Source of the DNA: Lytechinus pictus
Taxonomy: Eukaryota
Reading direction: 5' to 3'
Assembly (NCBI RefSeq): GCF_037042905.1
Contig: NC_087249.1
Coordinates: 52,328,001 to 52,392,000 of the forward strand
Length of the DNA stretch: 64,000 nucleotides
Shown: positions 1 through 64,000 of the stretch, one piece after another
How positions within the stretch are numbered: the first letter of the stretch is position 1
Layout: every line of letters begins with the position of its first letter
Translations under genes and position numbers: made by a program
Notes under the pieces: model-generated
The model's database searches: none
What the model saw: the letters and a program-made list of their open reading frames with translations, nothing else
Told to the model about the DNA's origin: nothing

Positions 1-321
1 AAAACATTTATCTTCATTTATGATCTTCTACTTCATATCTAGAAGATACTGACTCCTAACATTTGCAGTTGAACTAAATCTAGGGTGTCTGATATTAAAT
101 ATTGCGGTCTAATGGGACTCCAAATATGTTATTTTTCTTATATCATTTAATAATATGTAGTTGTGAATTGGTTTTGTTTTAAAAAGATAATTCTGAAAAT
201 GTATTTGTGAATGCAAATATCAACATTCCTTTCGAAAGAAATTACTTCAAAAATTGTTCCAAAGTTTTTGAGAGAGAATTTATGTCAAGTATGACAGTAT
301 CATATTATACAAATAATGATA

Positions 322-411
322 AATAATAATAATATAGGGTATTTATATTGCGCACATATCCACCTTGTTAGGTGCTCAAGGCGCTCCTATATTACCCGGC
401 TAAGCTAGGCG
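322..411 (-). mobile_element. SINE 3' tail fragment
   Basis: (AAT)n plus ...CTAAGCTAGG matches the tail of the 11003-11299 SINE; stops abruptly at the MITE at 412. Confidence 0.6.
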
Positions 412-601
412 TAGAGGACCTAAATAATGAACTCTGTGCTCGACTCGCCTGCATGTAAGCACATGCATGCAGGGCCAAATAATGAACGATGTGTGAGAAG
501 AGCCAATGGATATACCGCACTGAGGTCCGCAGCACCACAGGACCGATTGCGGTATATCCATTTGGCGAGTCGAGCACAGAGTTCATTATTGAGGTCCTCT
601 A
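412..601. mobile_element. MITE with about 38-bp TIRs
   Basis: TAGAGGACCT(A/C)AATAATGAACTCTGTGCTCGACTCGCC and its reverse complement at the ends; internal inverted pair ATGGATATACCGCA. Confidence 0.8.
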
Positions 602-724
602 TGCACAAGAATATGTGCATTGTTTGTTTTATACAATTCCCCCTCACCCCTGTTACTGAGTTGCCCCAAATGCTACATTGTATATTTGATCTAAATTCTA
701 GATAATTCAAGATAATTCTATACC

Positions 725-768
725 TCGCACTATCCTGCACTCTGACGTCAGAGTGCAGGATAGTGCGA
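725..768. repeat. Perfect 44-bp spacerless palindrome centred on TGACGTCA
   Basis: TCGCACTATCCTGCACTCTGAC|GTCAGAGTGCAGGATAGTGCGA. Confidence 0.95.
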
Positions 769-2217
769 TTTGGATGCCATAGTGCAATTTGCTGAATATC
801 ATGTGATCCGATTTGGACCATTCAGATAAGAGAACATCTTGGGAGTTGTATAAAATAAAAATGATAAACTCTCTTTATGTATGATTATCAATCACATTGA
901 TACTCCTGAGTCCTGGGATTAGAATAAACGGAAACAGTAGGAATCATGCTGTGGTAAGAAGTATTGGTGTAACTCATGTTATACTTCATTTTTGTTCCCT
1001 GAAAAGTGCACAATTTTTTCAGTAATTGTATTACCTTGAATACCACCTTATCAGTAGGACATCTTTGGGATCAGAGAAGTCGCTTGATAGAGCAGAAATA
1101 TTTTCCTAGCATTAATTGGTTAAAATAAAGGCAATATATGAAGCAAGCACAAAAGATATTTGCAATTAAAATTACTTTGCCTATAAATAATGTATGGAAT
1201 TACCCGAGGAACAAAAATCATAATGGCTTAAACTTGTGATTTTAAACCCACTTTTACATATATTTCATAAATACTTAAATCCAAAGTCAAGTACCGGTAA
1301 ATATAAAGCCAAATATTTGGAGTCACATTTCATCATAATATTTTAATTGAGAGACCACTGTTAACAGTATATAAACTGGTGGAGGATTATTAAAAACAAC
1401 TTATATCTTTTTTCCATCTGTATGCTTTCATATTTCAACATACATTTATGCCAAACAGACTATTTTTATTTCTTAATTATCTGTGCTATTCACATACAAC
1501 ATATACTACAGTTGCCTGTTTCATTAGAAGCTTATTGTGACTTTGCACAATATAATTGGTCAGAGTTCAACACCCAATCAAAATGAAGTTTTACATGGTG
1601 CATGTACTGTAGCTACCATGATAGCAGAAATACCATTATTGTAAGGAACTGGGGCCCTTTTCATAAAATAGTACCTCTATGGTAACTTTGCCATTGATTT
1701 ATATTCCATGGAAACTGTGATTGGCTGCTAAGCCCTATTACCATGGTAGTTGCCATAATGGCATATTTACGAGAGTTGTAATTCTTCATGAAAAGGGGTC
1801 TTTTGTCATCAACATGACATGGTAGTAATTTATAATCCCCCCCCCCCTTGTCTGAGTTAAACATGTATAAACTCAAATTCAATGGCAAGTATTACAGGTC
1901 TTAAATTCAGAAGTTGTAGTGGAATACCCATGCTTTTTAGAGGGAATTAGATTAAAGGTGACATTGCTAATGGTTGATCCAAGATGTACATACAAAATAC
2001 CATTGCTTGAGCTTGAAAAATAAGTCATCACTTAAAACATAGCTGTTGGGGCAATTTAACTTGTATTTCAAAAAAGTAAAATACTTGAGAATGTCTACAT
2101 GTGGAATGGCATTGTGGCTTCAATTTTTTGAGATAGTCAACCTGGAATCATACAGAAAAACACCACCTAAAAAAATATTTCCCTCAAAATTTGAGATACA
2201 AAGAGATCTATCATCCC

Positions 2218-2351
2218 AGCAATGATAGATATCATTTGTAATCAAAGAACATGTACTTATAGTGTGTTATCTTTGTTTCATAGCAATGATAGATATCATT
2301 TGTAATCAAAGAACATGTACTTGTCATAGTGTGTTATCTTTGTTTCATAGC
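2218..2351. repeat. Tandem duplication of about 64 bp
   Basis: AGCAATGATAGATATCATTTGTAATCAAAGAACATGTACT..TAGTGTGTTATCTTTGTTTCAT occurs twice. Confidence 0.9.
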
Positions 2352-5300
2352 ATACAAAATCAAAGAGAAACAAAATTGCTTTTTACCCATAATGTATATA
2401 TTATCTCAGAAATGACTGCTAGACAAAGTGTGACCCACATACCAACACATGATTTCTTATACACAGTTTTTTTATACCATCAGTAGTGTGCTTTTATGTG
2501 AAAAGATACAAATATTACTTCAAATTCAAAGTGCACTGTTTCATATTATGCATGTCTTATCATTTCACCATCCTAATTTTCTGTTTAAAAAAAAATACTA
2601 CTTGAAATTAAAAATCCATTGTCTTTGTACTATGCTTATCTGGTGATTTTTTTATCATCATATATGATTTACGTAAAAAAATCTGTTGTAGATCTATATT
2701 TTGCTATTAAAACCTTTGCTTTGATACAAGGAAAAAAAAACCAGTCTTCCCATTTAACTGATTTAATCATTAATACAGGTAGGCATAAAGGCTAAGTGTC
2801 ATAGCAAACTTGAGTAGCATCAGCTCAATTTCTGAACTACTCAAACTCTTCCTGAATCCTTACCCAGAAAGTATCATTTTGATCAAGTGGTCTCTTATCT
2901 CTTACCACTAGAACAATTACAAATTTATTAACTGTAATTTTAACGTTCACATCACACGTATGTTGCAGAGGAACAAAAGCACCACGTTGCACCTCCAAAC
3001 ATTCATGTTTCTGATAAATATTTAAAAGCAAATGAAATTTCCACCAAACTTTGCAGTGTATTTTCATTTGTTTGATCAAAATGTTTATCTTTCAAGACTA
3101 CATGTACACTACAGTACAGGTCGCCCGCTGCGTGTTTGGCCACCTTTAAGGAGTCAATATCCTTAGTATCATTTTTAATGGATTAAATGAAGTAATTCAG
3201 AAAATTAGGGTATCCAGGCAATTCATATTCTTATCATTCTGATATGCTTATATCGTTTTGCCTCAACATAATTTGGTATAGATTATGATGTCAGTGAATA
3301 TGATTATTTTCAAAGTAGAAATTGATATGTAGATATCGCATGCCAAGTTTGTTTATGTTTGTTATTGTAGATGTTGAACAGATATTGATATTATGTTTTG
3401 TATCTTTTTTGTTGGTATTTTACCCTCAATTTTCTTGAATACAGACACGATCATCAAAGGATAAGGTGACGATTGAGAAATATTTTCTTTGATGTGAAGT
3501 CTTAGCATGCAGTTCCTTTATCGAGTTCTTGCTCTTATAGACATTCTCTCCATTTTAGCTCTTTATCTTTTGATATAGGTTTACTTTTTGTTCTCATCAA
3601 TTTAATTTAAAACAAATCTAATGTACTGTTAGATAGAACTTTTAGTGTCTTTTTTCTTTGTGACGTTTTGGATCATATTCCTGCATATACAGAGGAGTTT
3701 TGACAATATATTTTTCCAATAGTAGTTTTTCCTGTATATGAATTATGAATGTCACTTGCTACCTCATTTTCTCCAAGATACAGGTACAGGTAATCATTCT
3801 TTCATTTCCTTGGGGGGTATGTTAAATCAAAGGGTTAAGGATGGATTACTAGTAATCAAACCATTGTGAAATATCAATCTTAAAAAGCTTAAGAAAAGAG
3901 AGCTATTGGGGGAAGCATTTTTAATATTTTAATCCATTAAAATCAGGTACAAATTGAAAGTTACAGAGTTTGTAGAGAACACACTTTTCTTTTGATGACA
4001 ATCATTTTTTATCTAGTCCTGCCTTGTTATTTCTATTTCAGGCCTTAGTTTTAATAGGTTTCTTGTCTGCAACAAAAATATCATGCTAGATTCCAGGCCT
4101 TCTGTGAGGTCAACTCTTTTGCTAGCATTCATGTCCTTTTTTATCACCATCATATAAAACACATTTTTCTGTTTACACAAATCTTCTACCAACACGTTCC
4201 CTTCTTCGATCCCTTCACATGTTTTTAGTGTTCATAGCCTTTCAAATCAGTTTTTCACTCAATGCTCAATTAACTTATTAACCAAGTGTGGTGTGCAACA
4301 AGCTTTCTAACTATGATGATAAGTGTGCTCCAGTTTCTTTTGACTTTATCCAAAAAGAAAAGACTTGCAGTGGTGTGCCCGCTTAAGTACATCTTTTGTG
4401 AGCTTCCCGTCATAAATAATCTCACCCCAAAACCTGCTGCTCAGTTGTTCACCCTGAAATGTTGTCTAATATTTCTTTTAATCAGAGTTTTAAGGCATGG
4501 GGGCTAGTTTCATAAGCTGTTTGAAAGTTAAACATGACTTTGTAACCTGTTCTGTGGTTGTTTTACCTATTTTTTTTGGGGGGGGCTGATAAAACGTAGT
4601 GGGGGCGCGTTTGCTCTGATGCTAATAACATTTTGAAGAATGTGTAACTTTTCTCCAGATGCTTATTTACATCAGGAATGGACACAGATATTAGGATCCT
4701 GTTTCATGAAGACTTGTTATAATAACAATTAAACAATTTTTATAACAAGTTTATATATCATCCAATGAAATAAACAATTTCAGTAGCTTTAAATTGCTAT
4801 TGCAAATTTGGTATTATAACAAGTTTTATGAAATGGGACCAAGATTCCAACTTAAGCTGATGGTTAAAAAAAAAACGGCTTAGAAATATCATGCACCAAG
4901 TCTTTTGTAACTTGATAACGGGTTATGAAACAGCACCCTTTTTTTTTCTTTTTGAACTTTTGCTTGGTGTCGGGGCTTTTTTAAAGTGTAATTCAGCAAA
5001 ATAAGCAGTTTGAGATTAAAAAGGTGTGAATATTTGAAAAGGTTATAACGACAGAAAACAAGAGGAAGAACTGAAAATAGGAACAACATAAATGATGTCG
5101 TTAAAGTCATAGGGGTGAAAAAAGGGGTAATGGGGACAAATTGCAGAAACACAGAAGAAAAAAAATTAACTTCCCCCCAAAAAAATTTACTAGAAGAAGA
5201 AAGCAGATCTGAAAAGGATGAAGATATTGATCTGAACAATAAGGAATTTTCATGAATGTCAATAACTGTAACTTTGACATGAAATATAGAAAGGTTATGA

Positions 5301-6109
5301 AATTTCAGATGCACAATTAAATAATTCCACACTAAGCTTCATTAGAAATTTTATAACTTTATTTTGATGTTATAAATATAATTTTTGGACTGTGGTGATT
5401 CTTTTTAATGAGTTTTATAAGAAATTCTTCCTTTTTCTGTGAGTAGCTCTTCTTAGACTTATTTCTTTTAGTCAACAGTTTGCAGTGTTTTTAATGCTTT
5501 TTATGGCATTTTTATTTGGAAGGGTTTTGATGTTCTTCAACTTTAAAACTTCAAATTTGTCAATTTTGCTTTCTATTTGTTTCTACAATTTTCTCATTCA
5601 AAGAAGGTTTTTCTGTTCAGAATAATTGCTCTCTTTCAATATTCTTGTTTACAAATTAATAGCATTTTCCAAATAGATTTTTCCTCTTTTTTTGTAGTTT
5701 AGCAACCGTATCATCTTCTCTACTTTGGTGAAAATGAAGGATATGCTTCTTTCACTCCTAATTTTTTTTTTTCCAATCTAAAAACTCATAATTTAATTAA
5801 TATACAGGTCTTAATTACTACACTAATCAACATACTGTTTAACAATGATGTAAACATGGAAAAGGGCAGCTAATTTAAATCTAACCTTATTAAAAGGAAA
5901 GTAATAATTTGTTTGTTACTTTCAAACTTATATTTTTTTAAATTGAGATTGATTAATTTAAAAACATTTTTTTTTTTTTACATTTTGTTATAAAAGGTTC
6001 CCTACAGCACATTTTCATTTTTTTTTCCAGTTGAAATGAAGTGGAACTTGAAATATTGGATATTCAATAATTTTTTTTTCTGCAATGAATTATTTTCATT
6101 GACATTCAG

Positions 6110-6415
6110 ACTCCTATCATACGACGCAAATACCCTTCCATGGCTACGATCACTACATCGTTTAGCGATGAGTCGGCAGCGAGCACGCTTAGCAGTGACG
6201 ACAGCAGCATGAGCACCGAACCCACCGACATGTCCCAGCTCGGGCCAGGAGGAAGCATGTTCTCTGCCTCTTCGGCAACCATCAATGCAGCCAAGCAGAA
6301 TATTGTACCCTCGGCCTGGCGCAAGCCTCAGCAGTCGCAACGAAGGACCAGGGAGAGAATTTTGTCTGTTCTCAAAGGACTGGGTCAGAATGTTGGATTG
6401 CCCAGGAGCCCATCG
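6110..6415 (+). CDS. fry: furry exon (TPIIRRK...GLPRSPS)
   Basis: ttcag acceptor, GTAAGT donor, phase 0-0; contains WRKPQQSQRRTRE motif. Confidence 0.9.
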
Positions 6416-9400
6416 GTAAGTTAGATAGGGGTTTGCAGTCCTGCTGTTGGTGATAAGTAAGATGTTGTCACACCCATAAGAGACTGATTTTCCATTTACA
6501 GCCAAAGCAAAATGGAAACTCTGTTTTGGTTCTTTACTTTCATGTTCAAATTCATTGAACTTACCTTTGATGTGTACATTTTCTTTGACAAAAGAGAATT
6601 TCCATTTGGATCAAGTTTGAAACGGAATTACAGGTCTTAAGAAACGGAAAAGGCCTTTTTGTAAACGTAAACTCGTTGTCCCTACACCTTGACACTTTAG
6701 CAAAGGTAAGCCATTGTATGAGCTCTAGACATTTTATCATTACAATTCAATTCTTGGAAGAAAAAAATCAAAGAAAAGGAAACTTGATATCTAGAAATTG
6801 TTACAAGCTGTTAACAAATGTTCTTGTCATAGAAATAAGATTAAATTGTCCTACATGTATATAGTGCACATTACACATGTGCATGTACAGTACATGTATG
6901 CTTTGTTGTTGAAATTTTATTTTCTTTAAAAGGTTGCTTTATGATCCATATTAATATCAATATCGATCTTTCACACTCTTTTTCAGGTGATCTTCAGTTC
7001 TACAAGTGACATTACAAATGATCGACAGACCAGCGTATGTTCATCAAGTGATTCTACCTCCATTGTTGACTCTATGAACCCAGAGGGCAGCAAAGCAGAG
7101 GAGAGTGGCGATATACCAACACTCAAAGAGTTTGACTTTGAGGGAGAAGAAGTAGACAGAGAGGTATGCATTGATTTGGGTCAGGATGTGGTGATGATGA
7201 TGGTGATGATGATGACGACGAGGACGACAAAGACGATGATGATGATGATGATGGTAGAGGCGGTGATGATGATGATGATGGNNNNNNNNNNNNNNNNNNN
7301 NNNNNNNNNNNNNNNNNNNNNNNNNNNNNNNNNNNNNNNNNNNNNNNNNNNNNNNNNNNNNNNNNNNNNNNNNNNNNNNNNNNNNNNNNNNNNNNNNNNN
7401 NNNNNNNNNNNNNNNNNNNNNNNNNNNNNNNNNNNNNNNNNNNNNNNNNNNNNNNNNNNNNNNNNNNNNNNNNNNNNNNNNNNNNNNNNNNNNNNNNNNN
7501 NNNNNNNNNNNNNNNGATGATGATAATGAAGAGGATGATGGGTCAGGATGTGGTGATGATGACGNNNNNNNNNNNNNNNNNNNNNNNNNNNNNNNNNNNN
7601 NNNNNNNNNNNNNNNNNNNNNNNNNNNNNNNNNNNNNNNNNNNNNNNNNNNNNNNNNNNNNNNNNNNNNNNNNNNNNNNNNNNNNNNNNNNNGAGTAATG
7701 ATGAAGACAAAAGTTCCTTTCGGCTATTCCCCTGATTTGTATGTCTTTATTCAAGCACCCTTGACCTCTTAACAAAAAAAAAACATCTTTGTTTTATTTT
7801 CAGGATGGTAAAGGTTTTAACTGGTATGACAGCCGTCATTCTTTGGAGGATATTGATTCAAGTGGAGTGACAAACCCTGATCATGAGGGATCCAAATATT
7901 CATCAGAAGATGAGGTAAGAACTTAGGGACAGATACAGGATTCCATGAATGAGAGGAGACAGTAATTATTATATTTCAATGCAAAAAATGAACACTTCTG
8001 AAACAAATAAGAATGTAATTCCCCCCCCCCCCATGAGAAACGTGAATAAACAAAACAACCCAAAAAGAAAAATAAAGGAAAAAATCCCAATGAATTTAAC
8101 TTCTGGTATAAGGGAATGTAATTGATAAGATTTTATGATTTGTATGTAACGAATTCAATCACAACCCACTGTTATTTAGTATATTGCACTTATAAAAACA
8201 AATCAGCAAAAAATTATTGTTCTTTAGTTCTAATTATATAGCAACAATGAGTATTTTCATTGGTTGAAGTGTTCAGTCATTATTTCTAGATTTCTGATTA
8301 GATGTTACGTTTGTTGGGGTGTTGCTTGGATATCTAGTTACGTAAGTTACAACTTCTCAGAATACAGTTTTGTGAAAGTTCTAGTGTTGATATAACAGCA
8401 TTATAACACCATTACCACAAATTACAACAAAAGTTTATAACATTTTTCATACTACCTTGGGCCTAAATATCTCTCACGATGCTTGGATCCGTAGTGAAAT
8501 TGAAGATACAGCTCTCCCATGTTTTATCTGATTGATTCTATAACTTCTGTCATACAGACAAGTATATCAGGCGCTGATGATAATGCACCCAGTCTTGAGA
8601 ATAGTCGTATCTACTCAGGAATGTCTCAAGAATTCATTCCTTCACCAGGGGGCAGCAGCGTCATCCGAAGAACAGCGTCAGGATCATTATCAAGGTCAGA
8701 TATATTTCACTTTCATGCAGAAGTTAAAATTCATATAAGATAGTTTCTTCAATCAGCTGTAACTTTTAACTTTTTTAATGTGTTTATGTAGATAACTTCA
8801 TCAATGATCAACATTTTTGTACGTCCAACCCCATGTAGATAACTCCTTTAAAGTAATCAACTGTTTTGTACATCCTGCCTCCATATACATGAGTTAAATC
8901 ACAGATCTTGGTGACATTGCCAATGGGAGATGTAAAATTGGGTTCCAAAAGGAACCGATCAAACTATACAAGGGCACTGCACAAAATCCACATTATCAAA
9001 TTGAACAATATTTGTTACACATGCTAGCTCCGATAACCTTCACTAAGCACATGTGAATGATTAAGAGATTGGTTGAACCACAGAGAGGCTATAGCCCCTC
9101 ACATCAATTGATTTCAGAATCCAAAGTCACAAAATGGCAAATGAACGACCAATGAAAATGAGATGGACTTCCCAGTTTATCATACATTGTTCACATGCAT
9201 GTTAAGAGATTGGCTTAATCACAAAGAAGCTACAGGAAGTTAAAATCAAAATGATTTTAAATGACTAGAACTATCACACAGCCACAAACAGATTTCCAGG
9301 GATGTCCCGGTAAGCAGGGGATAATCTGAACACGGCATTTATCTGTGTGTGGCTGAGAGAGGTACACACAGACACGCACCATGATCAGATTATCCCCCGC

Positions 9401-12400
9401 TTACCGGGACATCCCATGGCAAGTTTGCATGAGGCTGTGTGATTGTTCCTGTCATTAAAAATTTTGATGTTAATTTCCTGTAGCTCCTTTGTGATTGGGC
9501 CAATCTCTAAAAGATGTTCGTGAAGGACATGTGTAACAAACTGGGAAGTTTGTTTAAGTCCATCTCATTTTCATTGGTCGTTCATTTGCCATTTTGTGAC
9601 TTCTGATTCTGAAATCAATTGATGTGAGGGGCTATAGCCTCTCTGTGATTGAACCAATTTCTTAATTATTCACATGTGCTTTAATAGTACAGATTATTGA
9701 GGCTAGCTTGTGTAAAAATATTGTTCATTTTGACTGAGTGGAATTTGTGCAGTGCCCTTGTATATTTTGATCAGTTTCTTCTGGAACCCAGTTTACATAG
9801 CATTAGGATCTCAGTATTCAAATGCCCATGACTTTCTTATTATTTATTAAATCTTCCTCAAACTTTCAATGATCCGTTTTCTTTGATTTTTCTTTTATAT
9901 ATGAATTCACCTGGCTTCAAGGTTTGCATTTTCTCTTTAAATGTTACTGAAATTTTTTTAGAAGTTTGTTTCATGAATTTGTGTTTTCAATTTGAAGTTT
10001 GTTTCAATCATTTAAATGTTTTCTATCCTAGTGGTGGTAGTGATATTGATAGCATCACATCCCCGATATGCAACTCACCCACCGCCAACTCGTCCTTCAT
10101 CTACATCCCCGTCGATGAGGTGGAAGAAGCCTGGCAGAGTCACGTTGACGCGGTCATGGGGGATACGAGCGGTCGTTTCGCCGTCAATACGTTCCATATC
10201 TTCACACAGCTGTATAAGGTCATGCAGCAGAGGTTCTGCAACCTGACGCGAGAGGCTTGCAATTACCTGGGTGATAGGATGAGAAGCATAGCACTTCAGT
10301 TCCATATCCTTTTAATTGGATCTCTTTGTTGAATTTACAAACGAATTGACGCACAACTGATGACTGTTACTTGTGCTACATGATATGTAAGATATCTCTA
10401 TGTCACTGGCATCTAAAGTTGTGCGTAAAGTCATGTAAAGTCATGCATAAATTAGAAACGTGTGTAAAATCCTTTGTAAAGTATTGCGTCTTTTTTAAAC
10501 AGCTTTATGAAGCACTACTCTGATATCATTAGGCCACTTACAGAGAAATATGTGTTGTCTGTCACCCAGGATGGAAGAGTTTTATGACAAACAAAGTCTG
10601 TGTAATGCACTGTATATTCCATCCATTGACTAAATATTAATACAGGCATTGACTTGCTCTCCTTGGCCAAAATGCTAGGAGCTGAGTGAGAATGTCATTT
10701 GTTTGAAGAGTATGATAGCTAGCTTCACTGATGTAATTTTATTTTTACAGTTTATTTCCAGTGCTTTTGATGATTGTAATCCGTTGCCATGGAAGCTGAA
10801 AACCCAAGATTTTACAAGATGATTTCATTGGTCGAGGCATGCAAGCATTACTGAGATAATCTGCATTCAATTTTAACGTGATATGATGGAAAAAACAATA
10901 TTACTTCGATATTCGAATATAATGCACTATAATTTAAAATTACTATTCTTTATAAAGAATATACCCCCTCATATCTTCATCATAGTTCTTATGAAGAAAG
11001 AAATAATAATAATGGTGGCTACTTATATAGCTTACAGGTGCACCTGCTCCACCTGCTCATGGCGCTTTAACAATGACCCTGCTATTATTATCACCCCAGC
11101 TAAGCTAGGGAACGGATTAAGGCACACACAGCTTTTTGAGGAATTACTTCCTGCCGGTACCCATTTACATTACTGGGTCGCATGCAGCACACAGTGGATG
11201 AATTCCTTACTGAAGGAAATTACGTCATGGCTGGGATTTGAACCCACGACCCTCTGTTTCAAAGTCCAGAGACTAATCCACTGGGCCACAACGCTCCATG
11301 AGATTAACAATCCTTATTGTCCTTAACCTTCTGTTTCACTGAATACCCTTGAAGTCCTGAGCACCCATGCTCTTTGTCCATTTGTCTATGTGGACACCGA
11401 GACCTTGATGATGTGTAGATTACTAGACAGCCATAAATACTGTGTGCTTGAACTCAATGAACACTACGATACATACATCTCAAAAAGGGACCTTACGGTT
11501 GAGGTAAGTCAAACTCTTGGGTCTGAATTCATTAAGATGATTTTGAATCCTTGGTTTGAACGCATGATTTATGCAGATTTTGTGCATTTGTTCATCTTAA
11601 TTCTGCATGTATATTGACAAAACATCCCACGATAAATGAAAGCTTTTGTCAAAGCACTTTAATTGATGCTTGTGATAAAAGCGGGTGTTCATTATTGGAA
11701 GTTTTCTAAATATATGCATTGAATTAAGCATAATTTATGAAATCTACATAAACTATGATTTCAAATCAAGGATTCAAAATTACCTGTGTGAATTTGCTCT
11801 TAAGGGGGATATTGGTATAAACTTAAAATACACAGCAAGTTAGTCAATTTTAGGGCTGCAAATCAATCATAAACCGTACATTCAATTACAGTGAATTGTT
11901 GGCCTGTTCCTATCGTTTGCAAGTTTGTAATCTGAATTTGTAATCAATAGCAAATTAGTTTTGTGCAAAACCCTCTTAGACTGGATTTTTACTTTATGGT
12001 TTTTGTTCCATTGGTTGTTTGATTTTAGCATCCGTGTCTGGGTCCTGTAACACAAAAAATGTGAATTATCATGCAGTTAGTCAGGTTGATTGATTGCACA
12101 TAATGATCAATGCAATCAATCATAGAAATCAGCACTAAGAACAATCACTGAACTTTGTTTTATGAAATCCACCCTCTATCTCTACCAATGCTTCAGCTTT
12201 TGAACCACTTTTCACAGTTAGAATTTATTGCATGACATGTTTCAGATAATGCATCCATTATTGTTTTAACATTCTAATAAAACCGTTGATTCCATTGACT
12301 ATTCTGCAACATTATTTTGTAGTCATAATAGGTGATAGACAACTTTGATAATAGATTAGATTTTCTGTATGTTGCCACCATAGCAGTAATATATTGTTCT

Positions 12401-12902
12401 TAGTATTGTATTAACATATTCAATGAGAAAACATTATGTTTAACTTCAGGGTTTTTTTGTCTTCAGAATTTAGATTTTTATTCCATGTCAATATTCAAAG
12501 AAGATTGAATTATGCATGCTGTCGGTCTTTATTGTGAGTTTGTACTTATGAATCTTTTGAGAGTAAAACAGAAAGGTGATATTTGAAAAAAATATGTTTT
12601 TATCTTTTATAGTGCCTGGATTCAATCAAAGCATCTTTGAAGAGGCAAACTCTCGTAGCTCATGTAAGTATATCACTATGTGCGTTTAAGTTCTTAGGTT
12701 TCAATAACATTTGATTCCTTCATAGAGCATCAATCAATCTGGATTGTTAAAGTATTAGTGAAAACCATTTGAAATTTCATAGGAATCTAACAAGTCTAAT
12801 ATTTGAGTTCCAAGAGCACTTAACAGATTGCATAAATACTGTTTGATATTTGCAAATGTTATTTGATATTCTAATTTTGGTAATAGTGATAATGATGTTG
12901 AC

Positions 12903-12959
<57 letters not shown>

Positions 12960-15900
12960 AAAGGTGGGAATATTAATGATGATGATGTGGATCATCTTTA
13001 AGAAGTAATTTTAAAAGATTTTGAACCAGAATAAATAATTGCAGCACTTTATTTTATTTTATTGTTGTCCATACAGGATATAAATGGCCCTACAGGAGAA
13101 GAACAGGTAAAAACTCAATTTTTCCCTCCTTTCTTATTTGTGTTACTAAAATAGGATTGTTTTTTATTTATTTAAAGAATGACATGATGAATACCTTATA
13201 TAAGGAATCCACAGCGTGTTGTGTATTCTATGGGTTTCATGTGTCTTTGACAAACTACTCTTTTCATTTTGGAATCTCTCCAGTATCTCTGATTTCTCCT
13301 TTGTTTTCTGAGGGTTCTTTTATCCAGGTTGTTGGTTCTCATCATTTAACTCATTTGGGACAGTTGATTAAATGAAGCATTATTTGATCATCTTTTATTC
13401 TTCCATTTGCAATGTTATAATTTCTCATACTCTGCTTCATATTCTTTTGAAAGTTTATGTCTTATAAATGGATAGAGACTGATGTAGAATGTCCAGAGAA
13501 GTGAATAAAACTCTCCACTTTGCATATAAAATGGTTTTACCTTTCTATTGTTTTGTCAAATATGAGTGTAAATTGATTATTTTCCCGTAAACACTTTTTA
13601 ACTTTGAAGCGTACCTATGTAAATAAAATGGACAAAGTATTTTAAAGATTAGTTTTTCTGTAACATATTTTGTAATTGTTATTATGGCAGAGCATAAATA
13701 GATATTGAACCAAACCAAGATACATGTATGATATAATGAAATAAAACTATTCTTTAAGCAGAAGATAGGTGTTACACTTCCATTTATTTTCCACCTTTTT
13801 TATTTATTGGTTTGATTTTAAAATATTTATATATAAAGTGCACTAGCTTTTTTTTTAAATGATAATAAAGAAGAATTAAGCTCTACTTGCTATTATTTTG
13901 TTTTATTTATTCAGTATTTAAAAAAAAAAGATTAAAGTTTATTAAAAAAAGTTTACTTCCCTATAACCCCAATATATTTATAGATGTAGCAGGAAAAGCA
14001 AAGACTTATTAGGGACCAAGGATGATTTTGCTCTCACAATGTTAAAAAAGAAAAATACTGCCTGTGTATTAAGTGTCCATGTTATTCACTATTGGTTGAC
14101 TATTGGTCAATTATGAAAAGTATTTTGTAATGAAATTATGTAGGGGGAAACTCTGTAAACAAAATAATATTTTCTATTGGGTTTAAGTTTTAGCGCACAA
14201 TAATTTCATACATTGCAAAGTCTTGGAGATAACCCATGATGATAGATATTGATAGAAGAAGGATACCTATATTTTTTATGAGTCTTTTAACCCAGTCAAA
14301 GCAATGCATACCTTGTTTTTCTTTCAAGAGTAGAATTGAATTTTCTCATTAGAGAGTTCTGTAGTTAACAAACAGGTGATATGTTTTAAGAAATGATTGG
14401 AATATTCAAAATAACAAATGATAAATGGAAACCAATGATGCAAATGATGTTGCAGCCTTCAAAGCCCTCTGGTTTCACTTGTGAATGTGGACGAGATTAT
14501 CAACTTTATACTTTGCATTATTCCCCAGGGTGTGGAAAATGATTGAACCCAATGATCTTACACTCTACCTTTATATTAAGGGCCTCATTGATAACTGGAC
14601 TATTATTATTATCTTACAGATGCAAGGAAAATAAAATGAAAAAAATAAAATACACTTCGTAATATGTGAATGCATGTAGAGCATTACAAGGAAACTTGTG
14701 AGAAAAATTAACACTAAGACTTGTTTAGAGAACTTTACATATTCACTTTAAATCCTGTGGTCTCAAGTTTTTCGTCCTTTTTGATGATTTTTGACATCCA
14801 AATGTATTTTTGCCATGATTCAATAATAGTAATCATTGAAATAAGTGATATAACAATAATAATAATGATATAGATAATCATTGAAAGATAATGACCCACA
14901 TAACCATGCAAATGATTTGATTCAGTCATAGCAATACCTTGTTCACAGTTCAATCACAAGTGAAATGATCGGGCTTAAAACAGGAGCTAGCTAGTCCTGG
15001 CTAAATGTTGATGTATCATAATAGAGAGCTGTAAAACTAACCAATGCTTCTAATACTAACCCTCAAACCAAACACAAAACACTCTGGGTAACAGGAGAGG
15101 GTCCATATTAACCATGTAAGTATATGCCTTATATTGCATGGCTTCCTGCTTTGCTTGCTTTCTCGCCTGCTTCCCTAAAAAAATATGAAAATAAAAACAT
15201 TAACAGATGAATATTTAACAAAAACGCGAGCAACCAGCCAAGCAGGGATATTATATTTTTCATATGTCTAGTTATGTAATCTTTCTAGGTGCCATTTTCA
15301 ATTAGATATTAAATGTACATGTAGCCCCTTTTTCAAATCAAATACAAATATTAACCTTCACGCTAGTGAGTTGCAGTAAAATGCAGGAGAATTTTGATAT
15401 CTAGAAACCTGTCTAATTTTCTAACTTGATTTAATTTAGATGTTAAATATAGTCCCGTTTTTAATTAAATGCAAACACTAGACCTTAATGAAAGCTGATG
15501 AGTTTTAGTAAATGCATATACTGTATATCAGAAATATTGGAAGGAAATTAATCACATCGATGGAAATCATCAAATGAATATTTATGTTTAATATTTATAA
15601 TATTTTAAAATATCATTTCAATCAAATTTTTAAAAAATCTTTGTGGTCGTAATCTATCATAAAAGTACATTGAAAATATGCATTATTTTCTCCATAAATT
15701 TCAAGTCATCCAATACTCTTCTATTGATAGAATGCAACATAATTGCTTTATTCTGAGGATGAAAAATTTAATTTTTTTAATGGAATTGAATCATCTGTAT
15801 AGCATATGAAATTGCACTTAAAAAAAACATACTTGATAAGTTGTCCATTCCTAAAAAGAGGAAATGATTTATCATATTGAAGAAATTAAATTGAATTTCT

Positions 15901-18900
15901 AATTATTCTGACCTCCGCTGCCAATACACCGCTGTTCTCACCTTGACTTCAATCAACCAATAAATTAAACTTGTCCCTTTATATGTGTAATAAAATACAA
16001 CATTTATTTATCTTTATTTTATTAATCACGTCTCTTGTATTTACTCCTCAATAGTCCTGTACGTGCATAGATATTTACCTGAGCAATATTTTCATATTTC
16101 AATCAAGTTAATCACAAAAAATGAAATATTGACCTGAAATAATTTGTCCTAATTATATTGATTTCTTTTTACCTTTCATAAGACATTTTTCTGCTCTATG
16201 ATTTTCAAACAATGATTTGTTCTTATGCATGAAATTACATTTTGCAAATTGTAATGTTTTTTCTCCCAATTTGCCTTTTTTTGCCTTGCCCCATTTGGCT
16301 TTGCTGCTTTCGAAACTCATTGTGTTTTATAATCAATGTTGTAATCAAACAAAGTAGTTATTGTGAATATTTGCATAAAGGACACATTATATAAAACAAT
16401 ACAATTTTAAACTTGCAATAAATGGCACATTGTTTCCATGGAAACCTTGATTTAAGCCCGTCTCACACTGTGCGATCCGATACGACATTATTTTTTTTTA
16501 AATCACATTTTGAATTAAATATGAAAGTTTCAAAAAGAAAAATTACTTTATTTGAAGTTCGGCATGTTTTGAATAATGAAATCATCATTTTGCTTCACGG
16601 CAAGCCCTGTTGTCAGAATAAAGTCCAAATCGGCTTCAAGTCGCAGCCGATGATGAGGTCATCATGATTATTGGATTTGCTTTTATTCCTACATTGAGGC
16701 TTGAACTACATTGAATTATGATTTCAGTAGTCCTATAACTATTATGACCTCGGATTGCTAAGATTTTATTTGTTGGAATGTTCATGTCAAATGTTATTAT
16801 GATTTCTTTGAAAATTGGATCTCAACAAATCACATAGTGTGAGCCGGGCTTTAGATTCCCTCTTAAGCATTATTACCATGTTACAATAGCATTGGTAGTA
16901 TTACTACAAAGGCTCAGTTTTGTACAACCAGAACCAGGTCTTTCATTTTTTGTTGTCGTTTTTTTACTTGTCAGTAACCTAATTTCTAATCAGTCCCATT
17001 TTCCAAATATACATAATCTGTACAGAAATATTTACCACAATTTCATGGCTAATCATTATCTGTATGAACATCATGTTCAGGGTTGGCTCAATAACTTTCT
17101 TCAAATACAATTACCATTATGTAATTGAAGAAATGTTAAGTTACAATTACTTTTGTCAATTACAATTTCAATTACTTTCTAAAAAAGTCATATCAATTAA
17201 ACCAATTTGTATTCTGTACATAGTACCACCTATTTCAACATAATTATATAAACTTACAGAGAAACTGACAAGATGAAGGTTTAAGTTTAAAGAGCATGGA
17301 TTCTGCCTGTTCTTTAATGCTGAAGCAGTTGACTTGAAAAAGTGTCATGAAATTATATGATACATTATGTAAGTTTATTATTGAATGTAATTAAAAGTAA
17401 TTGAATTCAATTACATTTTTTTCAATTACAATTACTTTCTCTTTCAAAATTTAAATGACAATTACGATTGAAATTACTCCAAAAATGTAATTAATTATGT
17501 AATTGATCAATTACCTTGTAAATGAGCCCAACCCTGGTCTTGTTTGAACATATAAGAGAAAGACCCCTTTTAAAAAAGTTTCAGAGTCCCTGTAAAAAGC
17601 TACTATTTCCCTGTATTTGATGTTTGATAAACTGTTGCATAGTTGTATCATAGTCGTATCATATCTTGTAAGGATAATAAACTGGAAGTTATGTTTCTTT
17701 ATTTCATAAAAAACAGACACCTCATGTAATTTTATGATATAAATCTTTGTATGATTACATTTAATTCCTTTTATTTTCTCCTATTGGATTGGTTAGCATG
17801 TAAAAAATGTTTTGATGATATCATCTATATACATGTATAATGTATAATCTACAGGTCTAAGAAAAAAAAGAGACTTTGTGTGTGAAGGCAATGGAAAGCC
17901 TCATGAAAATGTTTTACTTGATGTGCAACACAGTTCATTTGTGTCTCTACATATTACAGAAGTAATATATAGGTGTTTAAGTAATGCTAAATAATTGATT
18001 GTTGGTTTTTCCAGTTTTCCCTTATGATAATTTATGTGGAATGTATCATTATACTTATAATCTAGCTTATTATTTGTATCAGTGATATGATATTTTCAGT
18101 CTTTTATTTCTGACACAAATATTAATATGCTATTTCATTATTATATTGTGTGCATTTCAATATTTTTCAAAGTAAAAAAATCTTCACTTCTCTTTTTAGC
18201 TGAGAGTAATTCATTTCTCTTTTCTGATAGTTGTTCATTGTATAGTGGATTGATATGCAGTGTTAAAGAATTCATGACATTTGAATTGTTGTGACTTTTC
18301 ATTTTTCATTATGCTTGTGGTAGTGTATTTGAAACTGTGCATGAAAACTTGTTCCTTTTTCTCAAATGCTACAACGGTTTGTAATATTCATCAAACAAGC
18401 TGTGTTTGGTATTACAAATTAGTCATTAAATATAAAACTTCATGAAAACCATGAAAACATTAGGTGGAAACCATGATGAGTAAGATCCATTTTAGATATA
18501 AAGTGAATTTCATTCTTTTCTTAATTTAAAAAATACCGTCCATGGGGTGCATGTCCAGCTGGATTGAACACAATACCATTTCAGGGACCATATTTTTTTT
18601 GCACAATAATTGGCCTCTCAAAACTGTTGTTTCTAATCTGGCTGGATCTGCTCCTTAACTCCATGACTTTATAGTTTCACGATGGTTTGTACTCATGTAG
18701 CTAATGCAAGTGGAGGCTGTATCATGAAGATACTGATGATTGAAGAAAAACTTGCCAAGTAATTTTAATTATGGAAAGCCAACTGGTATTCTCAATTACA
18801 TTGCTAAGTTGTTATAGAAGCTCTATTATTATTTTCTTTACAATGTATTGGACAAACAAAACAATTTATTCATAGAAATACATAGTGATTATTAAAAGAA

Positions 18901-21900
18901 ATTTGACAATTTTCATATTTAACATAAGCATATATATGCAATAAAACAGTAATTGATAATGATTCAAATTGCCATGAATCAAGTCAATTTTATTATCTGT
19001 GATTAAAAAGTATTTGAGGATTTTCTGTTGCTTACCATATACATGTATAAAGTCAATTATTAGGGTTTCTCATTGAATATATCAACTTAAAATTATTTTT
19101 TATCACATGTGGCACACTATATATATATTAAGCCAATCATTGCTTTTATGTATACCTGCTGAATTAAAGAATATCTAATGATCCACTTTGGCTTTATACA
19201 TATCAAGTATTTCTTTATTTTTTAAGTCTCCTACATGATTCTGTAATTTCTGTAGATTTTGTACAGGGACCACCTATTTTCAGTTATCTTTGTGTAAAAA
19301 AAATATATATATATATATATTAGAATTACACTTGGCTTCCCTTATTACTTACTTTCCATGGTAATCAAAAGCTTAATTAAGCACTCTTTGATTTCCACTA
19401 TCTTTATTTCCCTTGATTTCTGTTTCTCTATATGACCACCTTGTTTTTCTCTTTCTATTTGTAGCAAATTGAGCTCTGTCGTCGCCTGTACCGTCTCTAC
19501 TGCCAACTGAGGATGTTGTTTGATAGCTACTGTAAACTGATTCATTCTCTAGAGGGCGCCAAGCATGGTCCACATGCCTCACATGTGAGTATTAAAATGT
19601 TCCAAGTTATTCACTTTAATAAATGATTGCTGAACTGATTCAGTCTGGCTCAACGTTCCGAGTATGGCACTGGCAATATTTACTGTACATGGCAAATGGG
19701 ATTTATCTTTTACAAAGTGTATTTAGTCTTTCAAAGCTTTTGTTTGTTTGCAAATTTTCTCTGCAGTGATTGATTGATTGATTGATCGATTGATTGATCG
19801 ATGCAAGAGCAGTGCGCATTTTAGCTTGCATGCAGCTTGAGCGCCACGATTGGGACTCCTTTTTTTTATTTTCAAATGTTGGCAGGCCTGCTATCTGCAT
19901 AGCAGTGTGCATTTTATTATGAAATACAGTTTTTTTGGGGAAAATACAATTTTTTTGTCACAGAATACAATTTTTCATTCCCAGAGGTTGGCAGGTCTGA
20001 TTTGCAAGTATGTCTATCTTTAAGTACAGTGTATTACACAAGAAAAAATATGATTTCTGTCTTGACTGTCTTGCAATCTCAAACAAGCTCAAGCTTAATT
20101 CATAAATAACTTTGAATTTCTATTTTCTGCTGCAGATTGTCGACTTCTCAGTGCTAGTCTGTGCAGCCAAGGAGGAACTGTGTCTTGCAGCTCAGGAACT
20201 AGAAAGTGGCCAGGTTGCATTGTCACCAGAGGGCGACACAGGAATCACCACACCTGAAGCAGCCGTTGTCACCTTGACCAATCATCTTGGACGAAGGGAT
20301 GTCAGACGGGCTCTCAGGTTCTTACATGTATACAGGTAAACATTGCATTTCCCACAAAAAAAATTATCCCTTGAAAATGATAGAAAAATCCAGCTCCTAT
20401 TAAGTTTTGTGGAATTTTCTTTGGACCATTATTTTATGCATCAGAATACAAATACATGTATATTCCAATTTTATATTCATGTATACATTGTAATTTTGAC
20501 TGTTTTGCTCTGCATAAATGAAATCTTTGTAGTGCATGTCGGCCTTATACATAGAAAAAAAAGGAAAAAATTGGCTTTCGTAATTTTTCTATGTTGAAAT
20601 CTTAAAATTAGATTACAAAGTTGACATCTTGAAAAATTTGAAGTGAAATTGGGTGTTAAATATGCAAATATTGTTTTTCATAGTGCTGCAAGTCAGGCGC
20701 CATGTTCGGGTTCGGTTCGGTTCGGCAAGGTTCGGCAGAAATTTGCCGAACATTGGTTCGGTTCGGGGTTCGGTAATGATAGACTGATAAAGCTATAGGC
20801 CTAGTTCATTCAGGTATACGTAGCGTACCGGTAGACAATTTGTACTTGATTGACTGCATGTGCTCGCGTGTACCTCTGTCACATCAAACCATTTTATCTC
20901 TATCTTGTTGACATGAGACTATGAAAGTTATAGCGCTCAACGAATCAACTGTTATCTCGAATTTGATTATCTGATGACATATTTATTGGGTAACTCACAG
21001 TTCTAAAATGGCGACTCTTCCTAGTCGTCCATACCTGGACCACACTTTGGATACTTGCCAAATTAACTACGCTCGCACTCCAGCGCATGCAGTCCCCGGC
21101 CTTGTAGCGGGACTCTGAGCTCATGAATATTTATATATACTAGTACAGTCCGGCCAAACGTGATTGGCATCACATACGAGGCGGCCATGCCAGCGCCAGT
21201 GCACTGAACTGTAGGCATAGTAGGGCCAGGGGCGTGTCGAAGAAAGCGTGCTTATGTAATGCGCCTTTCGCTAATTGGCTCGATGGGTGAACTAAACCAC
21301 CAATCGCATGTCGCTGATTGTCGTATCGGTACATGCAGCCACGTGCTTTGTCTGCTCGCGAAACTCAGCTCACTGATTGAAGAGCAATTCCCGAGATTTC
21401 TATGATTTCATTGGTCAGATTTCATTCGACCATGAACATACAGACCAAGTGGGATGCAAAGTTTTACGACTGCAATGGGACAGGGGGAGTAGAGTGATCA
21501 TCGCATTGTTTATGGTTAATTTGAGAAGTTGATAAGATTGGGGGTCATTTTCCCCCAAGAGATGAATGTTTCCGCATGGCTTTATCTTCATTCAACTTGT
21601 CAACGAGGGGAAGGGGATCTTGCTATATGCTTTACCGTAATCATTCATGAGTGTTTGATTTTTATTTTCATCTGATTGTTAATAATAAAAAAGATAACTT
21701 CACCTCATCTCATTTCTATATTATTTGTTTTGCGTCTCTCCTTTCCATCTCTAACAGTCACTCACTTTATTTCCCACTTTCACTGGATCTCTCGTTTTCA
21801 AAACTCTTTACTTCTCTCTAAAATCATGAAAACTAGACAGTAGCGAGCCGACACCTCAATAATAATGTCAATCACCTCAATCAGATCTTTATTCTCCGCC

Positions 21901-24900
21901 GCAACAATACACGAGTTACGATCTTAATCACATCGTATCGTAATTCGTAATATTAATGGTACTTCATCTTTCACTTTCAGTTTATTGAGCTCGTTCATTC
22001 AAAATACTTTGAAGATTTTCAAACAAGAATCTTGTTCGCCACCTAAAAACAACAATATTTTAGATAATTAGATTTAACCAATGAACACATGTGACACATA
22101 CAGTTTTGGTTTTCTTTACCATGCTTCGGCGATTCGGCCACAGAGCGAGAGATGATGAAAGCCAGTAAAATGATTATAGCGCAAGCTCGCGCAACATCAT
22201 TCATCGGATCTCCTTTCTTAATCAGGGCCGTAAAAACCACAATGTCAACATGAAAATGAAAACAAAATCTAGTAACCGCAAAATAAGCGCATACTTCCAA
22301 CATACAATTGCAAAGAAGATTAAATAGAGAATGCGCAAATATAATGATTAGAAAGGGTGTAAACTTATAAATTTATTAGCTGAAAGCCGTTTTTTTTTTT
22401 TTTTGCCGAACTTCCGAACCGAGTCTTAGTGTTCGGTTCGGTTCTGTTCGGTTCGGAAGTGCCATGTTCGGCGAACTACCGTTCGGTTCGGCGGTTCGGC
22501 TACAGCACTAGTTTTTCACTAATAAATTTGCATATTTTATTCATAATAAATGAAAAAAAATTATTTTCAGATTTTTTTTTATACTGGCTTTTTTTATACT
22601 GACGTTCATGTGATAAAGAAAGTGCGTGCCAAATTTATGCGCAAACGGCGGCCAAGATCACCCCCCCCCCTTCAGTCCTCAATGCATCTCAAATAGCCCA
22701 GTCCTTTTAGGGTTAAAGTATGATTTCTGATATTTCCTAGATGGTCATCTATCTATTATCCATTATGAACTGAACATGCAATCATGGGATAATGTTCATG
22801 ACATAGGAGTATGAACCCAAATCACAAGTTGATCAAGTTTTCAATGAACTTTCTTTATCTTGACCATTCATAATGATGTGGTAATAATAATAATATGTTC
22901 ATTTATATAGCGCTCTTACAATATATCATTGTTTCACAGCGCCTTACACAATAGAAAATTATAATAACTAATACATGTTAATATTATTGATTAAAAAGCA
23001 GAGTCTTGAGATGTTTCTTAAATACTTCCAAAGAAGGAGAAAGTCGCATATATCTTGGAAGGTCATTCCAGAGTCTTGGGGCACATGTCTGAAAAGCGTT
23101 GTCACCTGCTTTAGTATTTGTCCGTGGAATATGGAGTAGAGTAATGTCCGTACTCGAGCGTAGCCCGGGACGTTCTGACTGATGTAGGCGGATGAGAGAT
23201 TTCATGTAGTGTGGAGCTTCATTATGGACAATCTTGAAAACAATGGTCATAATCTTAAAGACAATACGTTGCTTCACTGGAAGCCAATGCAACTCTCTTA
23301 ACAGAGGAGTAACATGATCGTGCTTACGAGCTTTGAAAATCAACTTGGCTGCACGGTTTTGGACCCTCTGAAGACGTTGCATCTGTGACGAGTTGATTCC
23401 ATACAAGAGTGAATTTGCATAGTCAAGACGTGACAATACAATGGCTCGAACAGCATGTTCACATACCTTGGCAGTTATGTAGGGTCTAATGCGGGCTATG
23501 TTCGAAAGCTGACAATGAAGTCCCCGACAAAGTGCTGAAACTTGTTTATCCATTTTTGCCTCTAAAGTTTCCTACCCCTATTCTCGTTAATAATACTTTG
23601 TGTCAATTATCTTTGATTATGTTTTTAGGTCAATGTGGTCTGGTGAGCTCTTTGGTTCCAGTGAGGAAGATGATCAGGATGTTCTCTTGGCTTTACTATG
23701 TAAACAACTTGCTGATGGCAGGAGTGGTATGTAATTGATTTAAGTTTATGGCAGGGGGGTGTTCATAAAGCAAGTCATTATTGAGTTACCCCTAGTCGGT
23801 AAAATGTAAAGGAATTTACTGAAATGCAATAAGTTTTTGATTTTTAACTCCGTCTATAGTATTTCTAATATGTTTTCCAAAATAAATTTATGTTAATTAT
23901 ATTAACCCATTGGCTATGGAAACCAGTTGGTAGCTGTACAATTTAGAGCAGGCAGTAGTAAGAAGCTTATACTTTGAGCATCTGCATATTTCAAAGTATT
24001 GGAAAATATATATGAATGAGAATGAAGTGATGAAGGTGCTTTATAAACATCTCATGTCTGCTGTCTAACTTTTTGAATATAATTTGAGTGATCATTGTGG
24101 AGGTGTTGTGGCTCAGTGGGTAAGTCTCCAGACTTTAAACCGCAAGATCTATGGTTTGAATCCCACCGCAGCACTCTTGTCTTTTGGCAAGGTGTTTATC
24201 TACATTTGCCACTCTCCACCCAGGTGTAGTGAATGGGTATCCAATAGGAAGAAATTGATTGAATGCTCGAGCGCCTAATCAGGGTAGCCGTGCTAAGAGT
24301 ATGCTATGGTTAGAAACGTCGTATTAAGTGTTGTATTAAGGAAACCAGAATACAAGGAGAGAATCCGTCTTATCAGAAAGAGTAAAATTAGAGGAGCAAT
24401 CTAAAATTTGTTTCATCAAAATCATTTGTAGAATAAGTGAGTTATGAAAGTCTGAAAATTATTGTTGTACTTTCTATGGGGATTCTCAAATTTGCAAACA
24501 TGCTTCAAAATGGCTGATTTTGTGGACAACTCTCCATTTGTTTTGTACACAATTTTCAGATTTTCCCTGTTATCTTTCAAATTGCATCTTGCCTCCTCCT
24601 GTATGATGATACACCAACCTGGTGGACTGTACTTTAACGGATGATGATGATGACCTTGCCATAATGTGGTGTAAATTATATTTTCCCATGACATATCATA
24701 TATTATGCTCAGAAGGAGGCAAGATGCAAATTGAAAGATAACAGGGAAAATCTGAATATTAGTGTACAAAACAAATGGAGAGTTGTCCACAAAATCTGCG
24801 ATTCTGAAGCATGGTGGCCAATTCGAGGATCCCCATAGAAAGTATAACTAGACTTTTTAAATGCCCATAACTTGCTTATTTCTTAACCAATTTTGATGAA

Positions 24901-26295
24901 ACTCGTTTTAAATTGTTCCTCTCATTTTATTCTTTTCCATTGATTGCTTCTCTTCTTGAGTTTTGGTTTCCTTTATTGTTGCACATTATTATTATTGTCT
25001 TGACAGAGTGCTTTTAACATCATGCTTTACATAATTTACACAAGAGGTTCAACCTGGATGAATATATTGATTGTTCTCTTTTTCTTTGATCAATATTAGG
25101 TGTTCTAGTGATCTCAAGGTCAGGCCAGGAGCTCCAGACAGCATGCCACAAACTGATGGACATAAACGCTCAACTCAAAAAATCCATCAAAGTCATTGAA
25201 AACCTGGAAACCAAGGAAGAGGTGGAAGAGAAGAGTGAGGTAGAGAAGGCGGAAGGAGAAGGACCAGGGAAAGGTGACGAGAAAGTTAAGATGAGGAGGA
25301 AAGGCAACAGGAAGGGGAAGAATGATGGAAGGAAGAGCTGGAAGAGCGATGGGGATAGAAGCTCAAAGGAAGGAAGCGGGGAGGCCGGTCAGGGCGTCAA
25401 AAGCGGACGGGGTAATGATGAGAAGAAGAAAGGAAAGGAGGATAAGAAGGGGAAGCAGGAAAAGAAAAGATCCAGCAAGGAACTGACACCAGAAACTACT
25501 GGAACGGAGGAGAGGAATGATGGGAAAGGAAAAGATGGAAAAGGTGGGGAGGGAGAAGATTCGGAAGTTGTCGTTGTCACGGTGACGAGCGATGAAGGGG
25601 TGGGAGGTGATGTCGAGACGAAGGAAGCAAAGATTGTATTCCAGAGCAACGAGGGTGTGGAGAGTGAAGGGGTTGAAGGGCGCAAGGTGACGCTTGATAC
25701 CAAGGGGTCAACTGAGAACATGGAAGAAGTGAAGGTTGAGGATGTGACATTAAAGGATGCATCCAGCGGTAAGGCTGATGGAGAAGGGGTGGAAGGTGGC
25801 AGCGAAACCAGAACAATTGATGAGGAGGAGGTGGAGTCTGACTTGACCGCTCTCATTGAAGCCATTGAGGAAATGGAGGAAAAGGAGGAGATGGTGAATA
25901 AAGACAAAATGGAAGCCCTACCCTTGAAACTCACCGATGATGAAAACACCAGTACTGGTGCAGCAGGGGCAGGGGTTGAACCCTCCTCTCCGGCCAAAGG
26001 GGAAAGTTTTGCCCCCCTTCCTGACATGGATAGTGGCGTCATGGCCGAGACTCCAGACTCTCAAGCACCTGACAACAAAACTTCCTTCACCGATGATGTC
26101 CCACTGGATATTCAGGTCACACCTGCAGAAGAGGACAAACTCTTTCCTCCAGACAAGGAGCCATTGAGGAAGGGGTCAACGGGAGAGACAGAGAATGAGA
26201 CGGAGAAGAAGGCTCTTGGAATCACCGAAGATGTTTGGCAGAAAGATCCCAACTCCAGACCAACATCTGGAGAAAGTCTTTGCACAGAGCTTTAG
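6110..26295 (+). CDS. fry: Protein furry homolog (FRY/FRYL family), 3' portion; spliced, 5' end outside window
   Basis: Exons 6110-6415, 6987-7163, 7804-7914, 8558-8694, 10032-10303, 11340-11503, 12613-12663, 13077-13106, 19465-19584, 20136-20335, 23629-23726, 25100-26295 join in frame (2862 nt). Peptides WRKPQQSQRRTRERIL..GLPRSPSVIFSS, KEFDF, GFNW, CPFVYVDTETL, ELCRRLYRL..DSYCKLI and RSMWSGELFGSSEEDD..CHKLMDIN match the Furry C-terminal region as I recall it from vertebrate FRY/FRYL. Confidence 0.9.
6987..7163 (+). CDS. fry: furry exon (VIFSSTSD...KEFDFEGEEVDRE)
   Basis: ttttcag acceptor, GTATGC donor, phase 0-0. Confidence 0.85.
7186..7705. repeat. (GAT)n-rich microsatellite region with two assembly gaps (N 7282-7515, 7565-7692)
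   Basis: Direct observation; lies in a furry intron. Confidence 0.9.
7804..7914 (+). CDS. fry: furry exon (DGKGFNWYDSRHSLEDIDS...EDE)
   Basis: ttttcag acceptor, GTAAGA donor, 111 nt; FNW..SL.DID motif. Confidence 0.85.
8558..8694 (+). CDS. fry: furry exon (TSISGADD...SGSLS)
   Basis: catacag acceptor, GTCAGA donor; phase 0-2 matches next exon. Confidence 0.75.
8930..9798. mobile_element. About 870-bp foldback/hairpin element in a furry intron
   Basis: Arms of about 430 bp are imperfect reverse complements, e.g. CAAAATGGCAAATGAACGACCAATGAAAATGAGATGGACTT and its mirror; very short central loop near 9355. Confidence 0.85.
10032..10303 (+). CDS. fry: furry exon (GGSDID...EACNYLGDRMRSIALQF), ends at U12 AT donor
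   Basis: cctag acceptor, phase 2; ends at ATATCCTTT. Confidence 0.88.
10304..11339 (+). other. U12-type (minor spliceosome) AT-AC intron of furry
   Basis: 5' ATATCCTTT at 10304; branch site TCCTTAAC at 11320-11327; 3' end TTCAC at 11339. Splicing gives ...CAG TTC C|TG AAT ACC (QFLNTLEV), in frame. Confidence 0.92.
11003..11299 (-). mobile_element. tRNA-derived SINE inside the U12 intron
   Basis: Minus strand TGGAGCGTTGTGGCCCAGTGG (A box), GGGTTCAAATCCC (B box), body, (ATT)n tail. Confidence 0.8.
11340..11503 (+). CDS. fry: furry exon (LNTLEVLSTHALCPFVYVDTETL...RDLTVE)
   Basis: AC acceptor, GTAAGT donor; conserved CP.V.VD.ETL and VLELNEH.DTY motifs. Confidence 0.9.
12613..12663 (+). CDS. 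fry: furry exon (CLDSIKASLKRQTLVAH)
   Basis: ttttatag acceptor, GTAAGT donor, 51 nt, phase 0-0. Confidence 0.8.
12903..12959. repeat. (GAT)n microsatellite
   Basis: About 19 perfect GAT units. Confidence 0.95.
13077..13106 (+). CDS. fry: furry 30-nt small exon (DINGPTGEEQ)
   Basis: atacag acceptor, CAG|GTAAAA donor, phase 0-0. Confidence 0.65.
15095..15115 (+). CDS. fry: candidate alternative 21-nt furry microexon (ERVHINH)
   Basis: ACAG acceptor with weak pyrimidine tract, CAT|GTAAGT donor, phase 0-0; TACTAAC upstream, TGCATG and YGCY cluster downstream. Confidence 0.5.
16455..16850. mobile_element. PIF/Harbinger-type MITE
   Basis: AGCCCG(T/G)CTCACACT(G/A)TG TIRs with TTA on both flanks. 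Confidence 0.75.
17078..17536. mobile_element. hAT-type MITE with AATTAC subrepeats
   Basis: CAGGGTTGG(G)CTCA TIRs; degenerate 8-bp TSD ATCATGTT/GTCTTGTT. Confidence 0.65.
19465..19584 (+). CDS. fry: furry exon (QIELCRRLYRL...GPHASH)
   Basis: Long pyrimidine tract plus gtag, GTGAGT donor, 120 nt; ELCRRLY and YCKLI motifs. Confidence 0.9.
20136..20335 (+). CDS. fry: furry exon (IVDFSVLV...LRFLHVYR)
   Basis: tgcag acceptor, AG|GTAAAC donor, phase 0-2. Confidence 0.85.
20681..22510. mobile_element. Non-autonomous hAT-type DNA transposon (1.83 kb)
   Basis: TIR TAGTGCTG(C/T)A, perfect 8-bp TSD GTTTTTCA (20673-20680, 22511-22518), subterminal GTTCG(G) arrays at both ends, no transposase ORF. Confidence 0.88.
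22882..23553 (-). mobile_element. 5'-truncated L2/CR1-group LINE 3' end (ORF2 C-terminus)
   Basis: 189-aa ORF with SRLDYANSLLYG..LQRVQNRAAKLI..HVTPLLRELHWLPV..APRLWNDLP..FKKHLKT.LF, then short 3' UTR and (ATT)n tail. Confidence 0.9.
23629..23726 (+). CDS. fry: furry exon (SMWSGELFGSSEEDD...DGRS)
   Basis: ttttag acceptor, GTATGT donor, phase 2-1. Confidence 0.88.
24098..24330 (+). mobile_element. tRNA-derived SINE related to the 11003-11299 copy
   Basis: TGTGGCTCAGTGG A box, GGTTTGAATCCC B box, shared ATGGGTA core. Confidence 0.7.
24339..24972. mobile_element. Palindromic MITE (AGGAAACC..GGTTTCCT, TTA(A) target; Kolobok-like)
   Basis: Terminal inverted repeats plus long internal inverted arms (about 24465-24600 versus 24715-24845). 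Confidence 0.75.
25100..26295 (+). CDS. fry: furry terminal exon with long charged low-complexity tail
   Basis: attag acceptor, phase 1; begins GVLVISRSGQELQTACHKLMDINAQLKKSIKVI; open for about 398 codons to TAG. Confidence 0.88.
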
Positions 26296-28120
26296 GACCA
26301 AAACATAACTTGCCATTCAGAGAGCTTGAGTGATATGAATATTGGTGTAAGAAATGGTGAACCAGAACTTGTTTGCAAGAAATCTTAATGTCAAATGTGT
26401 TTAAAAGTTTTGTATCTGGAACCACAGCCAGAATGAAGATGTTATACATGTGTGTTTGCCATAAATGCCCTAAATTTGATTAATGAGTAACAATAAAAAA
26501 AAACATGTGAATGACCATTTGTAAAAGTGTGAAATCCTCAAACTGTGTATCTCATATCTGCTATCTTTCGTTGATTTGGCCCAATACATTCACATCATTC
26601 TATTTAGCAAAAGACACTAGAATTTGCAATGGAAGACAATATTGATGCCATTAAATTAGAGGGAATGGAGTATTTTCACTATATTTATTAAAAAAAAAAA
26701 AAATATATAACAATTAGGCTGAATGCACAGATAAGTTTGGTTTATTTAGGTGTCTTTATGTGGATATTACAACAGGTATTCAATAATGTTTTGGGATTCT
26801 TTTGCAATATCACTGTACAATTTAATGTTTTCAACGACAATACTTTCATTGGAGTGGAATACTGACCATTTTTATGTTATCAAGTTCTTTGTTGTTTTCT
26901 TGTAGAATAGCCTTGTTTTCAACATTTCTTGTTTTTAAAAAAAATTCTTGCTTTCTTATGAGAAAATAGTTGCAATAAAATGCTGTGCAGTCATCATTTT
27001 TTTAGAAGCCCATTGATTTTGTTCACTTCCAAATCAAGTATTATACATTTAACCCTTTGTTTACTGGAACTGGCTAGTTGCTGTACAAAGCCCATAGTTA
27101 TAAGATAATTTAGTAGTCAACTTGTTAAGTTATTTGCAATTCATTCAAACCATGACAATGTAACATATTTGTGAATGAATGGCTTGAAACAATGCTATTG
27201 ATGTGAACAAAATATATATTCTAAAACAAATAACTGGGCCTTGAAACAGCTCAACAATATATATTGTAATCATAAAAATTACATTTAGGGGGAATCCCCA
27301 GAGGTGCTTTGGTTTTCTTGTTCATATATACCCTTGCTAATGACTTCATTCACTTGTATATAAATGAGATACATGTACATGTTTATTTAAATGTTGTACT
27401 AATATACTGCAGCAGAACATTTGTTTTTATGTATTTGCATTGTTGCTGTACTTATTTAAAAATGTGGAAATATTCTCTGTATCAATATTCAATAATCACA
27501 AAAGTATCTTACAGTTAATATGGACATATTCTTTGTGATAGTTTCTAAATTATTAATGTAGGATGAAAAGTTTTTGAGTATGTTTGATGGTAACAGATTC
27601 ATGTGGTTTAATTTTAATTTTCGATTAAAATGAAAGTGACTGTATAGTACATTGGCACATATCATGTACATACCGGTATGCTTCTAGTTTGTTCTATGTG
27701 TTTCATTTCCTTCTATTCTAACATAGTGTCCTCCCTGCTCCTTCCAAAAATTTTATTTATCATCGTTGCCATGATTTGTATTTTGTGCAGAAAATATGAC
27801 TTTATTGCTTCATAATAATTTGTGAACAAATTTTCGGCATTACTCCTTTGTGTTTAAGATCGCATGCTTGGTCTGTAATGATTCTGTATATTGCTTCAGT
27901 TGCCCATGTTTTTAAACAAAACATTCATATGCATAGTTTTTAATATGGATTTATTCTAGAAAATATTGTAAATTTTATTTAAATGTGGATTTATTTGACA
28001 CTTACCTTTCAGCCATGTGATAAATATGTGCTAATTACATGTATGATAACCTTTTTTTTTTAAACCTTTTTAGATTATGATTGTCTAAAGGTAGTGTAAA
28101 GAGGGATCTGGAAATATATC

Positions 28121-28290
28121 TGGGGGTGTTTCATGAAAGTTGTCAGCGCTGACTAAATTGTCAGAGCTGACAATTTCAGTTAAATCCTTGGTTTTTATTG
28201 GCTGAGAGGCACTAACCTCTGACCGTTACCGTGGTAACTGTCAGAGAAAGACAAGTTGTCAGTGCTGACAACTTCATGAAACGGTCCCCA
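28121..28290. mobile_element. Small hairpin MITE (GGG..TTTCAT / ATGAAA..CCC family)
   Basis: Inverted ends and central ATTGG. Related copies at about 1651-1800, 4694-4840, 50766-50922, 52326-52455 and 52870-53146. Confidence 0.7.
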
Positions 28291-31030
28291 GTTCTTCATT
28301 ATGTTCTCAAAATGATTTACATATTTATTTGTCGAGAAATGAGTAGAACAAAGAGATTTGAGCAAACAATGTTTATGTCGAAGATCAGTTCCCGATAGAC
28401 ATCTGATACGTTTTCAGCTCAGATGAATAGTAATTATATTTGGTACTCTTCAAATGATTACCTCTTTCCAAAAGTGGTCAATGATATTACATGACATAAT
28501 CACATATATGCTAATTTACCATAACTGGGATAATAAATGGTGATTAACAGTATTTTTTTATTCATAATCAAGTATTTAATTTTACTTTGAAGTAAATTAA
28601 AACCCCACAAAATTCATGGAGAGTTCCAGTGTCTGTGAATAAATGAATGAATGTAATAAAACTTATAGCAGAAATCCTGATTTAGAGTACTAGCAATTAG
28701 TCATGTTGTGAAGGAATTAAATTCAGCTTGTTTTGATTCACATGAAACTTATTTTAGATTTGAATTATGGTATATATCACCGACTTTGTATTGATATTGA
28801 TGAACATTGCTGCAGTTTCTTTAAGAGCCCAGAACTAGAAAAGATTTTTACATTATCCCCAAACATTGCTAAAGTATATTATCTGTCTTATTTTTAAAGG
28901 TGATTTATGTTCTGGTCAACTAACTTCAATACTCTATGGAGAGTGGGGGAAAATATTGCTTTTATAACAAAATATACTGGTATTTATTTGCTTATTTCCT
29001 AATTTCATTGACCTGGCTCTTTATCATTATGTAACTTTGTCTAGATTTAATTCATATTAGCGAAGTGATGTAATTTGGACATTGAGAGCTCCCAGCCTAC
29101 TTTGCATTTCCGACCATTCAAATAGGACTGAATAATTCCATTGAATTGTGAACACACAACATCAAGCCCCTTTTTACAGATATGAATTTGCCTGGTACAT
29201 ATTGCAAAATAATTATGTTTCTGCATCACCCCAATGATAAAAAATGAACATGGACCTATTGTAATAGGTCCATGATATGAATGACTGATGATAAAATAGA
29301 ATTTGCATAAGTCGACCTTCCCTGTTTTAAGTCAAATAAATGCTTAATCAAGCATTTTTCCAGTTCAGAATATGCAAAACATTTTATTTACATGTTGTAA
29401 GTCAAAATTCGGTCAAGTAAAACAGATGGTTGTGGCCCCAAGATATTTTACTTGGGCAGATTCACTGGTGCGTTGTGTTTGTTTGGGAACATATTGAAAA
29501 GAGAGGGTCATTAGTTGTGAAATTGAAATGCCAGTTATGAAGTGTGGTTTTCAAAACATACCATCACTCGTACCTTTGATACTAAGATATCCATACTTAT
29601 TTATTTCATCAGCACCTTGAGGTCATCAGTGATATAACCCAATACAAGTTCAAATAATTTAATGGTTAATATTGAAAGTAATAGCTTTAGTTTACATGGA
29701 TTTAGAGAGCCACAAAGTAAGAGTTGGTATTAGGTATTAATCAAAAAATACATTTTAAATCATAATAATAACCACGTCTTGGTCTGAATGAGGTATTGGA
29801 CATGATTAATGATGGGTCTTGGCTCGAGAAAGAGAAGTTATGATAACGATGAAGATAAGAATTCTGAGTTTGATGTTTACCCAAAATGTTCTCTTTATCC
29901 TTCTGTGTATACCTTGTGAAAAGTTGTGCCCTGTAGAACGTCATGTCATCAGATCTATATGAATTGTGTGTCCCGTATTTATTTGTTTGTTCCAAAATAA
30001 ATTTTTAGAAGCACATGCCTGCAAGCAGAACTTGAAGTTGTTGGTTGCATTTATTGATAGTTTCATTTTGCTTCGTACACAGGAGAATAGTGTAAGGAAA
30101 TGATGATCTCACAGTTCTTTCCTCTAGCGATGGATCCAAACAAGAACTTGTGCAAGGCATTCAAGTGGGATATGCCTTGGTTGTGATTGTTATCAAAGTG
30201 TAAATCACTTGAGTCATATAAAATTGTTTATGACAAGTATCCATGGGGATGAACAACTGTGATGTCACAATTCTTTTCTCGATTCTCCTGTTAATAATAA
30301 TAATAGTTATATAGGTATATTTACCTAGTTCTGAAAACTGTTCTCCCAGCGGGCCCTGCTATAATTATTACCCCAGTTTTAGCTGGGCTGCCTATTTAAT
30401 AAAAATCAAAGAACACAAAAAGACAGGGAGAGAGAGATAAATAGAGAGAGAGAAGGGTTGAGAGGAAAGCAGATAATTTATTTGGGGGAGGGGCTGTAGC
30501 ATAGAACTATTTGCAAAGTTGTGCATGACTTTATTTTGAAATCATTGGCGTATGTTAATACAAAGTGAAATACAAAGTGAAATCCTTTGTATTTACAACT
30601 TTGACCATACGCTTGTATCTTGAACTGTTTTTTTTTTTATGGCAAATAACATTCTTTCCACGTAAATAGATGTTTACAATGACTGCTTCTTATTAATGAC
30701 TTAATGTAGGAACAAAGAAGTTTTAAAAGGAATATCATAATAATGGAATTCTAAAATACTAGTGCTTATAGGGATGAAGGAAGGACCTGCTCGAATTTGA
30801 ATTTCCCCTAACTCGAACAGATCTCAGAGGTTCCAAGAGTTCCGATGTGGGCAGATCCACCTTTTATACTTTTTTCAATGTTGTTTAACCACGATTACTT
30901 GATTTATAGGAGGCAATATCTGGAGTCAAACAACTACCGAAGAAGTCAACTAAGATTTTAGGAACTACTGTCGATTCTATTGAATCTCAATCAGCTAGAC
31001 TTAGTTTCTAAAGTTTAAGTACCTTGCAGT

Positions 31031-31350
31031 TGATAAGTGTATCGTGCTAATGTAAATAGACTTCTGGGATGTTTGGTTTGATAAGAGAAGTTAGAGGGGT
31101 GTGTGTATGTAAAGCGATAAGAGAGATGAGAAACACCGATATTTAGTGGAGTTTGGTCAATATGAGCATACTGTTAATTGCAATGCTACATTAGCATATT
31201 GTCCGAAATATATACATGGGACATATTTTGGGCAATTTACCCGTTTATAGAAAGTGATAACATGTTTTCATCTTAAGGACAAGGGGGGAAGGAGAGACTT
31301 TTTAAATTCTTCGGCAACAGAAAGCAGGCAAGTTATGATCCAATGATTGG
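31031..31350 (+). promoter_or_regulatory. Putative TMEM184-like promoter with GATA cluster and inverted CCAAT pair
   Basis: GATAA at about 31032, 31080, 31116, 31256; CCAATGATTGG at 31340-31350, about 140 bp before the ATG. Confidence 0.35.
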
Positions 31351-31491
31351 CGTGAGCTTTTCCTCTTCGGACTAACAAGAAACAAATGAAGAAGTACTAT
31401 ATTGGAATGTACTTAGTGTGTCGCGGTCTTTCATTTCGCAACTGAACCGTGAACTTCAATTAGTCCTGCTCTTTGCTCAAAGAATTTCAAG

Positions 31492-34400
31492 ATGGCGGTC
31501 AATTGCTCTAAACTCTGCGGAAGCTGCTTAGGAGGGGAATGGAGAAAACACTCTCAGAAGATTTTTCTGGCCGTCTATTTAGTAATCGCAATCGTAGCGT
31601 TTGCTCTGACAATATGGGAGACCGTCGTCACCTCTATGAATTCTGATGATCCGGTAAACTATCTTTGGTTTGTTGCTGGGATATCGGCACAACTCGCTAC
31701 CGCCATCTCATTTTGGAATATCTTCAATCACCTGGTTTATTACTCAAAACCAAGCCAACAGAAATATATAGTCAGGTATGAATGGCATGAAATCCAATTC
31801 ATGATGCTAAATGCCGAATAGTGGATTTTATAGTAGGCCTTGTTCAATATGTTAAATGCAAGATGGTTCTAAGAAGGAATTAAGGATTTAAGTTACACAT
31901 GATCCCTAAAAGGGTACTCCAAAAGTATTTCAAGTATTAATATATTAATGTCAAATTAAAGCAAAACATTTAATAGGCTCTTTTGCGTTATAGAATACGT
32001 CACTGTAACATAAGACATTTCAGATTTTATGATTTTGAGAAAAGTTCATGCTCCAAAAGTGATTAACATGATTATTGGTTTATTTATTTTACATTCAAGT
32101 ACTGATGTCCATCGTTATCGGCAATTAAGTGTCGGGCGATATTTATGAAAAACAAATAGGATTAGTAAAAAAAAAAAAGATAAATAAATGAATATACCTG
32201 ATAATATGATTTTGATTCAAGGAAGCAAACTATGAATTCTTAATTAATGGTTGATGCAAAGACCGCCTTATATACATTGCTATGATATCACAGTCTTTTG
32301 GGTGGACTTTGGAAGGTATACAAGAAAATGAATATACACGTGTGATGATGATTTTATCTCATCTTATCTTCTTTTATTACAGAATGCTAGGTATTGTTCC
32401 CGCTCATAGTATCAATTGCGTGAGTATAATTGGGAAGGAGATGTTGTTTGTTATTATTTTCTTTCATTAAGTCATATAAGACTCATAAACAGTACGATTT
32501 TTATTAAGTTATTCGTCAGGGTGACTCAAGTAGATTTTTCATTTTCCGTTTTGTCCAAAAATTTGACAAATATCAAAACAGTCTGTTTGTCAAAAGAACT
32601 TCTATCACAAGCAGAAAAGCTTTAAACTTGTATCGTATATATGAACATTTGATCTTTTGAAGTCTTCAAAAATATGGACCCGTATTCTTATATCCAGTTA
32701 AACTGTGGTTTAAATCAGGATTGATTACGAGTACCCACATGGGACACATTCTATGAGCGCATTTGGCGCTCTAAAGATACTTTAATTATCTAGGAATTAT
32801 ATCATTTCTTCACCATAAGCATGAGAAAATATTTCAGTAAGTTGAATGAAGTATAAGCAAAGTTTTGTCGGTTGCAGGTAACTGACAAATTGACAAGCAA
32901 CAGGAAGGATATGTCTTCTCTCCAAAAGGGACATATTTTCATCCTGAATTCCAAATGAGGGAAGGGGTACAATACCGGGGGGTGGGCACTTTACATCCTC
33001 TGTATGTCAGTAAGGTATCCCTTTGTTGATGTACAACAATCTTTATTATTGTTATTCTCCAATGTAGTGGTTTTCGATCAAGTTCGTTAAGTCGGCCATC
33101 TATCTGGATACGATACGAAATTTCTACCAGGCTGTTGTTATCTACTGCTTTATGTCTCTTCTATTGGTTTACCTGAACGAAACATTCGACGATCTGGAGA
33201 AAATCCTCATCAGCAGACCGAAATTTAAACCACAACCACCGTGCTGCTGTGTAAAAGCCGTCCCAAACAAAAGGTATATTTTATATTTTAATCCTGTAAT
33301 CCTGTCCGAAAAAAATAATCGTCAAGGAGAAATGCGTCTATCAGAACGCCTGAATATGAATTTAATTCCATATCTTTATGTAGACAAATTACAAAATAAA
33401 ATGGGGTTCAATAGACAGTATATGTAAATAACATGTATATCATCTGCTGCTATGGTGATCCTTATGTTTTCAGGCCTATCCAAAATTGATTTATCATTTT
33501 ATCATGATCATAGGAGACTAAATTATACATGTACGCTTATGTTGTAAAGATCGGGTCTACTATTAACTAACTTATGGACACTATAAAAGGGCCCCGCAAC
33601 AAATACATTTTTTTTTTAAATGAATCATTGATTGGTCATGATATTTTGGTTATCATTTTTTTTATGAATGGTCACTATGATTCAAATCTATGCTTTCTAA
33701 CCTAGGGTATAATAAAAGACTTCGAATAATCCCTCCTTACTAAAAACGATCCTTATGTGTATATCATTTAAAAATATGTTTATGTAATCAGTATCTGTAT
33801 CTGTTTTGGTAGATTAATTGGAAGATGTCGAGCCGGTGTTCTTAACTATACTATACTCCATCCAATTATCACGATATTAACTATGTAAGTACAGCTCAGC
33901 TTTACATTATTCTTGTTGAAAGGTATATTGCTGTCGGAGTTGGTAAATGTAAACTATGTGTAAATCTTTATTTGGCAATTGCTTACTACTATCTGACTAT
34001 TTCGTGTTTCAATGATCTCGAATGTTCATTACCTTGATTTCTTGGCCATAAATTAGGTTATCGGGGGCCGGGTCAGGGTGAACGATGTTTGGAGAAATTG
34101 AAGATTATTCGAAGCTATCTGCAGTGTGTCGCGCTGTATACGTACTAAGAAGGTGATGCCCGATTTTGATTGGTGAAAAGTTAATCACGTGATAAAAGTT
34201 TTTGCCGGTCAAACACAAGATGGCGTTCTGTATTTCACTGCACATCATCAATGTTTGGAGTTAGAGAGAACTATGTGTATTATGCTGTACTATCTTCGAG
34301 GAAGAGTCGTTGTGTAGTCCTATACACTCTAAAAATGAATCAGTGCTAACTGCACTTCAGAGTGCTGATCCCCCCTTTTTTAGTGTACTATCAGATTAGA

Positions 34401-35762
34401 GTTTGTTGGTTATTATGTACAAATTAATAAAAAGTTCGTTGAACTGTATACTATCTTACCATGGCTAGTTTTCCTACTTATATTTTGAACAGAATAACAA
34501 CCGTTACAGGCCATTATACTGAAGGAAGTTTCATTGGATTATGGATCTGGTTCGCAATAATAGATGGGGTCTCCCAAGTTGTAAGAATTTATTATTGTTT
34601 CATTGTGCAAGGAATAATGTGTCGTATATTTAGGCCTACATAATATTTATTCCCAACTTCGAATAATAATGAAATTACACAAACGAATTGATTACAAAAT
34701 TGAAATTAAATGAAATTTAGTTTACTGCCAAGGAAGAAGAGTACACTTTATTACTTTAATCATGATAGCCCCCCCCAAAAAAAAAAAAAAGGGTGGGAAT
34801 GCTCTTGGTAGACTATATCTTAATAGCAAAGATGATTACGTGTTGTTGTTTTTTGTCAGATAAACGTCACTAAAGTAATCAAAATTCATCACATTCGACA
34901 GAGGGGAGAATGCAAATTTTCTAAGAAATAATACAACCTTCTTATTTTGTTTGACATTGGCTTTCATAAGGGATGGTAAATCCTCTACTCCCACCCCCCC
35001 CCCCTTCCCCAATCAGGTGGCGCCGCCGTTTATTTTATTATTAGCTTGTTCATTAATTACTTTAAATAATGTTTCAAACTAAACACATCACCAATTCTAC
35101 ACACCAACGTTCTCACGGGGAAAATGTCTATTATTAAAAAAATCCTGATAATTAGTATATAAATAACCAAATTTAAAATTCAAATTGGATTTTATTTCCA
35201 GCAGAAAATATAATACATTAAACATTACATACGTGCATAATTACATTCGATGACATAAATGAAATTCAAGATACAAATAATGTGACAAACACAGAAAATG
35301 TTTGTAGATAAATAATGAAAATATAAAATTGAAATAAAGTAGGCATATTTATCTTATTTCCTCACTATATCCCTTCATCTTTGAGTGGGCGATGTACTGT
35401 TTGATGGTATTCTATCGAGCCACAAAGGAGGAACTAGCTGGGTTGCATCCAATCAGTAAACTAATCACAGTCCAGTTAACCATCTTCGGTGCTTTCTTCC
35501 AATCATTCATCATCGCTCTGGTCATTGGTCTCAGCAATCCAAACCTTGATCCAGAGAACTGGGGCTATGATGATCAGCAGAAACTGCGCTTCTCAAGATT
35601 CATACAGGTTCGTGAATTTTATTGTTTAACGGAGGAACTTGGATTAGTTGGATTTGAGGGGGTAACGCGCCTATCCAGTACCCAAATGGTTTTTGAAGTG
35701 ACAGCACCTCGTGCATGAAAAAAATACTGCTATAATGATAAAGATGAAGATGATAATAATAA

Positions 35763-35797
<35 letters not shown>

Positions 35798-37505
35798 ATA
35801 TTAATATTAATAATTATAATAATAATGATGGTAATAATAACAATAATAATAATAATAATAATGACAATAATAATGATAATAACAATAATAATAATAATAT
35901 TACAAAATGATAACAATAATGAAAATAATAATATCAAGAAAATATATTCATATCGTTTACTAAAACCTAAAACAAAGGAAGTCGACTTTCGGTCATTTGA
36001 CCCCTTCTATCCCCCCCTTTTTTTTTCTTTCATGATATAGGATTTCATACTTTGTATTGAGATGGGTTTATCAGCAGTGGGTCATCTCTACGCATTTCCA
36101 TACACGGCCTACAAGGATGCGGATAAACCGGCAAACTTCATGAAATCCTGCATCTCCTGTTGTTCAGTCACAGACATCGCTCAGGATATATCTTCACACG
36201 TCAAGAGGTTATCATGTGAGTCGACAATGAAATGCTATTAACATTATTTTGGTACTACCGGCAAGGGCAGAAATCTCTCCCCAAAGGTAGGGGGACGAGG
36301 GGCTGGAAAATTCGACAAGCAAAAAAAAAAAGGTTATCACTCCAAATGTAAGGTCCTTTCGACAAAAATGAATTTGACAAAAAAAAAGGGTTATCACCCA
36401 AAAGTACAAGGTCATCTCGTCCAAAATACATGTTTTATTTTGATTATGAATGATGTATTTCTTTCCATAAAAATGCCAAAAATAGAAAGGTGACATTTGA
36501 TATTGTGTCCCCCTCCTATTTTTGGTAGGGGACGCGTCCCCCCTGGGATTTCCGCACCTGACTACCGAGCCTAAAACAAATGGAAGCAATTAATGATCAT
36601 TAATGGCCAATAATTCTTTCCCAATCATTATCATAATGGACACTCTCAAAATAAATCCAAAGTAATCAATCTACAAATAATACAAGCTAGATGCAACTAA
36701 CATGTCTACTCACATGTACAAGGAATGGCTATATTGAAGTCAGAAGGGACTAAACATAATCGGCAAACTTGTTATTCATTATTCAAATCGATTCATATAA
36801 AGGAGTTATTATGATGGGATCGGATTAATTCGTCGAATAATTCTTTAAGAGTTATAAAGAAATATGAAGTATCCAAGAACTTAGTAGCCAACGTGAAAAG
36901 GGTATGTAATTTTCAAGGTTTTTAAGATATTGGATAGATAATGAATAACAACGCATTCAGAGAAATATTCCTTTATCCCTAACTTTAATCTGGAATTATG
37001 AAGGTGCCTTACATGTCCTTTTAACCATCTGAACAATATTTCCTGTCCTTCTTCAGCTAAAAAGCCTAACCTGGCCAATCAAATTGTATACGAGCAGTAT
37101 GACGAAGACCAGCCCAATGTTGAATTGGATGACATGATGACCATCGTAAAACAAGGCGAAAGCGTAGGCGATGCCTCATCGGAGACGAGGACGACCACCG
37201 CTTCATCCGACATCGCTATCAAAGAGGTCGTTGATGTCGAGGTTGATGATAAGAATTTGGATGAAATGGTTGCTGGTGATGTCGCAAACGGAACGGGACT
37301 AAGAACTGTGCGTCATGATAGCGGGTCGTACTCGACCAATGGCAACAGCGTGGCTGGTAAAGACGAGATCGACCTCGGTGTTGGAAGCAATGGAACGGTG
37401 AATGAACCGGATGACGATGGGCAGGAGGGAGGTGACTTTGACTTGGGACTATACACACATACTGTCAGGAGTGATGTAACATTCAATATGGAATTCGACG
37501 CTTGA
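31492..37505 (+). CDS. Transmembrane protein 184C-like (organic solute transporter alpha/TMEM184 family), 510 aa
   Basis: Exons 31492-31775, 32383-32419, 33068-33273, 33813-33884, 34493-34580, 35386-35607, 36041-36215, 37057-37505 (1533 nt, in frame). Motifs HLVYYSKPSQQKYIVR, IYLDTIR..YQAVVIY.F, AMYCL..FY..TKEEL..LHPISK and QDFILCIEM..AVGH.YAFPY; about 7 hydrophobic segments; acidic C-terminal tail. Confidence 0.88.
35731..35933. repeat. Compound (AAT)n/(AGT)n microsatellite
   Basis: Direct observation in a TMEM184-like intron. Confidence 0.9.
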
Positions 37506-38959
37506 TAATGGACATTGGAAATTATATGTGCAGGTACTACGATGACGTGATGCATGACGGTGGAGCCAAGAAGGTCTTCAAGAAGGGAATCTACTTGCTT
37601 GAAGGACTATATATTTAGTATTTTTGTATGCAAACATTGGGTAAAGAGATTTGACTGTTGAGACGATGATGGTGACAAAGTCGCTTTTAGAAGTTGAATG
37701 AAGTTCAATTATGCGGAAATAAAATCATGAAACAGAAAGCTGCAAACAAGGGTAAAAAAGTAAAAGGCATATCAAGGAAACATGGCCTTTTGATACAGCT
37801 ATATTCTGATTTCCAGCTAATATTTGGGAAGAAATCCCCCTTCTGCGTATACATGTATACCAAGGTTCATTCGACATATTCCTATTATTAAATCAAACTT
37901 TGAAAGACATCTCTGTCAAATGCCTCCATCTCCTCTTTGTTTCTATGTATTATTGTCACTATAGCTTTGCTATCACCTTTTCCATTTTTCTTGTAGGTAA
38001 TTTCATATTTTCTAATCAATATAGACGAGAAGTGAATCTATGGTACTACTTTAATACCGAGAAGTTTTCGCTTTGAACTACCAACAAAATAATGACTGGT
38101 ACTCTTCAATAATAAAAAATATCCGAAAACTAGAAACATTGCTTACAACAGCAGATATCTTCGTCACCCCTAGTGAATTACGCGAGCAAGCACAGCGAAG
38201 GTGTCAGAATTTCTAATTATCGTTCAAAGATATATATTTTTGTCATTGAAATAATAAATCTTTAGATTTCTCAACCTTCCTGCCAAATACGACATAATTT
38301 GAGCTCTCATTGAGTCAGTTGTTAAATGTATAGGGGCCGCGAAATGATTTTGAAGGGGGGTGGGGCTGACCAATCAAAACAAAAAAATCACAACAAGAAT
38401 GTAATTTTTACGTGTTTTTTTTACACGTTTATTGAAAAACAAAAGTGAAATCAATTCTGCGACCACTAGGGCTGCTGTATTGAGCAGTCTGCTAAAAATA
38501 ATAAAATCAATAAATAAAAAAATAAAATCGGTAGAAATATGGCTGTTTAGGGAGTGGGGTATAGAGCTACAGTCACGAAACTCAAATAGAGTGGCAGTTA
38601 ATTCCATTTCCTTTTACGAGTGATGATGGATTTTCCGTGCTGGTGCAAATGATATCGTGTGTAAATGTCTTATTTCGCGTTTCAAATGAATTCCAGTTCA
38701 CAGCGCTCTCTTTGTCGATCCATTTCTTCTACAATTAAAAAGTATTTTCAAAGACATTTGTATTCGGTGTCTATCTGTTTCCTATCGGGTTATTAATTTG
38801 ATCCCTCCACCAAGAGGCACTTCTCATCATCCTTTCCAACTTACGTCAACCGTCAATTTTCTCGAGTTTCTACCTCTCATACAAAATTTAGTTCGAAAGA
38901 ATGTCTCAAGAATCTGTGATATACAATATTTACAATTATTTTTACATTATCGGCAGCGG

Positions 38960-40445
38960 TTTTAACCTAAATAGCAAAACAGTTTTCTCCACCATCTCCG
39001 CCTCCTTCTTGGAAGATTTTTGTCCGTTTTTGATGCACATCCTCTCCTCTTCTTCCCCCTCTTCTTTCTCCGCCTTCTACTCCTCTTCTACCTCTTGCTC
39101 TTCCCCGTTCTCATCTTGCAGCTGCTCCTGCTGATCCTTCAGCTCCTGTTTAACCTTCATTTTGTCCACCTGCTCTTCCTCCACCTTAAAGGGGAATCCA
39201 GCCTTGGCCATAAAATGTTGTGTTAGGAAGGAGAAAAATAAATTAAACAGAATGGTGAAAGTTTAAAAGAAATCGGACAAGCAATAAGAAAGTTATAGCT
39301 GCTTTAGAATTGAGATCACCAATACTATGTAGATTTCAAATTGGCAACTGGGTAAGTAAATTATGACAAGGGGCAAGGACAACTTTCCCATAGGCCATGT
39401 ACTTTATTATCAGGGATTTGCGGTTTTCTCCTAAGTACCCATTCCCCTGGGGCAGTAATCTAAATATAACCCAGGTGTAGTATATTGTTTTATGTCCTCA
39501 TGGAAGAAAAATATAATTTGAAATAAAACTTTTGGGGAAAATGACATTTTAGCCATAATATGTATTGGAGTACATGGGAGAGTATAGTCCTTGCCTTACA
39601 TCACTACGACATCCCATATGCAGCCAATCTCCATGGGTATAGTGATTACCAATATTTACAACTTTTAAAAATTCATAACTTTCTTGTTGTTTGTCCAATA
39701 TTGTTCAAACTTTCACCTATCAACTTGTCTGATTTTTCTTTTCCTTATAAAACAAGTTTTTATTTGGGTTGGGTTCCCCTTAACCATGTCAGCATCCTGG
39801 TGGTTCTCCACCTTCACTGACTCCATCTCCTGCTGCTCGTCTTCATCTCCCTCATCCTGCTGATGATCATCTTGTTTCTTCACAGCCTGCCGTTGCTCCT
39901 CCTCTATCTGCTGATGCATTTCCATGTCATCTTGCTCCTTGTGGAGCTGTTGGGGCTCCTCTCTATATACCTGCACTCCTGTCTCCTTTTGTGGTATAAT
40001 CCTCTCCAACCTCCCGGCCTCCTGTTGATTCTCCCCCTCCTCCTCCTCCTCTTCTTCATCACTATGATGCTGATGCTCCTGCTCCTCCTCTCCTTTCTGT
40101 TGTTCTACTTCCTTGACGGGATGCTCCTCCTTCTCCACCACCTCCTCTTCTTCCTCTTCATATGCTGCTGCTCAACCAAGTCCTCGCGCTCCTCCTATGC
40201 TTTCTGTTCTATACCTCCGCGACCTGCTCTTGCTGCTGCCTCTCCTCCCCACCAAATCCTTGTGCTTCTCTTCTACTTTCTGTTGTACTTCTACCTCATC
40301 AACCTGTTGCTGCTGCTGCTCCTCCTCCTCCTTCTCCGCTACCTTATCCCTTTCCTTCTGTTCCTCTACATTCCCCTACTGCTCCTCCTTCCCCAGCTCC
40401 TTTTAGGTCTACTCTTCATCCGCCTCCACTGTAGTCTTTTTTAGT
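38960..40445 (-). pseudogene. Decayed Glu/Gln/Lys-rich coding-like sequence
   Basis: Strong GAG/CAG/GAA codon periodicity on the minus strand; frame restored across the MITE (..QDADMVK|VEEEQVDKMKVKQELKD..); a few TAG/TAA stops and frameshifts. Confidence 0.4.
39190..39779. mobile_element. TTAA-target MITE (Kolobok-like) interrupting a Glu/Gln-rich reading frame
   Basis: TTAA-AGGGGAATCCAGCC ... GGGTTGGGTTCCCC-TTAA; AT-rich body sharply distinct from the CT-rich flanks. Confidence 0.8.
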
Positions 40446-41294
40446 ACCAGTCCAAGTAAATAGTCCAAGATGCCATTTACTGATGTTACAACGAGGTTAC
40501 TAAAGAGTAAACAAATCCGAATCAAATCCAATTGGTTGGACTTATAATCACAAGGTTGTGAGTTCGAATCCCTCCTCTGTCATTGTTTCCACTTTGATAA
40601 CAAGTGGAAAGGTCTATTATGAGGTCAGCCACTATGACTGATTTGCCTAGACGTAAAGTGTTTCTTATAGGTAATTGGTTATATAACATCTTGGCGTTTA
40701 TACCAGCAAAAAGCTGTTCTGCCAAGTTCCTAGTTACATAAAACAGAAAAACAGTAAGCTGGTAAGATGAGATGCACTCGATCACAAACCATCCAAATGA
40801 ACATTTTAAAAAATAAAACCACCAGCAAACAAACAAAAATAGGGTATATAATTTTGTGTATCAAAAGGACTTTATGTGGGTTTTGAAAATAGCTTTTTAC
40901 ATTTTAAAGCAAACTATGTAAAGTATGAACATGATGAACAAAAAACAATGAAAATTATATCTTCAGATAAACTATACCTGTCTGATTGACTATAGTCAAA
41001 TGACAGAGCTAACAATGGCACGGCTAAAAAACGGAAGGGGTGAAAAACAGGCTAGAAAAAATGTTAAAGGTAAATATAATTCATTTTCTTGATAGTGATG
41101 AAAAACATGGTGTCCAATCAAAAGAGCTCTTACTCGTTTCGTTCGATACTGCACTGCATATAGGCTTCTTGACTATTAACTCCTGTATTTAATCGTACAC
41201 ATGGTACAGTAAGCTTTTGGTGAGGATTATTTACTTATCAAAATTTCGATCAATCAATCAATCAATCAGTATTTGTTAGTCAGTCAGTGATTAT

Positions 41295-41310
41295 ACGCCA
41301 TCTAGTGGCA
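41295..41310 (-). promoter_or_regulatory. CTCF-type motif
   Basis: Reverse strand reads TGCCACTAGATGGCGT, close to the CTCF core consensus; just upstream of the CpG-rich promoter. Confidence 0.5.
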
Positions 41311-41339
41311 AAAACGTTATATTGTTAGCTATAGCATAG

Positions 41340-41710
41340 CTAGCTGAATGACTCTGGGGAGATTCCCATGGAAATTGCAACGTCAGTCCGGTTCCAGGCC
41401 CAGGGCCCGAAAGAAAAAGCTTCTGTTTCCGCTTTCTGTACCGAGAAGGATAGTGGGAGTACCATTACAATCTTGGCATGCCACAATCTTTTAAATTTAT
41501 GTGAGTATCATAGATATCTAAGAATTCAATAAATGGAACCAACGGAACGGAAGTCAGTAGGCACACAATCACAATATTGCGAGGTACGGTACCGTACCGG
41601 TACCGGCGGTAATTCGGCCGGGGGTTAACTTGACAAGCCAGCTCCGCCAGGCGTTCGGCGGCCGCGGATCTCAACAGCATGTCCTAAACCTGGCTGGGGC
41701 GGTATTCGAA
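41340..41710 (+). promoter_or_regulatory. CpG-rich putative promoter and non-coding first exon of the ELMOD gene
   Basis: Local CpG/GC enrichment, ETS-like CGGAAGT near 41548, candidate donor GAG|GTACGG at 41583/41584; next acceptors at 45492 and 45594 precede the ATG at 45598. Confidence 0.5.
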
Positions 41711-41772
41711 TATTATTCTGAACTTTGTCTCTTCACGATATTGTTTCTTTTCTCAGAGATATAAGACTTTAA

Positions 41773-41925
41773 GGCATTATCGTGGTTTATGTCACCAGTC
41801 CATTCACTGCCGTTTATTTCGTCAGCGGTGGTGACATCTTTCCACTCCCATTGACTTTGTACACAACGAGCGCGCACACACCGACACACACGAGAAGAGA
41901 GGTGACAAATTTCACGATAAGGCCG
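41773..41925. mobile_element. Short dispersed repeat/MITE, copy 1
   Basis: GGCATTATCGTG..CACGATAAGGCC inverted ends; highly similar to 62663-62811. Confidence 0.7.
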
Positions 41926-42228
41926 ACTTTAAATATGACAGATTCTGAATTGGTATTCTGGTGGATGTCATAACTTTTGTCCTACATTTTGTCATAAACT
42001 TTGTCTCTTACATGACGTGACATGTCTTTAACTTAAGTTTAACATAAGTTTGAGTTTCACTTTGTCTTTGTTGACTTTGACTTAATAAAAGAGAATGAAA
42101 CCTTGGCTTTGGAGCAAGATACCTCAAGTCATGTTCATGCAGGCTCCACTTCACTACCGCTACACTACCGCTACACTATGCTCCACCTACCCGACCTCAA
42201 GGTGGTGAACTCTTTTGGATACTCCGAG

Positions 42229-43770
42229 CCCGAGGGAGGCCAGTCAAATATATTGCTGTATACACGCGTGACCAAAAAAACGTGTTTAAAGGGGTGTTTT
42301 TCAGTTTTGGATGCGGTCCGCCCGTGGACTCGTTAAGGGTATAAAAAACACTGATTTTCAAGAAAAAGGGTGGTTTTGAAAGACTGGTCAATGATCAATC
42401 GCGGGTCAAACGTATTTAGGGTATGTTTTTCTCCAAAGCCTTTTTTTTTAAAGACTACTGTATAGCTGTTATTTTCGCAGTGGTTTTATTTTCGCGGATT
42501 GCCTATCGGCTGCGAATTTAACAATGCGCGAACATATTGACACATTTATCAGTCAGTGCCAATGTCCCCAACAGCAAAGTTTTGGTATTGAAAACATCCT
42601 GTGAAGTGAGAAAACTGAGATATGCCGTGTGTGTATTTGAGTTTTGTCAGACGTGTATCAATCAGATATGATTATTTACGTCTGGGACCGACCTTTAATG
42701 TCACCATCCGAAAGACGTGACCAGGGCTCGAACCTCGAACCCCTGCATCAATTTGTAACTTTCCCACAGTTTGGATTACAGGTGCATGCTGTAATGCCTC
42801 TTTATATGTACAAAATATAAGGTTTAGAAAGTACAGTTGGTGATTCAAAAAGTTAGCTAGAATTTCACTTTTTTTTATTTCTCAAACAAAATCAGAGCCT
42901 AAACTATTTTCTAACATAATTCTATCGATATTTATTCACTCACTGTAATATTACAATGTATTTTCCATGAAATAATTTGATTTTATTTTCATCTGATTGA
43001 CTATATACACACCTATTGGCAGCTATTTGCATACTCATTAATATTCATAAGTCACATGACCAGAGCTTTTAGAGGGGTAAGAATCTGTTCACAGAATTCA
43101 ACATTTTTGCACTGAAACCAACTTTTTACAAAGTGAATCTAACAAAACACAACTTCAAAAGATTATTCTTACATATCAAACCGTGACATGATGAATTTTC
43201 AGATCTAAAGGTACAAAAAAGTGAAATTTAAGCCACTTTTTTTCCACACTTTGTTACCGGGACATATTTATATATAAAGCACACATCAGCATTAATAATT
43301 AGAAAAAAAAAAAGAAAGGAGAAGAACGATTTTAAAGGACACGTCGAAGAAAAGAAAGAAAATAATAGTTGGCCTAACGAGTTGGCGGTAATAGTCAAAT
43401 ATGAGTGGTCGCCATTAATTTCCAACAAACAACAACGGTCTTTGAGAAACATAGTTTTTGCACATGGTTGAACTAGTTATGCTTCACTGAAATGCTGTGG
43501 AAGTGTTTTGTACATCTTCCGATCGCGAATTTAACAACCCGCGAAAATGGGGACCCCCGCGATTCAACAATTCTGTACGCGAAAATAGCAGCTTGTACAG
43601 TATTTTGGGGACAACTTCCTTAAGGGCCAAAATGTGTAAAGCCTGCAAAAAACTTATTTAGGAGGTTATTTTGCACACAGAGAAAAATTTGTTTAGGGGG
43701 TGTTTGGAAATTCCTTGGTCACGCGTGTGTACAGCAATATATTTGACTGCCCCCCCCCCCCCCCCCCGGG
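42229..43770. mobile_element. Nested DNA elements: CCCG(G)n-terminated element containing a TA-flanked Tc1/mariner-like MITE (42458-43600)
   Basis: Outer TIR CAGTCAAATATATTGCTGTA(T/C)ACACGCGTGACCAA; inner TA-CTGTA(T/C)AGCTG(T/C)TATTTTCGC..-TA; SINE-like segment near 42620-42790. Confidence 0.75.
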
Positions 43771-45597
43771 ACTCCTAGTGGCAAAGGTGGGAAAAAATGC
43801 ATATTTATTGTAAAAATTATACGAAAAAAAGGCATCGAAAATGAATATAAGCTCAATTTCTTACTCTTCACCCTTATTTCACTCCATATCCATCCTCCGA
43901 TTATCCTCAAAATTGGTGATTTCGAGCCAACATGGAGTTCCTCACACGTATAAATAATTCGCTGCCAATTTCAAAACATCGCAAGCGCGGGGTCTGAGCT
44001 CGGGCCCTCGGAAAAAAGTGATGTTACTCGTCTGCGCCCGCTTCCCTTTTTTATTTCCGCATCAATTTTCTTGATATTTACTATATTTATAGCTGCTGAA
44101 AAGCGAAAAAATTACACATGGTTGACAAGCGATTGCTCTGATGTGCTGTGGGATCGCTCTCGCAACTTCCTAAAACAATAATAAGTCCGATATCACCGTA
44201 ACTGCTATAAAAAAATTCTGGTTTGGTTTTTTATTGGTAATTATAAAGATACGATCATAAATTAGCGAGAAAATAAAGTTTGCAAACTCACAAAAAAGCA
44301 CAGATTTCTTCATTTTTAGTGCATTTTCGGGGTTCCGACCCGGAGGGCAGGGGGGGGGGGTACTCAGTATCAATGTATGGGACAAATGCTTGATTTTTTA
44401 CGCTGTCAGTTCTATTAGTTACAGCTATTCATCATATAATTTGGCTCTTTAGTTAATTGATTTTTTTTTTTTTTTCTAAATTAAAAATCGAGATTGTTGA
44501 ATGACAATACCACCCCAGGCTAAAAAGACTAGCAGGTGAAATGGGTTAAAATGTTCTGTTTATCACTTAAGGTGACAGATTTTTCCATAATCTTGAAAAC
44601 AACACCCATTTAAATTTGCCTAATTCTAAGTTATTTTACATGAAGATTTTAAGAATCTGGTGGGGGCTCAAACGTTAAGCTACATGTAATGTTAGCAACC
44701 CGCACAGAAAGATTGGCAGGGTGTGGACTGCAGCCAAAGAATACAGATTAACTACTGAGTGTTCACTACATAAATAAAGCATGCCCTTTTAATGTCTAAA
44801 GCACATTACGTTATGCATTTATATGCTGTTCTCTGCACTGTCGATACTACATGTACCTTCTGCCCGACAACTCCCTATTATATCGGTTTGACAACTTGAG
44901 TCTGTTCCTTAGAGGAAAATTGAATTCTTGTGAAAAAAATATGTGTAGTAAGGTTCAGCAGAATAATCAATGTAGAAAAGCATAGGCTACTACTAGTACT
45001 AGAAGGCCTAAGTGGTAAAAACTCTTGTAGTTTACTGTGAATTCTCCAGAGAAAAATCATATAAGCATAAGACATGTAACACTGAAAAATTGAATATTAA
45101 ATGACATTGGCTGTATAAAGAATTTTTTTCCAGGGGGGGGGGGGGGTTGCGTAAAAATTTAAAAATTTAGAAGAAATTTGAAAGTGAGGGAGCAAAGTGA
45201 CCAAGCTTGTCATAGGGGCACTTTTGCATTTTCTAAAGTGAAATTGAAGGATTTTGTAAAAAAATGTTGTGAATTTTGTGAAAATTTTCAGTAAAAAATG
45301 CAGGTTTTCAAAATTTATGGGGGAGGGCAAATGCCCCCCCCCCCCCCCGCTGCATACGGCCATGTAAATGAGATAATTATAACATTTCAAAATTTATTTT
45401 TGCTTAGTTTTAGAAAACTCTTTATAATTATTTGAAAAAACCATGAGAAGAAGTATCCATGGTATAAACGTCATTTATCCTTTTCTTGACAGAGACTAGT
45501 ATAGGCAAGAGACATCACCCTTGACTTGTGATCTGCGGAGGGTGGGTTGTTGCACCTCTTCCTGGCCCTCTGTGGCTGACCTTTCTTTCTGTAGGAG

Positions 45598-48500
45598 ATG
45601 TGGTACAGAATCTGGCTCTATGTCTACTTCACCTGGTTCCGCCCAATGTTGAAGTGGGTGCTAAGACGAGCTACTGGCAAGTGTGAGTTGCTTCGGATCT
45701 GTTGCAACAGTTATACCAAGACCGGTCACAAGACCAAAGATATCGGTAGGTGTCTTAATATTACCCAATAATGATAACAATAATAATACCCGATGTTTAT
45801 AACATGCTTTTCCCACAAGGCCCAAAGCGCTCACAAATTCAATTTTGATACTTAATTGCACAGAAACAAAGACACATTGAAAAACATATAAATGAAGGTA
45901 GTTGCCTAAAACAAAGATGAATTTAAAGACTTTGTGAATAATTCAATTGCTGGGGATTACCTTAATGGGAGAGGGGTTTTGTTCCATTTCACTGAGGATG
46001 CAACAGTGATGTGTTTATCTCCGGTCTTACTTGCCTGTTTAAAAAATTTCAAACAGTGGTTTATCTAGGAAAAATAATGCAGGTGAAAAGTGCTCTTAAA
46101 GATTGTGCCCCCTTCCAACCTGCCATGCTAAGGGCAAGTGCTGAAATGGCACTCATTCATAATTGACTCTTTTCTGTTTTTGTCTGCTTTATTGTACTTT
46201 TTTGTTGTATACTTTGAGAGAGCCCCCCCCCCCCCCCCCTATGCAAGCAATCCCCCATACACCCTAGAATTTAAACCACAGTTTTATAAAACTCTGCAAT
46301 TTGAAAGGTATGGTACATATATCTTGCCAATGGAAATAAAGGTAATATTCTTAGAATTGTTTTGGTTAATCATACAGTATGTAGCCAAAATATGGAGTTC
46401 TTGCTTGGAAATTTTAGTGTCAATCAATCAATGTTTTTCTTATTTGTTTAAATAGGCTCATTCACTTTCGATCTGAATTTAAACCTATCTGATTCATATT
46501 ATTCTTCTGGAAAGCTGTTCTATAAGGTAAATATACATTACTTTGCAATGGTCCTTGCCCTATAATATTTTGTTTGTATACATGTATGCTTTCTTTTTTT
46601 TTTCTAGAAAATGCCTTGAAAACCTCCAAACTGAGAACATTTCAGAGGATGGTGATTGATGATGACCTCAACATCTCAGAGGCTGTCAAGTATGCCATGA
46701 CGGTTAAGAACATCAATCCTAAGATATACCCTGAGTAAGTATAGTAACACCTGCGTTGCTTGATGTTTTAATGTTTGGTTACAACTAGGATTATGCTTTT
46801 CACAAAGAAAAGTAGGAATTCTGTCTTTTTACACACATTTCCTTCCATGGGAAGCACTTTTCTTTGTGTGCAAAATTTCTATTCTTGATGAATTTGTACC
46901 TTAAAGTGACATAGATCTTGCAAGAATTACCGTATGTGATTTCTGAGTCTGTACAATGTGCTTGTGATCTTGTTTATTCTTTGATTAAGGCTTGTTAATT
47001 TTGTCATTAATTTTCAATGGTATTAGCAGAGATGCCAACCCTCCTGATTCCATCTTACGACTCTTGGAAAATAGGTTGGAATGATGCTATTTCTTTTTTC
47101 TAAAGCGTTTTCAGTAGCCTCTGGTATTTTGTAAAGGCCTCCGCAAACTTATATGTATTACTGTTCCACTATCCAAATTTGGAACAAATCACATTTTGCT
47201 TATTTTCTGAAATTGTGAATGAAAATTATCTTTTCTTTTAGGTTCAAATTTGCTGTAAGAATACTAATATAACAATTTTGGATGATTGCAAGCCTTTATT
47301 TTGGGGGTAAAGGGTAAATTGAGGTCAAATCATAGCCAATTGTACAATTGTTATGATGTCATTACAATGAGATATTCAATTTGCTTTTATTCTATAAAGA
47401 TGGTAGCAGAGTCACAGATTTGACCACTAGTATTTGTAAGATGATTAAGCTCATTAAATAGTAAAATGTTCCATGTATAAATATTGGTATAAAATTTTAT
47501 TTATATGTTTTATTCCCTAAATTGGGTTGCCAACCAATCGTAAGGTGTGCGGTCGCATTTAGATAAGGTTGTGTACCGTAATTGAGCGAACATATCAAAA
47601 TCATGACTGATCAAGACCATATACCATCGATTTGGTGTTAAAACAACTCAGAATTTACAAATTTTGAGGGCAGATCATCAAATGCTTTATTGCAGAAAAA
47701 TGGCGATGGTGGTAATCTCTCATTGTCTGAAAACAGTATCCTGATTCATTTAGAGGACTCTTTCTAGGCAATAGAGGGGTGTAACTTATGTCATAACTCT
47801 AAAAAGAGCTTTTCCTGTGCTGTTTTTATTTTTAGATATTACTTCATGTACATAATAATAATAATGTGGCTTGTAAAGCGCCAAATCCACTCTGTAAAGT
47901 GCTTAAGGAGCATAAAGAGCTAAGAGTTAAATGAAAGAGTTTGTTAGAATATTTTTAAAAGTCTAGACAGAGGTGCATTTTTTATGTCTTCAGGAAGGCT
48001 ATTCCACAAAGTGGGGCACGCATAAGCAAATGATCTTTCCCCCCAAGTTTTTGAAACTTTTGGAATAACAAGGTAGCCAGAAGTGGATGAGCGCAAAGAC
48101 CTACTTGGTCTGTAGTAATTGATAAAGGAAAGACTGTAATGTGGTGCTGATTCGTGAATGCTATGAAAAAGCTCCAGCAACTATATTCTATTCAGCAAAC
48201 ACACTAATACCGATTAGAATCCCCATTTGATAATTGAAGTTGATGTTTTTGAATGTGATATGTTTACTTACATTGATCACAGATTTCAATATACACTGAA
48301 GGCATCATTAAAGCAGATTAGTGGCTACAATGCTCTGGTGAGAGATATAGAGGCTTTGAAGAAAGAGAAATATTCTACGGCTAATCCAAGCCATGAGAGA
48401 TCATTACAAAAGGTAAGGAGAAGATCATCCTCAAAACATATGGTGGTTGTAAATGAGCCTGCTATCTAAGATGTCTTTAAAGAAGTCTGAGCTATTGAAG

Positions 48501-51500
48501 ATTCAAATTTGTGGATTGCACCCAGTAAATAAAGAAAGAGCCGCGACCAAGGTCACCATGATAATACAAGTAGGCTGCCTCCACCATTGGCAACTGAGTC
48601 CATCATTAGAAAAAAAAATTATAGTGTGCATAGAAAGTAATGATTGTAATAATAACAATGTGTTTGATATTGATAATAATAGACTAGATAATAATGGTAA
48701 CAATAATACCAATACAATTTATGTATGTGTTTTGTATCCACTCTACATAGTGGTCAAGCCACTTAATTATTGTCATTATTATCGTTGGCATTGTTAGAAA
48801 AGTCTCACATGAGTGTAATATCCTTTGCCAGTAATATTATATTATATTACTAGGACAGTACCTGAACTGAATGATGATCCTAAGCACTGTTTGCAGACAT
48901 TGAAATTTGTGAGATATTTCCTTTTTTTGAGCAAGCGCCATGAGCGCCCAGCTGAGGCGTATACCGGCGCTTTACAAGAACCCATCATCATCAGTGTAAT
49001 CAAAAGTTTTGGAATAAAGTTATTCTTTCATATAGCCTAAACATCTGATCATATTGTTCCTTTTATTCCTATTAGTTATGGGATCTGATGATGCCTAATA
49101 CCAAACTAGAGAAACGCATCACAAGGCAATGGACTGAACTTGGTTTCCAAGGTGATGATCCAGCGACGGACTTCAGAGGCATGGGTGAGTAGACATTATC
49201 CACAAGACTTCAATCTTAGGTAACGAGCATCCTCAAACTTACTCATTTTTCTAGTACTAGTACGTTATCTTTTTTTCTTTTGTTTTTTATTCTGTTGACT
49301 TGAATTCAGATTACAGCTTAACCCAGTCAATACTTCATTAATTAGCGGCATCTCCTGGTCAGCTTCAAGATAATTAATACTAGTAGCACACTGTATTTAC
49401 GGTAGATACAATTTCATGAAGGTGCACTAATACCATTACCTTGGCTTTAGCTTGAGCTGCTGCTTCCAACGTTCAGTGAATGTATTCAAATACTTCATTG
49501 AAAAAAAAAATCCTGCTGGGTACCCATTCACCTTACCAGGGTTGAGTGCAGCACATTGTGGATCAATTTCTTGCTAAACAAAAACATGCCATGGCTGAAA
49601 GATGAATCAGAACCGTGATACATTCTTGAGCATCCCTTTCTATTCTTCCTCCATCTCAGATAAAAACCTTATGGTGATGTTTATTAATTTCATTTAATTT
49701 CATTTTATATAATAATGTTTCTTTTTCTCTTTTGTTTCTTTCCTAGGAATGCTTGGACTTAATAACTTAATGTAAGTATCACATGATTGAGTCTTTGTTT
49801 TAATTTTGCACCTCTATTTCTTCATGAGAAATTGACAGTGAAACTTTGGTACAACTCATAATATTTCTTTTTTTCTGGAATCCAGGCGATATTTTGATTT
49901 ATATCCTGGATGAATCAAATCCTGTATAGCAGTGGGTTAATTAGCCAAGAATTTAGACAATATGGCGTATCGGGCCAAATTTTTATAATTTTTTTTTCAA
50001 GTTGCAAGTGAGTGAATCGAGTGAGCACAAATTTCAAAATTTGTATTACAAAAATCAAATTTTGTGATAGATTTTTCAGAAAATGATATGAGACTTCACC
50101 TTTCTCTTTTTCTTTCCTTTTCTCTTTTTTTCTTGGTCGTGAAAGTTTGTAGGAGCAAGCGCCTCCCAAGCCCCCCCCCCCCCCATCTGTATGCCACTGC
50201 TGTATAATGATTGGTTCAAATAACATCTTGTGACCAAACATATTCCAGCTATAATGCCCATGATGAAAATTTGCTATGCCATGATGTCAATGATGAAATA
50301 ATGCACTCTTCTATCATCATAGATTTAGAAATCAACAACTTTATTTACCATTATATTTTCATGCAGATTTTTTGCTGAGAATTACAATGGAGTGGCAAGG
50401 CAAACTCTGATTCACTCTCAACATCCTAAATTATGGTAAGATTTATTCATTTTATTTTAAGTAATGATGTTGATCACTCCTATATTTGTCACATGTTACT
50501 CTTGTTACTTATATTTTTACCTTTGTCATGGCTGAGACACCAAGTAAATTAGCTCAAGCATAGACTGAGATTGGCACATGTAAACAAATTTTCTTGCAGT
50601 AAGCCATTAGTACCATAGTGGGAATTGAACCCTAGACCTTATGGTTCCAAATTTCTGGACCCCCCCAAAAAAAAAAAAATAATAATAAATAAATAAATAA
50701 AATCTCATACAAGTGGAAGAAACTTGTATGTAAAGAGTATCATGCATTTATGTGAGTAAATATCTGGGCCCCGTTTCATAAGTTACCATTATGGTAACTT
50801 TGCCATCCAATGGTAACTACCATGGTAATGCTGATCAACAGCCAATCAGAATCAAGGATTCCATGCAAGTTACCTTTGCATGGCAAAGTTACCATGATGG
50901 TAAGTTTTATGCAACGGGGTCCAGGTCATTGGATCAAGGTCAAAATCATTTCGGGTTTTAAAAACTTGTTAAAAATTGATATTTTCTCCTAACTTCAAAA
51001 GTGATTTGATCAAATCCATTACTTTCCTATTTTTGAAACTTAGAGATGAATAAAGTACAAATTTCAAGTTTAAATATGAAAAGCTGAAGTTATCTCAAAT
51101 AGCCTTTGAGCTTGACTCAGTAACAATTTCACATGATTTGTGATATCTGTGCCCCATCTCATATAAGTTTCTTAATATAATAAGATACTTTAGAAATGTA
51201 TATGTATGTCAATTATATGTTACAAGTATGAACATTTTGTCCAAATTTATGAAACTGATGATTTCACCATGATTGATTGTTGTATTGCATTGCATATTGC
51301 AGGCGAGACTACCGGGGCATTCCCAATCCTTCTTGCTTCTTATTTAAGTTTCCAATCACCCTCTGTTCATTTATGATTCAAATATCCAGGTACTCCTATG
51401 CTGTAGTTGGTATCAACTTGACCAACCTAGCATATGATCTACTAAAAGATGGACAGCTCAGGGAATATTTCTACTACACTGTAACGGGAGAACCAGCCAT

Positions 51501-52094
51501 ATATCATTTCCATAGAATATATAGTAAGTAGGATTCTGTTCACTGATTTGTAGTAACTCACAGTCAAGAGTGTCCTTATACTGTAAATGCTAAACATTTG
51601 TTGTGGTTTTATTTTTACAAATTTTGTGAATGCGTACATTTTCAATTTCTGATATTTCTGTACAAAATGAATGCTAATACAATAAATTTCATATTAATAA
51701 AGGGTAACTGGCTGAGGAATTATTTCACTTCTGACCGTAATAGGAGAACAAGCTGTAACACTTGCTTTTTAAATGACAATTTCTGTCTTCTTCACTGTCA
51801 ATGTATAAAGTGTTCTAGACTAGTCCAAAGCAAGTGACATTCTCTGTGAATTGTCAATATCAAAGTGATTATCATCATGATGATTGATATTAGTGTATTG
51901 CTTTTATCCATTTGATATTGATTTCATTGACAGGTCAAGTGTTTGCTGAATTTGATAGCTTCTGGTTTGCCGAGAAGCCCAAGAATGTGATGGAGTTCGG
52001 TAGCGTGCGTGACAAGTTTGAGAAGAAGGTCGTCGGCCTGCTGATGAAGAGCGATAATGCCGTTCTTCATAACAATTACACTGGGATGTCATGA
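45598..52094 (+). CDS. ELMOD2: ELMO domain-containing protein 2-like (Arf/Arl GAP), 300 aa
   Basis: Exons 45598-45745, 46608-46734, 48283-48412, 49076-49184, 49747-49771, 50367-50435, 51390-51523, 51934-52094 (903 nt). N-terminus KWVLRRATGKCELLRI, signature QW.ELGFQGDDPATDFRGMGMLGL.NL, YSYAVVGINLT, EFDSFW..EKP.NVMEF. Confidence 0.92.
47853..48180 (-). mobile_element. L2/CR1-group LINE 3' fragment
   Basis: ORF YRPSRSLRS..GERSFAYACPTLWNSLP, followed by an (ATT)n tail near 47853. Confidence 0.8.
50766..50922. mobile_element. Small hairpin MITE, same family
   Basis: GGGCCCCGTTTCATAA..TTATGCAACGGGGTCC, flanked by CTG/CAG; central CCAATCAG. Confidence 0.7.
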
Positions 52095-53547
52095 TGCTGG
52101 TGATACAGTGTGTGTACTGAAGTCATGCAAAGTAAGCTGAGAGCAGCGATACCCGTTAAGGGACTATACTAGAGCTTTACACTCAACTTGATCTACAAGT
52201 AAATGTATTTGATATTTTTCTCAGATAGTTTAATACTGCATGGGCTAAACCCATTTGGTTCATCAGTTTGGTGTAATTGCCATTTAGTCTAAACTACACT
52301 TGTTCTGAAACCTTTATTATCACCTGGGACCCATTCCATAAAACTTGTTATGATAACAAAGTTCCAATAAAAGTTAAAAGCTACTGAAATCCTTCAATCT
52401 GATTGGCTGATAGTAAATTTGTCATAGAAATTGTGCATTTGTTATGAAACACCTGGTCCTGTTCTCAATTTGTCTAATACGCAGTTGGTCTGATTTCTTG
52501 TTTGTCTCCTCTTTGTCAGATAGAATTTTGGTTCATAAACACTCCTATCCATAAAGACTGAGTGGTATTAGACCAAGTAGATATTAGATGAAATGTGTAT
52601 ATCCTAACTGGAATTTGGACAAAATGGTGAATGAGCTAAACAGTTATAAGTCTAGATAGGAGATGGACTAGTATAGACCAACTAGGATTAGACCAAGTGG
52701 AATGAGACCAAACGGAATGTAGACGAAGTGGTTTAAGACCCATCAGCAATCTACCATGTGACCATGTACGTAATGAGTTATGACTTTATATAATGCCATA
52801 CTGAAAATGAAACATACCTCTTCATGATGCTCTAAATTCTTTGAGTTGGGGCTGAGCGTTGACACTAGCGGGCCTAGTTTCATAAAACTATTATCCAGGA
52901 GGCCATTGCTTAAAGACTTGTGATTGAACACTACACAAAAATCAAACACAATATGATTTTGAATTGATGAAATGCTTATATTGGAGACCTACACTTGATT
53001 TTTGTATTCAAGCACAATTCTCTCAGCTATAGCCCCTTGCTGTTGTAGTGATTTACTGAAATCATGGCACTTTGGTTGACTGAGGAAAATTTTTTCATAC
53101 AAATATAATATTTTCTTATTGATGACAAGTTTTATGACACCGGGCCTTGGTGGAATGACAATAGATATTGTAACTTCACTCATTCCTGCCAACTCTTCAC
53201 TGCAGGAACATGTACAAATTAACTCTATGCCTACTGAAACTAAGTGATTCCTGTATAAAGTTTATGTGAATTAACAATACTGTAATCAAGTTAATGTAAT
53301 ATGGAGCATCATTGATCACTTTAGATGTTTGTGTATGTGGTTCATAAAAAGAATCTACACTGTATGACTTGTAGAAAAGATAAGATATTTTTGTTTTCTC
53401 AATGTTTTTTTTAATGTTGGACCCAATTTTCTACGAACAGTCTTGTGGTTGCATTCATTTATCATTTTAATTGCATATCATGGAGTGGTATTAATGTTTA
53501 TCTTGATTATGAGTGTATTTTGTAGTTTCTTCTTTCACCTCCCCCAG

Positions 53548-56500
53548 TAGTCCGGGTTATAATTGAGCAAGGTGCCACAAGAAAAAGGAGAAATTTTCAT
53601 ATAGTGCTTCTAGACCAGTTTTTTACGCTGAATATGAATATATGAGGTAACCAGGCTGTATCCTGAAAATTATTCCGTGAGGGCGCTTTTTTCAAAATGG
53701 CCGCCAAATTTTCAGAACATTTGAATTTTCGTACATAGATTTTGACATAAATATTCCATTGCCACAAAATTAGTGTCATATGAAAGACAAATAAATTTTC
53801 TACAATTTGGTACTATTTATAGGGGATAAGTAGGTTATTTGGCTGAGATTTTAAGTAGAAAACTGCATTTTTTGTCATTTTTTCCCAAAAATTGAAAATT
53901 TTGCAAATACATGATTTTACATAATTCTGAGAAAAATGAATGAATTACCTTGAAATGTTCCAGAAAACTTTATTGATATACTATTATCATGTGGATGAAA
54001 TTCCAACTCTGTATCATTCTTCTTAGCAAATTTATAAGGTATCAAACTTGAATACTTCAATTTCAGAAATGTCGCTTTTTGTATGCATTTCCATAGACTA
54101 ATACGTATAACATGTACTGTACATACATGTATAATATGTATAATGTATAGTTTAATAAAATTTAAATGCAATTATCTCCGCTATTTAACCACTTGGAGAG
54201 TTAAGAGTAGGCTTTTCTCTATCAGCTACATAAAACAAAATGTTGGCACATCAAGGCCTGACCCTCTCATGGGGTGGGGGTGTCGAAGTCACCCCCCCCT
54301 TGCCCTTGGCTATATCATGTTGTTGTATATTGCCTATTTGTTGGCAAAATCTCTGTTTTTTGGAGCACCCATTGAAGCAAAAACAGGCATTTCTGCTATA
54401 CAGTACAGTCACTTTGATTGCTTTGAAACCACTTGGAGAGGAAAGAGTATATAGGCTTTGTTCTACCAGCTACATACAAAGTGGCACATCGAAGCCTACC
54501 ACTCTCGGGGGGGGGGGGGGGGGTGGTTTGCTTAATATTGCCAATTTATTTGAAAATTCACAATTTTGGACCCAACATTGAGGCCAAAAATCGTTTGTGC
54601 TTTGTTGTACACCCCATTTTATTGATTTGAAACCACTTAGAGAGGAAAGAGTAGAGTTTGTTCTACCAGCTACATATAAATAAGCACTGGCACATTGAAC
54701 CCTAGCCCTCTCATGGGCTGTCTAAGTCACCCCCCCCCCCTCTATATCATGTATATTGCCGATTTATTGGATATTTCTCCATTTTGGATCACCCATTCAG
54801 GCAAAAGCGCGTTCCTACTATATAGTACAGCCAATTTTATTTTCTTGCAATGAATTGGAGAGGAAAGATTAGGCTTTGCTCTATCAGCTACATATCAAGA
54901 AGTGTTGGCAAATCAAAGCCTATCCCCTTCAGAATGTTCAGGGGGCTGTAGAATTTACCCCACCAATTTTCGGTAATTGACTATCTATTGGACAGTCACA
55001 ATTTGCATCACCCATTGAGGCAAAGGGCGTTTCTACTACATAGTACAGCAAATTTCTTTTCTAGCAATGACTTGGAGAGGAAAGAGTAGGCTTTGCTCTA
55101 TAAGCTACATATAAAGAAGTGTTGGCAAATCAAAGCGTATCTCCTTCAAGCGGCTGTAGAAGTTACCCCACTAATTTTCGGTTTTTGGCTATTTGTTGAA
55201 AAGTCACCATTTTGGAGCCCCCATTGAAGCAAAAAGGCGTCTCTGATATATAGTTCTGCCACTTTTATTGCCTTGAAACCACTTAGAGAGGAAAGAATAG
55301 GCTTTGCTCTATCAGCTACATAATTTTGTGCTGGCAAATAAAAGCCTACCCCCTTCTGGGGGCTGTCGAAATCACCCCCTCACCCCTTTGCGTTATTACC
55401 TATTTATAGAAATTCACCTTTTTTGAGCCCCCATTGAGGTAAAAAGACATCTCTGATATAAAGTTCTGCCACTTTTACTGCCTTGAAACCAATTAAGGAG
55501 GAAAGAATATGCTTTGCTCTACAAAGAAGTGCTGGCACATTGAAGCTTACCTATCTTGGCGGCTGTCAAATCACCCCACCCCTCTTGCATTATTGCCTAA
55601 TTATTTGAAAATTCACAATTTTTGAGCCCCCATTGAGGCGATATGCATTTCTGCTGTATAAAACACCCAATTTCATTTTCTTGAAACCACTTGGAGAGGA
55701 AAGAGTAGGTTCCCATCTTTCAGCTATATATAACGAATTGCTGCCATATCGAAACCTGACCCACTTCAGGGGACTATATAGATGTTACCCCACCTTTTTT
55801 ACGATTTTTTCCAATTCATTGGAAAACTCGCCATTTTGGAGCCCCATTGAGGCAAAAAAGTGTTTCTGGTATATAGTAGAGCCACTTCTTTATATGTAGC
55901 TGTTAGAGGAAAGCCTACTCTTTCCTCTCCAAGTAGTTTCAAGGCGGTAATAGTGGTAGAACTGTATATCAGAACCGCCTTTTTGCCTTAATGGGGGCTC
56001 CAAAATGGTGAATTTTCCAATAAATAAGCAATAATGAAAAAGGGGTGGGGTGATTTCAACAGCCCTCTGATGGGGATAGGCTTTTATTTGCGAGCATGTC
56101 TTTATATGTAGCTGTTAAAGCAAAGCCTAGTTTTTCTCTCCAAGAGTTTTCAAGGGTGAAAAAAGGCAGAAACATAATCAGAAATGACTATCTGCCCCAA
56201 TGGGGGCTCCAAAGTGGTTATTTTTTCAATAAATTGGCAATAATGCAAAAGGGATGGGTGATTTCGACAGCCTCCTGCTGTTTGCCTGCACTTCTTTATA
56301 TGTGGCTGTTAAAGCAAAACCTATTCTTTCCTCCCTAAGTGGTTTCAAGGATTTAAAAGTGGCAGAACTATATATCAGAAACGCCTTTTTTCCTCAATGG
56401 AGGCTCCAAAATGGTGAATTTCAAGGGGGGGGGGGGTAATTTCGACAGTCCCCTAAAGGGAGTAGGCTTTTATTTGCCAGCACATCTTTTTATGTAGCTG

Positions 56501-58477
56501 ATAAAGCAAAACCTATTCTTTACTCCCTAAGTGGTTTCAAGGCAGTAATAGTGGCAGAACTATATCAGAAATGCCTTTTTGCCTAAATGGGGGCTCCAAA
56601 ATAGTGAATTTTCCAATAAATAGGCAATAATGCAAAAGGGGTGGGGTGATTTCAACAGCCTCCCGGAGGGGGTAGGCTTTTATTTGCCAGCACTTCTTTA
56701 TATGTGGCTGATAAAGCAAATCCTATTCTTTCCTCCATAAGTGGTTTCAAGGCAGTAAAAGTGGCAGAACTATATCAGAAACGCCTTTTTGCCTAAATGG
56801 GGGCTCCAAAATGGTGAATTTTTCAATAAATATGCTATAATGCAAAAGGGATGGGGTGATTTCAACAGCATCCCGGAAGGGGTAGGCTTTTCTTTGCCAG
56901 CACTTGTTTATATGCAGCTGATAGAGCAAAGCCTACTCTTTCCTCTCCAAGTCATTGCAAGAAAATGAAATTGGCTATATAGTAGAAACGCACTTTTGCC
57001 TCAATGGGTGATTCAAAATGGTGTAATTTCCAATAAATAGGCAATATACATGATATAGAGGGGGAGGGGTTGACTTAGACAGCCCCTGAGAGGGATATTT
57101 TTCGATGTGCCAGCGCTTCTTAATAATTTGTAGCTGATAGAGCAAAGCCTACGCTTTTCTCTCAAAGTAATTGCAAGAAAATAAAATTGGCTGTATGATA
57201 TAAAAACGCCCTTATGCCTCAATGGGTGATCCAAAATGGTGAAATTTCCAATAAATAGGCAACATACATGATATAGAGGAGGGGGTGACTTAGACAGCCC
57301 CTGAGAGGGCTAGGGTTCGATGTGCTAGCGCTTATTTATGTAGCTGGTAGAACAAACTCTACTCTCTCAAATTAATAAAATACTATTTAAGCACAAACGC
57401 TTTTTTGCCTCAATGTTGGGTCCAAAATGGTGAATTTCCAAATTCATTGGCAATAAGCAAAAGGGGGAGGGGTGACTTCCCCAGCGCCCTCCCCCCCCCC
57501 CCCCCCCCGAGAGGGGTTGGCTTCGATGTACGTGCCACTTCTTTTGATATAGCTGGTAGAACAAACATGACAAAGCTTACTCTTTTCCTCTCCAAGTGGT
57601 TTCAAAGTAATTAAAGTGGCTGTACTGTATAGCAGAAATGCCTTTTGCCTCAATGGGTGCTTCAAAAAATAGTGATTTTCCAATAAATAGGCAATATACA
57701 ACAACATGATATAGCCAAAGGGGGTGGGGGGGGGGGCTTCGACACCCCCACCCCATGAGAGTGTTAGGCCTCGATGTGCCAACATTTTGTTTTATGTAGC
57801 TGATAGAGAAAAGCCTACTCTTAACTCTCCAAGTGGTTAAAAAGCGGAGATAATTGCATTTAAATTTTATTAAACTATACATTATACATATTATACATGT
57901 ATGTACAGTACATGTTATACGTATTAGTCTATGGAAATGCATACAAAAAGCGACATTTCTGAAATTGAAGTATTCAAGTTTGATACCTTATAAATTTGCT
58001 AAGAAGAATGATACAGAGTTGGAATTTCATCCATATGATAATAGTATATCAATAAAGTTTTCTGGAACATTTCAAGGTAATTCATTCATTTTTCTCAGAA
58101 TTATGTAAAATCATGTATTTGCAAAATTTTCAATTTTTGGGAAAAAATGACAAAAAATGCAGTTTTCTACTTAAAATCTCAGCCAAATAACCTACTTATC
58201 CCCTATAAATAGTACCAAATTGTAGAAAATTTATTTGTCTTTCATATGACACTAATTTTGTGGCAATGGAATATTTATGTCAAAATCTATGTACGAAAAT
58301 TCAAATGTTCTGAAAATTTGGCGGCCATTTTGAAAAAAGCGCCCTCACGGGTTAATTTTCAGGATACAGCCTGGTTACCTCATATATTCATATTCAGCGT
58401 AAAAAAATGGTCTAGAAGCACTATATGAAAATTTCTCCTTTTTCTTGTGGCACCTTGCTCAATTATAACCCGGACTA
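53548..58477. mobile_element. 4.93-kb non-autonomous foldback DNA transposon (TAG..CTA termini, 3-bp TSD; possibly Academ-like)
   Basis: Begins TAGTCCGGGTTATAATTGAGCAAGG, ends with its reverse complement; CAG flanks both sides (53545-53547, 58478-58480). Outer ~700 bp arms nearly identical; inside are ~210-bp diverged tandem units whose orientation flips near 55880. Confidence 0.88.
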
Positions 58478-59433
58478 CAGACACACACACATCAATGGAA
58501 TGAAAGAAAAATAAAGATGTAGCAAGTATCACATACATTTACTTGATTGGCATTATTGTCAAACAGGCAACAACAACAAAATGCTGATTTTGCCTGCTTT
58601 TATATTTGCACAGAGGCCAACGACTTTTGTGTACAACTTTTTATACAAATTGTCTTTAGACCTGTGTTTGTAAAGCCCATTTTTTTCCAAGTGTGTTGTA
58701 ACAACCCCTTTCTAAAAGTGAATCATACCCCTCACAGTACCACCTCCCTCATGCCCCTATAATAACTAATTGTTCAGTATTAACAGGGTAACATACACAT
58801 ATGTGTGAATTAGCTTGGACATGCAATTTTAAAGTTATGATAATATTTCATCATATAACAAATGGGGTCAATAACTTCTCTCACTGACAATTTGTGATTC
58901 TCAATTTTTAAGATAAATTATGTACAGGTAATACAGATGAATCTGCCTAATTGAAACCTTTTGAGACCACAAAAATATGTTTTAATTAAGACACATTTGA
59001 CTCTAATGAAAGATGCATGTACACTTGTTCTGACAAACTGTTTTTGGAAGGTTGAGTTTGATAAGCAAAGTATACTACATGTATAGGCCTAATTGTATTT
59101 TATATTTACATGTAGCTTTTAATTCAGCCCTGTCCCCAATGTAAAGAAAGCCTATCCCCTTCATTTATTTGTGAGTACAAGTGCAATAGTTGATTAGTAA
59201 AGCAGACTAGTAGTTAACCCTATAGGCAGTCCTTACATGCTCAACATTATGCCTCATTAAATAATCAAAAGCAATAAAGGAAAACACTGTATTTTAATAC
59301 ATTACAATAGAAAACAGGATATCTTATATTCAGGGTGACTCAATCATTACTATAGATGATAACCTGTATACAGTTATATTAAAATGGTTGTGGACATGTG
59401 TTGTGTACTATTGAAGAACCTTTGAATAGAAAT

Positions 59434-59535
59434 GCCAGCTGTAATATACTGTACATGCCAGCTGTAATGTACATACCAATGTAATGCACATACCAATGTA
59501 ATGTACATGCTTCCCAGTAATCTACATGCCATCTA
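59434..59535. repeat. Short degenerate minisatellite (about 17 bp, TGTAATGTACATACCAA)
   Basis: 4-5 imperfect units. Confidence 0.6.
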
Positions 59536-60067
59536 ATGACAATAGAACAATAGATGGATACCTGAATGGAATACCATTGACTATAGAAAGAATGTCTCTG
59601 CTCATAACTTCCAAGCCACTTCACTACCTAGCAGCCAAGCAGAGAGCACCTCCCTAAAGTCTCAGGTATAGCCTTCATGTTTGTGTGTACTTGAGATTTA
59701 ACAAAATGCAATTCATGTTTTCAGCAATTATACCTCTATTCTTACTCTCATGCAAGTATCTGATCATTGAAAGTGTGTATCGTTTCCAACATGATGCCCT
59801 TTCATAATGATTATGTAATTATGGAATCACCACTAACATCTCAAATTTGGCCTAGATTTTGGTGATATGTTGGCTGTTGCAAAATACATGGTTTTCAGCA
59901 CTCTGGGGCTACACCGCTATTCCAACGCGTGTTGGAAAAGTCGACGCCAGACGGGTACGTTTTGGCCTTGAATTTCCAGCAAATTAATCAAAATTACGGC
60001 CTAAATTTAGGTCTATGTTATCAATTATATACTAATTTCATAATTATAATGTAAAACGGGTACTCAC

Positions 60068-60200
60068 GGGTTCTTTTCTTTCCAAATTTTGTGTTTTCAT
60101 CGCCTCTTCTGGCCAACTCTTGCGATGGATTTTGTCGCCATAGGATCCTGTACGTGCAAATCCAGGGCGAGTTGTCACATGACGCTCGCGAGTCTCTAGG
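60068..60200 (-). promoter_or_regulatory. CpG-rich promoter and candidate first exon of an unidentified minus-strand transcript
   Basis: GTCACATGAC (60174-60183), CTCGCGAG (60185-60192), ATGGCG at 60141, donor CCC|GTGAGT at 60068/60067. Confidence 0.4.
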
Positions 60201-61014
60201 GGTAATGGCCTTTAATCAAGGCGTTCTTTTTGCTATAATTTTATAATGACGCTTAAATATCGAAATCAATGTAGACGAGTCTGTGCAGGGGCATAACAGG
60301 GGTATATAAGAGGGGGCATAGTACATGTCGCATGTGGAAGATACAAGTTACGTAATGTAAGTCCCGAGCACTAGTGTACCTAGGGGGGGGGGGGGCAGTC
60401 TGCCCCCCCCCCCCGATGAGTCACAAACCCATGCAAATTACATATCTCTGCCCCCCGGCCCCCCTGACGAGCTTGAAAACCTATTTTGCCCCCCCCCCCG
60501 ACGAGCTTGAATACCTATTTTGCCCCCCCTGGCGAGCTTGAAGACTTTTTTTTTGCTTGTCAAATTTTTTCTGGTATGATTGAAGACCTTTTTCATTGAA
60601 GAGCCTTTTTTTCCTTTTTTTTTGCTTGTCAAATTTTTTGGCGGCCGATTTTGCCCCCCTGTGGAAAATCCTAGGTACGCCATGCACTGCCCGCGCTACA
60701 TGTATGTTGGTAGCCCTGGGACCTCTGGATATTAACTAATCCAATTTAATTACAGATGGCAGATTTTTTTATTATCTGAGTAGCCCCCCCCCCCGGATTA
60801 TTTGTTCTCACATTACTTTCCTTTTTAAATTTCCTTTCGTTCTTTCTTTCATTTTTCTTTCTTTCTTCCTTCCGTTGCTCCTATGTTTTTTTTCCAGGTG
60901 AAATCCACTCGGGGGATGGCCAGCCATGCCCCCATCTGTTTATGCCTCTGAGATGTAGGCTATACTCATGATCTTAATCTTCGATTTTCCAAAGTAGGGG
61001 GGTGCAATTTCTCA

Positions 61015-61885
61015 AGTAAAATTTGACAACCCCCCCAAAAAGGTTATCACAGAAAAATTGTCATTTTGTCTCGCGTAAGATTTGACAAGTAAAAAGAAAA
61101 GATGGTTACTAAAAATAAAAGACTCATTTTGTCCGTGTAATATTTGGCAAGCCTCCCCCCCCCCCAAGTTTAACATATCGGAGGCGCGATGGCTCAGTCG
61201 GTAGAGCAGGGGTTTCGGATTCCGGTGACCCGGGTTCGATTCCCAAGTGGTGCGCTAGTGCCCTTAAGGCTTATCCTCATTACCAGGTCCCTCGGAGAGG
61301 ACCTTAAGCCGTTGGTCCCCTGGTTGCTTGCTCACAGGCATTCGTGCTTTTTTAGCAGTCAGGTAAAAAATCTCGATATAACATAACATTAAAAAAAAGT
61401 GAAGGTCATTTTGTCCTGCGTGAAATTTTAAAAGTAATAAAAAGATGGTCACTAAAATTGAAGTTCATTTTGTTTGTGAAATATTTGGCAAGCCCCCCTC
61501 CCAAAAAAAGGTTTTAACTAAAAATGATTGAAGGCCATTTTGTTCCTCTTAAAATTTGTCAAGTATAAAAAAAAAAATCACTAAAAAATGAAGGTCATTT
61601 GTCCCACGTAAAATTTGACAAGCCCCCCCCTAAAAAAAAATGAAAGGTAGCTGATAATGATTGAAGATCATTTTTTCTTGCATAACATTTTACAAAAAAA
61701 AGTGTGTCACTATTTGGCGAGCCCCCTACCCTCCAAAAAAAAGGTTTAATTAATAATGATCGAAGGTCATTTTGTCTCTCGTAAAATTTGACAAATAAAA
61801 AAAAAGTTGTCACTAAAAAAAGAAGGTCATCTTGTCGCGCGTTATATTTGGCAAGCCCCCCACCCCCCTAAAAAAGTTTGTCATT
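61015..61885. repeat. Degenerate tandem array (about 55/110-bp units)
   Basis: Recurrent AAATTTG(A/G)CAAG..CCCC..AAAA..CACTAAAA..GAAGGTCATTTTGTC. Confidence 0.75.
61180..61390 (+). mobile_element. tRNA-derived SINE inserted in a tandem array
   Basis: TGGCTCAGTCGG A box, GGGTTCGATTCCC B box, then non-tRNA body and A-rich end. Confidence 0.75.
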
Positions 61886-62254
61886 AAATATAGAAAGTCA
61901 TATGTTCAAAGTAAAATAAATTTGGGAAGCAAAAAAGAAAAGGACAAAAAAGAGCAAAGAATATGAACAAAATATCCCCATTACAAATATTGCTGTGATT
62001 CTCATAAGGAGGTGGGGGGGGGGGGGGGGGGACTTAACTTTGTACGAACGACATTTTTTTTTTACATCCAAAATATTGACTATGAATCTCAAAAGGTGGA
62101 ACGGGCCAGAAATGCTCAACCCCCCCCCCCCCCCCGATCTGCCATTGATTCCAATCGATAATGACTTTTCCCTGCAATACTGATGCTTGAAATCAAGATA
62201 CTGAAGATTGATATATTGTAATATAAATTATGAACGTCTGACAAAAAGATAACC

Positions 62255-62364
62255 AACCGATCACCTGACCGATCAGCTGACCAGTACGTGAATCACATCG
62301 TAGTTGATCAGTCCCCACAGCGTTTGGAACGCTCACCAAGAATTCAAGAAAAAAGACTGAAAAT
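62255..62364 (+). other. candidate first exon of a downstream gene
   Basis: Repeated E-box-like ACCGATCA(C/G)CTGACC upstream and a strong AT|GTAAGT donor at 62364/62365; no product identifiable. Confidence 0.3.
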
Positions 62365-62662
62365 GTAAGTTTAACCTCAATCCATTAAATTTCAAATGTC
62401 GTAGAAGTTTCCTTATCATGTTTAAAACTAATTAATACCTAAATTGTTACCATCCACTATGTATTAAGGCGTACATTTGCCAAAGTTCTTGGGTGCAAAT
62501 AGAAACGGCAATGTCTAACCGGTTTTATCACTGATGTCGCCTATGAGGTCCATACATGTAATGTTTGGACCTCATTGGTACTAGGAGTGGTTTTCAGTGT
62601 GGAATTGTTAGATGTTTGTCGGAAAACATTGTTAGAAAGTTATACATGTATAATGCATTTTT

Positions 62663-62811
62663 GGCATTATCCTGGTTTACATGTAAGTCACAAGTCCATT
62701 CACTGCCGTTTATTTCGTCAGCGCTGGTGACTTCTTTCCTCTCCCATTGACTTTGTACACAACGAGTGCACACACACAAGAAGAGAGGTGACTAATTTTA
62801 CGATAAGGCCG
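62663..62811. mobile_element. Short dispersed repeat/MITE, copy 2
   Basis: Shares AGTCCATTCACTGCCGTTTATTTCGTCAGCG..CTCCCATTGACTTTGTACACAACGAG..ACGATAAGGCCG with 41773-41925. Confidence 0.7.
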
Positions 62812-64000
62812 CATTTTTAAACATTTCAGTGAGATTTCATCTTCTAGTCAAGCAACAGGCCTTTAGGGAAATGATTATAAATGCAAAATTTACATACAGA
62901 CATCATTTTCTGAAGTAGAAACTCCTTGCGAATGTCTGGGTATAGTTTTTACCATAATTTTCATTGACTGATATCATAACTTTGTTTCTTACCATTGTTG
63001 GTTACAGGAATAAGTATATCAAATACTCAAAATGATAGCATCAAGCAAGGAATTGTTAAAGCACCCTATCACATAAGCATGCATTATTACCGGGCTCTTT
63101 CTCAATGCACTGTACATGCTAAAATAAGCACATTCAATTCATCTATTCTGCATTTAAAGAATAGTTTCAAACTACTGATTCAAAACCCTCTTTTTCTATG
63201 AACAGTTTTGCCATTGTGTTTTGGAAGTGTGATCTTAAATTTTTGATTAATGATAGTGTGAATATAAATTGCAAATCCATTTTTTAAGGATTTATTTCAT
63301 CTTTTATCATGTGATGACTAATTTTGTGTAAACGTATGTCATGAAGAAAATCTGTGGACCAAAGGTGGGTTTACTGTGTAGGGGAGAGTAGCCTGGAGGC
63401 GTCTGGGGAGTAAAAGGAGTAAGCCTACGGGCATTTTCACCACAGATGGACACAGAGGCAAAAAAATCAAGTTGATATTCATGTCAAATGCTTTATGTTT
63501 TTTAATAAAACAAGACCTGAAGTTTCTGAGACACAAATTTTTCCGACTCTGGCAGCCATTTTTTATTTCAAAATGGCTGCCAAAGTATGGATACAAATTA
63601 GTGTTGAAAATAGCGTATTGATACATATTTTGTTTTGACAGATTTTTAAAGAACAGGTTTGATCATGATGTTTTCGCCTGTGATTTAGCTTGCTATTATA
63701 ACACTTTTTAAAATCCCACAGAAAGAAACACCAGTAATTCATTCATCTGATAAAAAAACACTGATGAAGTATGTGATATGGTATGTAATGTCAGTTACCG
63801 AAAACATGAACTTTTTTTTCTCATTTCCTGGAAAAGAGGATATATAATATGAAACTTGGTAGATTTCCTCTCTAGGTAACACCCCTCCCTTCTACACCAA
63901 AATTAAAGATTACCAATTAACAATGAAGCCATACGGTACCATTAAATATATGTAATGTCAGTTACCAAGTGGAGAATGTAATGTCAGTTACCGAGATGTA

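Follow-up and report, generated by a model that had tools for sequence, protein, structure and literature searches.

We conclude with high confidence that positions 10304-11339 of the window (the whole 64,000-nucleotide stretch of Lytechinus pictus DNA analysed here) form a genuine U12-type AT-AC intron of the furry gene, one that is old and precisely removed, and that in the sampled RNA behaves as a constitutive intron with no hint of a switch. Its assignment to the U12-type AT-AC class within the Fry_C region, first proposed in a sequence-only reading, is supported by its signals, by an RNA junction, by orthologues and by the matching boxes of the snRNAs (Table 1).

Table 1. Features of the furry intron and of the orthologous position in other animals
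Feature	Position	Strand	Sequence or structure	Basis
Furry coding exon, 272 nt	10032-10303	+		Pfam Fry_C (PF19421) profile 354-423, E 4e-20; boundaries fitted to RefSeq P0121
AT-AC intron, phase 1, 1036 nt	10304-11339	+		RNA joint in 4 runs and RefSeq protein fit
U12-type 5' splice site	10304-10312	+	ATATCCTTT	Sequence, read directly
In-frame TGA met on retention	10330-10332	+		Frame reading; potential consequence
Dispersed SINE-like repeat	11100-11300 (tested stretch; within 11000-11300)	.		Genome copies
U12 branch-point sequence	11320-11327	+	TCCTTAAC	Sequence, read directly
AC 3' terminal dinucleotide	11338-11339	+	AC	Sequence, RNA joint, RefSeq protein fit
Next furry coding exon, 164 nt	11340-11503	+	GTAAGT donor after exon	Pfam Fry_C profile 426-475, E 2.3e-13
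Crinoid Anneissia japonica intron, 660 nt	L012 ~34372-35032		ATATCCTTA ... GCCTTAAC, 10 nt, AC	XP_033097375.1 model
Branchiostoma floridae model P0003	End of model		...SQF/HILF	Translation of C/ATATCCTTT
ORF P0001 (73% identical to urchin)	End of ORF		QF/YILF	
Eukaryotic contig L002			GTATCCTTG ... TCCTTGAC ... AG	GT-AG U12 subtype
Eukaryotic contig L003			GTATCCTTT ... TCCTTAGG ... AG	GT-AG U12 subtype
Bird FRY	L001 45910-46059		Position within continuous exon, no intron	
Carp FRYL	L004 4287-4463		Position within continuous exon, no intron	
Several fish ORFs			Position within continuous exon	
Contig L005			Position within continuous exon	

A single joint connects two Fry_C exons

RNA was mapped on positions 7700-12400, using transcript contigs from two studies (X1 and X15) and raw reads from a third (X19 and X20, rRNA-depleted stranded total-RNA runs of one study, with ~6% of each run sampled). 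A joint skipping exactly 1036 nt was reported at 10302/11339, where one letter fits either side, and is equivalent to 10303^11340. This joint was present in one contig each of X1 and X15, in 11 reads with 9 different starts in X19 and in 20 reads with 13 different starts in X20, and all of these reads were oriented like the neighbouring exons, as for mRNA from the + strand. The junction that had been predicted from the sequence was thus found in four runs from three studies. Competing joints between exons 10032-10303 and 11340-11503 were absent from X1, X15, X19 and X20, and with them the reads from other GT-AG sites that would have spoken against the AT-AC intron. The AT-AC junction was covered by 11 and 20 reads, compared with 6/16 and 11/7 at the two upstream GT-AG junctions, indicating that it is used at an equal level. 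The RNA joints also delimit the upstream GT-AG intron (8695-10031), and transcript contigs span 11339-11503. As the RNA joint fits either AT..AC termini or a CA..CA pair shifted by one base, AT-AC is the probable form by consensus and by the fit to the protein.

Several single-letter differences separate the RNA from the assembly. G>T at 8677 was seen in all reads, and C>T at 10267, 11431 and 11467 in part of the reads. The latter three changes are synonymous in frame and therefore look like ordinary polymorphisms.

Splicing at this joint produces an uninterrupted protein. The upstream exon ends with ...GDRMRSIALQF and a C at 10303, the first base of a split Leu codon; the downstream exon opens with the TG that completes Leu and continues with NTLEVL...CPFVYVDTETL (NTLEVLSTHALCPFVYVDTETL...). 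Across the join, Fry_C remains collinear, the two profile segments of Table 1 being linked by the split codon and an Asn, and the Fry_C exon scores of 72.3, 50.0 and 48.7 bits compare with a gathering cut-off of 25.9. When the upstream exon was used as query, an exhaustive phmmer search returned furry proteins, and the matches of a word-based protein search were exclusively echinoderm furry proteins. The spliced peptide of 145 residues aligned without gaps across the junction to furry of a crinoid, a bird, a squirrel, fishes and a sponge, and matched the RefSeq 'protein furry homolog' of both Lytechinus pictus (P0121) and L. variegatus (P0120) with 100% identity. The last exon (398 aa) showed 100% identity to the former and 94.6% to the latter.

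When splice sites within 30-40 nt on either side were searched by brute force, the AT-AC pair was the sole in-frame solution reproducing the RefSeq protein, and no GT-AG alternative giving the same protein was found, as the sequence-only reading had stated. Its in-frame joining of RSIALQF to LNTLEVL..CPFVYVDTETL is likewise borne out by the frame, the collinearity of Fry_C and the RefSeq identity. The 100% match across the junction also means that the public annotation already contains the AT-AC splice. The expectation that gene predictors commonly miss such introns did not hold for furry: the junction is crossed gaplessly by the RefSeq models of seven echinoderms, L. pictus and L. variegatus among them.

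Signals and class of the intron

The donor ATATCCTTT agrees with the U12 consensus /RTATCCTT(T) at 9 of 9 positions, and over positions -3 to +9 the splice site is letter for letter the 12-mer given for the SCN8A minor intron (Olthof 2019 supplement). At the other end, TCCTTAAC fits the TCCTTRAY box found ~10-15 nt from the 3' splice site. The branch A is the second A of this motif (11326), 13 nt from the last intron base at 11339, and the stretch that follows contains no long polypyrimidine tract. All earlier sequence statements about the U12 donor, the branch site and the AC acceptor were correct. U12 introns are biased against phase 0, and the phase of the furry intron is consistent with this known bias (PMC7367187).

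The motifs themselves are not rare. RTATCCTTT was observed twice in the window against 2.4 expected, that is, with no excess over chance, and a branch site followed by AC was likewise observed twice against 0.63 expected, which we do not treat as above chance. Their significance comes from their location at RNA-verified exon ends, the motif counts by themselves being unexceptional. The second exact ATATCCTTT of the window lies at 48818-48826 on the + strand, and the window holds no further copies.

With motif counts no higher than in shuffled sequence, one could suppose that there is no real intron here and that an artefact of assembly, a pseudogene or two motifs paired by chance have been taken for one. 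However, spliced reads and contigs come from three studies, the spliced product is identical to the RefSeq protein, polymorphisms in the two exons are synonymous only, and a crinoid has the orthologous intron. We regard this explanation as already refuted and its remaining probability as negligible.

A genuine intron with AT-AC termini could still belong to either spliceosome. U2-type AT-AC introns are known as a small class, and the termini alone leave the type undecided, but splicing of the furry intron by the major (U2-type) spliceosome is very unlikely given its remaining features. The donor follows the U12 consensus throughout and is not of the ATAAGT-like U2 form, and the consensus branch site stands 13 nt from a 3' end that lacks a long polypyrimidine tract. 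Moreover, orthologues swap AT-AC for GT-AG termini yet keep the TATCCTT and TCCTTRAY boxes, and switching between AT-AC and GT-AG with the boxes retained is the pattern of U12 introns.

The L. pictus genome also encodes the RNAs that a U12-type intron would engage. Loci scoring above the Rfam gathering score were found for full-length U12 (four loci, 109-115 bits), U6atac (two, 99-135 bits), U11 (three, 100-112 bits) and U4atac (two, 92 bits). The genome's own U12 snRNA has GUAAGGA, which can pair with TCCTTAAC leaving one A bulged, and ATATCCTTT is complementary both to its U6atac (AAAGGA) and to the 5' end of its U11 (AAAAAGGG). In the proposed mechanism, U11 and then U6atac would pair with the ATATCCTTT donor, while U12 would pair with TCCTTAAC so that the branch adenosine bulges 13 nt upstream of the AC acceptor. 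From this complementarity we infer that the furry intron probably depends on the minor spliceosome.

Distribution of the intron among animals

Comparing the position and type of the intron across orthologues, a check that the sequence-only reading had proposed, gave AT-AC in a crinoid, GT-AG of the U12 subtype in two contigs and absence in vertebrates. The intron of the crinoid A. japonica interrupts the identical codon in the identical phase as the urchin intron and has AT-AC termini. Its donor has A at +9 where the urchin has T, and its branch box is GCCTTAAC. It measures 660 nt compared with 1036 nt in the urchin, and the urchin surplus is largely the dispersed repeat. The contigs L002 and L003, both animal, share the donor GTATCCTT at the furry site, with TCCTTGAC or TCCTTAGG as branch sequence.

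In amphioxus, a gene model carries a probable trace of the intron. The tail HILF of P0003 equals the translated donor, indicating that the amphioxus gene predictor ran into the same donor, and the read-through tails HILF (P0003) and YILF (P0001) are both translations of ATATCCTT. This translated read-through implies that amphioxus probably has a U12 intron at the same site.

Vertebrate orthologues carry the same conserved Fry_C protein block as the urchin. Bird FRY and carp FRYL differ in being intronless at the codon concerned and in having GT-AG introns ~27 codons upstream and ~22 codons downstream of it. The minor introns tabulated for human and mouse in MIDB (Olthof et al. 2019, PMC6717393) include none from FRY or FRYL; control genes were present in these tables, whose alphabetical order goes from FRA10AC1 to GAK. 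Whether the orthologous intron exists in vertebrate FRY/FRYL, a question that the sequence-only reading had left open, is thus answered negatively by bird FRY, carp FRYL and the MIDB lists. A U12-like donor in bird FRY (L001 7590) was rejected, as it is not at an exon boundary. A literature search linking FRY, FRYL or furry to U12 or minor introns found nothing relevant, its matches being names of authors or mentions in other contexts.

Other introns of the region also vary in position. Bird FRY (L001 38620-46060) and carp FRYL (L004 3409-4670) share two GT-AG introns, near residues 63/64 and 113 of the 145-residue query. The urchin and the crinoid have neither of these two vertebrate introns, and L002 and L003 carry the one at about residue 113 in addition to the U12 intron. 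Between lineages, the positions of introns in Fry_C have been reshuffled. For the U12 intron, the simplest reading of the distribution is that it is older than the echinoderm-chordate split and was probably lost on the vertebrate stem before the FRY/FRYL duplication.

Retention in the sampled RNA

A retained intron would encode nine residues (HILLIGSLC) before the in-frame stop, and the sequence confirms the earlier statement that retention reads into this TGA. The sequence-only reading had suggested a rate-limiting switch or gate. In such a regulated bottleneck, slow or conditional splicing would retain the intron and yield either a furry protein cut at residue 2720 of 3339, without the remainder of Fry_C, or a target of NMD, so that furry dosage would be tuned by minor-spliceosome activity. 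Several observations are in keeping with this. The TGA follows after nine codons and lies far upstream of later exon junctions, and the U12 type is kept in echinoderms and other lineages. For some minor introns in human cells, splicing is slow and responds to the level of U6atac (PMC3728624), although how far this applies to minor introns in general is uncertain and debated (PMC4066798). Finally, X1 contains a 167-nt contig from the intron (10455-10620) with a depth of 3.3 compared with 71.8 for the mRNA contig, or ~3-5% of mRNA depth; this contig may stem from small amounts of either unspliced RNA or DNA.

The raw reads argue against such a role. In the non-repeat intron bins (10369-10996), sense depth was 0 in X19 and ~0.06 in X20, where it came to 0.23 in a single bin, whereas exon bins had depths of 12.9-17.9 in these two rRNA-depleted libraries. 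Depth was also 0 in the unique bins of a GT-AG intron nearby (8014-8484). A rough Poisson bound from X19 and X20 places intron retention below ~3-4%, and retained transcripts were not seen in either run. Retention clearly above that of neighbouring major introns, which would mark a regulated switch intron, was thus not observed in the one raw-read study, and the junction counts equal those of the neighbouring GT-AG introns. Furthermore, vertebrate FRY and FRYL function without the intron, indicating that it is not intrinsic to the regulation of furry, and conservation of the U12 type is usual for minor introns and alone implies no switch. The gate is therefore unsupported, as junction counts match those of GT-AG neighbours and intron depth is ~0 against ~13-18 in exons, and we consider a regulated bottleneck improbable. 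In the sampled RNA, the furry intron behaves as a constitutive intron that is cleanly and efficiently spliced.

There is a wider evolutionary version of the switch idea. If the U12 type has been kept since before the echinoderm-chordate split, furry expression in non-vertebrate deuterostomes would thereby respond to the activity of the minor spliceosome; the deletion on the vertebrate stem would have ended this coupling, and retention under conditions outside those sampled would remove the C-terminal ~620 residues or trigger NMD. We give this scenario as little credence as the bottleneck itself.

The high RNA depth in one part of the intron has another source. A dispersed repeat makes up the 3' third of the intron and carries a tRNA T-arm-like motif in antisense; ARAGORN called no tRNA in it. 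A first look found at least 2,742 candidate copies in the genome, and 40 scored copies had 90-95% identity. RNA depth over the repeat was very high on both strands and derives from other copies. The repeat stops ~20 nt before the U12 branch site and leaves splicing undisturbed.

Relation to known minor introns and place in the gene

By these measures, the furry intron is an unremarkable, constitutively spliced representative of a well-known class and probably uses the ordinary minor-spliceosome pathway. It has the AT-AC termini and the exact donor 12-mer of a minor intron that MIDB lists for SCN8A (Olthof et al. 2019, PMC6717393). Like animal U12 AT-AC introns, it has a TCCTTAAC-type branch box near the 3' end, a phase other than 0 and, as the gene's one minor intron, many major introns beside it. 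What differs from SCN8A is the host gene, as FRY and FRYL are not minor-intron genes in human or mouse; there is otherwise nothing unusual about it. It also resembles the 'minor introns as molecular switches' model (Younis et al. 2013, PMC3728624) in that the gene has a single minor intron whose retention would expose a premature stop, but departs from that model in showing no excess retention in the sampled RNA.

Echinoderm furry, and apparently amphioxus furry as well, contains a minor intron that the vertebrate genes lack, which gives one dated case of such an intron being lost on the vertebrate stem. New here are its explicit classification as U12-type, the confirmation of its splicing by RNA and its phylogenetic pattern. 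The result also marks the point at which furry is cut short by older gene models and ORF callers. The annotation itself is unchanged, because the junction is already in the RefSeq models; the practical value is accordingly small, and a special regulatory role receives no support.

To place the intron within the gene, RefSeq P0121 was mapped on the window together with 120 kb fetched upstream. The furry gene extends over ~74 kb and comprises ~55 coding exons and ~54 introns. Among these, 10304-11339 is the single U12-like intron, and every other resolved intron is GT-AG; one minor intron among ~54 is the usual architecture of minor-intron genes. Three upstream junctions (gene coordinates 85134/85893, 99003/99419 and 105570/105869) were left unsolved by the script, and these are without a U12-like donor motif. 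Four other [AG]TATCCT[TC] motifs occur in furry, all of them inside introns and none at an exon end.

Downstream of the U12 intron, furry has small exons of 17 and 10 codons with GT-AG sites on either side (12613-12663, 13077-13106, ~15036-15170). On the upstream side, furry exon 6987-7163 is closely followed by two runs of N (7282-7515 and 7565-7692), with highly repetitive low-complexity sequence coding for Asp, His and Met around them.

Follow-up and report, generated by a model that had tools for sequence, protein, structure and literature searches.

A conserved alternative microexon of furry, probably present but unannotated in the sea urchin Lytechinus pictus

Does a long intron in the furry gene of the sea urchin Lytechinus pictus conceal an alternative exon of only 21 nt, and, if so, how would this exon be recognized and what would it change in the protein? 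In the shaping of cells and neurites, Furry serves as a scaffold for NDR/Tricornered kinase signalling. The window, that is, the whole 64-kb stretch of DNA analyzed, covers the 3' part of L. pictus furry, which encodes the Pfam family Fry_C. On the exons flanking the intron, Fry_C (PF19421) was detected in three exons with scores of 30-59 bits against a curated cut-off of 25.9, the downstream QIELCRRLY exon covering Pfam positions 507-541. The exons on both sides are approximately 100% identical to the L. pictus furry protein XP_063955306.1, where the DINGPTGEEQ and QIELCRRLY exons are adjacent. The original prediction placed in a 6.4-kb intron a 21-nt, frame-preserving unit encoding ERVHINH in phase 0-0; every quoted feature of this unit was recovered, and the intron measures 6,358 nt between the 30-nt exon and the QIELCRRLY exon (Table 1). 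The end of the latter exon is corrected here to 19584. The 30-nt DINGPTGEEQ exon is itself left out of isoform X5 of Asterias rubens.

Table 1. Features of the furry locus around the candidate microexon (positions within the window)
Feature	Position	Strand	Remarks
Upstream 30-nt exon, DINGPTGEEQ, phase 0-0	13077..13106	+	matches L. pictus furry and orthologues
Intron housing the microexon	13107-19464		6,358 nt
Conserved upstream intronic block: ACTAAC 15036-15041, ATGCTT 15044-15049, TACTAAC 15054-15060	14981..15062	+	identical in L. variegatus
Spacer rich in A/C and poor in pyrimidines, up to and including the 3' splice site acag	15063..15094	+	pyrimidine (Y) fraction 0.40; AG exclusion zone (AGEZ) 64
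Probable alternative microexon, 21 nt, ERVHINH, phase 0-0	15095..15115	+	orthologous to annotated cassettes in other echinoderms
Conserved downstream intronic block: GTAAGTA 15116-15122, TGCATG 15135-15140, GCTT/YGCY cluster 15147-15171	15116..15183	+	
Second conserved downstream element, GCGAGCAACCAGCCAAGCAGGG	15226..15247	+	shared with L. variegatus and S. purpuratus despite a deletion in between
Distal conserved intronic block with TGCATG (18338)	18248..18373	+	blastn versus S. purpuratus, E 7e-10
Downstream exon (QIELCRRLYRLYCQLRMLFDSYCKLI...), start of the conserved Fry_C helix	19465..19584	+	furry match; boundary GT at 19585

With its splice sites, the unit reads acag-GAGAGGGTCCATATTAACCAT-gtaagt (15095-15115). 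It has the form of a microexon, being at most 27 nt long and a multiple of three, free of stop codons, and bounded by canonical AG/GT sites (acag...gtaagta). This syntax alone is not significant, since 36% of Markov-1 shuffles of the intron produce an AG..GTAAGT unit of 3-51 nt that is open and preserves the frame, and it was rejected as evidence for a microexon. The same figure is what speaks for a chance pseudo-exon, that is, a functionless decoy AG...GTAAGT pair. On sequence comparison such a decoy is already contradicted, because the exon is annotated in relatives, nine species have it at this junction, and it coincides with the conservation peak of the intron; we regard the decoy as very improbable. 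It is the annotated orthologues and the conservation, rather than motif counts, that lift the microexon above chance. We put at about 0.8 the probability that positions 15095-15115 are an authentic alternative microexon of furry, a cassette of long evolutionary standing that the current Lytechinus gene models lack. A transposon or repeat origin of the microexon block was rejected, as no repeat family was found there, the only candidate being a MITE-like inverted repeat that ends at 14976. A known RNA family in the intron was rejected as well, Rfam giving one chance-level match elsewhere in the intron.

Orthologous inserts were taken from the RefSeq furry isoforms, and syntenic exons were sought in echinoderm and hemichordate genomes. 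At exactly this junction, the isoforms contain an optional seven-residue insert, ERVHINQ in S. purpuratus and Diadema, DLTHINN or EMTHINT in starfish, and DVIHINS in the sea cucumber; the crinoid version is 18 nt long and the hemichordate version 15 nt. An exon with AG/GT sites was found in the syntenic position in six echinoderms and one hemichordate. Both inclusion and skipping models exist in S. purpuratus (included in X1, X2, X6, X7, X8, X10, and X12, omitted in X5), Asterias (omitted in X3 of both A. rubens and A. amurensis), Patiria, Apostichopus, and Antedon (omitted in X2 of all three). This supports the proposed microexon, the orthologue of which is annotated as an alternative cassette in four further classes of echinoderms. 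The S. purpuratus cassette (XP_030836886.1 with ERVHINQ, XP_030836890.1 without it) occupies the same gene and intron and has the same splice sites; the exon, which is the same in L. variegatus, shares 20 of 21 bases with it, the branch-point module is common, and the flanks are conserved. The differences are in the last codon (CAT, H, in Lytechinus versus CAA, Q, in S. purpuratus), in the downstream site (TGCATG versus CGCATG), and in the gene models, since the exon is included in S. purpuratus isoforms and in no Lytechinus model. A full-text search of the literature for FRYL or furry together with microexon returned no paper describing the echinoderm exon, and the vertebrate events occur in supplementary tables only.

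Within the intron, conservation is strongest over the microexon and its flanks. The best L. pictus/S. purpuratus block of the intron extends over 14942-15193 (blastn, E 1e-44). The longest run identical to L. variegatus, 100 nt at 15084-15183, includes the exon, and the second longest, of 82 nt, is the upstream block of Table 1; elsewhere in the intron the two species show 81-83% identity in aligned blocks. The downstream block falls within both the 100-nt run and the S. purpuratus block. The ACTAAC..ATGCTT..TACTAAC module aligns between L. pictus and S. purpuratus, and Diadema keeps both ACTAAC motifs; the spacer between this module and the exon varies in length among species, with a 10-nt indel relative to L. 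variegatus. The TGCATG of the distal block is retained in the alignment of three urchins, and this block is a possible regulatory element. The approximately 80-100 nt conserved on each side of the exon are putative regulatory sequence, which in camarodont urchins would include the downstream GCAUG and the GCUU repeats.

In Lytechinus the microexon is to be considered unannotated, since neither the eight listed L. variegatus isoforms (X1-X8) nor the single L. pictus model contains it, in agreement with its description as hidden, and we infer its use there from the sequence. Absence from every Lytechinus model would also be expected if the exon were a relic in this genus, no longer or hardly spliced in, while Strongylocentrotus, Diadema, and other classes continue to use the cassette. 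Moreover, a predicted hairpin, in which the 5' splice site is buried by pairing with UUGCAUGG, could lower inclusion in Lytechinus; two of its mismatches are removed by Lytechinus-specific substitutions, the derived last base of the exon (A to T, changing Q to H) and a C to T change creating the TGCATG. The energy of this hairpin lies within that of shuffled sequences (z = -0.12), however, and the two Lytechinus species do not differ in the exon, its splice sites, the branch point, or approximately 180 nt of flank, and the frame is open. Short exons are also easily missed by read aligners and model-building pipelines. We regard such a loss of splicing in Lytechinus as improbable. Conserved RNA structure around the exon was rejected as a result and is retained as no more than an idea: the branch-point/exon helix and the 5' splice-site/GCAUGG hairpin proposed by RNAalifold show essentially no covariation, and the energy of the single-sequence fold does not surpass that of shuffled sequences (z = -0.12).

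If the microexon is spliced in, its recognition would be based on an unusual combination of signals. The ACTAAC at 15036 and TACTAAC at 15054, noted in the original prediction, are the only two ACTAAC motifs of the intron, both less than 60 nt upstream of the exon, and TACTAAC occurs once on the + strand of the window. The atypical A/C-rich tract described in place of pyrimidines is equally evident: the pyrimidine fraction at -28..-4 before the AG, 0.40, is the lowest among seven exons measured, and the AG exclusion zone is 64 nt. ACTAAY is found at -75..-25 in 7/9 species versus a background of 0.3-0.7 per kb, and the upstream ACUAAY is kept in echinoids, starfish, and the hemichordate. The TACTAAC at 15054-15060 is likely the branch point, with its A at -36. 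Exon recognition would thus combine a consensus 5' splice site, GTAAGTA, with a perfect distal branch-point sequence, UACUAAC, preceded by a second ACUAAC, both at the head of the AG-free zone; the strong 5' splice site and branch point would offset the near-absent polypyrimidine tract.

The same motifs had been assigned to a regulatory cassette, in which a QKI/HOW-like STAR protein would bind ACUAAY, RBFOX would bind UGCAUG, and MBNL would bind YGCY, providing muscle or neural regulation. All three motif classes do occur, at positions where these factors act in the cassette exons that they regulate: the TGCATG was found at 15135, and the dense TGCT/TGCC/CGCC cluster amounts to five YGCY in 15147-15171. 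The combination is present at one locus only in the window, on either strand, a figure that is inflated because the motif set was chosen post hoc, and the candidate sites are known from sequence alone. The ACTAAC-N13-TACTAAC arrangement fits a bipartite STAR site, the pair is kept in four echinoids, and the hemichordate has two ACTAAT. These sites, however, are exactly at the required branch-point position, heading the AG-free zone, so that SF1/U2 recognition explains them without QKI, and a strong distal branch point is, on the sequence, a simpler interpretation than a QKI site. GCAUG within 300 nt downstream recurs in 5/7 lineages, a modest enrichment, and the full UGCAUG in 4/7 (p of about 0.02 and 0.007, respectively, by rough binomial estimates), and the additional UGCAUG at 18338 is common to three urchins; against this, GCAUG at +20 is retained only in Lytechinus and Strongylocentrotus, reads CGCATG in S. 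purpuratus, and is missing at that place in Diadema, starfish, and the crinoid. As for MBNL, the YGCY/GCTT cluster near the exon is confined to the camarodont urchins Lytechinus and S. purpuratus; Diadema, starfish, the sea cucumber, the crinoid, and the hemichordate lack it, starfish having CATTCC repeats in its place. Of the proposed cassette, the ACUAAY stands as widely conserved and the GCAUG as modestly recurrent, whereas the ACUAAY coincides with the branch point and the YGCY cluster is lineage-specific. Unlike exons regulated by RBFOX, QKI, or MBNL, the urchin locus broadly conserves only the ACUAAY, which doubles as the branch point, and joint regulation by the three factors seems unlikely.

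A vertebrate counterpart suggests another type of regulation. Vertebrate FRYL isoforms differ by QMEILA or QMEVLA (18 nt) directly before ELELCRRLY, with QMESLA as the FRY counterpart, in agreement with the 18-nt FRY/FRYL microexon named in the original prediction. No six-residue alternative segment other than QMEILA/QMEVLA occurs among the vertebrate FRYL isoforms compared. The urchin and vertebrate inserts are at the same intron position, in phase 0, directly before (E/Q)(L/I)ELC. In the published data, the mouse Fryl 18-nt exon MmuEX0019677 is classed as eMIC-dependent (PMC8797185, supplementary file 4), and inclusion of the human FRYL 18-nt exon HsaEX0026468 rises from a PSI of 5.3 to 92.5 upon SRRM4 expression (PMC7935315, S4 Data). 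Its length and its location toward the 3' end of the gene lead us to infer that the 18-nt VastDB exon is the QMEILA exon. Like the urchin exon, it is alternative, frame-preserving, and located before the (E/Q)(L/I)ELC(R/Q)RLY helix; the lengths differ (18 versus 21 nt), and QMEILA and ERVHINH are only loosely alike in their hydrophobic pattern. Indeed, hydrophobic spacing is the only feature common to QMEILA, QLFLNL, DEIFV, and xxxHINx.

The urchin microexon could accordingly be the counterpart of the SRRM4/eMIC-dependent FRYL exon, included mainly in neurons through the eMIC domain of the single Srrm234 of invertebrates. Microexons that depend on eMIC are described as combining a weak 3' splice site with a long AG exclusion zone and with a CUAAY branch point that is strong (PMC8797185), and the urchin exon shows all three traits, in addition to its shortness. 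It differs from exons of the SRRM3/4 and Srrm234 programme, the vertebrate FRYL exon reported as SRRM4-dependent among them, in lacking the hallmark UGC near the 3' splice site: there is no TGC in the last 45 nt of the L. pictus flank, the nearest being at -50, and in the flanks of the nine species TGC occurs near the 3' splice site in four, approximately the background rate. The UCUC-rich tract of this programme is also absent upstream of the urchin exon, where the tract is A/C-rich. Further, the identity of the VastDB exon with QMEILA is based on length and position, not on sequence, and the exon is part of the majority of S. purpuratus isoform models, unlike a narrowly neural exon, although isoform counts are not abundances. 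With these observations on both sides, Srrm234-dependent neural inclusion is plausible, at somewhat less than even odds.

Regarding the age of the microexon, which had been described as either ancient or convergent, the former is favoured because the junction and phase are common to echinoderms, the hemichordate, and vertebrates. No insert was found at this junction in amphioxus (12 isoform models) or in the arachnid models. Tentatively, and as less likely than not, we suggest one single splicing switch older than the Ambulacraria/chordate split, maintained for more than 500 million years at the same N-terminal end of the Fry_C helix and driven in echinoderms by an Srrm234/eMIC- or RBFOX-dependent neural programme. 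A 54-nt alternative cassette is present at the same junction of nemertean furry, given which the switch could be still older.

At the protein level, inclusion would place ERVHINH after ...GPTGEEQ and before QIELCRRLY..., with the reading frame kept, directly at the N-terminus of the long conserved Fry_C helix, and skipping would join the 30-nt exon straight to the helix exon. A sequence search of the PDB returned no solved Furry structure. A fragment of vertebrate FRY, a paralogue rather than the urchin protein itself, has an AlphaFold2 model of medium quality (mean pLDDT 60.8), in which the insert lies within helix 223-265, following a low-confidence loop. On this model, the insert would lengthen the end of the helix by about two turns and alter its link to the preceding helix.

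FRYL has been linked to a human neurodevelopmental syndrome (PMC13387927). That a microexon is kept at one junction in the hemichordate, all sampled echinoderm classes, and vertebrates marks this part of Fry_C, a poorly understood region, as a surface of functional importance. For L. pictus and L. variegatus, both model urchins, the microexon corrects the gene models, and it could serve to test whether Ambulacraria have neural microexon regulation of the vertebrate type. If true, the single ancient switch would provide, outside the chordates, a tractable example of a vertebrate neural microexon whose target site is conserved.

The window is AT-rich animal DNA in which plus-strand ORF fragments match the Pfam Fry_C family, and an exhaustive HMMER search with one of its exons retrieved full-length furry proteins. 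Since the window exons are ~100% identical to the L. pictus furry protein XP_063955306.1 (P0075; tblastn), the last ~12 exons of L. pictus furry lie here. The exon chain, drawn with relatives as guides, contains three very small exons in series, of 51, 30 and 21 nt.

Features of the furry locus (window coordinates)
Feature	Position	Remark
N runs	7282-7515 and 7565-7692	left as is
Exon A	10032-10303	
Exon B	11340-11503	
51-nt exon	12613-12663	
30-nt exon	13077-13106	DINGPTGEEQ
Intron between 30-nt exon and helix exon	13107-19464	6,358 nt
Candidate microexon	15095-15115	21 nt
Helix exon	19465-19584	QIELCRRLY...
furry stop codon	26293-26295	

The 30-nt exon is skipped in Asterias rubens isoform X5 and is not found in sea-cucumber or hemichordate models; a long (GAT)n microsatellite occupies 12895-12960 in the intron 5' of it. 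Intron 10304-11339 is of the U12-type AT-AC class, with the 5' end C/ATATCCTTT and the branch site TCCTTAAC ~12 nt ahead of the 3' end CAC/TG. These signals are kept in seven of seven echinoderm loci examined, and account for the 'HIL(F/L)' read-through tails in truncated database proteins. A 189-residue minus-strand ORF in a furry intron (22984-23553) has no Pfam match, and its sequence resembles the tail end of a retroelement ORF. Downstream of furry is a plus-strand gene (31492-36241) whose exons match Pfam Solute_trans_a (OSTalpha/TMEM184-like), followed by an inverted duplication of 761 nt (53547-54307 and 57718-58478; 98% complementary, 3.4 kb apart), with many shorter related inverted repeats between its arms.

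All sequence elements quoted in the original prediction of a hidden furry microexon are present at their places in the window. As pure exon syntax the microexon is unremarkable, and an open frame-preserving AG..GTAAGT unit occurs in 36% of Markov-1 shuffles of its intron. Its motif surroundings are out of the ordinary: the two ACTAAC copies in the intron are located less than 60 nt 5' of it, TACTAAC has its single plus-strand occurrence in the 64-kb window here, and the combination of two ACTAAY, GCATG and five YGCY is found at no other locus of either strand, a figure inflated by post hoc choice of the motifs. The tandem acceptor CAG/GAG (15092-15097), seen in four echinoids and not in starfish, provides a second AG, whose use would yield an 18-nt frame-preserving variant, RVHINH.

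The comparison with relatives is what decides the case. Furry proteins of public annotations were aligned at the junction "...EEQ/QIELC...". The insert is ERVHINQ in S. purpuratus (X1, X2, X6, X7, X8, X10, and X12, not X5) and Diadema antillarum (the D. setosum model is without it), DLTHINN in Asterias rubens and A. amurensis (not in X3), EMTHINT in Patiria miniata (not in X2), EMTHINN in Acanthaster, DVIHINS in the sea cucumber Apostichopus japonicus (not in X2), and QLFLNL, of 18 nt, in the crinoids Antedon and Anneissia (not in Antedon X2). It is absent from L. variegatus X1-X8 and from the sole L. pictus model, so "hidden" is a fair description for Lytechinus. In fetched genomic DNA of L. 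variegatus, S. purpuratus, D. antillarum, A. rubens, P. miniata, Antedon mediterranea, and A. japonicus, the microexon with its AG/GT sites lies between orthologous flanking exons.

At this junction the hemichordate Glandiceps talaboti has a microexon of 15 nt that encodes DEIFV (locus L007, 70276-70290), with two ACTAAT 5' of it (-62 and -27) and the donor GTAAGTA. Models of amphioxus, a non-vertebrate chordate, and of arachnids have no insert there, and a nemertean, outside deuterostomes, has an alternative 54-nt cassette. Because loose hydrophobic spacing is the sole feature common to the junction peptides, either a common origin or repeated exonisation at one intron may account for these microexons. 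Of the two readings originally offered, ancient or convergent, the comparison favours an ancient switch.

Between L. pictus and S. purpuratus the majority of the intron is unalignable, and 14942-15193 (E 1e-44) stands out clearly as the best block. Where the intron aligns with that of L. variegatus, block identity is 81-83%. The longest perfectly identical run (15084-15183, 100 nt) covers the exon with its 5' splice site as well as TGCATG and the GCTT/YGCY cluster; the second longest (14981-15062, 82 nt) holds both ACTAAC; the A/C-rich spacer separating them varies in length. Lack of a conservation peak at 15030-15250 was named as counting against the original prediction; this block and these runs supply such a peak, so the prediction is not refuted on this point. 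The microexon differs from that of S. purpuratus in one base, the last (A to T, Q to H), and A is ancestral since Diadema has it. Other conserved islands of the intron (18248-18373, 17982-18060, and 13217-13344) contain no exon in annotated isoforms; one carries TGTGCATGA, kept in three urchins, and in another L. pictus and L. variegatus agree at all of 79 consecutive nt. A MITE-like inverted repeat (14462-14487 and 14951-14976; 26-nt arms, 81% complementary, 463 nt enclosed) ends directly 5' of the conserved block.

The 3' region of the microexon has a pyrimidine content of 0.40, the lowest of seven exons measured. At the head of its 64-nt AG exclusion zone stands TACTAAC, with the branch A at -36, and farther upstream ACTAAC; the donor is GTAAGTA. 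ACTAAY occurs at -75 to -25 in seven of nine species (background 0.3-0.7 per kb), twice in each of four echinoids and the hemichordate and once per starfish. The simplest reading is that a strong distal branch point would make up for a very weak polypyrimidine tract, a combination described for eMIC-dependent microexons of flies and mammals (PMC8797185, section 10). A QKI/STAR site may be read in the same ACTAAY, since the motif is identical to that of the branch point.

Among the downstream motifs of the proposed QKI/RBFOX/MBNL cassette, GCATG at +19 to +21 is kept at that place only as TGCATG in Lytechinus and as CGCATG in S. purpuratus among the species compared, and the GCTT/YGCY cluster is common to these two only, with CATTCC repeats there in starfish. 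In five of seven roughly independent lineages a GCATG (in four, the full TGCATG) occurs no more than 300 nt downstream, a modest enrichment by a rough binomial estimate; TGCATG also occurs at 18338, inside a distal block that is conserved in three urchins. The regulatory assignment to QKI/RBFOX/MBNL is unproven, and for part of the motif set core splicing signals are the better explanation. The flanks compared show no enrichment of UGC near the 3' splice site, which is the classic signature of SRRM4. In a predicted Lytechinus-specific hairpin (15112-15142), the 5' splice site (CCAUGUAA) would base-pair with UUGCAUGG, two mismatches being closed by two substitutions relative to S. purpuratus; it is only an idea, as its energy is not better than that of shuffles (z = -0.12).

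The vertebrate FRY/FRYL microexon of 18 nt that the original prediction places before the same helix is supported. FRYL isoforms of sturgeon, paddlefish, frogs, lungfish, birds, and mammals differ by QMEILA/QMEVLA immediately N-terminal to ELELCRRLY (present in 78 of 99 cluster representatives, absent from 21), and a FRY fragment has QMESLA at this spot. Besides QMEILA/QMEVLA, no 6-residue alternative segment occurs in the FRYL isoform sets compared; a 3-residue one, ELQ, lies ~390 residues upstream in Polyodon FRYL isoforms (P0078 set). In published tables the SRRM4/eMIC-dependent exons of FRYL are exactly two, one of 18 nt and one of 9 nt, and these two segments match them: mouse Fryl MmuEX0019677 and MmuEX0019673 are tabulated as eMIC-dependent (PMC8797185, supplementary file 4), and human HsaEX0026468 rises from PSI 5.3 to 92.5 upon SRRM4 expression (PMC7935315, S4 Data). 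By its length and relative position, the 18-nt event would be the QMEILA exon; ELQ is probably the 9-nt one. The vertebrate counterpart points to SRRM3/4 rather than to QKI/RBFOX/MBNL.

A search by sequence found no Furry structure in PDB. A C-terminal fragment of a vertebrate FRY (P0027) was modelled with AlphaFold2 (mean pLDDT 60.8, 73-91 in the relevant stretch); in the model, QMESLA (227-232) follows a low-confidence loop and lies within a long helix (223-265) that runs on into LELCQRLYKLHFQLLLLF. On this model, the seven residues of the urchin would extend the N-terminal end of the Fry_C helix by about two turns.

The observation of the microexon is correct. The exon is real in evolutionary and annotation terms, and its use in Lytechinus, whose models omit it, is most likely. 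The furry microexon adds to a known kind rather than establishing a new one.
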